Assembly (NCBI GenBank): GCA_964291295.2
Contig: OZ219754.1
Span: 2,880,001-2,944,000, forward strand
DNA length: 64,000 nt
Source: an uncultured Candidatus Binatia bacterium
Lineage (GTDB): Bacteria; Desulfobacterota; Binatia; UBA9968; JAJDTQ01
Reading direction: 5' to 3'
Part shown: one piece after another, positions 1 through 64,000 of the stretch
Layout of the letters: the number at the start of each line of letters is the position of its first letter
Position numbering within the stretch: the stretch's first letter is position 1
The notes under the pieces: generated by a model
Database searches by the model: none
What the model saw: the letters and a program-made list of their open reading frames with translations, nothing else
Told to the model about the DNA's origin: nothing
Program-made: the position numbers and the translations under genes

Positions 1-226
1 CGCACACGAGATATCTTTCGTCCACCGTAAAGAACCGGTTGTCCATCCAGTCCATGGGAAGGGGAATGTGGCGACAGCGGTTCAGGTAGGCGAACAGTTC
101 GCCCTCGTACCCGAACACGAAGCCCTCCAGGCTCTCGCCACGGCAGCGTAGCCTGAACTTCCGGCTGGTGCCGTCGGGGAAATCCTCCCTGCGTCCGATA
201 CGCTTGCCTACCCGACGTCTTGCCAT
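1..226 (-). CDS. Rieske [2Fe-2S] domain protein (3'-truncated by window edge; absent from ORF track)
   Basis: Manual translation from ATG at 226: MARRRVGKRIGRREDFPDGTSRKF...AYLNRCRHIPLPMDWMDNRFFTVDERYLVC; CxH motif; paralogous to upstream gene. Confidence 0.85.
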   Translation of the reverse strand, partial: MARRRVGKRIGRREDFPDGTSRKFRLRCRGESLEGFVFGYEGELFAYLNRCRHIPLPMDWMDNRFFTVDERYLVC

Positions 227-229
227 GTG

Positions 230-718
230 TCAGTCCGCCATCTCCCGCAGGAAGGACAGCTCTCCCGGCGGACAGCCTACAACGATCGCCCCCCCATCGA
301 CAACCACCGGGAGGGCATGCAACGAGAGCCCCCGGCAGGGGCCTTCCACGCACAGCCCCGTGTCGGGCTCGTAGAGGGCGCCGTGGGTGGCGCACATCAG
401 GTGGTTGCCGTCATCGCTCCAGAATCGGTAGCGAACGAAGTCCAGGGGCGTGACCATGTGGCGGCAGCTGTTGACATATGCGTGGAACCGCCCCCGATGG
501 TTGACCACGAAACAGGCGATTCGAAACTTCCCGCAGACAAGCGAAAACTTCCTGACCGCCCCGGCCGGGACTTCGTCGACCCCGGCCACCACCCTGCCTC
601 CGGGGTGCCCCTCCTTCACCATGCGCGCCCGGTCCCGCCTGAAGCGAAGCCGGCGCACCGTCAACGCCACCAGATACACGCCCAGGAAAAGCGCCGATGC
701 ATAAAAGGTCAGTTCCAT
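230..718 (-). CDS. Rieske [2Fe-2S] protein with N-terminal membrane anchor
   Basis: NSCRH ... CATHGALY ... GPC motifs; hydrophobic N-terminus FYASALFLGVYLVALTV. Confidence 0.88.
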   Translation of the reverse strand: MELTFYASALFLGVYLVALTVRRLRFRRDRARMVKEGHPGGRVVAGVDEVPAGAVRKFSLVCGKFRIACFVVNHRGRFHAYVNSCRHMVTPLDFVRYRFWSDDGNHLMCATHGALYEPDTGLCVEGPCRGLSLHALPVVVDGGAIVVGCPPGELSFLREMAD

Positions 719-794
719 GACTGGACACTCGGCCGCCCGCGCCGTTCTTCCGCAGGAAGGGAGAGCCGCAATGGGGTCGGGCCGAGCCCCGCTG

Positions 795-1121
795 CTACGA
801 TTCGGAGGGTTTCTCGCCGCCCTTGCGGATGCGTTCCACGTCGCCCGGCGTCTGCCGTTCGTTGATGCCCATGACCTTCAACAACTGGTTGGTCATGTCC
901 GCGGTGAGGCGATCCCGCACGCTCCCGCGACCGTCCGGATCGGCCTTGAGAAAGCGCATGATCTTCTCGGGGCGGACCCCGGTCTCCTCCAGCCGGTCCA
1001 GCATCTCGCTGAAACCCACCTGACCGCCGCAGGCCTGGACCTGTTGCTCCAGCCGCCGGCACTCCTTGCAGTTGCGGGCCAGGACGCCGGCCCGTTCACC
1101 GCAGTAAGCACAGTTTGCCAT
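795..1121 (-). CDS. Hypothetical protein with N-terminal zinc ribbon (CxxC...CxxC)
   Basis: MANCAYCGERAGVLARNCKEC; start placed at ATG 1121 within ORF 795..1214. Confidence 0.7.
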   Translation of the reverse strand: MANCAYCGERAGVLARNCKECRRLEQQVQACGGQVGFSEMLDRLEETGVRPEKIMRFLKADPDGRGSVRDRLTADMTNQLLKVMGINERQTPGDVERIRKGGEKPSES

Positions 1122-1173
1122 GTATCCGTTACCTGCCGCCCTGAGGACGTGCCGCCCGCGGGCACGGGATGCG

Positions 1174-2019
1174 TCACTCCGGCGGCCGGGCCAGCAGTTC
1201 CTGGATCCTCGCACTGGCGGTCCCGCTCCCGGCCACCAACTGCCGGAGCACGGGCTCCCGCCGGTTGAACACCGGCTGTTCGCCCTCCCCTGTCATGGTG
1301 CGGCCGCCGGCCTCCTCGACCAGGACGACGCCGGCGCACACGTCCCATTCCCGGACCCGGCGAAAGGTCAGCGTGGCATCGGCGCTTCCCCGGGCCACCA
1401 GAGCCAGGCGCCAAGCGATGCTGCCCTTGGACTCGAGCGCGAACTCCCGGGCCAGGCCGGCCAGACGGCGGCGCGGCTCGGCCCGGCTGACCAGCAGCCT
1501 CGGGCGCCCGTGGCTGTCGGGACGGCACACCTGGAGAGGCGTCCCGTTCAGCCGGGCACCGCCGCCCTTCACCGCGCTGAAAAGCTCCGCCCGAAGCGGG
1601 TGGCAGATGACGCCGAGCACCGGGAGTCCGTCCACCGCAAGCCCGATGGACACGCAGAACTCCGGGATCCCGCGAATGAACTCCCGGGTGCCGTCCAGCG
1701 GATCCACGATCCACACCCGGCGCCGCTCCAGCCGCCCGACATCGTCGGCGTCTTCCTCCGAAAGCCACGCATCTTCCGGAAATTGCGCGGCCAGGATCTC
1801 GCGAATGGCGCGGTTGGCCGCGAGGTCCGCGGTGGTCACCGGGTTGCCGCGGGACTTCTCTCGAACATCGTAGTCGCCGCGGTAGAACTCCGCGACGATC
1901 TCGCCCGCCTTTCTGGCCGCCTTCTCCGCCGTCCGAAGCTCCGCCGCCCAGGCGGCTGGCGGCTCGCCCGAGGGTGGACCGCCGGGGGCTGCCCCAAGCC
2001 CCCGGCCCACGCCGGACAT
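1174..2019 (-). CDS. cysQ: Inositol monophosphatase family / CysQ-like 3'(2'),5'-bisphosphate nucleotidase
   Basis: PVTTAD, LSEE, WIVDPLDGTREF, EWDVCAG motifs; start uncertain (2019-2127). Confidence 0.8.
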   Translation of the reverse strand: MSGVGRGLGAAPGGPPSGEPPAAWAAELRTAEKAARKAGEIVAEFYRGDYDVREKSRGNPVTTADLAANRAIREILAAQFPEDAWLSEEDADDVGRLERRRVWIVDPLDGTREFIRGIPEFCVSIGLAVDGLPVLGVICHPLRAELFSAVKGGGARLNGTPLQVCRPDSHGRPRLLVSRAEPRRRLAGLAREFALESKGSIAWRLALVARGSADATLTFRRVREWDVCAGVVLVEEAGGRTMTGEGEQPVFNRREPVLRQLVAGSGTASARIQELLARPPE

Positions 2020-2148
2020 GGACTGTCCGCCGGAACCAGGCTGTCCGCTGGACAGAGGCGGATCCAGGGGTCCATACTGCGGTGCGGCCATTTGCGGTGG
2101 AGCCATTACCTCAAGTATAGCGAACACTCCGACAAGACGCGAAGAGCG

Positions 2149-2895
2149 ATGCCTTCACGACCGATCACCAGACCCAGGGCCGTCTTCCTGGACGCCGCCG
2201 GCACCCTGTTCGAATCCGTCAGACCGGTTGCGGTCACCTATGCGGAGTTGGCCCGGCGGTACGGCAAGAACATCCCCTCCGAAGAGGTTTCAAGACGTTT
2301 CCACCACTGTTTCGCCACCGCCCCTCCCATGGCGTTTCCCGGATCGGACGGCCCGGGCCTGCGGGCACTGGAACGGGCCTGGTGGCACGACGTGGTACGA
2401 CGTGTCTTCGAGCCCGCCGGACCCTTTCCCCGTTTCGAAGACTGCTTCGACGAACTCTTCGCCTACTTCGACCGCACCGACTCGTGGGCGCTCTACGACG
2501 ACACCCGCGCCACGCTGAAGGTCCTGAAGGAGCGTGGTCTCATCCTGGTGATGATCTCGAACTTCGACTCGCGCGTGCTGAAGATCATCCGCGGGCTCGG
2601 CGTGGCCCACTACTTCGACTCGGTCTTCATCTCCAGCAGCGCGGGGTTCGCCAAACCCTCGGCGGGGATATTCCACCTCGCGCTGGAGCGCCACGGCATC
2701 GCCCCGGACCAGGTCATCCACGTGGGCGACAGCCCGGAAACCGATGTCGAAGGTGCGCTGAACGCCGGCATCCTGCCCGTCCTGCTGGACCGGCGGGACG
2801 GCGCCCGCCACGCCCGCGCCGTCCGCATCGGCGGGCTCCGCGAGTTGATGCGTCTGGTCGACTCGTCTAGATTACCGGAAACGGGTTCAAGCTGA
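2149..2895 (+). CDS. HAD-IA family hydrolase (REG-2-like)
   Basis: FLDAAGTL motif I, ISNFD motif II, KP..IF, HVGD...DV motif IV; real start inside long ORF 1120..2895. Confidence 0.85.
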   Translation: MPSRPITRPRAVFLDAAGTLFESVRPVAVTYAELARRYGKNIPSEEVSRRFHHCFATAPPMAFPGSDGPGLRALERAWWHDVVRRVFEPAGPFPRFEDCFDELFAYFDRTDSWALYDDTRATLKVLKERGLILVMISNFDSRVLKIIRGLGVAHYFDSVFISSSAGFAKPSAGIFHLALERHGIAPDQVIHVGDSPETDVEGALNAGILPVLLDRRDGARHARAVRIGGLRELMRLVDSSRLPETGSS

Positions 2896-2916
2896 CATTC
2901 GACGGGAGGTCATACC

Positions 2917-3936
2917 ATGGCGGTCATCGACGCGGACGCGCACGTGCTGGAGACCAGGCAGACTTGGGAGTACATGGAGGGTGCCGAAAAGACCTATCGG
3001 CCCCGGATCGTCACGGCCGACGGTGGCGCGGGCGAGTACTGGCTCGTGGACGGCCGACTCTTCGCGAAGTCCGACAACGTCGGCCGCGACACGCCCGAGG
3101 CGTCCCGCGAGATGTCCGACATCGCCGCGCGCCTGCGCCACATGGACGAGATGGGCGTATCCATCCAGGTGCTCTACCCCACCCTCTTCCTGCGCCCGGT
3201 CACCGACAAGCCCGAAGTGGAGATGGCGTTGTGCAAGAGCTACAACCGCTGGCTGTGCGACATCTGGAAGGCCGGTCGGGACCGCCTCCGGTGGGCCGCG
3301 ATCCTGCCGCTGCGCACCATGGACGAGGCCCTGAAGGAGCTGGACTTCGTGCGTCAGCACGGCGCCTGCGGCGTCTACGTCCCCGGCCTCGTCGGCGACC
3401 GGCGCCTCAGCGACCCCTGCTTCACCCCGCTCTACGAGGCCCTGAGCGACGCCGACCTGCCGCTGTGCGTGCATTCGGCCACCGGCAGCTTCACCCAGCA
3501 CGACCTCTTCTTCGACGAACCCGGCTTCAACAAGTTCAAGCTCGCGGTGGTCGGAGCCTTTCATTCGGTGATCTGGGATCGTGTTCCCGAGCGATTTCCG
3601 AGACTGCGCATGGGTTTCGTCGAGGTCAGCGCACAATGGGTCCCCTACGTGTTCCACGACCTCGCCAAGCGCTTCCGGCAGAAGCGCGGCATCGAGCTGT
3701 CCCGCAGTTTTCTCAAGGACAACCGCATCTTCGTGGCCTGCCAGACCGACGACGACCTGGACTACGTGCTGGCATACACCGGCGACGACAACCTCGTCAT
3801 CGGCACCGACTACGGCCACAACGACACATCGAGCGAGATCGAGGCGCTGAAGAAACTGAAGGACGACGGCAAGCTCGCCCCCGCTTCGGTGGCCAGGATC
3901 CTGGACGACAATCCCCGGGCCCTGTACGGTTTCTGA
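2917..3936 (+). CDS. Amidohydrolase-2 family metal-dependent hydrolase/decarboxylase
   Basis: IDADAHVLE, LCVH, GTDYGHND motifs; GGAGG RBS upstream. Confidence 0.88.
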   Translation: MAVIDADAHVLETRQTWEYMEGAEKTYRPRIVTADGGAGEYWLVDGRLFAKSDNVGRDTPEASREMSDIAARLRHMDEMGVSIQVLYPTLFLRPVTDKPEVEMALCKSYNRWLCDIWKAGRDRLRWAAILPLRTMDEALKELDFVRQHGACGVYVPGLVGDRRLSDPCFTPLYEALSDADLPLCVHSATGSFTQHDLFFDEPGFNKFKLAVVGAFHSVIWDRVPERFPRLRMGFVEVSAQWVPYVFHDLAKRFRQKRGIELSRSFLKDNRIFVACQTDDDLDYVLAYTGDDNLVIGTDYGHNDTSSEIEALKKLKDDGKLAPASVARILDDNPRALYGF

Positions 3937-4133
3937 CCCTCCCGCCCGGACAGCCCAACGGTGCTCACGAACAGCGCGGAATTCGCGTGACCCCGGCCGA
4001 TGCCGCGCCGCCGTTCCCGGCATCCACGGGATGCCACCGGCGGTAAACATCCCCAGGCCGTTTGTCTCCAGGCCGCTTCCGCAGCCGCCTGTACCGGGCG
4101 CATCAAAGGACCGCGGCGCGGCTGAAAGGCATC

Positions 4134-6359
4134 ATGATGGCAGATCGTCAATTGAGATACGTCGGCGCCAACATCCCCAGGGTGGACGGCTTCGACAAGG
4201 TTACGGGCCGGGCCAGGTACACCGGAGACCTGGAGGTCTCCGGCATGCTTCACGGCCACGTGCTGCGCAGCCCCCATGCGCACGCCCTCATCGACGACAT
4301 CGACACGGCCGCCGCCGAGCAGCTGCCGGGCGTCGCTGGCGTCCTCACCGGACGGGATGTGGCGGACCTCGACCCCCACTATGCCGGCCGCCCGCTGATC
4401 GCGCTGGAACGCGTCCGTTACGCCGGCGAACCGGTGGCGGTGGTGGCCGCCGAGGACCCCCTGGCCGCCGAACAGGCGGCCGCCGCCGTCCACGTGACCT
4501 ACCGGGAGTTGCCCGCCGCACTGGACATCGCCGCCGCCCTGGCCGCGGACGCGGTGCGGGTTCACGAGGACCGGAGTGACAACATCTGCGGCCACGACCA
4601 GGTGCGGCGCGGCGATGTGGCCGAAGGGTTCGCGCAATCCGAACACATCTTCGAGCACCACTTCACCTTCCCGATGGTCTACCACTACTCGATGGAGCCT
4701 CACGGCGTCATCGCCGACTACCAGCCCGACCGCATCACGCTGTGGTCGTCCGCGCAGCACCCGTTCCTGGTCCAGGCGGACCTGGCGCGCATCTTCGGGT
4801 TTCCGGCCAGCAGGGTGAGCCTGAACGTCCCCTACCTGGGAGGCGGCTTCGGAGGCAAGTCCTACGCCAAGATCGAGCCCCTGGTGGTGGCGGCCTCGCG
4901 CAAGGTGGGACGGCCGGTGCGGGTGTGCCTGTCGGTACCGGAAGCCATGATCACGGTGCGGCGGCACAGCGCCCGGATACGCCTGAAGACCGGCGTCGCG
5001 CGGGACGGCACGATGGTGGCCCGGGAGGCGGAGATCCATCTGGACACCGGCGCCTACATGGACAACGGGCCGCAGGTGGCCGCCCGGGCCGCCACCCGGG
5101 TGCTGGGGCCCTACCGCATCCCCCACATTCACACCGATGCCTACGCGGTCTACACGCACACCGGCGGTGCCGGCTCCTTCCGTTCCATCGGCGGGCCCCA
5201 GTCCATCTTCGCCGGCGAGAGTCAGATGAACATGATCGCCGCACGACTCGGCATGGACCCGGCCGAGTTGCGGCTCAGGAACCTGCTCAGGCGCGGCGAG
5301 GTGCTGCGCCCCGGACTCCGTCCCCTGGACGTGAATCTGACCGCGACCCTCCGGCGGCTGGTCACGGCCAGCCGCTGGAAGAAACGGGCCGGCAGGGCCG
5401 GCGCGCCCGTGGGACTGGCCTGCGGCATGACCAACGCCGGCGGCCAACCCATCACCGTAGCCATGGTGCGGCTTCAGGCCGACGGTGCCGCCGCCATCAT
5501 GGCCGGCAGCACCGAGATGGGACAGGGGGTCCGGACCGTGCTGTCGCAGTTCGTGGGCGAGGAACTGCAATTGCCGCTGGAACGGATTCGCATGGCCGGG
5601 GCGGACACGGCGGTCACGCCCTATGACCGCTCCACCGGCTCCAGTCGCTCCACCACGCTCATGGGGCGGGCCGTGCAGTCGGCGGCCCGGGACGTGAAGC
5701 GTCAGCTCCTGAGGATCGGCGCGGCGGTATTCGGGGTACGGCCCGGCCAGGTCCGCCTGGTGGACGGTGCGCTGGTTTGCGGCGAGGCACGGATGTCCTT
5801 CGCCGAGGCCCTTCAGAAACGCTTCGGTGCCGCCGCCGGCGAACTCATCGGTACCGGCACCGTGGGACCGGAGATCATCAATGACGTGCTGCCGGTGGTC
5901 TGGGAGGTGGGCATGGGTGCGGTGGAACTGACAGTTGACGGCGAGACCGGGGCCATCTCGGTGGCCGACTACCTGTCCGTGGCCGACGTGGGCAAGGCCA
6001 TCAATCCCGTTCAGTGCGAGGGTCAGGAAGAAGGCGCGGCCATGATGGGCATCGGCCACACCTTGTTCGAACAGATGGTCCACGAGGGAGGACAACTCAT
6101 CAACTCCGGCCTCGTGGATTACCGCATCCCGTCGTTCTCGGACATGCCCCGCAGTTTCCACACGGTGCTGGTGGAAAACGGCGACGGTCTCGGCCCCTAC
6201 GGCAGCCGGGGCATGGGCGAAGGCGGCATCTTCTCGGTGGCCCCCGCCATCACCGGCGCCCTGGCCCGTGCCACCGGCGCGGAAATCTGCCACCTGCCGC
6301 TCACGCCGGAGCGAGTGTGGCGCTCACTGCGGGCCGGTGGCGGAGACCGTGGCGGATGA
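4134..6359 (+). CDS. Xanthine dehydrogenase/CoxL family molybdopterin-binding subunit (no adjacent FAD or FeS subunit)
   Basis: [48 protein letters not shown] motifs. Confidence 0.9.
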   Translation: MMADRQLRYVGANIPRVDGFDKVTGRARYTGDLEVSGMLHGHVLRSPHAHALIDDIDTAAAEQLPGVAGVLTGRDVADLDPHYAGRPLIALERVRYAGEPVAVVAAEDPLAAEQAAAAVHVTYRELPAALDIAAALAADAVRVHEDRSDNICGHDQVRRGDVAEGFAQSEHIFEHHFTFPMVYHYSMEPHGVIADYQPDRITLWSSAQHPFLVQADLARIFGFPASRVSLNVPYLGGGFGGKSYAKIEPLVVAASRKVGRPVRVCLSVPEAMITVRRHSARIRLKTGVARDGTMVAREAEIHLDTGAYMDNGPQVAARAATRVLGPYRIPHIHTDAYAVYTHTGGAGSFRSIGGPQSIFAGESQMNMIAARLGMDPAELRLRNLLRRGEVLRPGLRPLDVNLTATLRRLVTASRWKKRAGRAGAPVGLACGMTNAGGQPITVAMVRLQADGAAAIMAGSTEMGQGVRTVLSQFVGEELQLPLERIRMAGADTAVTPYDRSTGSSRSTTLMGRAVQSAARDVKRQLLRIGAAVFGVRPGQVRLVDGALVCGEARMSFAEALQKRFGAAAGELIGTGTVGPEIINDVLPVVWEVGMGAVELTVDGETGAISVADYLSVADVGKAINPVQCEGQEEGAAMMGIGHTLFEQMVHEGGQLINSGLVDYRIPSFSDMPRSFHTVLVENGDGLGPYGSRGMGEGGIFSVAPAITGALARATGAEICHLPLTPERVWRSLRAGGGDRGG

Positions 6360-7222
6360 AGATCCGCGATTGCTTCGGTCGGCGGCAGCCGCTGTTCTCC
6401 TTCGAGTTCTTCCCGCCCAGGGACGACCGCGGAGTCGACGCACTGTTCGAAACCGTGGCCAATCTCAAGCCGCTGGGGCCGGCTTTCGTCTCCGTCACAT
6501 ATGGAGCCGGAGGCGGCACCCGGGAAAGGACCGTGGCCATCACCCGGCGGATCAAGCACGAAGCCGGCATCGAGGCCATGGCGCACCTCACTTGCGTCGG
6601 GCACGGCCGGGAGGAGATCGGTCAACTCCTGGATGAATACGATGCCGCAGGCATCGAGAACATCATGGCGCTGCGGGGGGACCCGCCCCGCAGCGCCACG
6701 GAGTTCGTTCCCCATCCCCGGGGGTTCACGCATGCCGATGGACTGATCACGTTCATCCGCCAGCGGAAGGACTTCTGTATCGGCGGCGCGGGCTACCCCG
6801 AGGTACACCCCGAGGCGCCCGGCCCGGAGGCGGACCTGCGCAATCTCAAGCGGAAGATCGATGCCGGTGCCGACTTCGTCGTGACCCAGCTCTTCTTCGA
6901 CGAGCGCGCCTACTTCGATTTCGTCTCACGGGCCCGGGCGGAACAGATCGACACCCCCATCATCCCGGGCGTGATGCCGGTCACCAACATCGCCCAGATC
7001 AGGCGCTTCACCCGGCTGTGCGGCGCCACCCTGCCCGGCGCCCTGCTGGCGAAACTGGATGCGGTGGCCGACGATCCCGGCGCGGTCGTCGAGGTGGGCG
7101 TCGAACACGCCACGCGGCAGTGCCGGGCCTTGCTGGAAGGGGGCGCGCCGGGGATCCACTTCTACACCCTCAACCGTTCCCTCTCCACCCGGAAGATCGT
7201 CGCCAACCTGCGGGGCGAATAG
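6356..7222 (+). CDS. metF: 5,10-methylenetetrahydrofolate reductase
   Basis: SFEFFPP, SVTYGAGG, AHLTC, ALRGDPP, GYPEVH, TQLFF, HFYTLN; ATGA overlap with upstream gene. Confidence 0.95.
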   Translation: MKIRDCFGRRQPLFSFEFFPPRDDRGVDALFETVANLKPLGPAFVSVTYGAGGGTRERTVAITRRIKHEAGIEAMAHLTCVGHGREEIGQLLDEYDAAGIENIMALRGDPPRSATEFVPHPRGFTHADGLITFIRQRKDFCIGGAGYPEVHPEAPGPEADLRNLKRKIDAGADFVVTQLFFDERAYFDFVSRARAEQIDTPIIPGVMPVTNIAQIRRFTRLCGATLPGALLAKLDAVADDPGAVVEVGVEHATRQCRALLEGGAPGIHFYTLNRSLSTRKIVANLRGE

Positions 7223-7224
7223 CA

Positions 7225-7257
7225 AGGGGGCCGGGAGCGCGATGCCCCCGACCCCCT
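7225..7257. terminator. GC-rich hairpin between convergent metF and ubiD genes
   Basis: aggggg-c-cggg...cccg-a-ccccct inverted repeat; no clear U-tract. Confidence 0.4.
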
Positions 7258-7281
7258 GATGCGGTTACCCGGGACGGACGT

Positions 7282-8769
7282 CTATCCTTCGATGACGTGG
7301 CGCCACTTGTCGAACACCTTTTTCTTGAGTTCGGGTGTCGACTCGGCCACCGGCGGGAAGTCCTTCATCCATTCGAAAGGCCGGGTGGCGTCGATGATGG
7401 CGCGGGAGTTGAAGCCCTTTTTGCCCGGCTGGATGCGCGGGTCGAGAGGGCCGCTCCAGCAGCGCCGCAGGATGTCGATGGAGTCCACCGGATCGGAACG
7501 GGTGGCCAGCGCCCAGAGCACGTCGAAAGTCCTGGTGGGGTCGATATCGTCGTCCACCACGATGACGTAACGGCCGAGGTAGGCGCCGGCGTGGACCTGC
7601 GAGGCCACCATTCCGGCCTGGCGCGCGTGACCCGGATAGCGTTGCTTGATGGAGATGATGTTAAGCAGGCGGCCGCCGCCGGCTTCGTGGCACCACACGC
7701 CCTTGACGTCCGGCACGCCGGCCTTTTCCACCTGGTCCCAGATGAGGGCGGCTTTCACCATGCACTTGGCGATGGAATAGTCCGACGGCGGCCGTCCGGG
7801 TCGGGCCGCGGTGAGGATCGGATCGTTGCGGTGATAGATCCGCTGCACCCGGATCAACGGCTCCGGGCGGCTGTTGCTGGCATAGTAGCCCGTCCACTCG
7901 CCGAACGGTCCCTCGGTGACGCGTTCCTCGGGGTCCATGTAGCCCTCGATGACGATCTCGGCATGGGCAGGGAACGGCAGCCCGGTCACCTCACCCTGGA
8001 GGACGTCGATGGGAGCACCCTTGAGCCCGCCGGCGTAGTCGTACTCCGACACGCCGTAGTCCACCTCGTTGCCGGACACCATGAACAGCACCGGGTCCTG
8101 GCCCACGCACACGATGACGGGACACTTCTCACCCCGGTCGAACCACTTGTCGCGCTGGATGCGGCCGTGCTTTCCGGGCGAGATGTAGACGTTCATGCTC
8201 TTCTCGTCCTGCACCATGCCGCGGTAGGTGCCGAAGTTCACCCAGCCCTCGTCCGGATCCTTCGTCACCACCAGGCAGCCGGTGCCGATGTAGCGTCCCC
8301 CGTCCAGCTCGTGCACGAAGGGCACCGGAAACTTGAGCAGGTTGACGTCGTCGCCCTTGAGCACGTTCTCCATCACCGGTCCGGTCTCGACCACCCGGTG
8401 CGGAATCGGGCTGTGCCGGGAGATCTTCTCGCGCGTGGCCCGCACCAGATCCAGGTCGGTCAGGTCGATGGGCAGGCCCAGGGCCAGCGCCATGCGCTTG
8501 AACGAGGCGTTCTGGGCGAACAGCACCCGGAATCCCTCGGGATAGTCCTTGATGTTGTCGTAGAGCACCGCGGGGACCGGCCCACTGCTTCCCTGGGCGA
8601 TGAGCTCGGAGAGCGTTCCCATCTCCAGGTTCCAGTCCACTCCGTCGACCTTCTTCAACTGGCCGAAACTCTCCACGATTTCCAGCCACTCCCGCAGGTC
8701 CGTATAACCGGGGGTTCCCCCGGCCCTGACTTCCTTCTCGGTGATCCTGGTTGCCTCAACAGCGGCCAT
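7282..8769 (-). CDS. UbiD family (prFMN-dependent) decarboxylase
   Basis: DGGRYIGT, NFGTYR, EGPFGEWTGYY, VVDDDIDP, LWALATR, IIDATRP. Confidence 0.92.
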   Translation of the reverse strand: MAAVEATRITEKEVRAGGTPGYTDLREWLEIVESFGQLKKVDGVDWNLEMGTLSELIAQGSSGPVPAVLYDNIKDYPEGFRVLFAQNASFKRMALALGLPIDLTDLDLVRATREKISRHSPIPHRVVETGPVMENVLKGDDVNLLKFPVPFVHELDGGRYIGTGCLVVTKDPDEGWVNFGTYRGMVQDEKSMNVYISPGKHGRIQRDKWFDRGEKCPVIVCVGQDPVLFMVSGNEVDYGVSEYDYAGGLKGAPIDVLQGEVTGLPFPAHAEIVIEGYMDPEERVTEGPFGEWTGYYASNSRPEPLIRVQRIYHRNDPILTAARPGRPPSDYSIAKCMVKAALIWDQVEKAGVPDVKGVWCHEAGGGRLLNIISIKQRYPGHARQAGMVASQVHAGAYLGRYVIVVDDDIDPTRTFDVLWALATRSDPVDSIDILRRCWSGPLDPRIQPGKKGFNSRAIIDATRPFEWMKDFPPVAESTPELKKKVFDKWRHVIEG

Positions 8770-8795
8770 ACAGTACTGGCTCCTTCCTTGGAAAT

Positions 8796-8865
8796 TCATC
8801 CATCAGCGTCATCCGTCAGCGTCATCCCTCTGCGTTGTCCCTCATCGTCACCCGCCGGCGTCCGC
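8796..8865 (+). repeat. Degenerate 13-bp tandem repeat (about 5 units) upstream of ubiD
   Basis: catcagcgtcatc / cgtcagcgtcatc / cctctgcgttgtc / cctcatcgtcacc / cgccggcgtccgc. Confidence 0.6.
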
Positions 8866-8916
8866 CTTTCGGCATCCGGCGTTTATACCGGGTCGCGGCA
8901 GACATTGCCAGCGCGG

Positions 8917-10110
8917 TCAGTCGCCCATCATGGTGTCGTCCATGCCCTCGGTGTCGTCCGCCGGCAGTCCGTTGCAACTCTCCGGGTCGAGGGTCAGACA
9001 GACCGGGGTGCCCACCGGCACGGCGTCGGCGGGATGGGTGTGCACCCGGATCAGCCGCTCCCGCACCTTCACCTGGCAGTGATACGCATCGCCCATGAAG
9101 ACGGCGTCGTTCAACGTTCCCCGCAACACGTTGTCGCTGGATGCGGGCGGCTGCGAGGTCACCGCGATGTTCTCGGGACGAATCGAGATCACCGCATCCG
9201 CACCCTTCTCCATGGGCACCGCGGGAGCGAACGCGAGCATGCCGAACTCGGTCTCGAGCCGGCCCGGATGGGAATCGGCTCCCGTCTCCACGACCTTCCC
9301 GGTGATGAGATTGGTCAGACCCAGGAAGGTGGCGGTGAACTTGCGCCTGGGTCTGGCGTAGAGCTGGTGAGGGTCGCCCACCTCGATGAGCCTGCCGCCG
9401 TGCATGACCGCGATCTGGTCGGAGATGGCCAGGGCTTCCGCCTGGTCGTGGGTGACGTAGATGGTGGTAATGCGGACCCGCCGCTGGAGCGCCTTGATCT
9501 CGAAACGCATCTGTTCCCGCAGCTTGGCGTCGAGGTTGCTGAGGGGTTCGTCCAACAGCATCACCTTGGGCTCGTTGATGAGCGCCCGGGCGAAAGCCAC
9601 CCGCTGCTGCTGCCCGCCGGAAAGCTTGGGGGCCGGCCGCTCCTCAAGGCCGGCCAGACCCACGATCCTGAGCACCTCCTCCACCCGGCTGCGGATCTCG
9701 GCCTTGGCACGGCGTTGAATGGTGAGCGGATAACCGACGTTCTCCGCCACCGTCATGTGCGGCCAGATGGCATAGGACTGGAACACCATGCCGATGGGTC
9801 GATGGTTGGGCGGCACATGGACCCCGCCGGACGAGTTGAACACCGGCTTGTCGTCGATGTCGATGACACCGCTCTCCGGCCGCTCCAGCCCGGCCACGCA
9901 GCGCAGCGTCGTGGTCTTGCCACAGCCGCTGGGCCCCAGGAACGTATAGAGCGAGCCCTCGGGGATGCTCAACGAAACGCCCTTGAGCACGTGGACCCTT
10001 TCGGACCCTTCCCCGAAGTATTTCTCGAGGTTGCCGATGCCCACCATCACCCTGCCGCCGTTCACCGGGTCGCCGTTCACTCCAGCGTCGTTTACCGTAT
10101 CGTCGTTCAC
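8917..10110 (-). CDS. ABC transporter ATP-binding subunit (PotA/FbpC-like, TOBE domain)
   Basis: [27 protein letters not shown]; GTG start with GGAGG RBS. Confidence 0.92.
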
Positions 10111-10214
10111 GGGCAGCCTCCGTTGCGGGCGCTGGCGCTCGGGTCGGTTCGGAACACGCCCACGAGCCCGGCATCCGGATGAGCCACCTATCGCATACCA
10201 AGCGTCGGATTACA

Positions 10215-10242
10215 ACTTGAAACCGGCGACTTGAACCCGGCG
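10215..10242. promoter_or_regulatory. 14-bp tandem direct repeat in divergent intergenic region (candidate operator)
   Basis: acttgaaaccggcg followed immediately by acttgaacccggcg. Confidence 0.35.
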
Positions 10243-10389
10243 CTTCCAGGGTTGATTTCGTGCCTGCTTTTACCTAACAACAACCTGTCGCGCGCGCCCG
10301 GCGGCGCACCTGCGGACGCGGCGCCGGGTGCGGCGTTTTCGCAAGCCGCGGGACCGAAACAGCGCTCATCCGAGGCGAAGGGAGTATCC

Positions 10390-11763
10390 ATGAAGGCAGA
10401 TCTGGTCATCAGGCACGGCACGGTGGTGACGCCCGAGAGCACGTTCGAGGGCGGCGTGGCCATTCATGCCGGAAAATTCGTGGCCATCGGCACGGACGAC
10501 TCGCTTCCGGAGGGAGCCCGGGAGATCAACGCCGGCGGCAAGCACATTCTGCCCGGACTGATCGACGGCCACGTTCATTTCCGCGAACCCGGCATGACCC
10601 ACAAGGAGGATTTCGGCACCGGCTCCCGCGCGGCCATCTGCGGCGGCATCACCTGCGTGGTGGAGATGCCCAACACGATTCCGCCGGTGACCCATCCCGA
10701 ACAGGTGGAAGAGAAAAAGCGGCTCGCCGAGGAGAAATCGCTGGTGGATTTCGCGCTCCTCGGAGTGATCGTGCAGACCAACGCCGACCAGATCCTGCCC
10801 ATGGCCCGGGCGGGAGCCGTGGGTTACAAGATCTTCTTCGGCGAGACCATCGGCAATCTGCCCTTCCCGGACGACGGCGTGTGCCAGGACGTGTTCCAGC
10901 GTATCACCGAGTCGCGGTTGCCATTGTGCATCCATGCCGAGAACCGCCAGATCATGTACCACCACCTGAACCGCATCAAGGAGGAGGGCAGGACCGCCCC
11001 GGTCAACTGGGAGTCCACGCGCCCGGCCATCTGCGAGGCGGAGTCGGTTCACCACGCCCTCTTCTTTGCCGAGACCTTCGGAACCAGGCTCCACGTGCTG
11101 CATATGAGTTCCAGACAGGCCGCCGGGCTCGTCCGGGACGCCAAGGCCCGGGGGCTTCGGGTCACGGCCGAGACCGGCCCCCACTATCTGTTGCGGGAGC
11201 CCCGGGACATGGAAAAGGTGGGCCCGCTGCTCAAGATGAACCCGCCGGTGCGCACCCGAGACCATGGCGAGGCGCTGTGGGACGGATTGCTCAACGGCCA
11301 TGTGGACATGATCGCCACCGACCACTCCCCCCACACCCTGGAGGAGAAGGGCGCGGACACCGACGGCCACATGCTGAAACCTGCCATCTGGGACTGCATC
11401 TCAGGGTTCTGCGGAGTGGAGACCGGCGTTCCGCTGATGCTCACGGAGGTCAACAAGGGCCGCATGACCCTGAACCATTACGTGAGGCTGGCCTCGGAAA
11501 ACCCCTCGAAAATATGGCAGATCCACCCCCAGAAGGGTGCCCTTCGAGTGGGCTCCGACGGCGACGTGACCATCGTGGACATGGACAAGGAAGGGGTCAT
11601 CGACATCAACAGGCTGCACAGCAGGAACAACCCCTCGCCGTGGCACGGCTGGAAGATCAAGGGCATGCCGGTGACCGCCATCGTGCGGGGCCACGTGCAG
11701 ATGGAAGACGGTGAGCCCGTGGGCGGGCCGGTCGGGCGCATGGTGCTGCCCAAGCCCGACTGA
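10390..11763 (+). CDS. allB: Cyclic amidohydrolase, allantoinase/dihydroorotase family
   Basis: IDGHVHFREPG, EMPNT, YKIF, HAE, KMNPPVR, TDHSPH; GGAG RBS before ATG 10390; exact substrate uncertain. Confidence 0.8.
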   Translation: MKADLVIRHGTVVTPESTFEGGVAIHAGKFVAIGTDDSLPEGAREINAGGKHILPGLIDGHVHFREPGMTHKEDFGTGSRAAICGGITCVVEMPNTIPPVTHPEQVEEKKRLAEEKSLVDFALLGVIVQTNADQILPMARAGAVGYKIFFGETIGNLPFPDDGVCQDVFQRITESRLPLCIHAENRQIMYHHLNRIKEEGRTAPVNWESTRPAICEAESVHHALFFAETFGTRLHVLHMSSRQAAGLVRDAKARGLRVTAETGPHYLLREPRDMEKVGPLLKMNPPVRTRDHGEALWDGLLNGHVDMIATDHSPHTLEEKGADTDGHMLKPAIWDCISGFCGVETGVPLMLTEVNKGRMTLNHYVRLASENPSKIWQIHPQKGALRVGSDGDVTIVDMDKEGVIDINRLHSRNNPSPWHGWKIKGMPVTAIVRGHVQMEDGEPVGGPVGRMVLPKPD

Positions 11764-11793
11764 CGCCGCGGCGGCACCCCTTCAGGGAGAACC

Positions 11794-12714
11794 ATGAAAC
11801 GCACCGAACCGCTGGAGTTCCATCAGCCCGCGAGTCTTGCGGAAGCCACCCGTATCATGCTGGACGGAGGCCCGGGAGGCCACTTTCTGGCGGGTGGCAC
11901 CGACCTTGTCATCGCCATGAAGGAAAAGGGCCTGGTGCCGAAGTACGTGGTGGACCTCAAGCGAATTCCGGCCCTTTCGGGCATTCGCGAAGAGGCGGAC
12001 GGGGGCATCGCCATCGGCGCCCTGACCACTCTTCGTGAGGTGGAGCTCTCCCCCGTCATCACCGGTCGTTACCGCTTCCTGGCCCAGAGCGCCGCCGAGG
12101 TGGGTTCCATCCAGATCCGCAACCGCGCCACCATCGGCGGAAACATGGCGAACGCCACGCCGTCGGCGGATGTGGCGCCGGCGCTGCTGGCGCTGGACGC
12201 CAGGGTGACGCTGGCAGGCGCCGGCGGCGAACGGGTACTGGATCTCGGGGAATTCTTCCGCGGCCCCGGCCAGACCGTTGCCGAACCCGGCGAGATCCTG
12301 ACGGAACTGCGGATTCCGGCGCAGCACCCGCGCCTCGCCGGCGAGTACATCAAGTTCTCGCCCAGGGAAATGATGGATCTGGCCTATGTCGGGGTGGCCG
12401 TGACCCTGACGTTGACCGAGGCCGACCGGCGCTGCGAGTCGGCGGCCATCGCCCTGGGCGCGGTATCGCCCACGCCCATGCGGTCGCCCCGGGCGGAAGC
12501 GGTCCTGCGGGGCCAGGTGCTGACAAGGGAGCTGGCGGAGGAGGCCGGCAGAACGGCGTCCCTGGAGTGCAGCCCCATCAGCGACGTGCGCTCCTCGGCC
12601 TGGTACCGGAGGGCCATGGTACGCGTGAACACCAGTCGAGCGCTGCTCAACGCCGCCGCGGGAACCGGTCCGGTACGCTGGACGAGGCGTCGGGACCGGC
12701 GCTACGAACAGTGA
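11794..12714 (+). CDS. Xanthine dehydrogenase/CoxM family FAD-binding subunit
   Basis: LAGGTDL, GSIQIRNRATIGGN, PSAD, PISDVRSSAWYR. Confidence 0.92.
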   Translation: MKRTEPLEFHQPASLAEATRIMLDGGPGGHFLAGGTDLVIAMKEKGLVPKYVVDLKRIPALSGIREEADGGIAIGALTTLREVELSPVITGRYRFLAQSAAEVGSIQIRNRATIGGNMANATPSADVAPALLALDARVTLAGAGGERVLDLGEFFRGPGQTVAEPGEILTELRIPAQHPRLAGEYIKFSPREMMDLAYVGVAVTLTLTEADRRCESAAIALGAVSPTPMRSPRAEAVLRGQVLTRELAEEAGRTASLECSPISDVRSSAWYRRAMVRVNTSRALLNAAAGTGPVRWTRRRDRRYEQ

Positions 12715-12737
12715 AGCCGGTCGGGATGATGTCCGAA

Positions 12738-12888
12738 GGGAATTAGTAGGGAATGGTGCCATTTTCCTGTTGCCATTCTTCTTGTTGCATTCGCGGCGCT
12801 CTCCTACAGGACCGTCCGCAGGAGGTCAGACAGTGTTGCGGTTCGGCGACGGGCGGTCAGCGGACGTGGCATTTTTTATATAACCCCC
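12738..12888. mobile_element. Putative 151-bp MITE / IS remnant with 8-bp target-site duplication
   Basis: tgtccgaa at 12730-12737 and 12889-12896; imperfect terminal inverted repeats GGGAATTAGTAGGGAATG / GGGGGTTATATAAAAAATG; AT-rich ends; interrupts the FAD-FeS subunit junction. Confidence 0.6.
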
Positions 12889-12930
12889 TGTCCGAAGGGC
12901 CGGCCCTGACATCAAGGAGACCTGAAGTCC

Positions 12931-13422
12931 ATGAACCAACCCATTGAATTCACGTTGAACGGCAAGCCGACTTCGGTGGCGGCGCCGGCGCACCGCCTGC
13001 TGCTGGACCTGTTGCGGGACGAGATCGGCGTCACCGGCACCAAGGAGGGCTGCGGCACCGGCGACTGCGGCGCCTGCACGGTCTACCTCGACGGCAAGCC
13101 GGTGAACTCGTGCCTGGTGCTGACCGGCGAACTCCACCGGACGGAGATCGTGACCATCGAAGGGCTCGGGGACGGCAGCCATCCGCTCCAGGCGGCCTTC
13201 ATGGCCGACGGCGGCGCCCAGTGCGGCTACTGCACGCCTGGCATGCTGATGATGGCCAAGTCGTTCCTCGAAGAGAACCCCGACCCGACGGACGACGATA
13301 TCCGCTTCGCCCTCTCGGGCAATCTGTGCCGCTGTACCGGATACGTGAAGATCGTCGAAGCGGTCCGGAACGCCGCCGCCGACCTGCGGCGACGCGCCGG
13401 CAAGGGGCGGGAAAATGGATGA
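12931..13422 (+). CDS. Xanthine dehydrogenase/CoxS family 2x[2Fe-2S] subunit
   Basis: [28 protein letters not shown]. Confidence 0.95.
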
Positions 13423-15706
13423 CCTCAAGGTCGTCGGCCATCCCGTCACCCGCGTCGACGCCGGCGAGAAGGTCGCGGGCACGGCGCTGTACGGGTACGA
13501 TCTGGTACTGCCGGACATGCTGCACGGCAAGGTCCTGTTCAGTCCCCGGGCGCACGCGCGCATCGTCCGCATCGACCTGGAAAAGGCGCGCCGGCATCCC
13601 GGCGTGGCGGCGGCCATTGCCGGCGCCGACGCACCCTGGACCCACGGCGAGTCCATCAAGGACAAGCCGTTTCTGGCCACCGGCAAGGTCCGCTACGTTG
13701 GCGAACCGGTGGCGGCGGTGGCGGCCGTGGACGAGGACACCGCCCAGGAAGCGCTGAAGCTCATCGACGTGGAATACGAGGACCTGCCCGCCTACTTCAC
13801 CCCGGAGGAAGCCTGCCAGCCCGGCGCCGCGGCCATACACGAAGAGTTCGGGGCCTATCGCAAGGCACCCTTCATCGTCGGCGCGCCCATGCCCAACGTG
13901 TGCGAGCACTTCAAGCTGCGCACCGGGGACACCGCCGAGGGCTTCCGGCAGTCGGACCTGGTGCTGGAGGAAAAATACTACGTGCCGATCATCCAGCACG
14001 CCGCCATGGAACCCCACTCGGCCCACGCCCAGGTGGATCCCGAGACCGGACGGGTGACCCTGTGGGTCGCCAACGACGCGCCCTTTCGCGCCCTCACCGA
14101 AATAGCCGAGGCCCTGGGCCTGCCCCAGGACCAGATTCGCCTCATCAACCCGCTCCAGGGCGGCGGCTTCGGCTCCAAGGGCGGACTCAAGCTGGAGCCC
14201 ATCGCCATGGGGCTGGCGTGGCACACCCGCGGCCGCCCGGTGCGGGTGAAGTTCAACCGCGAGGAGACCTTCGTCTCGACCCTGGTGCGCCACGAGGCCA
14301 CGGTGCACATCAAGAGCGGCGTCCGGAACGACGGCACGCTCATGGCCCGGCACATGACCCTGTACTGGGGCGGCGGCGCCTACGCGGAGAAGAGCCCCAC
14401 GGTGTGCATCCGCGGCAGCCTGCCCGCCCCCGGCCCCTACCGCATCCCCCATGTCCATGTGGACGGTTACGCGGTGTACACCAACAAGCCCGTGGCCGGG
14501 GCCTTTCGCGGCTACGGCATCCCCCAGGGCGCCTGGGCCACCGAGCAGCACATGGACGAACTGGCCCGGCGGCTGGCCATGGATCCCCTGGAGTTGCGCA
14601 TGAAGAACGTCTTCGCGGACGGCGACACGGCCTACTGGGGCGAACAGTTGCACAACGTGGGCCTCGCCGAAACCCTGACCCGGGCGGCCGCGGCCATCGA
14701 CTGGGACAAGCCCCGGCCGGCCGGGGTCGGACGCGGGCTGGCGTGCATCTCCAAGCCAACCCGCTCGCCCACCACCTCCAACGCGGGCGTGCTGGTGGAT
14801 GCCAACGGCCAGGTCACGGTCCTGGCCGGCACGGTGGAGATCGGACAGGGATGCAACACCATCCTTTCACAAGTGGCCGCGGAAGAGCTGCGTATCCCCA
14901 TGGAGCAGGTGCGGGTGGCGCCCCTCGACACCGACGTGATCCCGTTCGACGCTTCCACCACCTCCAGCCGCAGCACCTACCACATGGGCAACGCCGTGCG
15001 CGGCGCCGCCATCCACGCGCGCGAACAGCTGCTGGAGATGGCCGCCCCCATGCTGGAAGGGAAACGGGAAGAGATGGTGGTCGCCGACGGCAAGGTCCAC
15101 CTCAAGGACCATGACGAGATCGCCCTCACCTTCGGAGAGATGATCCGGCGCAAGCTGGGAACCGACGCCGTGTTGCGGGGCGACGCCTCCTACACCTACG
15201 AGATGGGCAAGGAGCTGGACCTGGAAACCGGCCATAGCGATCACGCGTCGGCCTTCTACATGTACGCCACCCAGGCGGCGGAGGCGTCGGTGGATCCGGA
15301 GACCGGCCGGGTGCGGCTGCACCGGGTATCCGCCGCCCACGACGTGGGCAAGGCCATCAACCCGCTCAATTGCGACGCGCAGATCGAGGGCGGCGTGGCC
15401 ATGGGCATCGGCGCCGCGCTCCACGAGAACCTGGTCATCGACGAGAACGGCAAGGTGCGCAACCCCTCGTTCCTGGACTACCACCTGGTAACGTCCGTGG
15501 ACGTCCCCGAGATCATTCCCATCATCGTCGAATGCGCTGAACCCGAGGGCCCTTACGGCGCCAAGGGACTGGGCGAGCCGGGTCTGGCTCCGACTCCCGC
15601 CGCCATCGGCAATGCGGTGGCGGACGCCATCAAGTGGCGCATCCGCGAACTGCCACTGACACCGGAGCGGGTGTTCCGGGCACTGGAGGAGCGCGACGGG
15701 AAGTAG
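13415..15706 (+). CDS. Xanthine dehydrogenase family molybdopterin-binding subunit
   Basis: [41 protein letters not shown]. Confidence 0.93.
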
Positions 15707-15709
15707 CCC

Positions 15710-16948
15710 ATGGACAGGATACCGGTCGTTATCCTCACGGGCTTTCTCGGGGCCGGCAAGACCACGCTGCTGAACCGCATCCTGACCGCGCCCCACGGCC
15801 ACCGCATCGCCGTGGTCGTCAACGAGTTCGGCGAGGTGGGCATCGATCACCACCTCATCATCGCTTCGGACGAAGAGATCTTCCAGATGAACAACGGCTG
15901 CATCTGCTGCACCGTCCAGGGAGATCTGTTGCGCGTGCTGCTGCAACTGCCGGACCGGCGCGGCACCTTCGACTTCCTGGTGGTGGAGACCTCCGGCCTC
16001 GCCGACCCCACGGTGATCGTGCAGACCCTGCTGCTGGACGAGCGCATCCGCATGGATTTCGAACTGCAGGCCGTGGTGACCGTCGTCGACGGCATGCACA
16101 TCGGACAGCAGCTGGCGGTGCAGCATGAAGCCCGTGAGCAGATCGCCTGCGCGGACGCCATCCTGCTCAACAAGACCGACCTCATCACCGAGGAGGAGGC
16201 GACGGCGGTGGCCGCGCGGCTCGGTGCGCTGAACCCCACCGCCCGGGTCACCCTCACCCGACAGGCCGGCGTGGACATCGGTGAACTGCTGGAGATGCGG
16301 GCCTTCGATCTCGAAGCCCGGCGTCGGACCCTCGGAAACGATCATCATCACGAGCATGCGTCATCGCTCCGGACCGTCTCCTTCGTGCAGCCCGGGGATC
16401 TCGACAAGACCCGCCTGAGCCATTGGTTCCGGGGAGTGCTGGCGGAGAAAGGGGCCGACATCCTGCGCATGAAGGGCATCCTCAACATGCACGGCGACTC
16501 GCACCAGTTCGTGTTCCACGGTGTCCACAGCATGTTCGAGGGGCGCTTGGGGCGGGAATGGGAAGAGGACGAGGAACGGCTCAATCGGCTGGTGTTCATC
16601 GGCAGGGAGCTGGACCACGAGACCCTTCGGAGCGGGCTCCGGACCTGCCTCCGCGCCGACCACGAAGCCGCCGGCGACGGCGCCCTGGACATCTATCGCG
16701 ACGTGTCGTGCTTCACCCTGGACCAGATCCGTATCTGGGTCCGACAGGCGCTGGAGTTCCCGCCGGAGACCGCCATCACCATCAAGGAAGTCCCCTGCGT
16801 CAAGCCGGGCTGCCCGCCCATCGAAACCGCCATCATGGTGTTCCTGGACGGTGAGCCGCCGCGGTTCTACAAGATCCAGAAGACCATCAACGAGGTCAAC
16901 TTCGACACCGTCTACAATCTGATCGAGAATCCGATGCCGTGCTGCTGA
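15710..16948 (+). CDS. COG0523/CobW family G3E GTPase metallochaperone with extra C-terminal Cys-containing domain
   Basis: GFLGAGKTT, NEFG, GCICC, ETSG, NKTD, HHHEH, LVFIG; extension with PCVKPGCPPIET and terminal MPCC. Confidence 0.9.
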   Translation: MDRIPVVILTGFLGAGKTTLLNRILTAPHGHRIAVVVNEFGEVGIDHHLIIASDEEIFQMNNGCICCTVQGDLLRVLLQLPDRRGTFDFLVVETSGLADPTVIVQTLLLDERIRMDFELQAVVTVVDGMHIGQQLAVQHEAREQIACADAILLNKTDLITEEEATAVAARLGALNPTARVTLTRQAGVDIGELLEMRAFDLEARRRTLGNDHHHEHASSLRTVSFVQPGDLDKTRLSHWFRGVLAEKGADILRMKGILNMHGDSHQFVFHGVHSMFEGRLGREWEEDEERLNRLVFIGRELDHETLRSGLRTCLRADHEAAGDGALDIYRDVSCFTLDQIRIWVRQALEFPPETAITIKEVPCVKPGCPPIETAIMVFLDGEPPRFYKIQKTINEVNFDTVYNLIENPMPCC

Positions 16949-17083
16949 CCCGTGCCGACCGCAACGCGCCGGCGGTCCCGCCGGGCGCCTGTGCGACCTC
17001 GCACCGCGGTTCCGCCAATCCGGTCCCGTGTTCATCGACCCGGTAACCGGACCCGCCGGGCGCTCCCCGCGGCCCGGCGCTCT

Positions 17084-17704
17084 CTACAGTTCCCGCCGGC
17101 CGTCCAGGGCCTCCCCCAGGGTGCCGGCGTCGGTGTACTCGATCTCTCCGCCCATGGGCAGGCCCCGGGCGATGCGGGTGATGCGGATGCCGAGGGGCCG
17201 GATCAACTTGGCCAGATACAGGGCGGTGGCGTCCCCCGCCCGGGTGGCGTTGGTGGCGACGATGATCTCGGCAGGCGGTCGGGTCCGGATCCGGTACAGG
17301 AGTTCCCTGATCTTCAGCGCGTCGGGGCCCACCCCGTCCAGCGGGAAGATGGCGCCGTGGAGCACGTGGTAGAGACCCTTGTACTCCCCCGACCGCTCCA
17401 GTGCCATGAGATCGGACGGCTCCTCCACCACACAGATGACATGACCGTCACGTCCGGGGTCGCGGCAGACCTTGCAGCGTGCCACCTCCTCCGTCCCCGG
17501 AGGTATTTCACTCAGGCCGAAACACTCGGGGCAGAGCCCCATCTCGCGCTTGAGCCGCTCCATGCTTCCCGCCAGGGCCAGTACCGATGCCCTGCTTTCC
17601 TTCAGCATGTGGAAGGCCAGGCGTCCGGCGGTCTTCTCGCCGATGCCGGGAAGCCGGGAGAGATGCTCGATGACGCGCGCCACCGGTGCCGGATATCCGG
17701 TCAT
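17084..17704 (-). CDS. recR: Recombination mediator RecR
   Basis: LPGIGEKTA HhH, C4 zinc finger, YHVLHG, toprim domain, ARGLPMGGEIEYTD. Confidence 0.96.
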   Translation of the reverse strand: MTGYPAPVARVIEHLSRLPGIGEKTAGRLAFHMLKESRASVLALAGSMERLKREMGLCPECFGLSEIPPGTEEVARCKVCRDPGRDGHVICVVEEPSDLMALERSGEYKGLYHVLHGAIFPLDGVGPDALKIRELLYRIRTRPPAEIIVATNATRAGDATALYLAKLIRPLGIRITRIARGLPMGGEIEYTDAGTLGEALDGRREL

Positions 17705-18027
17705 GACGTCAGCCCGGGGATCTTGAGTCCTCCGGTCAGCTTGCTCATCTCCTCCGAGGCCATTTCGCGGGCACGCCGGAGCCCCTCGTTGACGGCCGCG
17801 CGCACCAGGTCCTCCAGCATCTCCACCTCTTCCGGATCAACGACCACGGGGTCCAGCTTGATGGAGGCCAGAACCAGTTGGCCATTGACGGTGACGCGCA
17901 CCATGCCGCCGCCCGCGGTGGCGACCACCGTCTTCCTGGCCAGTTCCTCCTGGATCTTCGCAAACCTGGCCTGCATCTCCTGGGCCTGCTTCAGAAGTCC
18001 GCTCATGCCGCCCGAACCCTCGCTCAT
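17701..18027 (-). CDS. ybaB: YbaB/EbfC nucleoid-associated protein
   Basis: LLKQAQEMQ, AGGGMV, MLEDLVRAAVNE; dnaX-ybaB-recR synteny. Confidence 0.95.
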   Translation of the reverse strand: MSEGSGGMSGLLKQAQEMQARFAKIQEELARKTVVATAGGGMVRVTVNGQLVLASIKLDPVVVDPEEVEMLEDLVRAAVNEGLRRAREMASEEMSKLTGGLKIPGLTS

Positions 18028-18052
18028 GTCATTGCTCCCTTCAGCGGGCCGG

Positions 18053-19750
18053 CTACTTCACCGTACCCCCGAAAATCTTCAACGCTTCGTCGATGATGTC
18101 CGCGCCACTTTCCGGATCCACGGTCGAGGGGCCTCCGGCGCTCTCCCCCCCGTCTGTCACCGCCGCCGTCACCGTCAGCTTCCGCCCGAAGAATCCCTCA
18201 AGCAACCGTTCCAGCAGCGCCCGGTTCTCCCCGGTCTCGAAATGGCTCAGATGAAACCGGTCTTCGAAACCGAGTTGCACGCCGGCGACCGAGATCTCCA
18301 GGATCCGTCCCTGCTGCAGATACGATGCCAGCAGTCGGTTCTCGCCCGCGGCGAACTCCAGGAACCGGTTCCACTCGGCCGGAGTCGGTTCGGGCGCCGG
18401 TGAATCCGGCGCCGCTCCGGCCCCGGGGGCCGGACGCCCGGGTTCCGGGACGGCGGGTTGGTCACCGGCGGGATCCGCCGCCGGGAGCGGCCGGGCCTCG
18501 CTCGCGGACTCCGCCGCCGGCGCCGCACTCTCCTCGTGAGTCGCGCCGCTCCCCTGGAGCTCCCGTTCCAGCCGCCGCAACTCTTCGATGGCGTCGGTGA
18601 TGTTCACGGTGCGCGGCAGGGTCGCCACCCGCACCAGCGCCACTTCCAGGTCGAACCTCGGATAGGGCGAGCGGGCCACCCTCTCGTCGCCCTGGACCAT
18701 GAACCGGTAGTAGCCCATGAGGGTCTCGGGATCGACGGACGACGCCTGGGCGCGCAGGAGGGAGATCTCCTCGTCGGCAAGGTCCATGAGGCGCCGGGTC
18801 GCGCTCCCTTCGCCGGCACCGGCCGCCGTCCCGCTGCCGTCCATCAGCCGGATCACAAGGAGATTGCGGAAGTGCTCCACCAGATCCCGGGAAAGGGTCG
18901 CCAGATCCACCCCGTGGCTGGCCACCTCGGCAACCAGGGACAGGCACTCGGCGGCATTCCCCGCGATCACCGCGGCGGAGACCTCATGGAGCACACGCCG
19001 CTCGGCCACGCCGAGAATGTCCCGCAACAGCGGCTCGTCAACCGCACCGCCTTCCTCCGAGGGCTCCGCAAACGACAGCACCTGCTCCAGCAGCGACTGC
19101 GCGTCGCGCATGCTGCCCTGGGCCGCGCGGCTCATGAGCGTCAGCGCACCGTCGGTGATGTCCAGGCCCTCCACTTCCGCCATCCGCCGCAGTCTTTCGT
19201 GGATGTCGGGAACCTCGATGCGGCGGAAGTCGAAGCGCTGGCACCGCGACAGGATGGTTTCCGGCAGCCGGTGGACCTCGGTGGTGGCAAGGATGAACTT
19301 GGCGAACGGCGGCGGCTCCTCCAGGGTCTTGAGCAACGCGTTGAAGGCGTCCCGGGTGACCTGGTGGACCTCGTCGATGATATACACCTTGAAACGCGCC
19401 GCCGCGGGCTGGTAGCGCACATTCTCGATGATCTGCCGGACCTCGTCGATGCCCCGGTTGGAGGCGCCGTCGATCTCGTAAAGGTCGATGGCGCGGGCTT
19501 CGTTGATCTCGTTGCAGCGGGGGCACTCGTTGCAGGGCGCCGGCGTCGGCCCGTGCTGGCAGTTCAGCGCCTTGGCAAGAATGCGCGCGGCGCTGGTCTT
19601 GCCCACGCCCCGGACACCGGTGAACAGGTAGCAATGAGCGATGCGGCCGCTCCGGATGGCGTTGGCAAGGACCCGGGCGACATGCGGCTGCCCCACCATG
19701 TCCGCAAAGCTCCGCGGGCGCCACTTGCGAGCCAGAACGAGGTACGACAT
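18053..19750 (-). CDS. dnaX: DNA polymerase III subunit gamma/tau
   Basis: MSYLVLARKWRP, GVRGVGKT, EIDGASNRG, IIDEVH, NALLKTLEEPP, SRCQ. Confidence 0.97.
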   Translation of the reverse strand: MSYLVLARKWRPRSFADMVGQPHVARVLANAIRSGRIAHCYLFTGVRGVGKTSAARILAKALNCQHGPTPAPCNECPRCNEINEARAIDLYEIDGASNRGIDEVRQIIENVRYQPAAARFKVYIIDEVHQVTRDAFNALLKTLEEPPPFAKFILATTEVHRLPETILSRCQRFDFRRIEVPDIHERLRRMAEVEGLDITDGALTLMSRAAQGSMRDAQSLLEQVLSFAEPSEEGGAVDEPLLRDILGVAERRVLHEVSAAVIAGNAAECLSLVAEVASHGVDLATLSRDLVEHFRNLLVIRLMDGSGTAAGAGEGSATRRLMDLADEEISLLRAQASSVDPETLMGYYRFMVQGDERVARSPYPRFDLEVALVRVATLPRTVNITDAIEELRRLERELQGSGATHEESAAPAAESASEARPLPAADPAGDQPAVPEPGRPAPGAGAAPDSPAPEPTPAEWNRFLEFAAGENRLLASYLQQGRILEISVAGVQLGFEDRFHLSHFETGENRALLERLLEGFFGRKLTVTAAVTDGGESAGGPSTVDPESGADIIDEALKIFGGTVK

Positions 19751-19870
19751 GACGCTAAGTGCGGTTCCGGGTATCCCCCCGGCAGGGCGATCTGGAAGCG
19801 AGATCCGGAAGCGAATCGTCCGCACGGGGGCGCGACCCACGAGGACGCGACCGGAACCGTGCGCGCGGCG

Positions 19871-19999
<129 letters not shown>

Positions 20000-20157
20000 G
20001 GGCCAACGTCCCGAACCGATGTCCGGATCCACGTCCCGGCGGCCAGCCATGTCCCTCGCGCGGAGACCCTTGTCTAGCAGATTTCCCCGCGCACAGCCAA
20101 TCTGCCTGACCTCGGTATTGACCTCCGGAGCCCGTGTCCGGCAAGGGGCGCGAGAGC

Positions 20158-20247
20158 TGGCGGAGAGGGAGGGATTCGAACCCCCGTTACCCGCAGGTAA
20201 ACCTGATTTCGAGTCAGGCGCCTTCAACCGGACTCGGCCACCTCTCC
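20158..20247 (-). tRNA. tRNA-Ser (anticodon CGA), CCA encoded
   Basis: GGAGAGG acceptor, anticodon arm cctga-ctCGAaa-tcagg, long variable arm, GGTTCGAATCC T-loop, 3' GCCA. Confidence 0.97.
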
Positions 20248-20413
20248 ACGCGCCGCAGGCCTTGAACCTATCATGCCCGCGGCCCATTGGAAACTCGCGG
20301 TTGGAGTGCATGGCCCATCCGTCCCTTGCCATGGCGCTGGACGACCTGGGGCGGGCCTGGATGTCGATGATGGCCCGAGAGGCCCTGTGAGTCTCGGTCC
20401 GCCCCTGATCCGC

Positions 20414-21283
20414 TCACATCACCCGGCGCCGCAGGCAGGCGCTCAGATAGTCCACTCCCGTCACCAGGACATAGAGCACGATCAACAGCGTCAGCAGTTG
20501 TTGTTCGAGGAACAGGCTCATGGCGACATGGATGCGCTGGCCCAGGCCGCCGGCGCCCACGAACCCCAGGACCGCGGCCACCCGGATGTTCACTTCCCAG
20601 CGGTACAGCGCATAAGAGATGAACTGGGGCAGGACCTGCGGAAGGATGCCGTAGAACAGGATCTGGATTTTCCCCGCCCCGGTGGACTGCAGCGATTCGA
20701 CGGGCTGCGGGTCCACGTCCTCCAGCACCTCCGCGAAGAGCTTTCCGAGCACGCCGCCAGTGTGAACCCCCAGGGCCAGCACACCGGGAAAGGGACCCAG
20801 CCCCACCACGAACACGAACATCAGCGCCCACAGCATCTCGGGGACGGTGCGCAGAAAATTGAGGATGCCCCTGGCGGCCAGGTACGGGACGCGCCGCAAC
20901 CACGTCCGGCGGCGCCGGGCCTCCATCTCGTGAAGCAACCCCGCGTACACGAGATTGCGCGAGCCGAAGCAGGCCAGTGCCAGCGCGATGACCACCGACA
21001 GCAAGGTCCCGATCAGGGAGATGGCGAAGGTCTCCCATGCGCCGGCGACGGCATCGGCCACCACCTTGCCCGAAAGGTCCGGAGGGAAAAGCCGCTCCAC
21101 GTACCCGGCAATGGCACCGCCCCCTTCGACACTGAAGAGCAGGCCGGGGTCGATCCCGGAACCCTGCCAGCTCCAGACGAAGAGCGCCGCCAGGAACGCC
21201 AGCAACACGTACGTGGACGATGGCGTGCGGGCGCCCGCCTTGAGGGTGGGCAGGTCCGCGGGCGCGGGCGCGGCGTGATTCAC
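20414..21283 (-). CDS. phnE: PhnE-type ABC transporter permease
   Basis: LRTVPEMLWAL, GLGPFPGVLAL, LYRWEVNIR, LGFVGAGGLG. Confidence 0.9.
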   Translation of the reverse strand: MNHAAPAPADLPTLKAGARTPSSTYVLLAFLAALFVWSWQGSGIDPGLLFSVEGGGAIAGYVERLFPPDLSGKVVADAVAGAWETFAISLIGTLLSVVIALALACFGSRNLVYAGLLHEMEARRRRTWLRRVPYLAARGILNFLRTVPEMLWALMFVFVVGLGPFPGVLALGVHTGGVLGKLFAEVLEDVDPQPVESLQSTGAGKIQILFYGILPQVLPQFISYALYRWEVNIRVAAVLGFVGAGGLGQRIHVAMSLFLEQQLLTLLIVLYVLVTGVDYLSACLRRRVM

Positions 21284-22138
21284 AGCAGCGACCGCACCCT
21301 GGCGCTGATCCAGTCGGCTCCCGCCACCAGCGCGAACAGGATCATCAGCAACGTGGAGACCTCATGGAAGTTGAACATCCGGATGGAAATCTCGATCTGC
21401 TGCCCGATGCCGCCGGCGCCCACGAGGCCCAGGATGGCCGAGGTCCGCACCGCGCACTCCCATCGGTACAGCGTGTAGGAGGCGAGGTTGGGCAGCACCT
21501 GCGGGAACCAGCCGTAGAAGAAGATCTGCAGCCGCCCGGCACCGGTGGACTGGATCGCCTCCAGCGGCCGCTCATTCACCGACTCGAATATCTCCGAGTA
21601 CACCTTGCCCAACATTCCGCCGTAGGCGACCCCGATGGCCAGTACGCCCGGAAACGGCCCCAGGCCCACGGCGCGCACGAACATGAAGGCCCAGACAAAC
21701 TCCGGGATGCAGCGGAACAGGCTCAACAGGCCCCGGGAGAAACCGTAGAGACCCATCTTGAACCCGTGTCTCAGGCCGGAGCCCCGGTCGCCGCTCTCAT
21801 GGAGGATGCCCTGGAAGCTGAAGGTACGAGTCGCCAGCAGACCGAGGGGGAAACCGATGAACACGGCGATCAGCGTCCCCATGACCGAGATCTGTATGGT
21901 CTCCAGCGTGGGCCGGATCATGAGATGGAGGAACTCCCATGACAACTCGGGCGGATACATGCCCGTGACGAACCGCCACAGGTGCTCCCTGCCCTGGGCC
22001 TCGAAAAACAGCCCTGGATTCACCTCGGCCCGGCGCCAGCTGTCCGCCAGCAGGACAAGGAACAACCCGCCGAACAGGTAGGGGAAGATGGCACGCGATG
22101 CCGTGACCCCGCCGGGAGTCGCCGGCGGGGTCACGGCC

Positions 22139-22947
<809 letters not shown>

Positions 22948-22951
<4 letters not shown>

Positions 22952-23811
22952 GGGATCTTGAGCATCCCGGCGGCGATGGCCGCCCTCCTGATTCCGTCCC
23001 AATCCGAATCCCTGGCCGGAATGAACTTCCGGGTGCGCTGAAGACCCATGATCTTCCTGTCTTCGGGTTTCGCGTAGTCGAGCTTCAGGAGTGCCTGCGT
23101 GAAGCGCTCCCGGACCTTGGCCGGCACTCCGCCCCGGGCCACCCATACGTAGTCCACATAAGGCGGCGTGGTCCAGAACACGTTTGTCTTCCCGGTATCG
23201 ATCCTCTTGCTGTCAACGAGCTTCCGCCACACCAGAAAGTTGAGGGCGCCGGCGTCGACCCGGCCAGCCGCCACCCAGGCCGCGGTGGCGTCATGGGCGC
23301 CGCTGAAACCGAACTTCTTGAAGTCCCGCTCCGGGTCGACGCCCGCCGCCCCGAGGAAGTGCCGGGGCATGAGGTGTCCGGAGGTGGAGCTCACGCTGCC
23401 GAAGGCAAAGGTCCTGCCCTTGAGATCCTCCAGGGTCCGGATGCCGGAATCGGTACGCGCCACGAACACGCTCCTGAAGCTTGCGTCTTCTTCACGCATG
23501 ACCAGCCGAGTGGCTCCCTTGGCCCGCTGGGTGGCCTGAACCGAGGTGAAGCCGCCGTACCAGACAATGTCCAGCCGGCCGGCCGCCAGCCCCTCTACCG
23601 TGGCCGCATAGTCCACCACCGGGATGAACGTGACCTTGGTGCCCACCTCCCTGGCGATGTAGTCGGTAAAGGGCCTGTACTTGCGCAACAACTCCTGCGG
23701 ATCCTCGTCGGGGATGGCGGACAGCCTCAACGTGTCCGCGGCGGCGACACCCCAGGCCACGAACACGGCCGACACCAGCCACCCCAGTCTCCAGGCGAAC
23801 TTCCTGTGCAT
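22948..23811 (-). CDS. PhnD-like periplasmic binding protein, putative selenate/selenium-associated subfamily
   Basis: Signal peptide; SAIPDE, VDYAATVE, WYGGFT, STSGHLMP, SGAHDAT, VDAGALN, TPPYVDY resemble TIGR04553-type proteins (from memory); GGAGG RBS before ATG 23811. Confidence 0.8.
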
Positions 23812-23839
23812 CCATGCCTCCCGAAACGAATTTCCGTTC

Positions 23840-23883
23840 ATTGGATATCAAGGGAAACTATATGTCAAATAGACTTGAGCTAT
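23840..23883 (-). promoter_or_regulatory. Sigma70-type promoter with two LysR (T-N11-A) boxes upstream of transporter operon
   Basis: TTGACA (23868-23863)-17 nt-TCCAAT on minus strand; palindrome ATAG-N7-CTAT at 23869-23883; ATCA-N7-CTAT at 23847-23861. Confidence 0.65.
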
Positions 23884-24823
23884 GCGTCAGCCCCTTCCAT
23901 GGACCCATCCGCGGCCCCCGGCCCAGGAACTGCACGAAGGCGCGCGGCACCGGCGGCAGCGGCCGGCCCCGGTAGGTCACCTGGTAGAAGGGCCGAATCA
24001 GTTCCAGCTCCTTGATGCGGAGTTCATGGATCAGGCCTTGCTGAACCTCGCGCCGAATGGCGGCACGGGAAAGGATGGAGAACCCGAACCCCTCCATCAG
24101 CGCCTCCTTCACCGCGGCCGTGCTGCCGAGTTCGAGCCCCACCCGGAGAAGGCGATCCGGATCCCGGCCGCGCCTGGCCAGAACCTGCAGAAACGACCGC
24201 AAGGTGCCGGAGCCGGCCTCCCTGGAGATGAACGGGTGCTTGCCGAGATCCTGGAGGGGCACATGCTGCAACCGGGCCCAGGGATGGTTCGCGGGCACCG
24301 CCACGACCAGCTCGTCCTGCCAGATCCTGCGATAGCCCAACCGGTCGTCACGGGTGCGGAAACCGGTGAAGCCCAGTTCCAGCGCGCCCTCGAGGATGGC
24401 GTCCACGATGGAGGCCGAGTCGCCGATGCGCAGCACCGGCCGGACCTCCGGGAAGCGCGCCACGAAGCTTCCCAGCACGCCCGGCAGAATGTACTCCCCC
24501 GGAACGTTGCTGCCGCCCACCCGGAGCTCCCCTTCCACCTTCCGCTGGATGCGGTCGAGGGCCGCCAGCGCCTGGCCCTTCAGCTTGAGCACCGCGCCCG
24601 CCTGCTCGTACAGCAGCCGCCCCCCGGGCGTCAGGTCGAACCGGGCGCCCACGCGCCGGAACAGCGCGACCCCGAGTTGCCGTTCGAGGGTTCGGACATG
24701 GGCGGTCACGGTAGGCTGCCGGAGGGAGAAATGCTCCGCCGCGAGGGAAAAGCTGCGCAGTTCCGCAACCCAGTAGAAGATCTCGAGCTTGCGGAGATCC
24801 AGATCCCTTGACGCCTTGGTCAT
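23858..24823 (-). CDS. LysR family regulator (CysL-like / selenium-metabolism-associated type)
   Basis: SFSLAAEHFSLRQPTVTAHVRTLE HTH; GGSNVPGEYILP, REAGSGT, GSTAAVKEA. Confidence 0.9.
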   Translation of the reverse strand: MTKASRDLDLRKLEIFYWVAELRSFSLAAEHFSLRQPTVTAHVRTLERQLGVALFRRVGARFDLTPGGRLLYEQAGAVLKLKGQALAALDRIQRKVEGELRVGGSNVPGEYILPGVLGSFVARFPEVRPVLRIGDSASIVDAILEGALELGFTGFRTRDDRLGYRRIWQDELVVAVPANHPWARLQHVPLQDLGKHPFISREAGSGTLRSFLQVLARRGRDPDRLLRVGLELGSTAAVKEALMEGFGFSILSRAAIRREVQQGLIHELRIKELELIRPFYQVTYRGRPLPPVPRAFVQFLGRGPRMGPWKGLTHSSSLFDI

Positions 24824-24902
24824 GGTGTCGTTCCCCATTGGCCGCGGCCGCGGGCAAGGCCCATTGCCATGTGGCACCAACCCGGTTACGGTAATCTTCG
24901 CC

Positions 24903-25964
24903 ATGAAGATATCGTCCCTCGACCGGTTCCACAAAGGAAACGGCGCGGTCTTCTTTCAGCGAGAGGGATGGCGCCTGCCCGCTCACTTCGGCGACCCCGG
25001 CGCGGAGTACGCTTCGGTGCGTTCCGGCGCCGGCTGGCTGGACCTGGCGGATCAGGCCCTTCTGTCCGTGGCCGGACCCGACAGCGTCGGGTGGCTCCAG
25101 GGAATGCTCTCCAACGACGTCGCGGCCCTGGGCACCGGCCAGGGCATGGTGGCGGCGATCCTGAACATTCAGGGAAAGATCCTGGCCGACGTGAGAGTGT
25201 TGCGCACCGCCGGCGGCTTTCTGCTGGAGGTGGACGAACCCCTCGCACCGGGTGTGCTGGAACACCTCCACCGCCACCTGATCGCGGACCAGGTGGAGAT
25301 TGTCGAGCTTTCGGGCGAGCTGGCCATGATCTCCATCCAGGGACCGGCTTCGGAAACCCTCCTGTCCGGGCTTCTGGATGCCGCTGCGTTGCCAGCGGAA
25401 GAACTGAGCCACCGGGAGAGGGTCTGCGCCGGAAGCCGGATCCGGGCGGTGCGCGCGACGCACACGGGAGAGCCCGGTTTCGACCTGCTGGTACCCCGGG
25501 ATCGGCTGCCGGCCATGATGGCCCTGCCGCGCGCGCGGGCCATCCCCTGGATCGGCCTGAATGCCAGGGAGACTCTGCGGATCGAGGCCGGGATCCCCCG
25601 GTACGGGGTCGACATGGACGCCGACACGCTGCTGCTGGAAACCGGTCTCCAGCACGCCGTCAGCTTCACCAAAGGATGCTATCTGGGACAGGAGACGGTG
25701 GAGCGCATCCACTCCCGAGGCCACGTGAACCGCCGGCTGGTGGGGCTCAAGGCCGAGGGCGACATCGTACCACACCCCCGCGACACCGTGCGCGGCGCCG
25801 GCCGTGACATTGGCCGCATCACCAGCGCGTCAGCCTCGCCACGGCTCGGTTGCCCCATCGCCCTGGGATACCTCCACCGGGACTACGTCGAGCCTGGCAG
25901 CCGGGTCACCATCGGACACGGAGACTTGGCGATTCCCGCCACGGTCCACGCCCTGCCCTTCTGA
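24903..25964 (+). CDS. ygfZ: YgfZ/GcvT family folate-binding protein
   Basis: LQGMLSND, LRIEAGIP, signature KGCYLGQE. Confidence 0.88.
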   Translation: MKISSLDRFHKGNGAVFFQREGWRLPAHFGDPGAEYASVRSGAGWLDLADQALLSVAGPDSVGWLQGMLSNDVAALGTGQGMVAAILNIQGKILADVRVLRTAGGFLLEVDEPLAPGVLEHLHRHLIADQVEIVELSGELAMISIQGPASETLLSGLLDAAALPAEELSHRERVCAGSRIRAVRATHTGEPGFDLLVPRDRLPAMMALPRARAIPWIGLNARETLRIEAGIPRYGVDMDADTLLLETGLQHAVSFTKGCYLGQETVERIHSRGHVNRRLVGLKAEGDIVPHPRDTVRGAGRDIGRITSASASPRLGCPIALGYLHRDYVEPGSRVTIGHGDLAIPATVHALPF

Positions 25965-25998
25965 TTCGCCGCGGCGGAACCTCTCCAGTGCCGGGGAA

Positions 25999-26032
25999 GA
26001 AACCCCATCGAGCAGGAAACTCCATCGAACAG
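25999..26032 (+). repeat. 17-bp imperfect tandem repeat in intergenic region
   Basis: gaaaccccatcgagcag / gaaactccatcgaacag. Confidence 0.5.
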
Positions 26033-26172
26033 AATCGTGGCCGCGCTCGCATTCCAGCTCCGAAGCCGGCTTGGCGAAACCCGGATTCCACCACCAGGAT
26101 CAGGCTTCTGCTGCTGATCGGATGGGGCCGCGGCGAAATCCCCTCCCCTCCAGTCGCGGGCGGGGGTTCTCC

Positions 26173-29100
26173 TCACCAGCGCAGCGCACCGCGCAGCATG
26201 AGGCCCTGCTCGCCGTTGGTCCAGGGCCGGCTTGTGCCCTCGATTCCCAGGGCGACCCCCGACCCCAAGCGGTAGCGCGCACCCAGGCGCAGCGTGCGCT
26301 CGCCCGACTCCGCCAGGCTGAGCCCGGCATAAGGCGTCAGCAGCGCCAGCGGCGCCGGGCCGGCGATGCCGATGCCGTGCCCCATCTCCGCCTCCAGGCG
26401 GCTCTCTCCCGCCCCCGCCCCGCTGTCCATGGCCGAGCCGTAGTCGAACAACCGCCCCAGACCGCTTGCCGTGCGACCGTGGGTCGGGCCGAAGCTCAGG
26501 TAGCTCCCCCGCCCGTCGGCCCCGGGGTCAAGGCGCACCAAGGCGCTCACGCCCCATTCCTCCCGGTCCCGCTCGTGCACCGCCAGCATCCGGGCCCGCA
26601 ACTCCGCAGTCAGACGGGCACCCGGGTCGCGCCAGGTCACGCCGGCCCCCACCTCCACCCCGCCGCCCTGCCCAACGTCGCCGTCGTCATGACGCACGCC
26701 CACTTCCAGTGCCGGCGTCAGCGTCGCATCGCCCCCGACCCGGTGCTCCCACGACCCCTCCAGCATCAGCCGCAGTCGGCTCGCCTTCACCGTCAACTCG
26801 GTCAGACCGTCGCCGGCCTCCGTGTCCAGTTGGACCAGGGAGCCCTCCCCCTTCACCGCCACTCGCGTGGTGCCCCCGGCGATGAGCTCCGGATCCTCCA
26901 ACAGCACCCCGCGCCCGCCCGCCGCCCCACTCCACTGGGACAGGTCCGCCGTGCGCGCCGCCGCTCCCGCCTCGGTGATCCGCACCTCGCCCCTCCCATA
27001 GCCCGCACTCGCCCACAGCGTCGTGCCGTCCGCACGCAGCCACGCCAGATACGGATTCACCGACACCACCCGGCTCTCGTGCCTGCTTTTCGTCCCATCA
27101 CCACCCCGGGACACCGCATCCACCTTGCCCTTCGCATACGACACCGCCGCCCCCGCCAACAGGTCCGGGCGAACCCGCACGTCCGCCCCCAGATACCCCG
27201 ACCACAGCCCGCCCTCCCAGGAAAGATCCCGCTCCGAACCCGACAGCGACCGCCACTCGCCCACTCCCCACAACGCCGGCGCCGCCACCCCTCCCGCCCC
27301 CGAAGCACCCAGCGGCAGCGCGAAGGAGGCCCCGTCCAGCAACTCTCGCAAGCCCGGCCCCCCTTGCCCCCGACCTCCCGGACCAACCCACTCATCATCC
27401 ACCACCATCCCCGGCGCCGCTCCAAAACGCACCGTACCACCCGCACCGCCATCCGACACCGCTTCGATCCGCCCCGTCACCGCCTCAAGCGTCTGCGACA
27501 GCGCCAGCGCCGCCACATGCGGCAGGATCGCACGGTTCACCCGGTTCGCCGACGACGACGAACCCTCTTCCAGCACTCCTTCCGCCACCGCATCCACCCC
27601 CACCGCATAGCCCGGCGCCGCGTTCAGCGTGATGCGGTACGACTCCCTCCCTTCCGCCTCCCCATCCACCCTGGTGGGTATCATCACCAAACCCCTCCGG
27701 CTCGCCGTGGCGCCGAACACCGCATCCAACGAACGCGGCCCCAGCCCACCCGGAAGGTCCTCCCCATCGAAGCCGCCGCCGTCGCGCGCCGCCAGCGTCA
27801 GACTCACCACCAAACTGCCCGTCAGCACACGGTCCGAGGTCACCACAAGGCGGATGTCCTCCCCCTCGCTCACCGCCGCCGGGTCCGTCTCCAGACTCAG
27901 CACCGGCGTCGTGTCCCTCACCCGCACCACCACCGAGGCGATGCTCACCGAATCATAGCCCCCGCCCCTCGCTCCGTGCGTCAGCGTCGCCCTGTCGTCC
28001 GCCGTGTCCGCGTCACGGGCCGCGCTCACCGTCACCCCCTGCGGCTCGCTCCAGTTCGAGGCCGTGAAGGTCAGGCGCCGCGGCACTACCGTCACCTCCC
28101 CCGATGCCCCGCCCACCGTCACCGTCACCGGCCCCGTAGGCTCCGCGCCCAGCACCACCGTGTAACTACCGGAGCCGCCCTCCTCCACCGTCAGCGCCGT
28201 CGGCGTCACCCGCACGCTCCCGCCCGCCGCGGGAGGCGCAGATGGCGGCGCCGCGGCCGTCGGCGTCGCGCTCACCGGCGCATCCGGGCCAGCGCCGTTG
28301 CCGGCACCGTTCACCGCGCGCACCTCGAACTGATACGCGGTGCCGTTGGTCAGACCGCTCACCTTGTAGCTGGTGGTGCCCGCTCCGGAGCCCCCGATGT
28401 CCGTCCAATCGTCCCAGGCCCCGCTGCCGGCCTTCCGCCGGTATTGCCACTTCGTGATGGTCGGATTGCCCGCGTCCGTCCAGCTCAGCGTCACCGAACC
28501 GTCCCCCGCCGCCGCCGCCAGGCCCGTCGGCTTCGCCGGCACCACGCCGCTCTCCGTCACGCTCACCACCACCGAGGCGATGCTCACCGAATCGTAGCCG
28601 CCCCCCGAGGCGCTGTGGGTCAGCGTCACGGCGTCGTCCGTCGCCGTGTCCGTGTCCGTCCCCGCGTTCACCGTCACCGTCTGCGCCATGTTCCAGTTGA
28701 CCGTGGTGAAGGTCAGCGTCGCATTCGCCACCGTTACGTCGCCCGAAGCGCCGTCCACCATTATCGTCACATCGCTCGACGGCGCCGTGTTCAGCCGCAT
28801 CGTGTACGTGTTGGAGCCACCCTCCGCCACCGTCAGCGCCGCCGTCGACACCGTCACCCCCGGCGCAGCGGCCACCGTCACGCCCACCGTGCCGGCATCG
28901 GGAATCGCATCCGCCGCGGCGCCCGTCAGCCGGAAGGCGTGGTTGATCGTCGCCGTGCCCGCCTCCACGCCGGTCACCGTCACCGTCTGTCCCGTGCTGT
29001 AGTTGCTCGCCGAGAAGGTCAGGGTCGCCGGGTCCACCGTCGCCTTGGCCGTGGCGGAGCTCGTGATCGACAGCGTCCCCGCATACTCCTTCGTCAACGC

Positions 29101-31959
29101 CACCGTGTAGCTGACGGAGGAGCCGGCCACCACCGTCACCGGCGCCCCGGTGAACGTGAGCGCGTCCAGGGCGTCGTTCTTGAAGGTGACCGTGCGTATG
29201 TTCGACCAAGGGCCATACACACGGTTGCCGCCCGAGTTGGTGGCCGTCGCCCGAATCCGAACCTCTACCGATGCGCCGTCCGGATAGGTGTTGCCCGGGT
29301 TGGCTCTGCTGTTGCGTCTGCTGGGACTGGAGGCGCCGCTCGGGCTTCCGCCCTCTGCCCAGTTGCTGGACCCCTTTAGCCGGTGACCTATTCGCCACGC
29401 ATAGAACGTGACCGCGTTTGCGACTTGGTCGCCGAGACTCGTACTGGTATGGGTCCAGGTCACATCGATCCGCCCACTCGTCGTCGAGGTGGCGGCCGTC
29501 AGCACCGGGGCCACCGGCGCCGCCGGCGTCGCCGTCACCTCGTCCGACGCCGCACCGTTGCCGTTGCCGTTCACCGCGCGGATCCTGAACGTGTAGATCG
29601 TGCTGTTCGTCAGGCCCGTGATCCGGTGCTGCACCGTCGTCGCGCCGGAACCCGCGATCCGTGTCCATGAACCGTAGCTCCCGTTCCCCGCCTTCTGCCG
29701 GTACTCCCAACGGGTAATGCTGGCGTCGTTCGGGTTGGTCCATGACAGCACAACCTGCGTGTCGCCCTTCGTCGCGCCAAAGCCCGCCGGCTTGGCGGGC
29801 GCCGCGCCGGCAGGAGGCTCCGCCGGCGTCCCGCTCACCACCGCCGACGCGACGCTGTTGCCGGCGTCGCTCTTCGCCCGGATGCGGAAGCGGTATTGGC
29901 TGTCGTTATCCAGCCCCGTCACCGTGTGGTTCGTGGTGTCCGCGTCCGAACCGGAAATGTCGGTCCAGCTGCCCCAGGCGGCGCTGCCCTTCCTCTGCTG
30001 CACCTGATACCCCGAGATCGAATCGTCGTCCGGATCGGTCCACGACAGCGTCACCTGCGCGTTGCCCGCCGTCGCCGACAGGCCCGTCGGTGCGGCGGGT
30101 TGGGCGGCCTCATCGTCGTCGGTGATGGTCAGCGTGAGCTTGCCGCTGGTCCAGCCGTCCTCGTAGCCGATGAGGTTTACCGTCTCGTCCGGTTCGTCCC
30201 GGGTATCGCCGAGGATGCGAACGGTCATCGTGCCCTGGGTCTGGCCTTCGGCGATGGAAACAATGACGCCGTTCGGGAAGCACATATCCGTGTCTACCGG
30301 GAGCAGGGGCGGATCGCAGGGGTCACGCCCCTTGCCGGAGCCCGCGGCGGTGCCGGGGTCCACGTCGTAACCCGACGTAAGCGAGAAGTTCGCGGGCGCC
30401 GGCTCGCTGAGGGTGAAGGTGATGGTGACGTCCGTCGAACCGGAGTCGCCCTCGGTGATCGTGGCCGACGGGGACGCCGACAGCGTGATCGTCTTCGGGC
30501 CGGAGTCCCTGACCGCCACGGTGATCGTGGTGGAGGTCGTGGCGGCCACGGCAGTGCCGTCGCGGCCCTTCCAGCTCCAGGTGACGGTGTGCGTGCCCAC
30601 GCCCAGCGTTGCGCAGGGAAACAGGCCGACGCCGAGGCCGGTCGCAATGCCGGCAGGAGCCTGCGTGATCTCGACGCGGTTATTCCCCTGGAGGTTCGCA
30701 AGCCGGTTAATGTACGAGTTTCCCCCGGTGCGTTGTTGTAGCCAGACGAGATTATCATTTCCCCTGACCTGCTTGACCGACAGCAGGTTGAAGCACACAT
30801 CCGTCGTCGCATCGGCCGACCCGACCGTGACGGTTTTGTCCGGATCGGAGGTCAGCGTCGGGGTCGCCGCCCTGGGCGTGGCCTCGATCCAGCCCTGGTT
30901 GTTGAAGACGCTCGAGGCGATCTCGGTCCGCCCGCCCGGACCCACCAGCCGAACCCGGAAGACGCCAGTCTCGCCGTTGGTTGCGCTGTAGCCGTATTCT
31001 CTGAGGGCGACGCCGCCGGGTAAATCAAGCCACCGGCCCTCTCCATTTCGGTCCGAGAGCCGGATCCACTCGAGCTGCCAGCTCACCGCGCCGTCAGTCG
31101 GGCCGTCGTACACCCACTCGAAACCGAACCATTCATCGTTTCCGGCCACCGTGAGGGCGACAGTGCTGACGAAGACGGTGACCTGGTTGGATTCCGTCCC
31201 CGCCGCGCCATCGCTTCTGGCCGTTCTTACCTGAAAGGTGTAGCTGCCGGGGCTCAAGCCCGTGATCGTGTGGGTGTTGGTGGCCCCCGTGCTGCCCGGA
31301 ATCCGGCTGTAATTGCCTGTGGCCTGCGAACCCGCCGTGTAGCGGACATCCCACTGGTTCACGACGGCGGGCAGATTGGCCCCTGTCCAGGAAAGGGTGA
31401 CGCCGTTGCCTATCCGCGCGACGGTGAGGGTGACGGAGGGCACGGGCGTCGGCGTTGCCGACGCCTCGTTGGACGGGTTGGCGTAATTTGTTATGGTACG
31501 CCTAACGCCAGTGAGATATGCCCCGGTGACCTGAAAGGTGTAGGCGACGCCGGCGGTCAGACCACCAATGGTGTGTCTGCGGATGCCCTCCCCGCCGGGG
31601 ATATTCTGCCAACCGCCGTACTCGCCCGCGCCTTCCTTCTGCCGGTATCGCCACTGCGTGGTGAAGCCAAGGGAGCTCATGGTCCAGGATAACGTCACCT
31701 GCCCGGGTCCAGGCGCGGCTGTGAGCGCCGGCGTCTGATCCTGCGCCCGCGCGATCTGCGGTGCGAGGGCGGCGGCACCCAGCACAATGAGAAAGAGGGT
31801 AAGAAACCCCGCCCTCAGGCGGCGGGCAGCTCTTCCGGACGCACTCACTGGATCAGCCCCGCGCCCGGAGAGAGTGTGTGTGTTGGGGGGGGGGGGGGGC
31901 GCACGAGACGCGAGCGCCTCGCGCGGACAGCCGCGGCAGGCCACGCGCCGCAGGATCAT
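26173..31959 (-). CDS. Large autotransporter adhesin with about 7 fibronectin type III repeats, Calx-beta/Ig-like repeats and C-terminal beta-barrel
   Basis: Signal peptide (GFLTLFLIVLGAAALAPQIARA/Q); repeated VTLSW...W.YR.K...W..I.GS...Y.F.VRA units; terminal LRW; start uncertain (31848, 31959 or frameshifted 31987). Confidence 0.88.
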   Translation of the reverse strand: MILRRVACRGCPREALASRAPPPPPNTHTLSGRGADPVSASGRAARRLRAGFLTLFLIVLGAAALAPQIARAQDQTPALTAAPGPGQVTLSWTMSSLGFTTQWRYRQKEGAGEYGGWQNIPGGEGIRRHTIGGLTAGVAYTFQVTGAYLTGVRRTITNYANPSNEASATPTPVPSVTLTVARIGNGVTLSWTGANLPAVVNQWDVRYTAGSQATGNYSRIPGSTGATNTHTITGLSPGSYTFQVRTARSDGAAGTESNQVTVFVSTVALTVAGNDEWFGFEWVYDGPTDGAVSWQLEWIRLSDRNGEGRWLDLPGGVALREYGYSATNGETGVFRVRLVGPGGRTEIASSVFNNQGWIEATPRAATPTLTSDPDKTVTVGSADATTDVCFNLLSVKQVRGNDNLVWLQQRTGGNSYINRLANLQGNNRVEITQAPAGIATGLGVGLFPCATLGVGTHTVTWSWKGRDGTAVAATTSTTITVAVRDSGPKTITLSASPSATITEGDSGSTDVTITFTLSEPAPANFSLTSGYDVDPGTAAGSGKGRDPCDPPLLPVDTDMCFPNGVIVSIAEGQTQGTMTVRILGDTRDEPDETVNLIGYEDGWTSGKLTLTITDDDEAAQPAAPTGLSATAGNAQVTLSWTDPDDDSISGYQVQQRKGSAAWGSWTDISGSDADTTNHTVTGLDNDSQYRFRIRAKSDAGNSVASAVVSGTPAEPPAGAAPAKPAGFGATKGDTQVVLSWTNPNDASITRWEYRQKAGNGSYGSWTRIAGSGATTVQHRITGLTNSTIYTFRIRAVNGNGNGAASDEVTATPAAPVAPVLTAATSTTSGRIDVTWTHTSTSLGDQVANAVTFYAWRIGHRLKGSSNWAEGGSPSGASSPSRRNSRANPGNTYPDGASVEVRIRATATNSGGNRVYGPWSNIRTVTFKNDALDALTFTGAPVTVVAGSSVSYTVALTKEYAGTLSITSSATAKATVDPATLTFSASNYSTGQTVTVTGVEAGTATINHAFRLTGAAADAIPDAGTVGVTVAAAPGVTVSTAALTVAEGGSNTYTMRLNTAPSSDVTIMVDGASGDVTVANATLTFTTVNWNMAQTVTVNAGTDTDTATDDAVTLTHSASGGGYDSVSIASVVVSVTESGVVPAKPTGLAAAAGDGSVTLSWTDAGNPTITKWQYRRKAGSGAWDDWTDIGGSGAGTTSYKVSGLTNGTAYQFEVRAVNGAGNGAGPDAPVSATPTAAAPPSAPPAAGGSVRVTPTALTVEEGGSGSYTVVLGAEPTGPVTVTVGGASGEVTVVPRRLTFTASNWSEPQGVTVSAARDADTADDRATLTHGARGGGYDSVSIASVVVRVRDTTPVLSLETDPAAVSEGEDIRLVVTSDRVLTGSLVVSLTLAARDGGGFDGEDLPGGLGPRSLDAVFGATASRRGLVMIPTRVDGEAEGRESYRITLNAAPGYAVGVDAVAEGVLEEGSSSSANRVNRAILPHVAALALSQTLEAVTGRIEAVSDGGAGGTVRFGAAPGMVVDDEWVGPGGRGQGGPGLRELLDGASFALPLGASGAGGVAAPALWGVGEWRSLSGSERDLSWEGGLWSGYLGADVRVRPDLLAGAAVSYAKGKVDAVSRGGDGTKSRHESRVVSVNPYLAWLRADGTTLWASAGYGRGEVRITEAGAAARTADLSQWSGAAGGRGVLLEDPELIAGGTTRVAVKGEGSLVQLDTEAGDGLTELTVKASRLRLMLEGSWEHRVGGDATLTPALEVGVRHDDGDVGQGGGVEVGAGVTWRDPGARLTAELRARMLAVHERDREEWGVSALVRLDPGADGRGSYLSFGPTHGRTASGLGRLFDYGSAMDSGAGAGESRLEAEMGHGIGIAGPAPLALLTPYAGLSLAESGERTLRLGARYRLGSGVALGIEGTSRPWTNGEQGLMLRGALRW
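27925..28593. repeat. 30-bp exact internal repeat in adhesin (27925-27954 and 28564-28593)
   Basis: caccaccaccgaggcgatgctcaccgaatc twice, encoding DSVSIASVVV. Confidence 0.85.
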
Positions 31960-32047
31960 CCGTCGTCTTCGTGCTTGTCCTTGTCATGGTCTCGCTCTCC
32001 CGTCCCGAATCTTCCCCTGTCGCACCGGATCAGCCCCGCGCCCGGAG
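31850..32047. repeat. 21-bp exact direct repeat pair (31850-31870 and 32027-32047) flanking adhesin start region
   Basis: ggatcagccccgcgcccggag twice; extends to 25 bp with one mismatch (cact/cacc). Confidence 0.9.
31873..31899 (-). repeat. C15 homopolymer plus (AC)5 microsatellite at 5' end of adhesin (simple sequence repeat)
   Basis: G15 at 31885-31899 on plus strand, preceded by gtgtgtgtgt and gagaga. Confidence 0.9.
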
Positions 32048-32141
32048 TAAGGAAAGCTGAACAACTCCGAGTTCGCCGGAACTGAATCAACAGTATGCGA
32101 GCAGCCCCCCCTGTCACGCCATCGCCTTTTTCGGACCTTCT

Positions 32142-32600
32142 CTAGAGCTTGTCCAATTCGGCCAGCAGCTCCGAGTTGTCCGGGATACCGCCCTCGTAAA
32201 TCCTGGAGTAGCGCACGCTCCCCTGCTTGTCGATGATGAAGACGGCCCTCTTGGGAAATCCCTGGGGGCGCAGGCAGTCGTACTGCTCGCAGACCGCCCC
32301 ATGGGGAAAGAAGTCCGACAGCATCGGAAAGGTGATGCCGCCCATCTGCTCCGCGAACACCTTGTGTGCAAACACCGAATCCACACTCACGCTCAGAACC
32401 TGAGCGTCTTTGGCTTCGAAGCTGGCCTTGTCAGCCTCGAAGTTGCTCAATTCCTGCTTTCAGCCGCCGGTGAAGTCCAGCGGATAGAACGCCAACACGA
32501 CGTTCTTCCTGCCCGCATAATCGCTCAGGGACACCTTTTCGTCCCGGGACACCGGCAGGCTGAAGTCCGGGGCCTTTTCTCCCACTTCTGGCATTGCCAT
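32142..32600 (-). CDS. Selenocysteine-containing peroxiredoxin (AhpC/TSA, AhpE-like), Sec47
   Basis: AAGGAG RBS, ATG 32600; [15 protein letters not shown]...[16 protein letters not shown](32462-32460)-KQELSNF...[11 protein letters not shown]; TGA sits at the peroxidatic Cys of PxxxTxxC. Confidence 0.88.
32414..32442 (-). promoter_or_regulatory. Putative bacterial SECIS hairpin
   Basis: cttcgaggctg-acaaggc-cagcttcgaag (11-bp stem, one G-U) beginning 18 nt after the in-frame UGA. Confidence 0.7.
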
Positions 32601-32655
32601 CAAACGATCTCCTTTCCAGGTTTCAGATTTTCCAACGCGTCACGGGGTACAGTGC

Positions 32656-33219
32656 CTAACATACTTTTCCCGCCTCATAAAGGCGTTCGAAGTCCCGCAG
32701 CGCTTCCACCGTACTGGGAAAGGCGAGTTGGTCCCAAGGAATCAGCGCAAGCGGAAAGGCCTCCGCCTCGGTACTCTCGTCCCCGGCCGCGAGGGCTCCG
32801 CCCACCACCTCCGCCCGGTAGACGATGATCACGTTGGGCGACCTCGGATACGAATAGACCCCCAGGAGCGAACGCGCCACCACCTCCAGATTGCTCTCCT
32901 CCCGGGTTTCGCGGACCGCCGCCTCGGTAGTGCTCTCTCCCCGGTCCACGTAGCCGCCGGGAAAGACCCACTTCCCCATGGCCGGCTCGATGCCGCGGCG
33001 CACCAGCACCACGCCGCCCTCCAGCATGCAGATGGTGCCGGCCACCACCTTGGGGTCCTGGTAGAAGATGAAAGAACAGCACTCGCACACCAGCCGCCCG
33101 GGCTCATGGCTCTTGACCACCCGTTGCACCAGCAACCCGCCGCAACGGGGGCAGAAGCGGTAGCCGCCGCCCCCCGGCGCGTGGTGGTGCTGATGGTGGT
33201 GCTGATGGTGGGCTGCCAT
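32656..33219 (-). CDS. NUDIX hydrolase with N-terminal zinc ribbon and His-rich tail
   Basis: FCPRCG...CECC; Nudix box GGYVDRGESTTEAAVRETREES; N-terminus MAAHHQHHHQHHH. Confidence 0.9.
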   Translation of the reverse strand: MAAHHQHHHQHHHAPGGGGYRFCPRCGGLLVQRVVKSHEPGRLVCECCSFIFYQDPKVVAGTICMLEGGVVLVRRGIEPAMGKWVFPGGYVDRGESTTEAAVRETREESNLEVVARSLLGVYSYPRSPNVIIVYRAEVVGGALAAGDESTEAEAFPLALIPWDQLAFPSTVEALRDFERLYEAGKVC

Positions 33220-33971
33220 CAACCGCCCTGCTCCGCTGGGAGGTCCACCGTCCGTCTGAGCCGTGCCACCTCTCCCCGGGTCAAGGGGCGTATCTCACCC
33301 CGGCCCAGATGACCCAGGGCAATGGGGCCGAAGTGGCTTCTGACGAGCCGTTCCACAGTGTGGCCCACCGCTTCCACCATCCTGCGGACCTCCCGGTTCC
33401 GGCCTTCCCCCAGTTCGACCCGCAGCCACACCTTCTGCTTCAACCGCCGCAGGACCGCCACCTCCGCCGGCCGCGTCACCCCCTCCGGCAGCCTCACCCC
33501 CCGGCGCAGTCGATCCAGTTGCGCATCCGAGGGCATCCCGCTCAACTTGACCTCGTAGGTCTTGCGGACTCCGTAACGGGGATGGGTCAGGCGGTGGGCC
33601 ACGTCACCGTCGTTGGTCAGCAGCAACAGACCCGCCGTGGCGAAATCCAGCCGGCCCGCGGGAACGACACCCGGCGGATGATTCCCCGCGCGCAGGTAGT
33701 CGGCCACCGAGGGACGACCCTCCGTGTCCCGCATGGTGGTGATGACGCCGGTGGGCTTGTGGAACGCGAGATAGACCCGGGATGCCGCAGCCTGCACCAG
33801 CCGCCCGTTGACGCGAATGCTGTCCCGAGCGGCATCGGCGCGGCTCCCCAGTTCCTGGACGCGACGGCCGTTGACCGTCACGCGGCCCTGGACAATCCAG
33901 TGCTCCGCCTGGCGGCGCGAAGCCAGTCCGGCCTGGGCGATGATCCGTTGAAGGCGTTCGGTGTGCGTCAA
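33219..33971 (-). CDS. rluB: rRNA pseudouridine synthase, RluB-like
   Basis: S4 domain (ERLQRIIAQAGLASRR), GRLD, GLLLLTNDG, EGRNREVRRM; follows scpB. Confidence 0.88.
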   Translation of the reverse strand: MTHTERLQRIIAQAGLASRRQAEHWIVQGRVTVNGRRVQELGSRADAARDSIRVNGRLVQAAASRVYLAFHKPTGVITTMRDTEGRPSVADYLRAGNHPPGVVPAGRLDFATAGLLLLTNDGDVAHRLTHPRYGVRKTYEVKLSGMPSDAQLDRLRRGVRLPEGVTRPAEVAVLRRLKQKVWLRVELGEGRNREVRRMVEAVGHTVERLVRSHFGPIALGHLGRGEIRPLTRGEVARLRRTVDLPAEQGG

Positions 33972-34588
33972 TCCGGCTTCTCCTCGCGGTTGACGGTGTC
34001 GCCTCGTTCCGGACCGGCATCCGGACGAGCCTCGGCGTCGGACGGATCGGTCTCACTCGGCGCCTGGGTCATCGCTTCCATCTCCCGCAGCGTCGGCAGG
34101 CTTTCCAGATCCTTGAGGTCGAAGGCCTCGAGGAAGTCGCGGGTGGTGCCGTAGAGAAAGGGTTTGCCGGCCACGTCCTTGCGGGCCACGATCCGTATCA
34201 TGCGCCGCTCCAGCAGCGTGGAAACCACGCCGTCCACATTGACGCCACGGATTTCCTCGATCTCCGCCCGGGTCACGGGCTGGCGGTACGCGATGATGGC
34301 GAGGGTTTCCAGATTCGCCCGGCTCATGCGCGCGGGGCGCACCGCGGTAAGGCGGCGCACGAATTCCGCATGCTCGCGGGGCGTCCTCAACTGGTAGCCG
34401 TTGGCCACCTCCGCAAGGCGCAGGCCCCGTCCCGTGCGCTCGTACTCCTGCTGCAATGCGCGCAGGGCGTCGGTGACGTCCTTGCGTGGTATCTCGCCCA
34501 CCGCGCTCCTCAGACGTTCCGCCGACACCGGGCCGTCCGCCGCCAGCAGGAGACTCTCGAGGATCGGCTCAAGGCGTTCACGCTCCAT
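33968..34588 (-). CDS. scpB: SMC-Scp complex subunit ScpB
   Basis: LETLAIIAYRQPVTRAEIEEIRGV, GKPFLYGTT. Confidence 0.96.
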   Translation of the reverse strand: MERERLEPILESLLLAADGPVSAERLRSAVGEIPRKDVTDALRALQQEYERTGRGLRLAEVANGYQLRTPREHAEFVRRLTAVRPARMSRANLETLAIIAYRQPVTRAEIEEIRGVNVDGVVSTLLERRMIRIVARKDVAGKPFLYGTTRDFLEAFDLKDLESLPTLREMEAMTQAPSETDPSDAEARPDAGPERGDTVNREEKPD

Positions 34589-35351
34589 GGCGGCCCTCCG
34601 GCGAATCCACCATCATGGCCGCGTTGGCTTCGGACAGCGACAGCGTGGGCTCCATGACGATGGGACCCATGCGCTCCTCCTGAAATGCATGCACCGCGCG
34701 AATCCTGATGAGTTCCAGCAGCGCCAGGAACGTGACCACCACCTCCATTCTCGAGCGCGTCGCATCGAACAGGTCATGAAACCGCACGGACGACTTGCGG
34801 TGCAATTCGTCCAGGATGCGGGTCATGCGCTCCCGCACCGACACCGTCTCCTGCACCACCGTGTGCACGGACGGCCCCGGAACCCTCTCCAGCACCCGCT
34901 GCAAGGCCGACATCAGATCGAACACCGAAAGCTGCTCGAAACTCACATCCGTGGCCCGCTCGGGACGGTTGCGACGGACGAACACGTCCCGGTTCAGAAT
35001 CTCCCGCTCCTCCAGATCCCTGGCCGCGTTCTTGAAACGCTCGTACTCCAGCAGGCGGCGGACCAGCTCCTCCCGGGTGTCGCCGGCCTCCTCGCCATCC
35101 TCCTCCTCCTCGTCTTCTTCGTCGGGAGGCAGCAGCGTCCTTGACTTGATGTGCAGCAGGGTCGCGGCCATGACCAGATACTCGCCGGAAACGTCCAGGT
35201 TGAGGCCCTGCATCAACTCCAGGGTTTCGAGGTACTGTTCGGTGATGGTGGCGATGGGAATGTCGGCGATGCCGAGCTCGTTCTTCCTGATCAGATGGAG
35301 CAACAGGTCCAGCGGACCTTCGTAGATCTTCAGTTGAACGTGGAGTGCCAT
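34578..35351 (-). CDS. scpA: Segregation and condensation protein ScpA
   Basis: YEGPLDLLLHLI, YLVMAATLLHIKSR, VVTFLALLEL. Confidence 0.96.
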   Translation of the reverse strand: MALHVQLKIYEGPLDLLLHLIRKNELGIADIPIATITEQYLETLELMQGLNLDVSGEYLVMAATLLHIKSRTLLPPDEEDEEEEDGEEAGDTREELVRRLLEYERFKNAARDLEEREILNRDVFVRRNRPERATDVSFEQLSVFDLMSALQRVLERVPGPSVHTVVQETVSVRERMTRILDELHRKSSVRFHDLFDATRSRMEVVVTFLALLELIRIRAVHAFQEERMGPIVMEPTLSLSEANAAMMVDSPEGRHGA

Positions 35352-35362
35352 GCCGAAGGAGA

Positions 35363-36340
35363 CTACAGCGTCAACGCCGACCGCACCTCGCGCATGGTTG
35401 CCGCCGCCTGTTCGCCGGCCACCCGGTTGCCCTGGGCGAGGATGTCCCGTATCTCGTCCGGCCTGCGGTCGTAGTACGCCTTCCTTTCCCGGAACGGGGC
35501 AAGGTCGTCGACGACGTGCCGAATCATCACCTTCTTGCAGTCCAGGCAGCCGATGCCGGCGCTGCGGCATCCGTCGGACACCTCCCGGATCTCTTCCGGA
35601 GTGCAATAGATCTTGTGCAGGCTGAAGGCCGGACACTTCTCCGGCTCGCCCGGGTCGGTCCTCCGGGCGCGCGCCGGGTCCGTCACCATGCGACTCAGCT
35701 TGCGGTCGATGGTCTCCGGGGAATCCGACAACAGCACGGAGTTGCCGTAGCTCTTGCTCATCTTGCGTCCATCCACGCCCGGCAGCCGCCGGGTCTCCGT
35801 GAGCAGCGCCTCGGGTTCGGGGAACACCGGTCCGTAGAAGCCGTTGAAGCGCCGGACGATCTCCCGGGTCAACTCCACGTGGGGCACCTGGTCCACGCCC
35901 ACGGGAACCCGGTGGGCCTTGTACATGATGATGTCCGCCGCCTGCAGCACCGGATAGCCGAGAAAGCCGTAGGTGGAGAGATCGCGCTCCTTCAATTCGC
36001 GCAACTGCTCCTTGTAGGTCGGGTTCCGCTCCAGCCAGGAAACCGGCGTCAGCATGGACAGCAGCAGGTGAAGTTCGGCGTGCTCCTTGATGTCGGATTG
36101 CCGGAAGATCGTGCACCGCGCCGGGTCGAGGCCGACGCTGAGCCACTCCGCCACCATGGCGCCGGTGCCTTCCGAAATGCCGTCCGGAGACGGGTAGTCG
36201 GTGGTCAGGGCATGCCAGTCGGCGACGAAGAAGAAACAGCGGTAGTCCTGCTGCAGTGCGACCCAGTTGCGCAGCGCCCCGTGGAGGTGGCCCAAGTGAA
36301 GCAGCCCGGTGGGACGCGCCCCGCTTACGATGGTTTCCAT
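35363..36340 (-). CDS. trpS: Tryptophan--tRNA ligase
   Basis: SGARPTGLLHLGH, ADWHALT, YPVLQAADI, VPVGVDQ, KMSKS. Confidence 0.97.
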   Translation of the reverse strand: METIVSGARPTGLLHLGHLHGALRNWVALQQDYRCFFFVADWHALTTDYPSPDGISEGTGAMVAEWLSVGLDPARCTIFRQSDIKEHAELHLLLSMLTPVSWLERNPTYKEQLRELKERDLSTYGFLGYPVLQAADIIMYKAHRVPVGVDQVPHVELTREIVRRFNGFYGPVFPEPEALLTETRRLPGVDGRKMSKSYGNSVLLSDSPETIDRKLSRMVTDPARARRTDPGEPEKCPAFSLHKIYCTPEEIREVSDGCRSAGIGCLDCKKVMIRHVVDDLAPFRERKAYYDRRPDEIRDILAQGNRVAGEQAAATMREVRSALTL

Positions 36341-36635
36341 GGCATCGATCCTGTCGTCATCCGCCGAAACCGGCTTGGCACGGCGCGCCCCGCCGAAGGG
36401 CCCGTTGCTGAAAGCGTATGGCCGCATGGCCACCGGAAAGGATGGCCCTCGGAACCGGGAATGCCCCGATGGACCGTTGCCGCGGGAACACTTGAGGCAC
36501 GGAACTTTCTTAAGTGACGCACTCCGAAAACACAACACGACGCTCCCTGGTCCGCGCCCGCCCGGATTCCCGCGGGAACGGCGCGCGAACAGCGCTCCGG
36601 AGGGCTACGGACAGCGGGGCCGGGGTGCCGGCGTG

Positions 36636-37553
36636 TCAACGCCTGTCACCGGGCGTCTCCCGTGGATGGAACTGCCGGTGGACCTGCTTGACGCGGCTTC
36701 GGCTCACGTGCGTGTAGATCTGGGTGGTGGCGATGTCGGCATGCCCCAGCATCGACTGAACCGCGCGCAGGTCCGCCCCTCCCTCCAGCAGGTGGGTGGC
36801 GAAGGAATGGCGCAGGGTGTGCGGCGTGACACGGTGCGGCAATCCGGCCCGGCGGGCGTATCCGCGCAACAGCTTCCAGAATCCCTGGCGCGTGAGCGGC
36901 CCGCCGGAACGCGTGAGGAACACATGATCGCTGTAACCGCGGGTCAGGAAGCGCGGGCGCACCTCCCGCAGATACCGCTGCAGCCGGTCCCGCGCCCAAC
37001 GGCCGAAGGGAACCAGCCGGACCTTGGCTCCCTTGCCCCGGACCGTCAGATAGTTGCCCTCCAGATCCACCTGCTGCAGCTTGAGGGACACCAGTTCCGA
37101 GACCCGCAGTCCGCTGCCGTACAGCAACTCCAGCATCGCGCGGTCCCGGGCCCCCAGCGGTTTCGCCTCGTCGGGTTGATCCAGCAGTACGCGCATCTCC
37201 TCGCTGCCGAGGGTCTCGGGCAGGCGGCCCGTGGTGCCCCGGACCGAAAACTCGGGCACCGGATCGCTCGCGATCATCTCCTCCTTGAGCAGGAAGCGAT
37301 AGAACCGGCGCATGCTGCCCAACAGGCGCACGACGGACCGTTCGCTCAGCCGTTGCGCCCGGAGATGGGAGATGTAGGCGCGCAGGTCCGACGCGGCGGC
37401 CTCGCCCCAGGCGCGGACCTCCCGGGCGGAAAGGAACTCGGCCAGCCGGTTCAGGTCACGGCTGTAGGCCTCCAGGGTGTTGGCCCGCAAACCGCGTTCG
37501 ACAACCAGCGTCTCAAGGAAGAGGTCAACCGGCCGCGTCATCTCGTCCGTCAT
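36636..37553 (-). CDS. xerD: Site-specific tyrosine recombinase XerD
   Basis: RDRAMLELLYGSGLRVSEL, TRQGFW, PHTLRHSFATHLL, LGHADIATTQIYTHV. Confidence 0.93.
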   Translation of the reverse strand: MTDEMTRPVDLFLETLVVERGLRANTLEAYSRDLNRLAEFLSAREVRAWGEAAASDLRAYISHLRAQRLSERSVVRLLGSMRRFYRFLLKEEMIASDPVPEFSVRGTTGRLPETLGSEEMRVLLDQPDEAKPLGARDRAMLELLYGSGLRVSELVSLKLQQVDLEGNYLTVRGKGAKVRLVPFGRWARDRLQRYLREVRPRFLTRGYSDHVFLTRSGGPLTRQGFWKLLRGYARRAGLPHRVTPHTLRHSFATHLLEGGADLRAVQSMLGHADIATTQIYTHVSRSRVKQVHRQFHPRETPGDRR

Positions 37554-40206
37554 CTTTCGGCTCCAATTCGCGATGGAGGCCATCGCTCAAGGCCTTGAGG
37601 CGCCCGCTGTCGAATACCTTCCCGCCCTCCTCGTCGGCGACATAGAAGACGTCCGCCACCCGGTCGACGTCGGTGGATATCTTGGCCAGATGAATGGCGA
37701 AGCCCAGTCTCGAGAGCAGGTAGGTGATGGTGAAGAGAACCCCCGGCCGATCCTGGGCGTAGACCTCGACCACGGTGAAGTCATCCGACGCGGCATTGTC
37801 CCAGCGAACATGGACGGACGCCTTCGGTGCGGGCCTGCGCCACCACGAAGGCCGTGACCGACCCACCCGCTCGGCCACATCCACCTTGCCCTTCAGAACC
37901 TGTTCCAGCAAGAGCTCCATGCGCGACCACTTCCCCGCATTCATGACCACCTCGGCCCTGCCCTGATGCGAGATCCGGAAGACGTCGAGAATGAGTCCGT
38001 CCCCGCGGGTATTGATGCGCGCGCTCAGCACGTTGAGTTCCATGGCGGCGAAGACGCCGGCGATGGCGGCGAACAGGCCGGGTTGGTCGCGCGCGCAGAT
38101 GGCGACCTCGCTGTGACCATGCTCGGGACGATGGCGCACCGCCGCCAGAAACGGCTCGTCACGGAGACGCCGCAACAGGCAGTAATGAAGCGGCATGTCT
38201 TCCTCCGGGGTGGTGAGGAAGTAGCGTTTGGGCATGGCTTCGACAAAATCCCGCCGCACCTCGCCGGCGGGATGCGCCGCACCGAGCTGCGCCAGCAGCC
38301 TCTCCTGTATGCGGCGCACTTTCAGATCCTGGTCCGGCCTCGTGTACTCACCCTTTTCGCGCTCTTCCAGAACCTCCAGCGTATGGTTGAAGAGTTCTTC
38401 CAGCAACGACCCCTTCCAATTATTCCACACGTCGGGCCCTACCGCCTTCATGTCCGCGTAGGTCAGGACGTAGAGGGACTTGAGGTTTTCCGCCGTACCC
38501 ATGGTGCCGGCCAGGTCCAGCACGGTCTTTTCGTCCCGGATGTCGCGGCGAAAGGCCGTGCCGGTAAGCGACAGATGGTGGAGCACGAGAAAAGCCAGCC
38601 GTTCCCGCTCGTCGACGTTGAGGCCCATGCGCCCGGCCACCTGCAGCGCCAGGACACGTCCCAACTCCGAGTGGCCGCCGCCCTGACCCTTGCCGATGTC
38701 GTGGAAGAGGATGCCCAGGATCACGATCTCCGGCCGTTCCACCTCCCGGGCCAGCTGTGACAGACGCGGCAGCGAGTCCTCGAACTCTCCCGACCGCAGG
38801 CGCTCGAACTCCCTGACCGCCCGCATCAGATGCTGGTCCACCGTGTAGATGTGGTACAGATCGTGCAGCGCCATGCAGTGGACCCGGCCGAACTCCGGTA
38901 TCAGGGCGTCCAGCACCCCGGCGCGATGCATCTCCTGCAGGGTCTCGTATATCCATTGGTTGCCGCGCAGGATGTCGAGGAACCCGCGGTTGGCCGCGGC
39001 CGATTCCGCCAGGCTACCCGCCAGGGTCTCGACCCAGGATCGGACCACCTCCCGGGAGTCCTCCCCCAGGTGCAGCCGGTGCTCCTGCAGGTCGGCAAAG
39101 AGAGCCAGGAGTTCCTCGGGACGACCGCGCATGCCGGGGGCCACCGCCAGGGCCCGGCCGGTGATGCGCACGCCGGGGCGCCCGGGCCGGGGCCGGGAGG
39201 GATCATGCTCCACCGCGCGGTGGATGACCAGCGACGACAGCCGGCTGACCTCCTGCGCGTGCCGGTAATAGGCGCGCATGAAGGTCTCCACCTGGCTCAA
39301 CGGCCCCTCCGCGTCGAAACCCAGCCCCCGCGCCGCCTGCTCCTGGGACTCGAAGGTCAGCCGGTCCTGATGCCGGCCCGCCAGGAAATGGAGCTCGTTG
39401 CGCGTGCGCCAGAGAAAGTCCCGCCCCCGTTCCAGGGCCGCCGTGTCCCGGGGCTCCAGCAGCCCCGTCCGCGGCAGGTCCGGGAGTCGGACGGCGCCGC
39501 ACTTGGCCCGGGCGACCCACATGGCCGCATGGATGTCGCGGAGACCCCCCTGCCCCTCCTTGACATCGGGTTCCAGCAGGAAGACGGACTCGCCGTGGCG
39601 CCGGTGCCGCTGACCGCGTTCGCTGACCTTGGCCGCCACGAACCGGTCGCGGCCGCTTCCGCCCAGCTGCCGCCGCACCACCTGCTCCAGTTCCGCAAAC
39701 AACTCCCTGTCGCCGCAGAGGTAACGCGCGTCCATCAGGGCGGTGCGGACAACCGGGTCGCGCCGGGCGTGGCGCGCGCACTCCGGCACCGTGCGGGTGG
39801 CGTGGCCCACGGTCAGACCCGCGTCCCACAGCGGATAGAGCAGGCGCCGGGCGACGAGCTCCACATGAGAGGCGGCCCGCCTGCCGTAAAGGAACAGAAG
39901 GTCGATGTCCGACCAGGGATTGAGCTCCCCGCGTCCGTAGCCTCCCTGGGCCACCACCGCGCAGCGTCCCGGCGTTGGCCCGGCTTCTCGCTCCGCCGCC
40001 TCGAACAGGCACCGCAAGACGCTATCGATCATCCCGCCGTGCGCCCGCACCACCGCCGCTCCCGACGCTCCGGAGCGATGGGACTCCAGCAGCAGCCGGC
40101 GCCCTTGGTGGAGAAAGGCGCGGACACCCTCTGCCGGAGGCGCACCCCGGACCTGCGCGTCCGCGAACTCGCACCAGAGCGCGTCCCCTAGCGCGGTTCC
40201 TTGCAT
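37525..40206 (-). CDS. glnD: [Protein-PII] uridylyltransferase
   Basis: GGYGRGEL..WSDIDLL, VKEGQGGLRD, YHIYTVDQH, HDIGKG, two ACT domains. Confidence 0.95.
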   Translation of the reverse strand: MQGTALGDALWCEFADAQVRGAPPAEGVRAFLHQGRRLLLESHRSGASGAAVVRAHGGMIDSVLRCLFEAAEREAGPTPGRCAVVAQGGYGRGELNPWSDIDLLFLYGRRAASHVELVARRLLYPLWDAGLTVGHATRTVPECARHARRDPVVRTALMDARYLCGDRELFAELEQVVRRQLGGSGRDRFVAAKVSERGQRHRRHGESVFLLEPDVKEGQGGLRDIHAAMWVARAKCGAVRLPDLPRTGLLEPRDTAALERGRDFLWRTRNELHFLAGRHQDRLTFESQEQAARGLGFDAEGPLSQVETFMRAYYRHAQEVSRLSSLVIHRAVEHDPSRPRPGRPGVRITGRALAVAPGMRGRPEELLALFADLQEHRLHLGEDSREVVRSWVETLAGSLAESAAANRGFLDILRGNQWIYETLQEMHRAGVLDALIPEFGRVHCMALHDLYHIYTVDQHLMRAVREFERLRSGEFEDSLPRLSQLAREVERPEIVILGILFHDIGKGQGGGHSELGRVLALQVAGRMGLNVDERERLAFLVLHHLSLTGTAFRRDIRDEKTVLDLAGTMGTAENLKSLYVLTYADMKAVGPDVWNNWKGSLLEELFNHTLEVLEEREKGEYTRPDQDLKVRRIQERLLAQLGAAHPAGEVRRDFVEAMPKRYFLTTPEEDMPLHYCLLRRLRDEPFLAAVRHRPEHGHSEVAICARDQPGLFAAIAGVFAAMELNVLSARINTRGDGLILDVFRISHQGRAEVVMNAGKWSRMELLLEQVLKGKVDVAERVGRSRPSWWRRPAPKASVHVRWDNAASDDFTVVEVYAQDRPGVLFTITYLLSRLGFAIHLAKISTDVDRVADVFYVADEEGGKVFDSGRLKALSDGLHRELEPKDDGRDDAAG

Positions 40207-41360
40207 TTCCCCTCCAGCGGCCGCAGCGGGCGGTCTCCCATCGTCCACGCCGCATCGGCGTAGTGCGTGATGCCGCGGAGCAGCCCCTCGGCGATGGCCC
40301 CCTGGAAGTCCGCGCGTTGCAGTGCCCGCGCCTCGCGGCGGTTGCTGACGAAGAACAACTCCGCCAGCGCCGCCGGCATTCGCGCCCCCATCAGCACATG
40401 GAACAGACCCTGCTTCGCTCCCAGGCTCCTGGCGCGCGGATACTGCGTCCGGGTCTTCCGCACCAGCGAGGACTGCAGGTCGCAAGCCAGTTTCCTGGAA
40501 TGGTCAAGGTACGCTTTCAGCTTGAGGTCGCTCAGCGTGATCTGCAGATCCATATCCTGGTCCGTCAGATGCCGGCGCGCGGTTCCGTTCTCCCGCGCGG
40601 CCAGCTTCTCGGCGGTTTCGTTCGTGGGTTTGCCCAGGTAGTATGTCTCCAGCCCGCCGGTGCGCCGATTGTGGCTGGCATTGGCGTGGATGGAAAGGAA
40701 CAGGTCGGCCTTCTCGGCGTTGGCCATGGCCGTGCGTGCCCTGAGCGGAATGAAGACATCCGCGTTTCGGGTAAGCAGCACATCCACCCCCATCCGGCGG
40801 CGGAGCTTCGGCGCCAGCTTCCTGGCCACCTCCAGCACCACATCCTTTTCCTTGAGGCCGCCCGCACCGACGGCGCCGGGATCCTTGCCGCCGTGTCCCG
40901 GGTCCAGCACGACCCTGCGAACCGCCAGTTCGCCGTTGATCTTCACCCCGCTCCGGGGCACCACGTCCACCATCACCCGGTGGGGATTCGACAACCGCAC
41001 CGCTTCGTGGCTGCCGGGGCGCTTGAGGTCGAGGGTGGCGCGCGCGACATCGGCCTTGAACTGGCCCAGCCGGACCCGGCGCACCAGAGGCCCCCCGACG
41101 TTGACGCTGCGCCGCCGGGTGCCCAGGCGGACCCCCTTGAAATCCAGATAGATGCGCGGCGGCAGCCCCTTCGCCGGAACCGCATCCAGGACATGACTCG
41201 TGAGTTTCACCCGGCCGGTCAGATCGAGAATCACCCGCGTATAGTTGGATGCGGGAAGAGACCGCACCCCGGTGAGGCGCACCGCGGGCGCCGCGGCCTG
41301 GACCTCCAACGCCGCGCCCGCGGCCCACGATGCAAGCAGCGCTGCCAGCAGAGGCGCCAA
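40188..41360 (-). CDS. amiC: N-acetylmuramoyl-L-alanine amidase with AMIN domains
   Basis: Signal peptide; VVLDPGHGGKDPGA, EKD, LFLSIHANAS. Confidence 0.9.
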   Translation of the reverse strand: MAPLLAALLASWAAGAALEVQAAAPAVRLTGVRSLPASNYTRVILDLTGRVKLTSHVLDAVPAKGLPPRIYLDFKGVRLGTRRRSVNVGGPLVRRVRLGQFKADVARATLDLKRPGSHEAVRLSNPHRVMVDVVPRSGVKINGELAVRRVVLDPGHGGKDPGAVGAGGLKEKDVVLEVARKLAPKLRRRMGVDVLLTRNADVFIPLRARTAMANAEKADLFLSIHANASHNRRTGGLETYYLGKPTNETAEKLAARENGTARRHLTDQDMDLQITLSDLKLKAYLDHSRKLACDLQSSLVRKTRTQYPRARSLGAKQGLFHVLMGARMPAALAELFFVSNRREARALQRADFQGAIAEGLLRGITHYADAAWTMGDRPLRPLEGKCKEPR

Positions 41361-43958
<2,598 letters not shown>

Positions 43959-44023
43959 GTCATGCCTTGAGCGAGCATGGGATGCGGCGCCGGACGTCCG
44001 AGGCGGTTCGCCTGCGGTGTACG

Positions 44024-45616
44024 CTACACCTTGCGCCGCTGGCCCAGCAGATAGTCCACAAGCAGGTACTGTCCCAGACGGTCGGGTCGGGTATAGAAGG
44101 CACGCCCCTTGTTGAGGCGGGTCATCTCGTCCACGAAACCCTTCAGCACCGGACTGTCGTCCAGCATGAAGGTGTTGATGGTGATGCCCCGCCGGGTGAC
44201 CCGTTTCGCCTCCTTGAGGGTCTCCTCGGCCGCGCGCTGACTGATGCCGCCGAAGCTCAGCGGCCATTCGCAATAGAGCCGCCCCTGACGGCAGTAGGCC
44301 GTGGGCTGGCCGTCGGTGATGACGATGATCTGCTGATTGCGGGTCGAGTTCCGTTTCTTCAACAGGTCGATGGCGAGGTGGAGTCCATCCTGGAGGTTCG
44401 TGAAGGGGTCTCCCATGTTCCACGTCGCTTCCGGCAGATCCTTCGCCTTCAGTTCCACCGCCCGGGTGAAGAAACCGACGATGCCGAAATAGTCCTGGGG
44501 ATACCTGGAGCGGCACAGGGACTCCATGGCCAGAGCCACCTTCTTGGCCGCGGCGAACCGGCCGTCCCAGCTCATGGACCAGCTCATGTCCAGCAGCAGA
44601 ACCGTGGCGGCGCGGGTCGAGTACTGAGAGTCGAAGACCCTGAAGTCGCCCGGGTCGAGGCTCAACGGCAGCTTCGCCTCGCGCCGCAAGGCGGCTCGCA
44701 TCGTCTCGTTGAGATTCAGATTGAGGGAATCGCCGGACATGTAGGGCCTGCTCGACTCGGGCACGACCTCCCGGGAGCCGGGCCGGTCCATCTGATGCCG
44801 GCCGGCGGCGTCGCGGCCGAGCTGCCGGTAGATGTCCCGCAGTGCGATCTGACCGATCCGCCGGACGCCCCGCGGCGTCAACTCGAAGTGGTCGCCCTTG
44901 TCGGCGACATAACCGCCGTCCTCAAGGGACGACTCCAGCCGCAGGATCCCCTCGTAGTCCTCCCGCGCCTGCGCCCCCAGCAGGCTGTTCAGGAGGTCCA
45001 TGTTCACATCCCTGAGCTGACCGCCGGAAAGCTGACCCTCCAGACTCTGCAGCCTCTCCATCCGCTCCTGGAGTTCCGAGGCCTCCTCGAAGTTCAACGA
45101 TTCCTGACCCCTGAACAGGTTTCCCTCACGTCGAACATAGTTTTCGAGCCGGCGAATCCTGTCCAGCTGGGAGAGTATCTCCTCGAAATCCCTCTTTGCC
45201 TCCGGGTTCTCGAAATCGTAACCCGCCAACCGCTCGATGGCCTCGCTCAGACGGGGTGGAAGGTGCTGGAGGAACTCGTCCTTCTTCTCCGCCTGCACCC
45301 GGTCCGGGTGTTGCTGCAAGGTCTTGCGCTCGCTGGCGACCAGCTCCTGAAGCTTCTGCTGGACCTCGTCGAGTGCCGAGCGGATCTGGTACTGCTCGTA
45401 AATCCGCCGCTTTTCCCGGGCCACCTGCGACAGCAGGTCTTCGAGCCCGGCGATGCGCTCTTCGTCCTCTCCCATGCCGCGCTGCATCAGGCGGCGCATG
45501 GATTGTTGCAGATCCCCCGTCTCGTCAAGGTGTTCGTTCAATTGGTCGAACACCTCGTCCGGGCGCATGGACCTGTCCTGGATTCCGTTCCAGCGGCTGT
45601 AGCGAGCTTGGGTCAT
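44024..45616 (-). CDS. VWA domain protein (partner of AAA+ ATPase)
   Basis: MIDAS DMSWSM, TNLQDGL, ITDGQPT; N-terminal YSRWNG; helical middle region. Confidence 0.88.
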   Translation of the reverse strand: MTQARYSRWNGIQDRSMRPDEVFDQLNEHLDETGDLQQSMRRLMQRGMGEDEERIAGLEDLLSQVAREKRRIYEQYQIRSALDEVQQKLQELVASERKTLQQHPDRVQAEKKDEFLQHLPPRLSEAIERLAGYDFENPEAKRDFEEILSQLDRIRRLENYVRREGNLFRGQESLNFEEASELQERMERLQSLEGQLSGGQLRDVNMDLLNSLLGAQAREDYEGILRLESSLEDGGYVADKGDHFELTPRGVRRIGQIALRDIYRQLGRDAAGRHQMDRPGSREVVPESSRPYMSGDSLNLNLNETMRAALRREAKLPLSLDPGDFRVFDSQYSTRAATVLLLDMSWSMSWDGRFAAAKKVALAMESLCRSRYPQDYFGIVGFFTRAVELKAKDLPEATWNMGDPFTNLQDGLHLAIDLLKKRNSTRNQQIIVITDGQPTAYCRQGRLYCEWPLSFGGISQRAAEETLKEAKRVTRRGITINTFMLDDSPVLKGFVDEMTRLNKGRAFYTRPDRLGQYLLVDYLLGQRRKV

Positions 45617-45700
45617 GACCCGTGAAACGCGGTCGCCCGCTCCGGTGCGTACTTGGGCCCGAGCCGGCCCGAGAGCCCCCTCAAATGGCTTTCGGGGGGA

Positions 45701-47098
45701 TCACTTTCCGTAAGTGATTCGGCCACCTGTGGCTTCCTTGTTGAGCTTCTGGTGGAGATGCAGGCCTTCCAGCACCAACTCGGTGGCGGAGGCCAGGAAG
45801 CCGGGTGAATCCACGTCGCCCAGGGAACGGACGGCTTCCTGCAGACCCGGTATCTCCTTGATTCCCTCAAGGTAGTCCTCCGAGCGCATCTCATCGGAAA
45901 CCTCCACGCCCCAGCCCGCATTGAAATACTCCACGACGCTCTGGAGCGCGTTGACGTCGATGCGGGTGTCGAAGGTCTTGAGTATCGCGCGGTTCAACAG
46001 CCGCTCGATCAGTTCTTCCTCGTTCTTGTCCTCACCCACGTATTCCACCTCGATCTTTCCGCAGGTGGAGGGAAGCACCGCGTGGAGATCGCTCACCCGC
46101 GGCACGATGTCGGTCTCGCCCAACCGCAACGCCCGCTTCTCGGCGTTGCTGATCATGCTCTCGTAGTTGTTGATGCTGACCCGCACGCTGACGCCGGACG
46201 ACTGGTTTATCTCGCTCGAGTTGCGTGCCTCGAAAGTCAGTTGGCCAAGGACCTCCTTCATGAACTCCGGAATCGTCACCGCGTGGCTGCGGTGGTCCAG
46301 CGACGCCGACTCCTGCTCCATGATATCGATCTCGTGCTCCACCTCGCGGGGATAGTGGGTCCTGATCTGCACGTCGAAGCGGTCCTTCAAGGGAGTGATG
46401 ATACGGCCGCGGCTGGTGTAGTCCTCGGGGTTCGCGCTGGCCACGATGACCACATCAAGGGGAAGACGGACCTTGTACCCCTTGATCTGGACATCCTTCT
46501 CCTCCATCAGATTGAAAAGCCCGACCTGCACCTTTTCCGTCAGGTCCGGCAGCTCGTTGACGGCGAACACACCCCGGTTGGTGCGGGGAATCAGACCGTA
46601 GTGGATGGTCTCCTCGTCGGCCAGATAACGCCCCTCCGCCACCTTGATGGGATCGATCTCGCCAATGAGATCCGCTATGGAGACGTCCGGGGTCGCCAGC
46701 TTTTCGCCGTATCGTTGCTCCCGGCCGATCCACTCCACCTCCAGGTCGTCGCCTTTCTCGACCAGACGACGCCGGCACGGAGCGCAGATCACGCGGAACG
46801 GATCGCAGTTGACCTCGCAATCCTTCACCCTGGGAATCTTCTCGTCCAACAACATCGTGAGCCCGCGGATGATGCGCGACTTGGCCTGGCCCCGCTCCCC
46901 CAGAAAGACCATGTGGTGACCCGACAGGATCGCGTTCTCGATCTCCGGAATCACCGTCTCGTCGTAACCCACGATGCCCGGCAGGATCCGTTCCCCGGAC
47001 TTCAGAAGAGCCGTGAGATTGTTGCGCATCTCGTCGCGCACGGAGCGCACGACGATTCCGCTGCTTCGCAGTTCGCCCAGGGTGTTGATGGACTCCAC
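45701..47098 (-). CDS. Mg-chelatase subunit I-like AAA+ ATPase
   Basis: GERGQAKS Walker A, EKLATPD, NELPDL, SANPEDYTSRGRIITPLKDR; GTG start with GGAGGT RBS. Confidence 0.88.
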   Translation of the reverse strand: MESINTLGELRSSGIVVRSVRDEMRNNLTALLKSGERILPGIVGYDETVIPEIENAILSGHHMVFLGERGQAKSRIIRGLTMLLDEKIPRVKDCEVNCDPFRVICAPCRRRLVEKGDDLEVEWIGREQRYGEKLATPDVSIADLIGEIDPIKVAEGRYLADEETIHYGLIPRTNRGVFAVNELPDLTEKVQVGLFNLMEEKDVQIKGYKVRLPLDVVIVASANPEDYTSRGRIITPLKDRFDVQIRTHYPREVEHEIDIMEQESASLDHRSHAVTIPEFMKEVLGQLTFEARNSSEINQSSGVSVRVSINNYESMISNAEKRALRLGETDIVPRVSDLHAVLPSTCGKIEVEYVGEDKNEEELIERLLNRAILKTFDTRIDVNALQSVVEYFNAGWGVEVSDEMRSEDYLEGIKEIPGLQEAVRSLGDVDSPGFLASATELVLEGLHLHQKLNKEATGGRITYGK

Positions 47099-47150
47099 GC
47101 CTATACCTCCCGCCAAGCCCTTTGATCCCATGGCTGTCCTGCCCGGAGCC

Positions 47151-47450
47151 TCACCCATCCTCGGCGGCCAGGCCCTGGTTGACCCGCAGGCGAAGCTCCT
47201 TGCCGACCTTGAAAAAAGGAACTCTCTTGGAGGACACGGACACGGTCTCGCCGGTCTTGGGGTTGCGGCCGTCCCGCGCCCGCCGGTGCTTGACCACGAA
47301 ACTGCCGAAACCCCGGATCTCGATACGCTCCTCCCGCTGCAGGGCGGCGACCAGGGAATCGAAGACGGTGTGGATGATCACCTCCGCATCAAGACGCGAC
47401 AGGTGGGGAAACCGGTCGTTGATTTCTTCGATCAGGTCTCGCTTTGTCAT
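47151..47450 (-). CDS. ihfB: Integration host factor subunit beta
   Basis: MTKRDLI, IEIRGFGSF, GRNPKTG, FFKVGKELR; follows rpsA. Confidence 0.93.
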   Translation of the reverse strand: MTKRDLIEEINDRFPHLSRLDAEVIIHTVFDSLVAALQREERIEIRGFGSFVVKHRRARDGRNPKTGETVSVSSKRVPFFKVGKELRLRVNQGLAAEDG

Positions 47451-47482
47451 GCAGTTCCCCGACACGCCGGGTCCGCGGCAAC

Positions 47483-49366
47483 CTAGGCCTTGTCCTTCTC
47501 GCGGTCCTGCGTGTCGGTCTCCGGGCGCGCTTCCCGGTCCAGCTTCAGTTCCTCATTCAGGATGGTCTCGAAAGAGAACCGGCCGGCCTCCTTTTCCCGC
47601 TCCAGATAGGTCTCCAGCTCCTCCCGTTCCTCCGACTTCTTGAGTGCCCGTATGCTGAGCCCGATCTTGTGTTCCTGAAGGTCGATGTTGACCACTTCGG
47701 CCTCCACCATGTCGCCCACCTGGTAGAGGCTCGATGGCTTGTCCACGTGCTCGGTGCTGAGTTGCGAGACATGGATCAGCCCTTCCACACCCTCGGCCAC
47801 GCGTACGAACAATCCGAAGTCGAGAACCCGGACGACCGGGCCGGTGACCCGGGAACCGGGCGGGTGTTCCTTGACCACGCGCTCCCAGGGGTCCAGGGTC
47901 AGCTGCTTCACTCCCAGCGAGAACCGCTCCACCTGCGGGTCGACGCCCAGCACCTTGGCCTCGACGACATCCCCCTTCTTGTAGAGTTCGGAGGGGTGCT
48001 TGATCTTCCTGGTCCAGTCCAGATCGGAAATGTGCACCAGCCCGTCGATGCCCTCTTCGATTCCGACGAAGACCCCGAAGTCCGTGATGTTCCGCACCGG
48101 ACCCTTGACGACGCTGCCCTCGGGATACTTCTCCTTCGCCAGGAACCATGGGTTCGGCAGCACCTGCCTCAGGCCCAGCGAGATGCGCCGGCGCCCCGGG
48201 TCCACGTTCAGGACCATGGCCTCCACGGTCTCTCCCACCTGGACCACCTTGGAGGGATGCGAGAGCTTCTTTGCCCAGGACATCTCCGACACGTGGATCA
48301 ATCCCTCCACCCCCTTCTCCAGCTCCACGAACGCGCCATAGTCGGTCAGCCCCACCACCTTGCCCGTGATCTTCGAATCGACCGGATACCGTTCCGACAC
48401 CGACTCCCAGGGATCCGGCGTGATCTGCTTCATTCCCAGGGAGATGCGCTCCCTGTCCTTGTCGAACTTGAGTACCACCACACGGAGAGTCTCACCCAGA
48501 CTCAACATGTCGCTCGGATGGTTGACGCGGCCCCACGACATGTCGGTGATGTGCAGGATGCCGTCGATGCCGCCGACGTCCACGAACGCCCCGTAATCGG
48601 TGATGTTCTTGACCACCCCCTCGAGAATGACCCCCTCTTCGAGAACCGCGAGGGTTTCCTTCTTGAGCACCTCCCGCTCCTTCTCGAGCAGCACCTTGCG
48701 CGACACCACCACGTTGTCGCGCATCCGGTTGTACTTGAGAATCGTGAAGCGGTCCCGCTTGCCCACGAACTGGTCGAGATTTCGGGTGGGCCGAATGTCC
48801 ACATGGGAGCCGGGAAGAAAACCGTCGACTCCGACGTCCACCTTGAAGCCGCCCTTGACCCGGGCGACGATGGTCCCCTCAATGGGCGTCATCTGCTCGT
48901 GCGCCTTCTCGATCCCGTCCCACACCTTGATGCTCTCGGCCTTCTGGCGCGACAGCACGATCTCGCCCCGATCCCCTTCGGGCGATTCGAAGAAGACGTC
49001 CACATCGTCGCCGAGCCCCACCCGGAGCTTTCCTTCGCGATCCTGGAACTCCTGAACCGGAATGCGGCCCTCGGTCTTGTAGCCCACGTCCACGACCACG
49101 TGGGTCGGGTTGATGTCAACGACCTTGCCGTTGACCACCCCCCCCGGCTTCACCGTCTGCAGACTCTTCTCGAACAGGGACTCGAAATCGTCCTCGGCAA
49201 CCGGATCCTGCTGGTCCCGCGGAGGCTCCCGGACCTCGGCGGTTTCCCGGACCTCAGCGGTTTCGTGGACCTCAGCGGTTTCGTGGACCTCGGCGGTCTC
49301 CCGAGCCTCCTGAGTCGCCTGGACCTGCGCCGTCTCCCCGCTCTTGTTTCCCTCGCCTTCCGTCAT
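47483..49366 (-). CDS. rpsA: 30S ribosomal protein S1
   Basis: Multiple S1 repeats (VKNITDYGAFVD, GLIHVSEMSW, DGLVHISDL). Confidence 0.97.
   Translation of the reverse strand: MTEGEGNKSGETAQVQATQEARETAEVHETAEVHETAEVRETAEVREPPRDQQDPVAEDDFESLFEKSLQTVKPGGVVNGKVVDINPTHVVVDVGYKTEGRIPVQEFQDREGKLRVGLGDDVDVFFESPEGDRGEIVLSRQKAESIKVWDGIEKAHEQMTPIEGTIVARVKGGFKVDVGVDGFLPGSHVDIRPTRNLDQFVGKRDRFTILKYNRMRDNVVVSRKVLLEKEREVLKKETLAVLEEGVILEGVVKNITDYGAFVDVGGIDGILHITDMSWGRVNHPSDMLSLGETLRVVVLKFDKDRERISLGMKQITPDPWESVSERYPVDSKITGKVVGLTDYGAFVELEKGVEGLIHVSEMSWAKKLSHPSKVVQVGETVEAMVLNVDPGRRRISLGLRQVLPNPWFLAKEKYPEGSVVKGPVRNITDFGVFVGIEEGIDGLVHISDLDWTRKIKHPSELYKKGDVVEAKVLGVDPQVERFSLGVKQLTLDPWERVVKEHPPGSRVTGPVVRVLDFGLFVRVAEGVEGLIHVSQLSTEHVDKPSSLYQVGDMVEAEVVNIDLQEHKIGLSIRALKKSEEREELETYLEREKEAGRFSFETILNEELKLDREARPETDTQDREKDKA
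49227..49302 (-). repeat. 18-bp in-frame tandem repeat (4 units) in rpsA N-terminus
   Basis: Encodes ETAEVH-ETAEVH-ETAEVR-ETAEVR. Confidence 0.9.
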
Positions 49367-49384
49367 GAAACAGTTCTCCCATTC

Positions 49385-50050
49385 TCATTGGATTTCCTCA
49401 TTGGATTTCGCGTTCACTTGATCCAGTATCTTCTCGACCACGGTCGCCGCCGACAGCCGGGTGGAGTCGATGAGCACCGCATCCTCCGCCTTGCGCAAGG
49501 GCGCCAAGGAGCGCTCCCGATCCCGCCGGTCCCTGCGCATGACGTCGGCCAGCGTCTGCTCCAGCGTCAGCCCCGGATCCTTTCCGGCCATCTCCCTGAA
49601 ACGCCTGCGGGCGCGCGTTTCCGGTGAGGCGTCCAGGTAGACTTTCACCTCGGCGTCGGGGAATATCACGGTACCCATGTCGCGACCCTCGGCGACCACG
49701 CAGCCGCTGCGGCCCATGGAACGCTGCAAGTCGGCCATCCGCCGCCTGACGATGCCCATGCCCGAGACCCGGGACGCCATCTGCCCGACCTCGGGCGTAC
49801 GGATCGCGCCGCTCACGTCCGTACCGTCCAGCAGCACCGCTTCGCCGGCGCCAAGGTCCACGTCGGTACTTTCCAGAATCCCTTCCAGATCGTTCTCGTC
49901 GTCCGGGTCCGCTCCGCGGCACAGGACTTTCCATGCCAGTGCGCGGTACATGGCCCCGGTATCGATATAACGATATCCGAGACGCTCCGCCACGGCCCTG
50001 GCTACCGTACTCTTGCCGGCGCCGGCCGGACCGTCGATGGCCACGATCAA
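49385..50050 (-). CDS. cmk: Cytidylate kinase
   Basis: AIDGPAGAGKST, IDTGAMYR, EGRDMGTVIFPDA. Confidence 0.97.
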   Translation of the reverse strand: MIVAIDGPAGAGKSTVARAVAERLGYRYIDTGAMYRALAWKVLCRGADPDDENDLEGILESTDVDLGAGEAVLLDGTDVSGAIRTPEVGQMASRVSGMGIVRRRMADLQRSMGRSGCVVAEGRDMGTVIFPDAEVKVYLDASPETRARRRFREMAGKDPGLTLEQTLADVMRRDRRDRERSLAPLRKAEDAVLIDSTRLSAATVVEKILDQVNAKSNEEIQ

Positions 50051-50061
50051 CTATCCTATCC

Positions 50062-51387
50062 TCACTTGGCATGAGGCACAACCGATGCCCCCTGCCCGGC
50101 GGTCCGCCAATTCCTTGTCTTCTCGAGACTTTCAAAAAAACCGGGGAACGATACCCGGACGCACGCTTCGTTCGACAGCGAGACCCCGCCCCGGGCCGAC
50201 AGGCCGGCGACCGCCAGCGCCATGGCCACGCGGTGGTCGCCGTGGCTCTCCACCGACGCGCCGCGGAGCTCTCCGGCACCCTCCACCCGCACATCATCGC
50301 CCCGGACGTCCATTCTCACGCCCATCTTCGAAAGCTCGCGGCTCATGGCGGCGATGCGGTCCGACTCCTTGAAGCGGAGCTCTCCGACGCCGCGAAACAG
50401 CGTGGTCCCCCGGGCCAGCGCCGCGGCCACGAACAGCACCGGATACTCGTCTATGGTGCGGGGCACGAAATCGGACCGGACCTCGATCCCCTCCAGTACG
50501 CCGCCTCTCACGCGCAAGTCGGCCACCGTCTCGCCGGCCTCTTCCCGGGTGCGGGTCACCTCGACGGCCGCGCCCATGGCTCGAAGCACATCGATGACGC
50601 CGCTGCGTGTCGGATTGCAGCCGACTCCCAGGATGGAGACGTCCGACCCCGGTACGGTGGCCGCGGCCACGGCGAGAAACGCCGCCGACGACAGGTCTCC
50701 CGGGACCCTGAGCCGTGTCCCCGAAAGCTCCTGCCCGCCCTTGACCCGCACCGCCCGGCCATCGCTCTCCACCCGGGCGCCGAAACCCCGAGCCATGATC
50801 TCGGTGTGGTCCCGGGACCGGCCAGGCTCCTCGAAGCGCGTCTCGCCCCGGGCCTGCAAACCCGCCAGCAGCACCGCCGACTTGACCTGGGCGCTGGCCA
50901 CCGAAGCGGCATAGTCGATGCCGTGGAGCCGCTGGCCATGAATCTTCAGCGGCGCGCGACCGTCCTGCCCGGTCACCCGGCCGCCCATGCGCGCCAGCGG
51001 CTCGATCACGCGCTCCATGGGACGGGTGCGAAGCGAGCCGTCGCCATCCAGCGTGACCTCGAAGGGGCGCCCCGCCAGGAGTCCCGCCAGCAAACGCATG
51101 GTGGTTCCGGAATTGCCGCAGTCGAGGATGCCCGGCGGCGGCCGCAATCCGTCCCAGCCGTTGCCGGTGATGCACAAGGTGTCGCCCTCGCGCCGAAACT
51201 CGACACCCATGCGCCGGAAGGCCGCCACCGTGCGGGAGTTGTCGGCCCCGCCGGACAGGTTGGCGATGCGCGTCTCGCCCCGGGCCACGGCCCCCATGAT
51301 GACGGCGCGATGGCCGATGGACTTGTCCCCCGGCACCTCAAGCTCCCCCTTGAGGGGATGCGAAGTCTGTTCCACCCGCACCGTCAT
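50062..51387 (-). CDS. aroA: 3-phosphoshikimate 1-carboxyvinyltransferase
   Basis: PGDKSIGHR, DCGNSGTTMR, ASAQVKSA, SRDHTE, KESDRI, DHRVAM. Confidence 0.97.
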   Translation of the reverse strand: MTVRVEQTSHPLKGELEVPGDKSIGHRAVIMGAVARGETRIANLSGGADNSRTVAAFRRMGVEFRREGDTLCITGNGWDGLRPPPGILDCGNSGTTMRLLAGLLAGRPFEVTLDGDGSLRTRPMERVIEPLARMGGRVTGQDGRAPLKIHGQRLHGIDYAASVASAQVKSAVLLAGLQARGETRFEEPGRSRDHTEIMARGFGARVESDGRAVRVKGGQELSGTRLRVPGDLSSAAFLAVAAATVPGSDVSILGVGCNPTRSGVIDVLRAMGAAVEVTRTREEAGETVADLRVRGGVLEGIEVRSDFVPRTIDEYPVLFVAAALARGTTLFRGVGELRFKESDRIAAMSRELSKMGVRMDVRGDDVRVEGAGELRGASVESHGDHRVAMALAVAGLSARGGVSLSNEACVRVSFPGFFESLEKTRNWRTAGQGASVVPHAK

Positions 51388-51390
51388 GCG

Positions 51391-52245
51391 CTAGGCGATC
51401 CTTTTCCGGGTGGCCAGGGCGCGCTCGAACTCCCGTTCAAGCCGCGGCCCGTCGTTCCGGCGTATGCAGTCCATGAAGCGCTCGATTCCCCGGGCATGCT
51501 CCCGGAGCCCCTTGAGCACCGCCTCGCGGTTGAGAAGACAGATGTCGCGCCACAGCTCCGGACGGCCGCCCGCGATGCGGGTGGTGTCCCGGAACCCCGC
51601 ACCGCAGTACGCGGCCAGGTCCAGGGAATCCACCTTGCTGCGCTCCAGGGCGTTCACCAGCGCGGAGGCGGCCACGTGGGGCAGATGGCTCACCACGCCC
51701 AGAACCCGGTCGTGGAGCGCCGCGTCCATCAACTCGACCTTCGCTCCCACGCGCCGCCAGAAAGTCCGCAGCCTCTTGACGGCGGCGGGGTCGCTCCTGG
51801 CGGTCGGGGTGATGATGCAACGGCGGCGGGCGAACAGGTCCGCCCGGGCCGCATCCGGCCCCCATTGATCGCTGCCCGCAATGGGGTGGGCTCCGACGAA
51901 GGCCGGGCCCCCCTTCAGCAGTCGCTCCATGTCCGCCACGACTCGGCGTTTCACGCTGCCCACGTCGCTGACCAGGCACCTCCGATCAAGGCGCGGCCGA
52001 AACGACCGGGTCAGCGGCGCGATGGCGTTCACCGGCGTCGCCAGCACGAGAAGGTCCGTCTCCTCGGGAAAAGCCTGCGGGTCCAGGAAATAACGATCCA
52101 GGATGCCGATCTTCCTTGCCCGCCGCAGCGTCTTCCCGTTGCGCCCGTATCCCACCACCTGCTCCACCAACCCTCGTTCCCTGGCGGCCAATGCCAGGGA
52201 GCCGCCGATGAGCCCCACCCCCGCGATCACCATGGTGCGAAACAT
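51391..52245 (-). CDS. tyrA: Prephenate/arogenate dehydrogenase
   Basis: GVGLIGGS, SDVGSVK, HPIAG, SHLPH, GFRDTTRIA. Confidence 0.93.
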   Translation of the reverse strand: MFRTMVIAGVGLIGGSLALAARERGLVEQVVGYGRNGKTLRRARKIGILDRYFLDPQAFPEETDLLVLATPVNAIAPLTRSFRPRLDRRCLVSDVGSVKRRVVADMERLLKGGPAFVGAHPIAGSDQWGPDAARADLFARRRCIITPTARSDPAAVKRLRTFWRRVGAKVELMDAALHDRVLGVVSHLPHVAASALVNALERSKVDSLDLAAYCGAGFRDTTRIAGGRPELWRDICLLNREAVLKGLREHARGIERFMDCIRRNDGPRLEREFERALATRKRIA

Positions 52246-53348
52246 CAGCCGTCCCGGCCTCCTTCACGGACCTGCGCGAGGCAGTCCAGGAACTTCCGGT
52301 TTTCGTCCGGGGTCCCCACGGTCACCCGCACATGTTCGGGAAACTCCGGACCCACGGGCCGGACAATGACGCCCCGGCGCAACAGCGCCTCGAATACCCG
52401 GCCCGCCTCGCCGACCCGCACCAGGAGGAAGTTGGCATGACTCGGCACCCATTGGACCCCCAGGGCCGTCAGGCCCTCGGCCAGAAGGGCCAGACCCCGG
52501 CCGTTCCCCTCCACGCTCCGGCGCAGATGTTCCGTGTCTTCCACCGCCGCCGCGGCCGCCCACTGGGCGGCCGCATTGACGTTGAAGGGTTCCCGCACCT
52601 GGTTCATCATGGCCACGATGTCGGGGCGGGCGACGCCGTAGCCGATACGCAGGCCCGCGAGGCCGTGGACCTTGGAAAAGGTCCGGATGGTCAGGATCGC
52701 CCGGTCGTCCCGGTGGTCGTCGAGGGAATCGGGGTAGTCCGGGTCGGTGGCGTACTCGAAGTAGGCCTCGTCCGCCACCACCAGCACCTCCGGCCCCACC
52801 CGATCGAGAAAGGCCTCCCACTCTCGCCGCCGATAGATGGTGCCCGTGGGGTTGTTGGGGTTGGCCAGGAAGACGCAACGCGTCTCGGGCGTCAAGGCCC
52901 GGGCCATGGCGTCGAGATCGTAGCCGTAGTCCTTGAGCGGCACGGTGCGCGTCACCGCGCCGATGGCATCAAGGGCGAGGCCGTAGGCCACGAAGGTGCC
53001 CCGGGACAACAGCGCCTCGTCCCCGGGCCGCATGAACGTCCGTACCGCCATCTCGATGAGTTCGTTGGAGCCATTGCCGAAGATCAGCCGTCGGGGCTCC
53101 ACCCCGAGCCTGGCGGCCAGCGCATTGCGGAGATGGAAGCAGCCGCCGTCAGGGTAGCGGTGAAGCGCCTCCAGCCGTTCCCGCAACGCGGCCACGGCCA
53201 TGGGAGACGGACCCAGAGGGTTCTCGTTGGAGGCCAGCTTGGCCGACCCCTCAATGCCGTATTCCCGCTCCACCTCGTCAATGGGCTTGCCTGGCACGTA
53301 TGGCACGATGCGCCGGATGTGGTCCGGAACCTGATCGACGATACTCAT
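52245..53348 (-). CDS. hisC: Histidinol-phosphate aminotransferase
   Basis: KLASNENPLG, GNGSNE, NPNNPTG, DEAY, RTFSKVHGLAGLRIGY. Confidence 0.95.
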   Translation of the reverse strand: MSIVDQVPDHIRRIVPYVPGKPIDEVEREYGIEGSAKLASNENPLGPSPMAVAALRERLEALHRYPDGGCFHLRNALAARLGVEPRRLIFGNGSNELIEMAVRTFMRPGDEALLSRGTFVAYGLALDAIGAVTRTVPLKDYGYDLDAMARALTPETRCVFLANPNNPTGTIYRRREWEAFLDRVGPEVLVVADEAYFEYATDPDYPDSLDDHRDDRAILTIRTFSKVHGLAGLRIGYGVARPDIVAMMNQVREPFNVNAAAQWAAAAAVEDTEHLRRSVEGNGRGLALLAEGLTALGVQWVPSHANFLLVRVGEAGRVFEALLRRGVIVRPVGPEFPEHVRVTVGTPDENRKFLDCLAQVREGGRDG

Positions 53349-53352
53349 GGAC

Positions 53353-54429
53353 TCATAGACTGCGGGGATAGGATCCGAGGACCTTCAGGGAGACGCAGCT
53401 CCTGGCCAGCTGGTTCAGCGCGCGCTTCACTAGGGGCTGTTCCTGATGACCTCTGAAATCGATGAAGAAGACATACTCCCATGCCTTCCGGCGCGAGGGA
53501 CGCGACTCGATCTTGGTGAGGTTGATACCATGCTTCGCGAAGGGCGCCAGCAGGTCGTGGAGCACGCCGACACGGTCCTTGGCGGCGAAGACGATGCTGG
53601 TCTTGTCCTCGCCGGTGGGCGACGGCGGGTCATCGCCGATGACGAAAAAACGCGTGATGTTGTCGTGATTGTCGGCGATGTTGGCTTCAAGGATCCTGAG
53701 CCCGTAGATATCGCCCGCCATGCGGCTGGCCACCGCCGCCGCGGTACGGTCCGAACCAGCCTCCCGGGCTGCCTGCGCCGTGCTCGAGACCTCTTCCACG
53801 GAGGCATCGGCGAAGTGGGCGGCGAGCCAGCGGCGGCATTGGCCCAGGGCGTGCGGATGGGAGAGAACACGCCGAACATCCCTGGCCCGACCCGACCGGG
53901 AAAGCAGGCAGAGCTCGATGTCGACGCTGACTTCGCCGCAGACCTGGACGTCGGAGTCCTGCAACAGATCCAGGGTGTGGGTCACCACCCCTTCGGTGGA
54001 GTTCTCCACCGGCACCACCCCGTAGTCGACATTGCCCGCGCTCACTTCCCGGAACACGTCGTCGATGGTGCGCTCGGGAGCGTAGCGCACGGTACTGCCG
54101 AAATGCCGCTGCGCAGCCATGTGGGTGAAGGTGGCCTCGGGGCCGAAGAACGCCACCCTCATGCGGGCCTCGATACCCCGGCAGGCCGACAACACCTCCC
54201 GGTACACGGCGCGAACCGACGCGTCGGGCAACGGCCCCGCGTTGGCGGCGGTGGCCTGCCGGTACACGGCGCGCTCCCGGCTCGCCACGTAGACAGCTTT
54301 TCCGGTGAGACTTTTCTGATGACCGATCTTCAGGGCAAGGGATGCCCTCTCGTTGAGAAGCGCTACAATCCTGGAATCAACCTGATCGATCCTTTTGCGG
54401 AGGGCATCTAGCGAGTCTCTGCGGCTCAA
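53353..54429 (-). CDS. pheA: Chorismate mutase/prephenate dehydratase
   Basis: LRKRIDQVD, PVENSTEG, NITRF, NLTKIESRP. Confidence 0.96.
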   Translation of the reverse strand: MSRRDSLDALRKRIDQVDSRIVALLNERASLALKIGHQKSLTGKAVYVASRERAVYRQATAANAGPLPDASVRAVYREVLSACRGIEARMRVAFFGPEATFTHMAAQRHFGSTVRYAPERTIDDVFREVSAGNVDYGVVPVENSTEGVVTHTLDLLQDSDVQVCGEVSVDIELCLLSRSGRARDVRRVLSHPHALGQCRRWLAAHFADASVEEVSSTAQAAREAGSDRTAAAVASRMAGDIYGLRILEANIADNHDNITRFFVIGDDPPSPTGEDKTSIVFAAKDRVGVLHDLLAPFAKHGINLTKIESRPSRRKAWEYVFFIDFRGHQEQPLVKRALNQLARSCVSLKVLGSYPRSL

Positions 54430-54596
54430 TGAAAACCTCGAGGGGGATGGATTGGGACCGAAGGGCTACGTTAGCCGAACGCCCGCGCAATTGCAACTCC
54501 GCGCCGCTGCGGCCGTTTATCCGCCCCCCGGCGGTCCGGAGGGCCGTCGAAGCCGGACCGGAATCATGGTAGTCTCCCCGGAACGACGGACCTCCG

Positions 54597-55484
54597 ATGC
54601 AGCAACAGACCCGGGCCTACCTGTACGCCGGCGCCACCGTGCTCTGCTGGTCCACCGCGGCGGCGGCGTTCAAGCTCTCCCTCCGCCACCTGGAACCCCA
54701 CCTTCTGGTGTTCTGTGCATCGGTGGTTTCCACCGCCGTGCTGTTCGGCATCACTGCGGCCACCGGCCGTCTCGGCCAGCTCCGGGAATGGCGCGCCGGC
54801 GACCTTGGCGTTTCCCTTGGCCTGGGTTTCCTGAACCCCTTCCTCTACTACCTCGTCCTCTTCACGGCCTACGAACTCCTGCCCGCTCAGACGGCACTGA
54901 CGCTCAATTTCACTTGGCCCATGGTGCTGGCGCTGTTCTCCATCCTCATGCTCCGGCAGCCCATCCGCGCCGGCGCCATCGGCGCCATGGCCATCAGCTT
55001 CTCCGGGATGGTCCTCATCGCCGCCCGGGGCGACCCGCCGGGACTCGACCTCGTCAACCCGCAGGGGGTGGCTCTGGCGCTCGGGAGCACCCTGGTATGG
55101 ACGCTGTACTGGATCTGCGGGGTCCGAGACGACCGCGACCCGGTGACCCGACTGCTGCTCAATTTCGCGTTCGGCTGCGTTTTCTCGGGCGGTTACCTGT
55201 GGCTTGCGGGCGGTCTGGAGACCGGTCTGGAGACACCGGGTGCGCCGGGCCTGGCGGGGGCGGCCCATATCGGCCTCTTCGAAATGGGCCTTGCGTACGT
55301 CACCTGGCTTCAGGCCCTGAAGCTCTCCCGCACCACCGCGCACGTGGCCCAGCTGATCTACCTGACACCCTTCCTCTCGCTGCTGGTGATCCGGCTGGTG
55401 GTGGGAGAGCCCATCCAGCCCGGCACCGTGGCGGGACTGGTGCTCATCGTCGGCGGTATCGCGCTGCAGCGGCGGACGGGCTGA
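54597..55484 (+). CDS. DMT/EamA family transporter
   Basis: About 10 hydrophobic segments in two EamA repeats; WSTAAAAFK, LNFTWP, YLTPFLSL. Confidence 0.88.
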   Translation: MQQQTRAYLYAGATVLCWSTAAAAFKLSLRHLEPHLLVFCASVVSTAVLFGITAATGRLGQLREWRAGDLGVSLGLGFLNPFLYYLVLFTAYELLPAQTALTLNFTWPMVLALFSILMLRQPIRAGAIGAMAISFSGMVLIAARGDPPGLDLVNPQGVALALGSTLVWTLYWICGVRDDRDPVTRLLLNFAFGCVFSGGYLWLAGGLETGLETPGAPGLAGAAHIGLFEMGLAYVTWLQALKLSRTTAHVAQLIYLTPFLSLLVIRLVVGEPIQPGTVAGLVLIVGGIALQRRTG

Positions 55485-55561
55485 CCCGCAGGCAAGGGTC
55501 CGCTTCGTCAACGGGAACGACAGCGGGCTGGCCGCGCCGACCCGCGGGCGGCGTCCATCCG

Positions 55562-56929
55562 TCAGCCCGTCAGACGGCTCATGAGCCGACGCGCCCTTTC
55601 CACCGCGCCCGGCTCGATGGAAAGGGTCGCGGCGAAATCGCCCAGGGGCCGGGTGGCGTCGATGCCCATCTTCGCCGTAACGGCATCGGTGGCCGAGGGG
55701 TCCAGCAGCGTGCCCATGGCCTCGTCAACGATGAAAACGTCGCGGTCGGCCTGCATCCGGGTGGCCATGGCCCACAGCACCTGCTCTTCGTCGAATACAT
55801 CGATGTCCGCGTCCACCACCACCACCAGCTTGACGTAGTGGTCCGCCCCCAGCACGCTGAAGATGGCCTGCTTGGCCTGTCCTTCCGCGGTCTTTCTCAG
55901 GGAGACATAACAGTGGAAGCTGCCGATGCCCGACCGCACCGGCACGTGCACCGCCTTGAGATTGGGAATGGTCTTCCCCAGCACGTGGGTGAACTCCACT
56001 TCCCGGGGCATGGACAGGCAACGGCAGTGCTCCAGGCTGTCGCCGCCGTTGATATCCTGGTAGACGGCCCCGTTGCGGTAGTGCAACGCCGTGGCCTCGA
56101 ACACGTTCTCGGTGCTCCGGCTCGAGGCGTAGCCGGTGAACTCGCCGAACGGCCCCTCCTTCTCCCGCACGTCCTTGAGGATCCGCCCCTCGATGACGAC
56201 CTCCGACCACCGCGGCACGTCGACGTCCACGGTGGCACAGCGCGTCAACTCCAACGGTTCTCCCAGAAGCCCGCCCTGAAGCGCGAACTTCTCCGTTCCC
56301 GCCGGCGGCAGCGTCAATGCCCCCAGTGAGACCAGCGGGTGCACACCGATGCAGACCGCGGCCTCCAGGGACTCCCCCTTCTCCTCGGCGCGCCGGAAGT
56401 ACTCGAACATGCGCCGCCGGGAATGGAGGCTGACCCCCAGCTTGCGCGGCCCCTTGAGCTGCATTCGATGGAACCCCACCGTACGCATGCCGGACTGTGG
56501 ATCCCGCGCCACCACCAGCCCGGCGGTCACATAGGGGCCGCCGTCCTGCTCGAAATGGGTCAGCACCGGGAGTCGTCCCAAGTCCACCGATTCACCCAGC
56601 AGGGTGTTTTCCTGGAACGGGGCGTCTTTCAACACCGCGGGCCGCATGGGCTGCTGGATCCGCTCCCTGAACTCGTTCACCAGCCCTTCCTCCGGCGTGC
56701 CGAAGATCCAGGCCAGTCGCGGGCGGTGCGCCAGCACGTTGGCCGCCACGGTGAAGTCACTCCCGGTGATGTTCCGGAATATCACCACCGGACAGGACGG
56801 CAGCCGTTCAGCCTCCATCACCAGAGCAGTGGCCTCGAACTCCCGGGACACCGGCTCCCCGACTTCGAGCCACTGCTCCGGACACGCTTCCTTCAATCGC
56901 TTCAGGAAACCCTGCAGATCCTGTGGCAC
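55562..56929 (-). CDS. UbiD family (prFMN-dependent) decarboxylase
   Basis: DGGPYVTAG, GFHRMQ, EGPFGEFTGY, VVVDADIDVFD, WAMATR, KMGIDATRP. Confidence 0.92.
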   Translation of the reverse strand: MPQDLQGFLKRLKEACPEQWLEVGEPVSREFEATALVMEAERLPSCPVVIFRNITGSDFTVAANVLAHRPRLAWIFGTPEEGLVNEFRERIQQPMRPAVLKDAPFQENTLLGESVDLGRLPVLTHFEQDGGPYVTAGLVVARDPQSGMRTVGFHRMQLKGPRKLGVSLHSRRRMFEYFRRAEEKGESLEAAVCIGVHPLVSLGALTLPPAGTEKFALQGGLLGEPLELTRCATVDVDVPRWSEVVIEGRILKDVREKEGPFGEFTGYASSRSTENVFEATALHYRNGAVYQDINGGDSLEHCRCLSMPREVEFTHVLGKTIPNLKAVHVPVRSGIGSFHCYVSLRKTAEGQAKQAIFSVLGADHYVKLVVVVDADIDVFDEEQVLWAMATRMQADRDVFIVDEAMGTLLDPSATDAVTAKMGIDATRPLGDFAATLSIEPGAVERARRLMSRLTG

Positions 56930-56947
56930 TCGATTCTCCTCGACGAG

Positions 56948-58177
56948 TCAGGTGAACCTCTCGGCCACCGCCTCGATGTTGCAGTCGAGAGGCTCGGGCG
57001 GATCGACGGCCCGCAGCGCGGCATCGACGTCCTTGAGGCCGTGGCCCGTGGACAGGACGACGACGCGCTCCGCCGGCGAGATGTCGCCCCGTTCCACGAG
57101 TCTCACCAGCGCGGCAACCGCGGCCGCTGCCGCGGGCTCGGCGAACAGGCCGGTGGTGCCGCCCAGAAGCCGCATGGCTTCCAGGATCTCGCCGTCCGAT
57201 ACGCTCACCGCGACCCCGCCGGAGGCCCGTAGATCCTGCACCGCCATGACCCCGTTGCGCGGCAACGCCACGCGGATGCTGTCGGCCAGGGTCTCCTCGG
57301 CGCCCGGCCGTATGGTCCCGTCGCCGTCGAAGGCCTGCTTGATGGCCTGCGAACCCTCGGCCTGGGCCGCCACCAGCCGCGGCAGCCGCGAGGTCCACCC
57401 CAGTCGTCGAAGGTCCGTGAAACCCTTCCAGACGCCGCTCAGGATACAGCCGTCGCCGGTGGCGACAATGACCGTGTCCGGCGGCTCCCAGCCCAACTGC
57501 TCGGCAATCTCCAGCGCCGCGGTCTTCTTGCCCTCCACGGTGTAGGGGTTGTAGCCGGTGTTGCGGTTGTACCACCGGAAGCGTTCGCCGGCCTCGACGC
57601 ACAGGCTGAAGGCGCGGGAATAGCTGCCGCGGATGGAAAGAACGTCCGCGCCGAAGATCAGGAGTTGCGCCACCTTGGCCCGGGGCGCGGTTTCGGGCAC
57701 GAAGATGTGACAGCGCAGCCCCAGGGCGGCCGAGAGGCAGGCCAGCGACGCGCCGGCGTTGCCGGTGGAGGCAGTGGCAAACTCCCGGCGGCCCAGTTCC
57801 ATCCCCTTGAGCAGCACCACGGAACTGGCCCGGTCCTTCAGGGAGGCGGAGGGGTTGGCGGTATCGTCCTTGATCCAGAGCCGTTCCAGACCCAGCGCCC
57901 GTCTCAGGCCTGGCACCGGGCACAGCGGCGTGGCTCCCACCGCCAGCGGGAACTCCACCGCGTCCGCCGCCAGCGGCAGCAACGGCAGGTAGCGCCAATG
58001 GTCCCGGAATGGCGCCGCGGCCAGCGCGCCGCGGCTCGCCGAAGCGCGCATCCGCTCGTAGTCGTAGGAAACCCTAAGAGTCCCCAACTCGCCGCAGGCC
58101 GGGCAACCGTACCGGTCCGGACCCTCCCGCCAGGCGGCGCCGCACAGGACGCAGGTCAGGTTTTCCGGCAGGGGCAT
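56948..58177 (-). CDS. thrC: Threonine synthase-like PLP enzyme (fold type II) with N-terminal zinc ribbon
   Basis: NPSASLKDR, ASTGNAG, EGKKT, TGDG, EPAAA, TGHGLKD; function may not be threonine synthesis. Confidence 0.8.
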   Translation of the reverse strand: MPLPENLTCVLCGAAWREGPDRYGCPACGELGTLRVSYDYERMRASASRGALAAAPFRDHWRYLPLLPLAADAVEFPLAVGATPLCPVPGLRRALGLERLWIKDDTANPSASLKDRASSVVLLKGMELGRREFATASTGNAGASLACLSAALGLRCHIFVPETAPRAKVAQLLIFGADVLSIRGSYSRAFSLCVEAGERFRWYNRNTGYNPYTVEGKKTAALEIAEQLGWEPPDTVIVATGDGCILSGVWKGFTDLRRLGWTSRLPRLVAAQAEGSQAIKQAFDGDGTIRPGAEETLADSIRVALPRNGVMAVQDLRASGGVAVSVSDGEILEAMRLLGGTTGLFAEPAAAAAVAALVRLVERGDISPAERVVVLSTGHGLKDVDAALRAVDPPEPLDCNIEAVAERFT

Positions 58178-58201
58178 CGCGGGGAGTGGCGGCGGGCCCG
58201 G

Positions 58202-59236
58202 CTACCGCACCACATGGAGGTTGCGGCGCGCCAGCCTGGCGCGGTCCTCCTCGCTCACGGGATGTGCGCGGTCGGGGATCTCCACGGCCGGCTCCCTGCC
58301 GAACAGCGGCGTGGAAAAGTAACGCATGCCGGTGTCGTTGATCAGGGTCACGATCATCTTCGTGGACGGCAACGCCGCCGACAGCCGGTTGGCTGCGGCA
58401 ACGTTGCAGCCCGACGAGATGCCGCACAGCACGCCTTCTTCGCGCGCCAGGCGCCGGGCCATGGCGATGGAGTCCTCCGACGAGACCGTCACCACCCCGT
58501 CGACCCAGTCCAGGTCCAGATTCTCCGGGATGAAACCGTCGCCGATGCCCTCGATGGCGTGCGGCCCCCAGGTTCCGCCCGACAGGATCGGACACTCGGC
58601 GGGCTCCACGGCGTAGACCTTCGCATTCGAGTTCCGCTCCTTGAGATACCGGCCGACGCCGGACACGGTACCGCCGCTGCCCTGGGAAGCCACGAACACG
58701 TCCACCTGGCCGCCGGTCTGCTGCCATATCTCCGGACCCGTGGTCTCGTAGTGCGCCGCGATGTTGTCCCGGTTGGAGAACTGGCCGGGCTCCCAGTAAC
58801 GATCCGGCTCGGCGCGCTTGAGTTCCTCCACCTTCTCCAGACACAAATCCACGTCGCTCTCCGCTCCCGGGGTCAGCACCAGTTCCGCGCCATAGGCGCG
58901 CATGGTGGCCTTGCGCTCCTCGCTCATGCCCTCGGGCATGACGATCACCACCGGATAGCCGCAAACCGCGCCGATCATGGCGGTGGCGATGCCGGTGCTG
59001 CCGGTGGAGGCCTCCAGGAGGGTCATGCCGGGCTTGAGATCGCCGCGCTCCTCCGCGCTTCGGACCATGCGGCGCAGGATCCGGTCCTTGAGACTCGACG
59101 AGGGGTTCATGAACTCGAGCTTGCCGCACAACGTCTGGGGTCCGGCCGCCACCTTGCGAAGCCGCAGCAGCGGCGTCAACCCCGCCGTCTCGGTGATGTC
59201 CTCCGCGATCCGTCCACGCGCGGCCCAATCCGTCAT
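58202..59236 (-). CDS. Cysteine synthase family PLP enzyme (divergent)
   Basis: KLEFMNPSSSLKDR, EASTGSTG, MPEGMSEER, GPEIWQQ, QGSGGT, IEGIG, GISSG, RYFST. Confidence 0.88.
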   Translation of the reverse strand: MTDWAARGRIAEDITETAGLTPLLRLRKVAAGPQTLCGKLEFMNPSSSLKDRILRRMVRSAEERGDLKPGMTLLEASTGSTGIATAMIGAVCGYPVVIVMPEGMSEERKATMRAYGAELVLTPGAESDVDLCLEKVEELKRAEPDRYWEPGQFSNRDNIAAHYETTGPEIWQQTGGQVDVFVASQGSGGTVSGVGRYLKERNSNAKVYAVEPAECPILSGGTWGPHAIEGIGDGFIPENLDLDWVDGVVTVSSEDSIAMARRLAREEGVLCGISSGCNVAAANRLSAALPSTKMIVTLINDTGMRYFSTPLFGREPAVEIPDRAHPVSEEDRARLARRNLHVVR

Positions 59237-59271
59237 GGCTGTCCTCTCCGATCCGACACGAGGCCGCCCGG

Positions 59272-60144
59272 TCAAAGACCCAGCATGGCCCTGGGATTGT
59301 CGATGATGAGCTTCTCCACGTTCCTGGGCGAGACGCCCTTCTCGTAGAGGCCCTGGGCGTAGAGCCACAGCGCCTCCGGCGGCAAGGGGTTGTGAGACTG
59401 GCCGGTATCGCTCATGACCACGCAGTTGTCGAAGCCCATGGAGTCCATGATGCCCTTGGTGAACTCCAGGTTCACATAGGCCCACATGGGCGAGATGGTG
59501 CAGTAGCCGAACTCGCCGATGGCGCCGTAGCGCATCATCTGCTTCAGGAAATCGAGGTTCATGCCCGCGGGCACGCGAAAGTAGGGATGGGTGATCAGGA
59601 TCTTCCGGACCCCCCGCTCGTGGGCCGCCTTCACCAGCAGCTCGATCTCTCCCAGGGAGAGATGCGCGGTCCCCAGGATGGCGTCGTACTTGGCGATGAG
59701 TTCCAGCACCACCAGGGCCTCGTCCACCACCTTTCCGTCCTTGACCGCCGAGATGGGCTCCCCCCAGACGAAATCCGAACCGCTGGTCTGGGTGTCGTAG
59801 CTGCCCCGGGCGCCGTGGACCTCCACGTGGTGCGCCGCGTCGATGGTGGGCATCCAGATCTCCTTGGCTCCCAGCCGTAGCCCCACCTCGGCCGCCGCCG
59901 GATTGATGCCGCCCACGAACTGGTTCATCACCACGCCGCCGAAGACCTTGATGTCGGGAAACTCCTTCTGAATGAGCCAGGCGCGGCTGACCGTGCTCTC
60001 ATGGTGGCACTTCAGCACGATGGCCGCCATGCCCGCCTCCGCGGCCGCCTGCACGGCCTGACGGTCGTCCACCCGCCGCTGGAAAACGCAGGGATAGGAG
60101 TGGACGTGCAGGTCCACGGCACCGTCGAGTTTCATGAACTCCAT
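59272..60144 (-). CDS. TIM-barrel metal-dependent hydrolase (DUF6282-like)
   Basis: DLHVH, LKCHH, WMPT, TAHLS, ITHP, SDTGQ; GGAGG RBS. Confidence 0.75.
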   Translation of the reverse strand: MEFMKLDGAVDLHVHSYPCVFQRRVDDRQAVQAAAEAGMAAIVLKCHHESTVSRAWLIQKEFPDIKVFGGVVMNQFVGGINPAAAEVGLRLGAKEIWMPTIDAAHHVEVHGARGSYDTQTSGSDFVWGEPISAVKDGKVVDEALVVLELIAKYDAILGTAHLSLGEIELLVKAAHERGVRKILITHPYFRVPAGMNLDFLKQMMRYGAIGEFGYCTISPMWAYVNLEFTKGIMDSMGFDNCVVMSDTGQSHNPLPPEALWLYAQGLYEKGVSPRNVEKLIIDNPRAMLGL

Positions 60145-60164
60145 GGGTCTCCTCCAGCCTGCCT

Positions 60165-60854
60165 TCAGTCCATGCCCACCAGCCCCACGCCCAGCGCCCG
60201 CCCCACCGCTTCGAGGGCGGCCTCGTTGCTGGTCACGATGGGCAGGTCGTAGGCATCCTTCAGGCGCGGCAGCGCCGCCACCGCCTGATAGTTGGTGCAA
60301 GAGATGAACAGTGCATCCACCGGCGGTCTGGCGCCCAGCTTCTCGCGGGCGAAGGCCAGTATCTCCGGCGGTTCCACCAGCGCCAACTCGAAGTTGACGC
60401 GGATGCCCATGCCGTGGATCGCCACCACTTCGATGCCGCCCTCCTCCACGCTGGCCTTGATACGGCTGTTCAACTCCTCGACATAGGGCGTCACCACGGC
60501 CACACGCCGGACCTTCAGCGACGCCAGCCGGCGCCGCACCGACTCGATGACACTGAGGGTGGGTTTGCCGGCAACTTCCGAGATCCGGCGGCACAACTCG
60601 GCATCGCCGGCGTTGCCCCGGAGCGCGCCGGCGCTGGTGCAGCCGAACACCATCAAGTCCGGGCGGGCCGTGGCCACGTCGGCGGCCGCGGACAGGCAGT
60701 GATCGTCGAGCATGGCCTCCTCGCCCCGGACCGTGGTGGCCTCCATGTACATGCGGCCCGTATGGACCGTGACCGACGCCGGCAGGTGACGGTAGAAGTC
60801 CACTTCCATGACGGTGTTCGACGAAGGGATGAGCAATCCGATCCGATGACCCAA
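60165..60854 (-). CDS. Maleate cis-trans isomerase / Asp-Glu racemase superfamily protein
   Basis: GLLIPSSNTVME, FGCTS and ISCTN catalytic Cys pair, VVTPY, VTSN. Confidence 0.88.
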   Translation of the reverse strand: MGHRIGLLIPSSNTVMEVDFYRHLPASVTVHTGRMYMEATTVRGEEAMLDDHCLSAAADVATARPDLMVFGCTSAGALRGNAGDAELCRRISEVAGKPTLSVIESVRRRLASLKVRRVAVVTPYVEELNSRIKASVEEGGIEVVAIHGMGIRVNFELALVEPPEILAFAREKLGARPPVDALFISCTNYQAVAALPRLKDAYDLPIVTSNEAALEAVGRALGVGLVGMD

Positions 60855-60887
60855 TCCGTTACCTCCCTCTACGTCCCTCGCAGGGCG

Positions 60888-61901
60888 TCAGTCGTCATCG
60901 AACTCGCCCCGGGCCCTGGCCTCCTGGATGGCGAAGAAGACCCGCTCCGGGGTGATGGGCGTCTCGGTGATGCGGATGCCGATGGCGTCGTCGATGGCGT
61001 TCAGAATGGCCGGGGTGGTGGGGATCGTGGCGGGCTCGGCGACCCCCTTGGCGCCGAACGGCCCCCGGGGGTCCGGCACCTCCACGATCTCGCACTCGAT
61101 GTCCGGCACGTCCATGGCGGTGGGTACCAGATAGAACGCCAGCGACGACGTGCGCGGCACGCCGTTCTCCAGGATATGCTGCTCGTAGAGACCGTAGCCC
61201 AGGCCCATGGCGGCGCCGCCCTCGATCTGTCCTTCCACCGCCGCCGGGTTGATGGCCTTGCCCGCGTCCGTGGCCGAAACCAGCCTGACCAGACGCACGC
61301 GCCCGGTCTCGGTATCCACCTCCACCTCCGCCAACTGGGTTGCCCAGCCGTAGGTGGCGTAAGCGTCGCCCTGGGAAGTCTCCGGATCCACGTCGGCGGT
61401 GGTGTTGTCGTGCCAGCCCCAGGCCGCCGACCGCCGGCCGTGGAAATGGAGCTGCTGGGCCACCTTGCCCACCGACACCATGGGGCGGTCGCTGCCGACC
61501 TCGCACACCTCGCCGCGGCTCACGTGAAGGTTCTCCCTGGGACACTCCAGCATGCGCGAGGCCATGTCCAGGAGCTGCGCGCGCAGTTCCCCGGCCGCCC
61601 GCTGTACCGCCACCCCCTGCACGAAGGTGGCGCGGCTGCCCGAGGTGGGCCCGGCGTCCGGCGTGCTGCCGGTATCCGCCGCCACCACGCGAATCTGCTC
61701 CGGCTCGATGCCAAGCTCCTCCGCCGCCACCTGGGTCACCACGGTCATGACCCCCTGGCCCATGTCACAGGCCCCGGAGTAGATGGTGGTGGTGCCGTCC
61801 TCGGCCATCTCGATCTCGGCCGAGCCGATGTCGGCCCGGCTGAAGCCGTAGCCGATACCGTAATACATGGAGCCGATGCCCAGGCCTCTTCTTGTCGCCA
61901 T
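60888..61901 (-). CDS. Molybdenum hydroxylase medium Mo-binding subunit (NdhM-like)
   Basis: RGLGIGSMYYGIG, DMGQG, TPDAGPTSGSR, EVEVDTETG, EGQIEGG, GPFGAKGVAEP. Confidence 0.88.
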   Translation of the reverse strand: MATRRGLGIGSMYYGIGYGFSRADIGSAEIEMAEDGTTTIYSGACDMGQGVMTVVTQVAAEELGIEPEQIRVVAADTGSTPDAGPTSGSRATFVQGVAVQRAAGELRAQLLDMASRMLECPRENLHVSRGEVCEVGSDRPMVSVGKVAQQLHFHGRRSAAWGWHDNTTADVDPETSQGDAYATYGWATQLAEVEVDTETGRVRLVRLVSATDAGKAINPAAVEGQIEGGAAMGLGYGLYEQHILENGVPRTSSLAFYLVPTAMDVPDIECEIVEVPDPRGPFGAKGVAEPATIPTTPAILNAIDDAIGIRITETPITPERVFFAIQEARARGEFDDD

Positions 61902-61920
61902 GATCGCCCGGCCGCGCCCT

Positions 61921-63234
61921 TCAGGAGGCGGCCCGAGCCCGCCTGAACCGCAGGTCATGTGCGTCCATGTAGTCCTCGATGCGCCGCAGCGTCGCTTCGA
62001 TGCCGCAGCCTTCGTTCATCAACTGTCCGGTGGAGGAAGCCAGCCCCGGCCTGAGGCAGTTCTTCAAGCGGAACTCCAGCGGCGACATGCCCAGCCGGTG
62101 GGCCAGCTGGTCCATCTGGGACTCGTGGGCCACGGCCGCCTGCATCACCCCGAAGCCGCGCATGGCCCCGGAGACCAGATTGTTGGTGTAGAGCGTATAG
62201 GTGTCCACCCGGATGTTCGGCACTTCGTAGGGACCGGTGGCGTGGATGCCCGCCTTCTTGACCACGTAGGCGCCCAGCGAAACCCCCGCGCCCGTGTCGC
62301 CGTAGATGTCGCCGTCCAGGAAGGCCAGCCGGCCGTCGGCGCGGGCGCCGGTGCGGAAGTTCATGGCCATGGGGTGGCGCTTGGTGTTGGCGACGAGGGA
62401 CTCCTCGCGGCTGTAGACCAGGCGCACCGGCCGGTGCGTCCTGAGCGCCAGCAGGCCGGCGTGGATCTCCACGGTGATGTCGTCCTTGCGGCCGAAGCCG
62501 CCGCCGATGGGTGCCTGGATCACCCGGACCCTGTTCATGGCAAGGCCCAGGGCCGGCGCGATCTGGCGGCGGTCCCGGTACGGGTACTGGGTGCCCGCCA
62601 GGATGTGCAGCACGCCGGAGGGATCCACATGGGCCAGTCCCGCCTCCGGCTCCATGGGAACGTGATCCATGCGATGGGTGTGGTAGGTGTTCTCCACGAC
62701 CACGTCCGCCTCCCGCATGCCCCGCTCCAGATCACCCTTGCGCACGGTGGTGTGCTGGAACACGTTGCCGCCCTCGTGGATCGAAGGCGCCGTCCGGTCC
62801 AGGGCATCCGCGTAGGTGAGAATCGGCCGCAGCGGCTCCAGGTCCACCTTGATCTTCGCCAGCGCCTCCTCGGCCGCTTCTTCGTCCTCCGCCGCCACCA
62901 GGGCCAGGGCATCGCCCGCCGACCGCACCTTGTCGTCCGCCAGCACCTGCTGGTCGAGCACGGCCAGTCCGTAGCGGTTGGTGCCGGGCACGTCCGCGGC
63001 CGTGAGCACGGCGGCCACACCGGGCGTCCGGGCGGCCTCCCTGGTGTCGATGTGGCGGATCACCGCGTGGGGCGTACCCGCCCACAGGATCCGGGCGTGG
63101 AGCATGCCCGGCACCACCATGTCGCCCACGTACTCGGTGGCGCCCAACGCCTTCTCCAGCGCGTCGGGCCTGGTGACGTTCCTGCCGATCCAGTGATGCG
63201 GGCGGTCCGCCGCCCCGGAAGTCCCCTGGCTCAT
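61921..63234 (-). CDS. Molybdenum hydroxylase large Mo-binding subunit (NdhL-like, N-terminal half of XdhA fold)
   Basis: PGTNRYG, MEPEAG, TQYP, GGGFGRK, SREES, KRHPM, YTNN, AMRGFG; ATGA overlap with upstream gene. Confidence 0.88.
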   Translation of the reverse strand: MSQGTSGAADRPHHWIGRNVTRPDALEKALGATEYVGDMVVPGMLHARILWAGTPHAVIRHIDTREAARTPGVAAVLTAADVPGTNRYGLAVLDQQVLADDKVRSAGDALALVAAEDEEAAEEALAKIKVDLEPLRPILTYADALDRTAPSIHEGGNVFQHTTVRKGDLERGMREADVVVENTYHTHRMDHVPMEPEAGLAHVDPSGVLHILAGTQYPYRDRRQIAPALGLAMNRVRVIQAPIGGGFGRKDDITVEIHAGLLALRTHRPVRLVYSREESLVANTKRHPMAMNFRTGARADGRLAFLDGDIYGDTGAGVSLGAYVVKKAGIHATGPYEVPNIRVDTYTLYTNNLVSGAMRGFGVMQAAVAHESQMDQLAHRLGMSPLEFRLKNCLRPGLASSTGQLMNEGCGIEATLRRIEDYMDAHDLRFRRARAAS

Positions 63235-63710
63235 CTCCCCTCGCTCGTGATCTCTTCGGCGGCCGCGCGCACGGCCTTGACGATCTTGCCGTATCCCGTG
63301 CAACGGCATAGGTTCCCGGAGATGGCGAAACGGATCTCGTCGTCCGTGGGGTCGGGGTTGTCGCGCAGCAGCGCCCAGGCGCTCATGATCATCCCCGGCG
63401 TGCAGTAACCGCACTGTATGCCGCCCTGCGCCACCATCTGCCGCTGCAAGGGATGGGGCCGGCCCTCTTCGGCCAAGGCTTCGATGGTCACCACCTCCCG
63501 GTCCACCGCGTCGGGAAACAGCACCAGGCAGGACACCACCGGCCGGCCGTCGAGGAGAACCGTGCACGACCCGCACTCGGCCTCGTTGCAGCCCTTCTTG
63601 CTGCCGGTCAGACGAAGGTTGTCGCGCAGTACGTCCAGCAGGGACTGATGGGGTTCGGCTTCGGTTTCCCGGACGCCGCCGTTCACCCGCAGACGGTAGC
63701 GCCGCTTCAT
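63231..63710 (-). CDS. Molybdenum hydroxylase 2x[2Fe-2S] subunit (NdhS/CoxS-like)
   Basis: [28 protein letters not shown]. Confidence 0.94.
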   Translation of the reverse strand: MKRRYRLRVNGGVRETEAEPHQSLLDVLRDNLRLTGSKKGCNEAECGSCTVLLDGRPVVSCLVLFPDAVDREVVTIEALAEEGRPHPLQRQMVAQGGIQCGYCTPGMIMSAWALLRDNPDPTDDEIRFAISGNLCRCTGYGKIVKAVRAAAEEITSEGR

Positions 63711-64000
63711 GCCGTCGCCGCCCGCCCGTCCGCCCGGGCCCTTTCCACCGCCTGTCGCAGCACGCGCCGCACCAGTATCCGCGCCAGCTCCCTGCGGTAG
63801 GCCGCCGACCCGCGAATGTCATCGATGGGGCAACACGCTTCCATCGCCGCGGTCCCGGCCCACTCCAGGCGTTCCGGGCTCGGCTCCCTGTCCAGCACCA
63901 GCTCCTCCGCCTTCAGAGCCCGAATGGGCGTGGGCGCCACCGCGCCCAGGGCGATGCGCACCGCCCTCACCCTTTCCCGGGCCGAATCCAGCGTCACGGA
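63707..64000 (-). CDS. Molybdenum hydroxylase FAD subunit, C-terminal part (5'-truncated by window edge)
   Basis: IALGAVAPTPIRA, PIDDIRGSAAYRR. Confidence 0.88.
   Translation of the reverse strand, partial: SVTLDSARERVRAVRIALGAVAPTPIRALKAEELVLDREPSPERLEWAGTAAMEACCPIDDIRGSAAYRRELARILVRRVLRQAVERARADGRAATA

Follow-up and report, generated by a model that had tools for sequence, protein, structure and literature searches.

We describe a 12-gene operon that may encode an oxygenase-free pathway for degrading a pyridine-carboxylate-type N-heteroaromatic carboxylic acid, an interpretation of its gene content that we hold with middling confidence. Read in this way, the operon probably allows an uncultured bacterium to break down heterocyclic N-ring carboxylates without oxygenases. 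We infer both the substrate and the order of the steps; for the former, we would first consider nicotinate, picolinate, or a pyridine dicarboxylate. In the proposed route, a UbiD decarboxylase would take a carboxyl off a heteroaromatic di-acid or hydroxylated acid, and a Mo enzyme would add a water-derived hydroxyl adjacent to the ring nitrogen. The pyridone or lactam product would be reduced by F420H2 and a luciferase-like oxidoreductase (LLM), a racemase-family enzyme would equilibrate a stereocentre or a cis/trans bond, and a DUF6282 protein would open the cyclic amide. ThrC-like and CysK-like enzymes may then strip the nitrogen via beta/gamma elimination or replacement, leaving a C5/C6 dicarboxylate that a CoA-transferase would activate.

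Operon organization

Gene calls across the window (the whole 64,000-nt stretch of DNA analysed) bear out the original prediction of nine co-oriented genes at 55562-64000, all on the minus strand (Table 1). Intergenic distances among these nine range from 4-nt overlaps to 35 nt, and third-position GC is 0.80-0.90 in the operon frames of the window. The operon runs beyond the window end, which cuts it inside the FAD gene and leaves 97 C-terminal aa of that subunit within the window. Three more genes lie upstream of the FAD gene in the genome sequence (locus L003), so that, contrary to the original proposal, the hydroxylase is not at the head of the operon. These genes add candidate reduction (F420 LLM) and CoA-activation steps. 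A domain search of the cluster found neither a ring dioxygenase nor a NicC-type flavin monooxygenase, in agreement with the prediction, and no oxygenase domain occurs in any of the twelve operon proteins. Housekeeping genes flank the operon (mutL-miaA and pheA-tyrA-aroA), and no regulator or dedicated importer was found within it. An EamA-type exporter-like gene is convergent to the operon both here and in a related locus (L010).

Table 1. Genes of the operon, in order of position; coordinates count from the first nucleotide of the window.
Product	Coordinates	Strand	Length, domains and remarks
UbiD	55562-56929	-	455 aa; Pfam UbiD_N, UbiD, UbiD_C
ThrC-like	56948-58177	-	409 aa; Pfam PALP
CysK-like	58202-59236	-	344 aa; TIGR01139
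DUF6282	59272-60144	-	290 aa; Pfam PF19799
Asp/Glu-racemase/Amdase family	60165-60854	-	229 aa; Pfam Amdase
Mo 'M' half-subunit	60888-61901	-	337 aa; MoCoBD_2
Mo 'L' half-subunit	61921-63234	-	437 aa; Ald_Xan_dh_C (hammerhead) + MoCoBD_1
[2Fe-2S] x2 small subunit	63231-63710	-	159 aa; Pfam Fer2, Fer2_2
FAD subunit	63707-64600 (64000 = window end)	-	297 aa full; FAD_binding_5, CO_deh_flav_C
F420-LLM (luciferase-like oxidoreductase)	64632-65573		outside window; TIGR03619
CoA-transferase B	65594-66367		outside window; upstream of LLM gene
CoA-transferase A	66364-67320		outside window; best match 1POI_A

A split Mo hydroxylase

As predicted, this is an NdhFSLM-type hydroxylase. It has the F-S-L-M gene order of Eubacterium barkeri nicotinate dehydrogenase (3HRD), and its Mo subunit breaks where the E. 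barkeri one does, giving halves of ~430 and ~335 aa. Among solved structures, 3HRD leads clearly: L scores 374.4 bits against NdhL (3HRD_A; runner-up 205) and M scores 239.7 bits against NdhM (3HRD_B), the second-best relative of M being 4-hydroxybenzoyl-CoA reductase (174.8). These alignments span nearly all of each half. Residues 4-326 of M align to 3-326 of 3HRD_B from the RGLGIGSMYYGIG stretch on, upholding the match to the NdhM N-terminus proposed earlier. As a control, a fused Mo paralogue from the same window was scored against the same structures, with about equal results for 4-hydroxybenzoyl-CoA reductase (414) and NdhL plus NdhM (257 + 179).

The motifs that hold the catalytic-position Glu and Arg are conserved. 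GAKGVAEPAT of M is kept in 29 of 31 matches, with the Glu itself in all 31, and GGGFGRKDDIT of L in 29 of 30. After the GGGFG-x-K motif L differs from NdhL in the alignment (RKDD here, GKLD in NdhL). The likeness to NdhL/M is clear, yet similarity of this kind does not fix substrate specificity.

The L/M split is genuine. M has its own ATG in a frame other than that of L, and L has its own stop 19 nt ahead of the M start. A stop separates the two in each of 29 related loci, whose junctions show four geometries, and contigs from three runs (three assemblies) span the junction without an indel. All eight of the other Mo large subunits examined in this genome are fused. The 2Fe-2S gene overlaps each neighbour by 4 nt. 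The reductase HcrB has an extra Fe-S loop, for which the FAD subunit, of ordinary length (297 aa) and with its two Pfam domains abutting, has no space.

The most specific sub-case of our best explanation is a true nicotinate dehydrogenase, in which case the operon would be a variant of the reductive nicotinate pathway of E. barkeri and Azorhizobium. This variant, which we consider unlikely, would use the F420 LLM for 6-hydroxynicotinate reductase, DUF6282 for enamidase, and the Gct-like transferase for a glutarate-type product. E. barkeri employs a hydroxylase, a reductase, and then an enamidase (hydroxylation, reduction, lactam hydrolysis), the same overall logic as proposed here, and the reductase and amidohydrolase of the operon occupy the expected positions. 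NdhL and NdhM as closest solved relatives, the like split and gene order, and a CoA-transferase nearest glutaconate CoA-transferase point the same way, as does the NCBI name of the orthologues ('nicotinate dehydrogenase large molybdopterin subunit'). However, such database names derive from similarity, and the residues around the active site are unlike those of NdhL. Downstream of its hydroxylase, E. barkeri has an Fe-S/flavin reductase, an enamidase, a B12 mutase, a PrpF-type isomerase, an aconitase-type hydratase, and a lyase. These enzymes are absent here, the mutase, isomerase, hydratase, and lyase domains included; the cluster instead has the F420 LLM, DUF6282, two PLP enzymes, the Gct-like transferase, and UbiD. 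Opening of a 3-carboxypyridine would moreover give a beta-amino or enamine acid, which fold-type-II PLP enzymes would not obviously accept. The hosts also differ, being Binatia and Chloroflexota here and not a clostridial fermenter.

Decarboxylation, reduction, and CoA activation

The UbiD protein scores 341.9 bits on TIGR00148 (cut-off 244.85), and its top match among solved structures, 6H6V, reaches 299 bits, with the next family at 165. Published work identifies 6H6V as PtHmfF, a furandicarboxylate decarboxylase, the substrate of which is a heteroaromatic di-acid (PMC8988006). The operon UbiD is thus a predicted HmfF-like prFMN decarboxylase; the remaining hmf pathway is not present as such. 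UbiD is absent (within 10 kb) at three Dehalococcoidia loci and at L033, so it is not a core step.

The LLM exceeds the TIGR03619 cut-off (205.7 against 166.9), and from this one HMM cut-off we assign it as a putative F420-dependent oxidoreductase; the LLM family also includes oxygen-using FMN monooxygenases. Two variant loci that lack the LLM (L033, L035) carry a fumarate-reductase-like flavoprotein next to the racemase and DUF6282 genes, which fits a conserved C=C reduction step. The match of CoA-transferase A to glutaconate CoA-transferase (1POI_A) scores 143 bits.

A CoA-thioester route for a five-membered or other heteroaromatic acid, of the furoate/furandicarboxylate (Hmf) or thiophene-2-carboxylate type, would draw on the same genes. 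After decarboxylation of a di-acid by UbiD, thioester formation would fall to the CoA-transferase, hydroxylation of the acyl-CoA to the Mo enzyme, and opening of the lactone or thiolactone so formed to DUF6282; CysK could capture released sulfide. The HmfF-like UbiD, the CoA-transferase at the operon head, the second rank of 4-hydroxybenzoyl-CoA reductase among solved relatives of M, and the family-III CoA-transferases and enoyl-CoA hydratases of the L033 variant are all consistent with it. We nonetheless regard this route as distinctly unlikely: the free-acid enzymes NdhL/M match far better than any acyl-CoA-using enzyme, and several variants lack UbiD.

Racemase-family protein and DUF6282

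The racemase-family protein matches Pfam Amdase (81 bits), and its PDB matches, at ~55 bits, are arylmalonate decarboxylase and maleate isomerase. Both catalytic-position cysteines expected of it are present, and the GCTSAG and SCTN cysteines are kept in 31 of 31 orthologues. Its earlier assignment to the maleate isomerase family holds as far as the two-Cys Amdase/maleate isomerase branch, of which isomerase function is one possibility among others.

The DUF6282 protein (PF19799, 222 bits) gave no match in a sequence search of the PDB. Its AlphaFold model (pLDDT 91.7) has Foldseek matches to amidohydrolase-superfamily barrels only (TM 0.53-0.65, 10-17% identity), and D11, H13, H15, H47, H161, H186, E211, and D246 are invariant. 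As anticipated for a TIM-barrel hydrolase, the predicted fold is an amidohydrolase-superfamily TIM barrel with conserved metal ligands, and the protein is probably a ring-opening hydrolase. The racemase-family and DUF6282 genes are each single-copy in the genome.

PLP enzymes and conservation of the operon

The ThrC-like protein is a fold-type-II PLP enzyme with a Cys-rich N-terminal stretch. It scores 183.9 on TIGR00260 (cut-off 167.1) and 287.1 on PRK08197, under the cut-off of 303, and its best PDB matches are threonine synthases at ~200 bits. All 32 related matches have the Lys motif SASLKDR or a near variant that keeps K-D-R. The genome also has ThrC-like copies that outscore the operon protein on ThrC models. 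Some ThrC-like paralogues elsewhere in the genome adjoin ring-opening-type hydrolases, UbiD, or LLM genes (L046, L047). The CysK-like protein scores 359 on TIGR01139 (cut-off 350.95) and 306 bits against its best PDB match, CysK; a canonical cysK elsewhere in the genome reaches 435 bits. Its substrate loop is altered to STGSTG, here and in 32 of 32 orthologues, and reads TSGNTG in the genome's two other CysK/CysM copies. Both enzymes exceed NCBIfam cut-offs, for cysteine synthase A and threonine synthase, so on sequence grounds they could have ordinary biosynthetic roles.

The accessory genes recur with the hydroxylase in other genomes, as had been expected. Among 41 related loci, 27 hold the eight core genes (FAD, FeS, L, M, racemase, DUF6282, CysK, and ThrC) together and 18 hold all 12 in unchanged order. 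The core set occurs in one Binatia genus, where 27 of 28 genomes have an orthologue, and, rearranged, in Chloroflexota. The operon genes are inherited and transferred together.

These data bear on whether the genes form one pathway at all. A catabolic unit (CoA-transferase, LLM, hydroxylase, racemase, and DUF6282) might abut ordinary cysteine and threonine synthases and an unrelated UbiD, or the operon might make a modified amino acid or cofactor. The NCBIfam scores, the amino-acid biosynthesis genes downstream, and the converging exporter-like gene would suit such readings. We find them improbable, however: the DUF6282-CysK-ThrC adjacency survives rearrangement of the other genes in Binatia, Dehalococcoidia, and Anaerolineae, better-scoring cysK and thrC lie elsewhere in the genome, the CysK-like loop is altered in every orthologue, and the cluster contains no NRPS, ligase, or tailoring genes.

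Relationship to described pathways

The single catabolic route that we favour would, by analogy, combine the logic of three known pathways and be identical to none. Literature searches found no described pathway with the same gene set. In the aerobic pathways nic (Pseudomonas putida) and pic (Alcaligenes faecalis), a Mo hydroxylase acts first and a protein of the maleate isomerase family last, enzyme types that resemble the operon's Mo hydroxylase and racemase-family protein. Unlike the operon, these pathways depend on a flavin monooxygenase together with an Fe(II) ring dioxygenase. With nic-type oxygenases and the E. barkeri downstream domains both absent, the gene set matches neither system, as originally claimed.

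Lumazine degradation in Cupriavidus sp. LA-1 proceeds through a Mo dehydrogenase, an Amidohydro_2 enzyme, and then a UbiD decarboxylase (PMC12391406). Its lumazine/pterin cluster I is likewise a single N-heterocycle operon with a dehydrogenase of the XOR family, a ring-rearranging member of the amidohydrolase superfamily, and a prFMN UbiD. However, LuDH has an unsplit large subunit in a separate XOR group, the amidohydrolase is a two-subunit Amidohydro_2 enzyme and not DUF6282, the UbiD does not act on furan carboxylates, and the cluster includes ubiX, while PLP enzymes, an LLM, a racemase, and a CoA-transferase are not among its described genes (PMC12391406).

The 2,8-dioxopurine pathway of gut anaerobes similarly feeds central metabolism without oxygen, through an XOR-family Mo enzyme, a reductase acting on the ring, amidohydrolases and, as the last enzyme, the fold-II PLP lyase YgeX (bioRxiv 10.1101/2025.04.24.650524). 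Its families differ throughout (selenium-dependent XdhAC, YgfK, and the diaminopropionate ammonia-lyase YgeX), and its carbamoyl-transfer and carbamate-kinase steps have no counterpart in the operon. Although its XOR-family dehydroxylase, in an anaerobic N-heterocycle pathway ending in a fold-II PLP lyase, sets a precedent (bioRxiv 10.1101/2025.04.24.650524), it is very doubtful that the operon's Mo enzyme is reductive and dehydroxylates an oxidised heterocycle ahead of reduction and hydrolysis, as do 4-hydroxybenzoyl-CoA reductase and 2,8-dioxopurine dehydrogenase, given the compact FAD subunit and a closest relative that is a hydroxylase.

Selenium and cofactor supply

The original prediction raised a selenido Mo ligand, as in E. 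barkeri. A genome search for selD, yqeB, yqeC, and ubiX recovered selD and ubiX, the latter outside the operon, but neither yqeB nor yqeC, markers of the selenium cofactor; the selenido ligand lacks support. The selD gene carries an in-frame TGA, which suggests a SelD that is a selenoprotein in its own right and an organism able to make selenocysteine. The genome also encodes xdhC and the F420 genes cofD and cofH.

Organization of the operon

The split Mo hydroxylase belongs to a 12-gene operon in the 3.7 Mb, 99% complete genome of the host Binatia bacterium. The window holds nine co-oriented genes whose third-position GC is high and whose spacers measure -4 to 35 nt, and coordinates and domain searches bear out the original prediction in every item of its description of them. 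That prediction also placed the hydroxylase at the head of the operon. However, three further co-oriented genes precede the complete FAD gene when the genome is read beyond the window; the unit therefore comprises 12 genes, and the hydroxylase is encoded mid-operon, behind genes for both subunits of a CoA-transferase and for a luciferase-like oxidoreductase (LLM). Four-nt overlaps occur at three junctions (CoA-transferase A/B, FAD/FeS and FeS/L). The operon is flanked upstream by miaA and mutL, and downstream by a convergent EamA transporter gene followed by pheA, an aminotransferase gene, tyrA, aroA, cmk and rpsA. A scan for promoters and terminators across the operon returned sites no more frequently than in shuffled sequences. 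Judged by Pfam domains, none of the 12 operon proteins contains an oxygenase domain. Past mutL, 4 kb upstream of the operon, lies a further UbiD-family gene whose closest model is phenylphosphate carboxylase beta (295 bits, under the cut-off of that model).

Features of the operon and of related loci in the host genome. Positions are window coordinates unless marked G000:C1 (host genome, contig OZ219754.1); operon genes are listed in the direction of transcription.
Feature	Position	Strand	Length	Remarks
Whole operon (12 genes)	55562-67320	-		
Operon genes in the window (nine)	55562-64000	-		
Family-I CoA-transferase, B and A subunits	upstream of LLM, outside window	-		co-oriented
LLM-class oxidoreductase	upstream of FAD gene, outside window	-		co-oriented; TIGR03619
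FAD subunit	cut by window end	-	297 aa (full gene)	
2Fe-2S subunit		-	159 aa	
MoL		-	437 aa	hammerhead + MoCoBD_1
MoM		-	337 aa	MoCoBD_2
Asp/Glu-racemase-superfamily protein		-	229 aa	Pfam Amdase
DUF6282 protein		-	290 aa	
CysK-like PLP enzyme		-	344 aa	
ThrC-like PLP enzyme		-	409 aa	
UbiD decarboxylase		-	455 aa	last gene
Further UbiD-family gene	71240-72775 (16240-17775 of host locus L003)	-	511 aa	
Extra G in related strain	60144/60145			racemase/DUF6282 spacer
Second Mo-hydroxylase cluster	10231-16948	+		Amidohydro_1 (510 aa), FAD subunit, 2Fe-2S subunit, fused large subunit (763 aa), CobW-type GTPase
selD	G000:C1:690884-691807			
ubiX and xdhC	G000:C1:3252830-3255017			
Locus L045	G000:C1:2318001-2332000			
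Locus L046	G000:C1:2999001-3013000			
Locus L047	G000:C1:1013001-1027000			

Relationship to nicotinate dehydrogenase

Pfam domains and coordinates give the gene order FAD, 2Fe-2S, large Mo and medium Mo subunit, which is that of Eubacterium barkeri NdhFSLM. Among solved structures, MoL scores 374.4 bits against NdhL (3HRD_A) and 205 against the next match, with residues 13–420 aligned to residues 5–412 of 425. Likewise, MoM scores 239.7 bits against NdhM (3HRD_B), with residues 4–326 aligned to 3–326 of 330, and 174.8 against the next match, 4-hydroxybenzoyl-CoA reductase. As a control, the fused large subunit of the second Mo-hydroxylase cluster in the window is closest to 4-hydroxybenzoyl-CoA reductase alpha (414 bits, versus 257 + 179 to NdhL + NdhM) and shows no Ndh preference. 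By the architecture of its genes, that is, their order and the split, the operon enzyme is predicted to be of the NdhFSLM type. The original assignment to this type thus stands for gene order, split point and best solved relative, the kinship with NdhL and NdhM being judged by PDB bit scores.

The split falls between MoCoBD_1 and MoCoBD_2, where L ends in a stop codon and each half has its own stop or start in a different frame. Wherever a related locus contains both halves (29 loci), a stop separates L from M, while the geometry of the junction differs among them (gaps of ∼20, 17–23 or 2–7 nt; overlaps of 4 or 10 nt). In three runs of a single study, one of them perhaps the source sample, contigs span the junction and show no indel; one of these contigs represents a strain that differs by 245 substitutions across 8.4 kb. 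Together these data discount the concern, raised with the original prediction, that the split is an assembly artefact; it is genuine. The eight other Mo large subunits tested in the host genome are all single ORFs. Short ‘joints’ in the read contigs, with sides of 20–26 letters, were rejected as signs of rearrangement and ascribed to the many paralogous Mo-hydroxylase genes. The strain with 245 substitutions (run X3) carries one extra G just upstream of the DUF6282 start, the sole indel in 8.4 kb.

Orthologues of the Mo subunits keep the motifs at catalytic positions, namely the Arg of RGFG and the Glu of GAKGVxEP. The active-site-adjacent stretch that follows GGGFG reads RKDD in MoL versus GKLD in the aligned NdhL, and a substrate in common with nicotinate dehydrogenase is therefore only putative.

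Accessory enzymes

The LLM scores 205.7 bits on TIGR03619, a model of F420-dependent LLM proteins with a cut-off of 166.9. CoA-transferase A best matches glutaconate CoA-transferase (1POI_A, 143 bits). The UbiD protein contains three UbiD domains, and its best solved relative is PtHmfF (6H6V; 299 bits versus 165 for the next family); HmfF is reported to act on furandicarboxylate (PMC8988006). The racemase-superfamily protein has both Cys residues, which are kept in all 31 orthologues, but is equally weakly matched to maleate isomerase (54.7) and arylmalonate decarboxylase (56.1), and its best NCBIfam match, EutA, is far under the cut-off.

The DUF6282 protein has no PDB match by sequence. A structure model with a pLDDT of 91.7 retrieved only amidohydrolase-superfamily barrels in Foldseek (decarboxylases, lactonases and dihydroorotases; TM 0.53–0.65, 10–17% identity). 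Eight residues (D11, H13, H15, H47, H161, H186, E211 and D246) do not vary across 12 sequences ranging down to 35% identity, and the protein conforms to the amidohydrolase pattern: a (β/α)8 barrel with an N-terminal HxH, later His residues and a strand-8 Asp as putative metal ligands. On this model, DUF6282 is a metal-dependent hydrolase-fold enzyme that belongs to no described subfamily. A protein-atlas search gave weak leads (0.82) to PTE, TatD and Amidohydro_2 clusters, and a literature search for DUF6282 found no reports. DUF6282 identities of 95–98% were rejected as a sign of unusual constraint, since the genomes concerned come from a single genus.

The two PLP enzymes are paralogues that score more weakly for CysK and ThrC than other copies in the genome, although both exceed the NCBIfam cut-offs. 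The CysK-like enzyme reaches 359 bits on TIGR01139, just over the cut-off of 350.95, and a canonical cysK elsewhere in the genome reaches 435. In canonical CysK, the loop that binds the substrate carboxylate reads TSGNT. The operon enzyme has STGSTG at this position, as do all of its orthologues (32/32); the other two copies in the host genome have TSGNTG. The ThrC-like enzyme scores 183.9 on TIGR00260 (cut-off 167.1) and 287.1 on PRK08197 (under the cut-off of 303), and the host genome encodes five other ThrC-like genes, one of which scores 285 bits on TIGR00260.

Co-inheritance and distribution

The accessory genes demonstrably co-occur with the hydroxylase in other genomes, as the original prediction supposed. 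A DUF6282 query, with one genome per species, yielded 41 loci. The FAD, FeS, L, M, racemase, DUF6282, CysK and ThrC genes occur together in 27 of these, 22 of which also contain the UbiD gene, and 18 of the 41 have all 12 genes in identical order. Loci that lack the full core include four at contig ends (L016, L024, L026 and L028); in L010 the cluster is divided by an integrase gene. L033, from a member of the Chloroflexia, lacks CysK and retains FSLM, racemase, DUF6282 and ThrC; adjacent genes encode a flavoprotein resembling fumarate reductase, CoA-transferases of family III, enoyl-CoA hydratases and an ABC importer of the peptide type. L035 lacks the Mo enzyme and contains an importer, the racemase, a fumarate-reductase-like flavoprotein and DUF6282. 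Loci L038–L044 hold distant DUF6282 paralogues in other contexts. Three Dehalococcoidia genomes encode CoA-transferase A/B, LLM, racemase, DUF6282, CysK and ThrC in order, flanked by M-L-FeS-FAD in divergent orientation, and contain no UbiD gene within 10 kb of the cluster. In other members of the Binatia genus, UbiD is followed by a second UbiD, an Amidohydro_2 protein and an ornithine-cyclodeaminase-family protein. Extra DNA interrupts several loci: ∼3.5 kb between the racemase and DUF6282 genes in L011, and 2.5–8 kb between CysK and ThrC in L005, L012 and L031. L035 has a transposase between its racemase and flavoprotein genes.

DUF6282 orthologues are present in 27 of 28 genomes of the host genus. 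Among 200 more genomes sampled evenly from the phylum, only four had matches (39–54% identity), with none in five other families of the same class. The Chloroflexota copies are 64–83% identical. From sequence comparison, we infer horizontal transfer between Chloroflexota and the host Binatia genus. Homologues of MoL are abundant in metagenomes: at least 4840 proteins match it at E ≤ 1e-30 among 8000 candidates scored. One homologue, 73% identical and named nicotinate dehydrogenase large subunit by NCBI, was found on 167 contigs, with Tara among the sources. In two sponge-metagenome runs, the share of words was only 0.05.

Cofactor supply and selenium

The original prediction singled out selD, yqeB, yqeC and ubiX; the host genome encodes selD and ubiX, and a search of this 99% complete assembly recovered neither yqeB (TIGR03309) nor yqeC (TIGR03172). 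PMC11448449 treats yqeB and yqeC as markers of selenium as a labile Mo ligand. The selD match is full-length with one in-frame TGA, which suggests a SelD that contains selenocysteine and fits selenocysteine use by the host. Taken as a whole, this gene content speaks neither for a selenido ligand at the Mo nor decisively against one. The ubiX gene, which encodes the prFMN synthase, adjoins xdhC, the gene of the chaperone for Moco sulfuration and insertion, so that maturation genes of two expanded enzyme families are neighbours. Both cofD and cofH are present and exceed their cut-offs. With ubiX, xdhC, cofD and cofH, the genome can supply prFMN, sulfurated Moco and F420.

Comparison with known systems and a proposed pathway

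A small number of cultured aerobes and clostridia are known to break down N-heterocycles with a Mo hydroxylase as the initiating enzyme. E. barkeri uses NdhFSLM first, then a ring reductase and next a lactam-opening amidohydrolase, and the companions of nicotinate fermentation are the reductase (Hnr), enamidase, 2-methyleneglutarate mutase, methylitaconate isomerase, dimethylmaleate hydratase and dimethylmalate lyase. The 12 operon proteins differ from that set in that they contain no B12-binding, PrpF, aconitase-type or isocitrate-lyase-type domain. Lumazine degradation in Cupriavidus combines a Mo dehydrogenase, a ring-rearranging enzyme of the amidohydrolase superfamily and a UbiD decarboxylase (PMC12391406), and the 2,8-dioxopurine pathway of gut anaerobes starts with a Mo enzyme, continues with a reductase and amidohydrolases and ends with a fold-type-II PLP lyase (bioRxiv 10.1101/2025.04.24.650524). 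The operon differs from the E. barkeri, aerobic nic, aerobic pic, lumazine and 2,8-dioxopurine systems, with at most three component families in common with each; its gene set matches none of the five, as originally predicted for the E. barkeri and nic pathways. A literature search, with subscription-journal papers and preprint supplements outside its range, found no published pathway with this gene set, and searches on nicotinate dehydrogenase in Binatota, nicotinate in SAR202, and 6-hydroxynicotinate with F420 returned nothing on the cluster. The operon would thus fall within a known kind of metabolism, Mo-hydroxylase-initiated N-heterocycle catabolism, with a gene set undescribed in the literature found.

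The operon most likely encodes a catabolic route for an N-heteroaromatic carboxylate, because its 12 proteins lack an oxygenase domain and there is precedent for each part of the logic. Whereas gene content, co-inheritance, cofactor supply and folds are established by the analysis, we infer the substrate, direction and step order as follows. The Mo enzyme would hydroxylate the ring adjacent to its nitrogen, and the product would be reduced with F420H2, or by the fumarate-reductase-like flavoprotein in L033 and L035. Racemization or cis-trans isomerization may follow, after which DUF6282 would open the ring hydrolytically, the PLP enzymes would take off the nitrogen, and the Gct-like transferase would activate a C5/C6 dicarboxylate with CoA. 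Where present, the HmfF-like UbiD may trim a second or para-activated carboxyl group. We also considered that the substrates are N-(amino-carboxyalkyl) conjugates of heterocycles, on which the PLP enzymes would act first and release the ring.

Two other loci in the host genome bear on the position of the PLP step. L046 encodes PrpF, a ThrC-like protein (PRK08197, 571 bits), a polysaccharide-deacetylase-family hydrolase, UbiD and an AMP-ligase (CoA ligase); L047 encodes a TRAP transporter, two LLMs, a ThrC-like protein and an M24 creatinase/ectoine-hydrolase-like protein. Both loci repeat the functional template of the operon with non-homologous parts. Their ThrC-like paralogues have hydrolases of ring-opening type and UbiD or LLM genes as neighbours, which supports a role for ThrC-like enzymes directly after hydrolysis, and members of PRK08197, nominally a ‘threonine synthase’ family, may serve catabolism in this genome. 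L045 encodes the ThrC with the genome's top TIGR00260 score (285 bits), a ThiS-like carrier and an adjacent CysM-like enzyme beside glycine-cleavage genes; its ThrC and CysM-like enzymes are probably a biosynthetic pair.

In its fullest form, the ring-opening route would be a complete, undescribed, oxygenase-free and F420-coupled pathway that mineralizes a pyridine-type carboxylate (nicotinate, picolinate, dipicolinate or a relative), in which DUF6282 acts as a novel lactam hydrolase that opens the ring and the diverged ThrC/CysK-like PLP enzymes remove the ring nitrogen, and which is common in Chloroflexota, including marine Dehalococcoidia, and was horizontally passed to one Binatia genus. 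We regard this full version as rather unlikely. If true, it would give these uncultured bacteria a defined role in the turnover of N-heterocyclic dissolved organic matter. The operon is, as judged from its genes, a well-defined and widespread candidate for oxygenase-free degradation of the pyridine ring. It extends the rare split NdhLM architecture to uncultured Binatia and Chloroflexota, joins F420, prFMN and Moco chemistry in one unit, provides a functional context for DUF6282 for the first time, and suggests catabolic roles for genes that pipelines would label ‘cysteine synthase’ or ‘threonine synthase’.

Mo-hydroxylase and UbiD expansions in the host genome

The host genome contains ∼28 XDH-family large-subunit loci, at least 14 UbiD genes, at least 14 LLM genes and six ThrC-like genes. 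In the second Mo-hydroxylase cluster of the window, the occurrence of a GTPase next to an amidohydrolase recalls the GTP-binding helper of a Zn-amidohydrolase in the lumazine cluster (PMC12391406).
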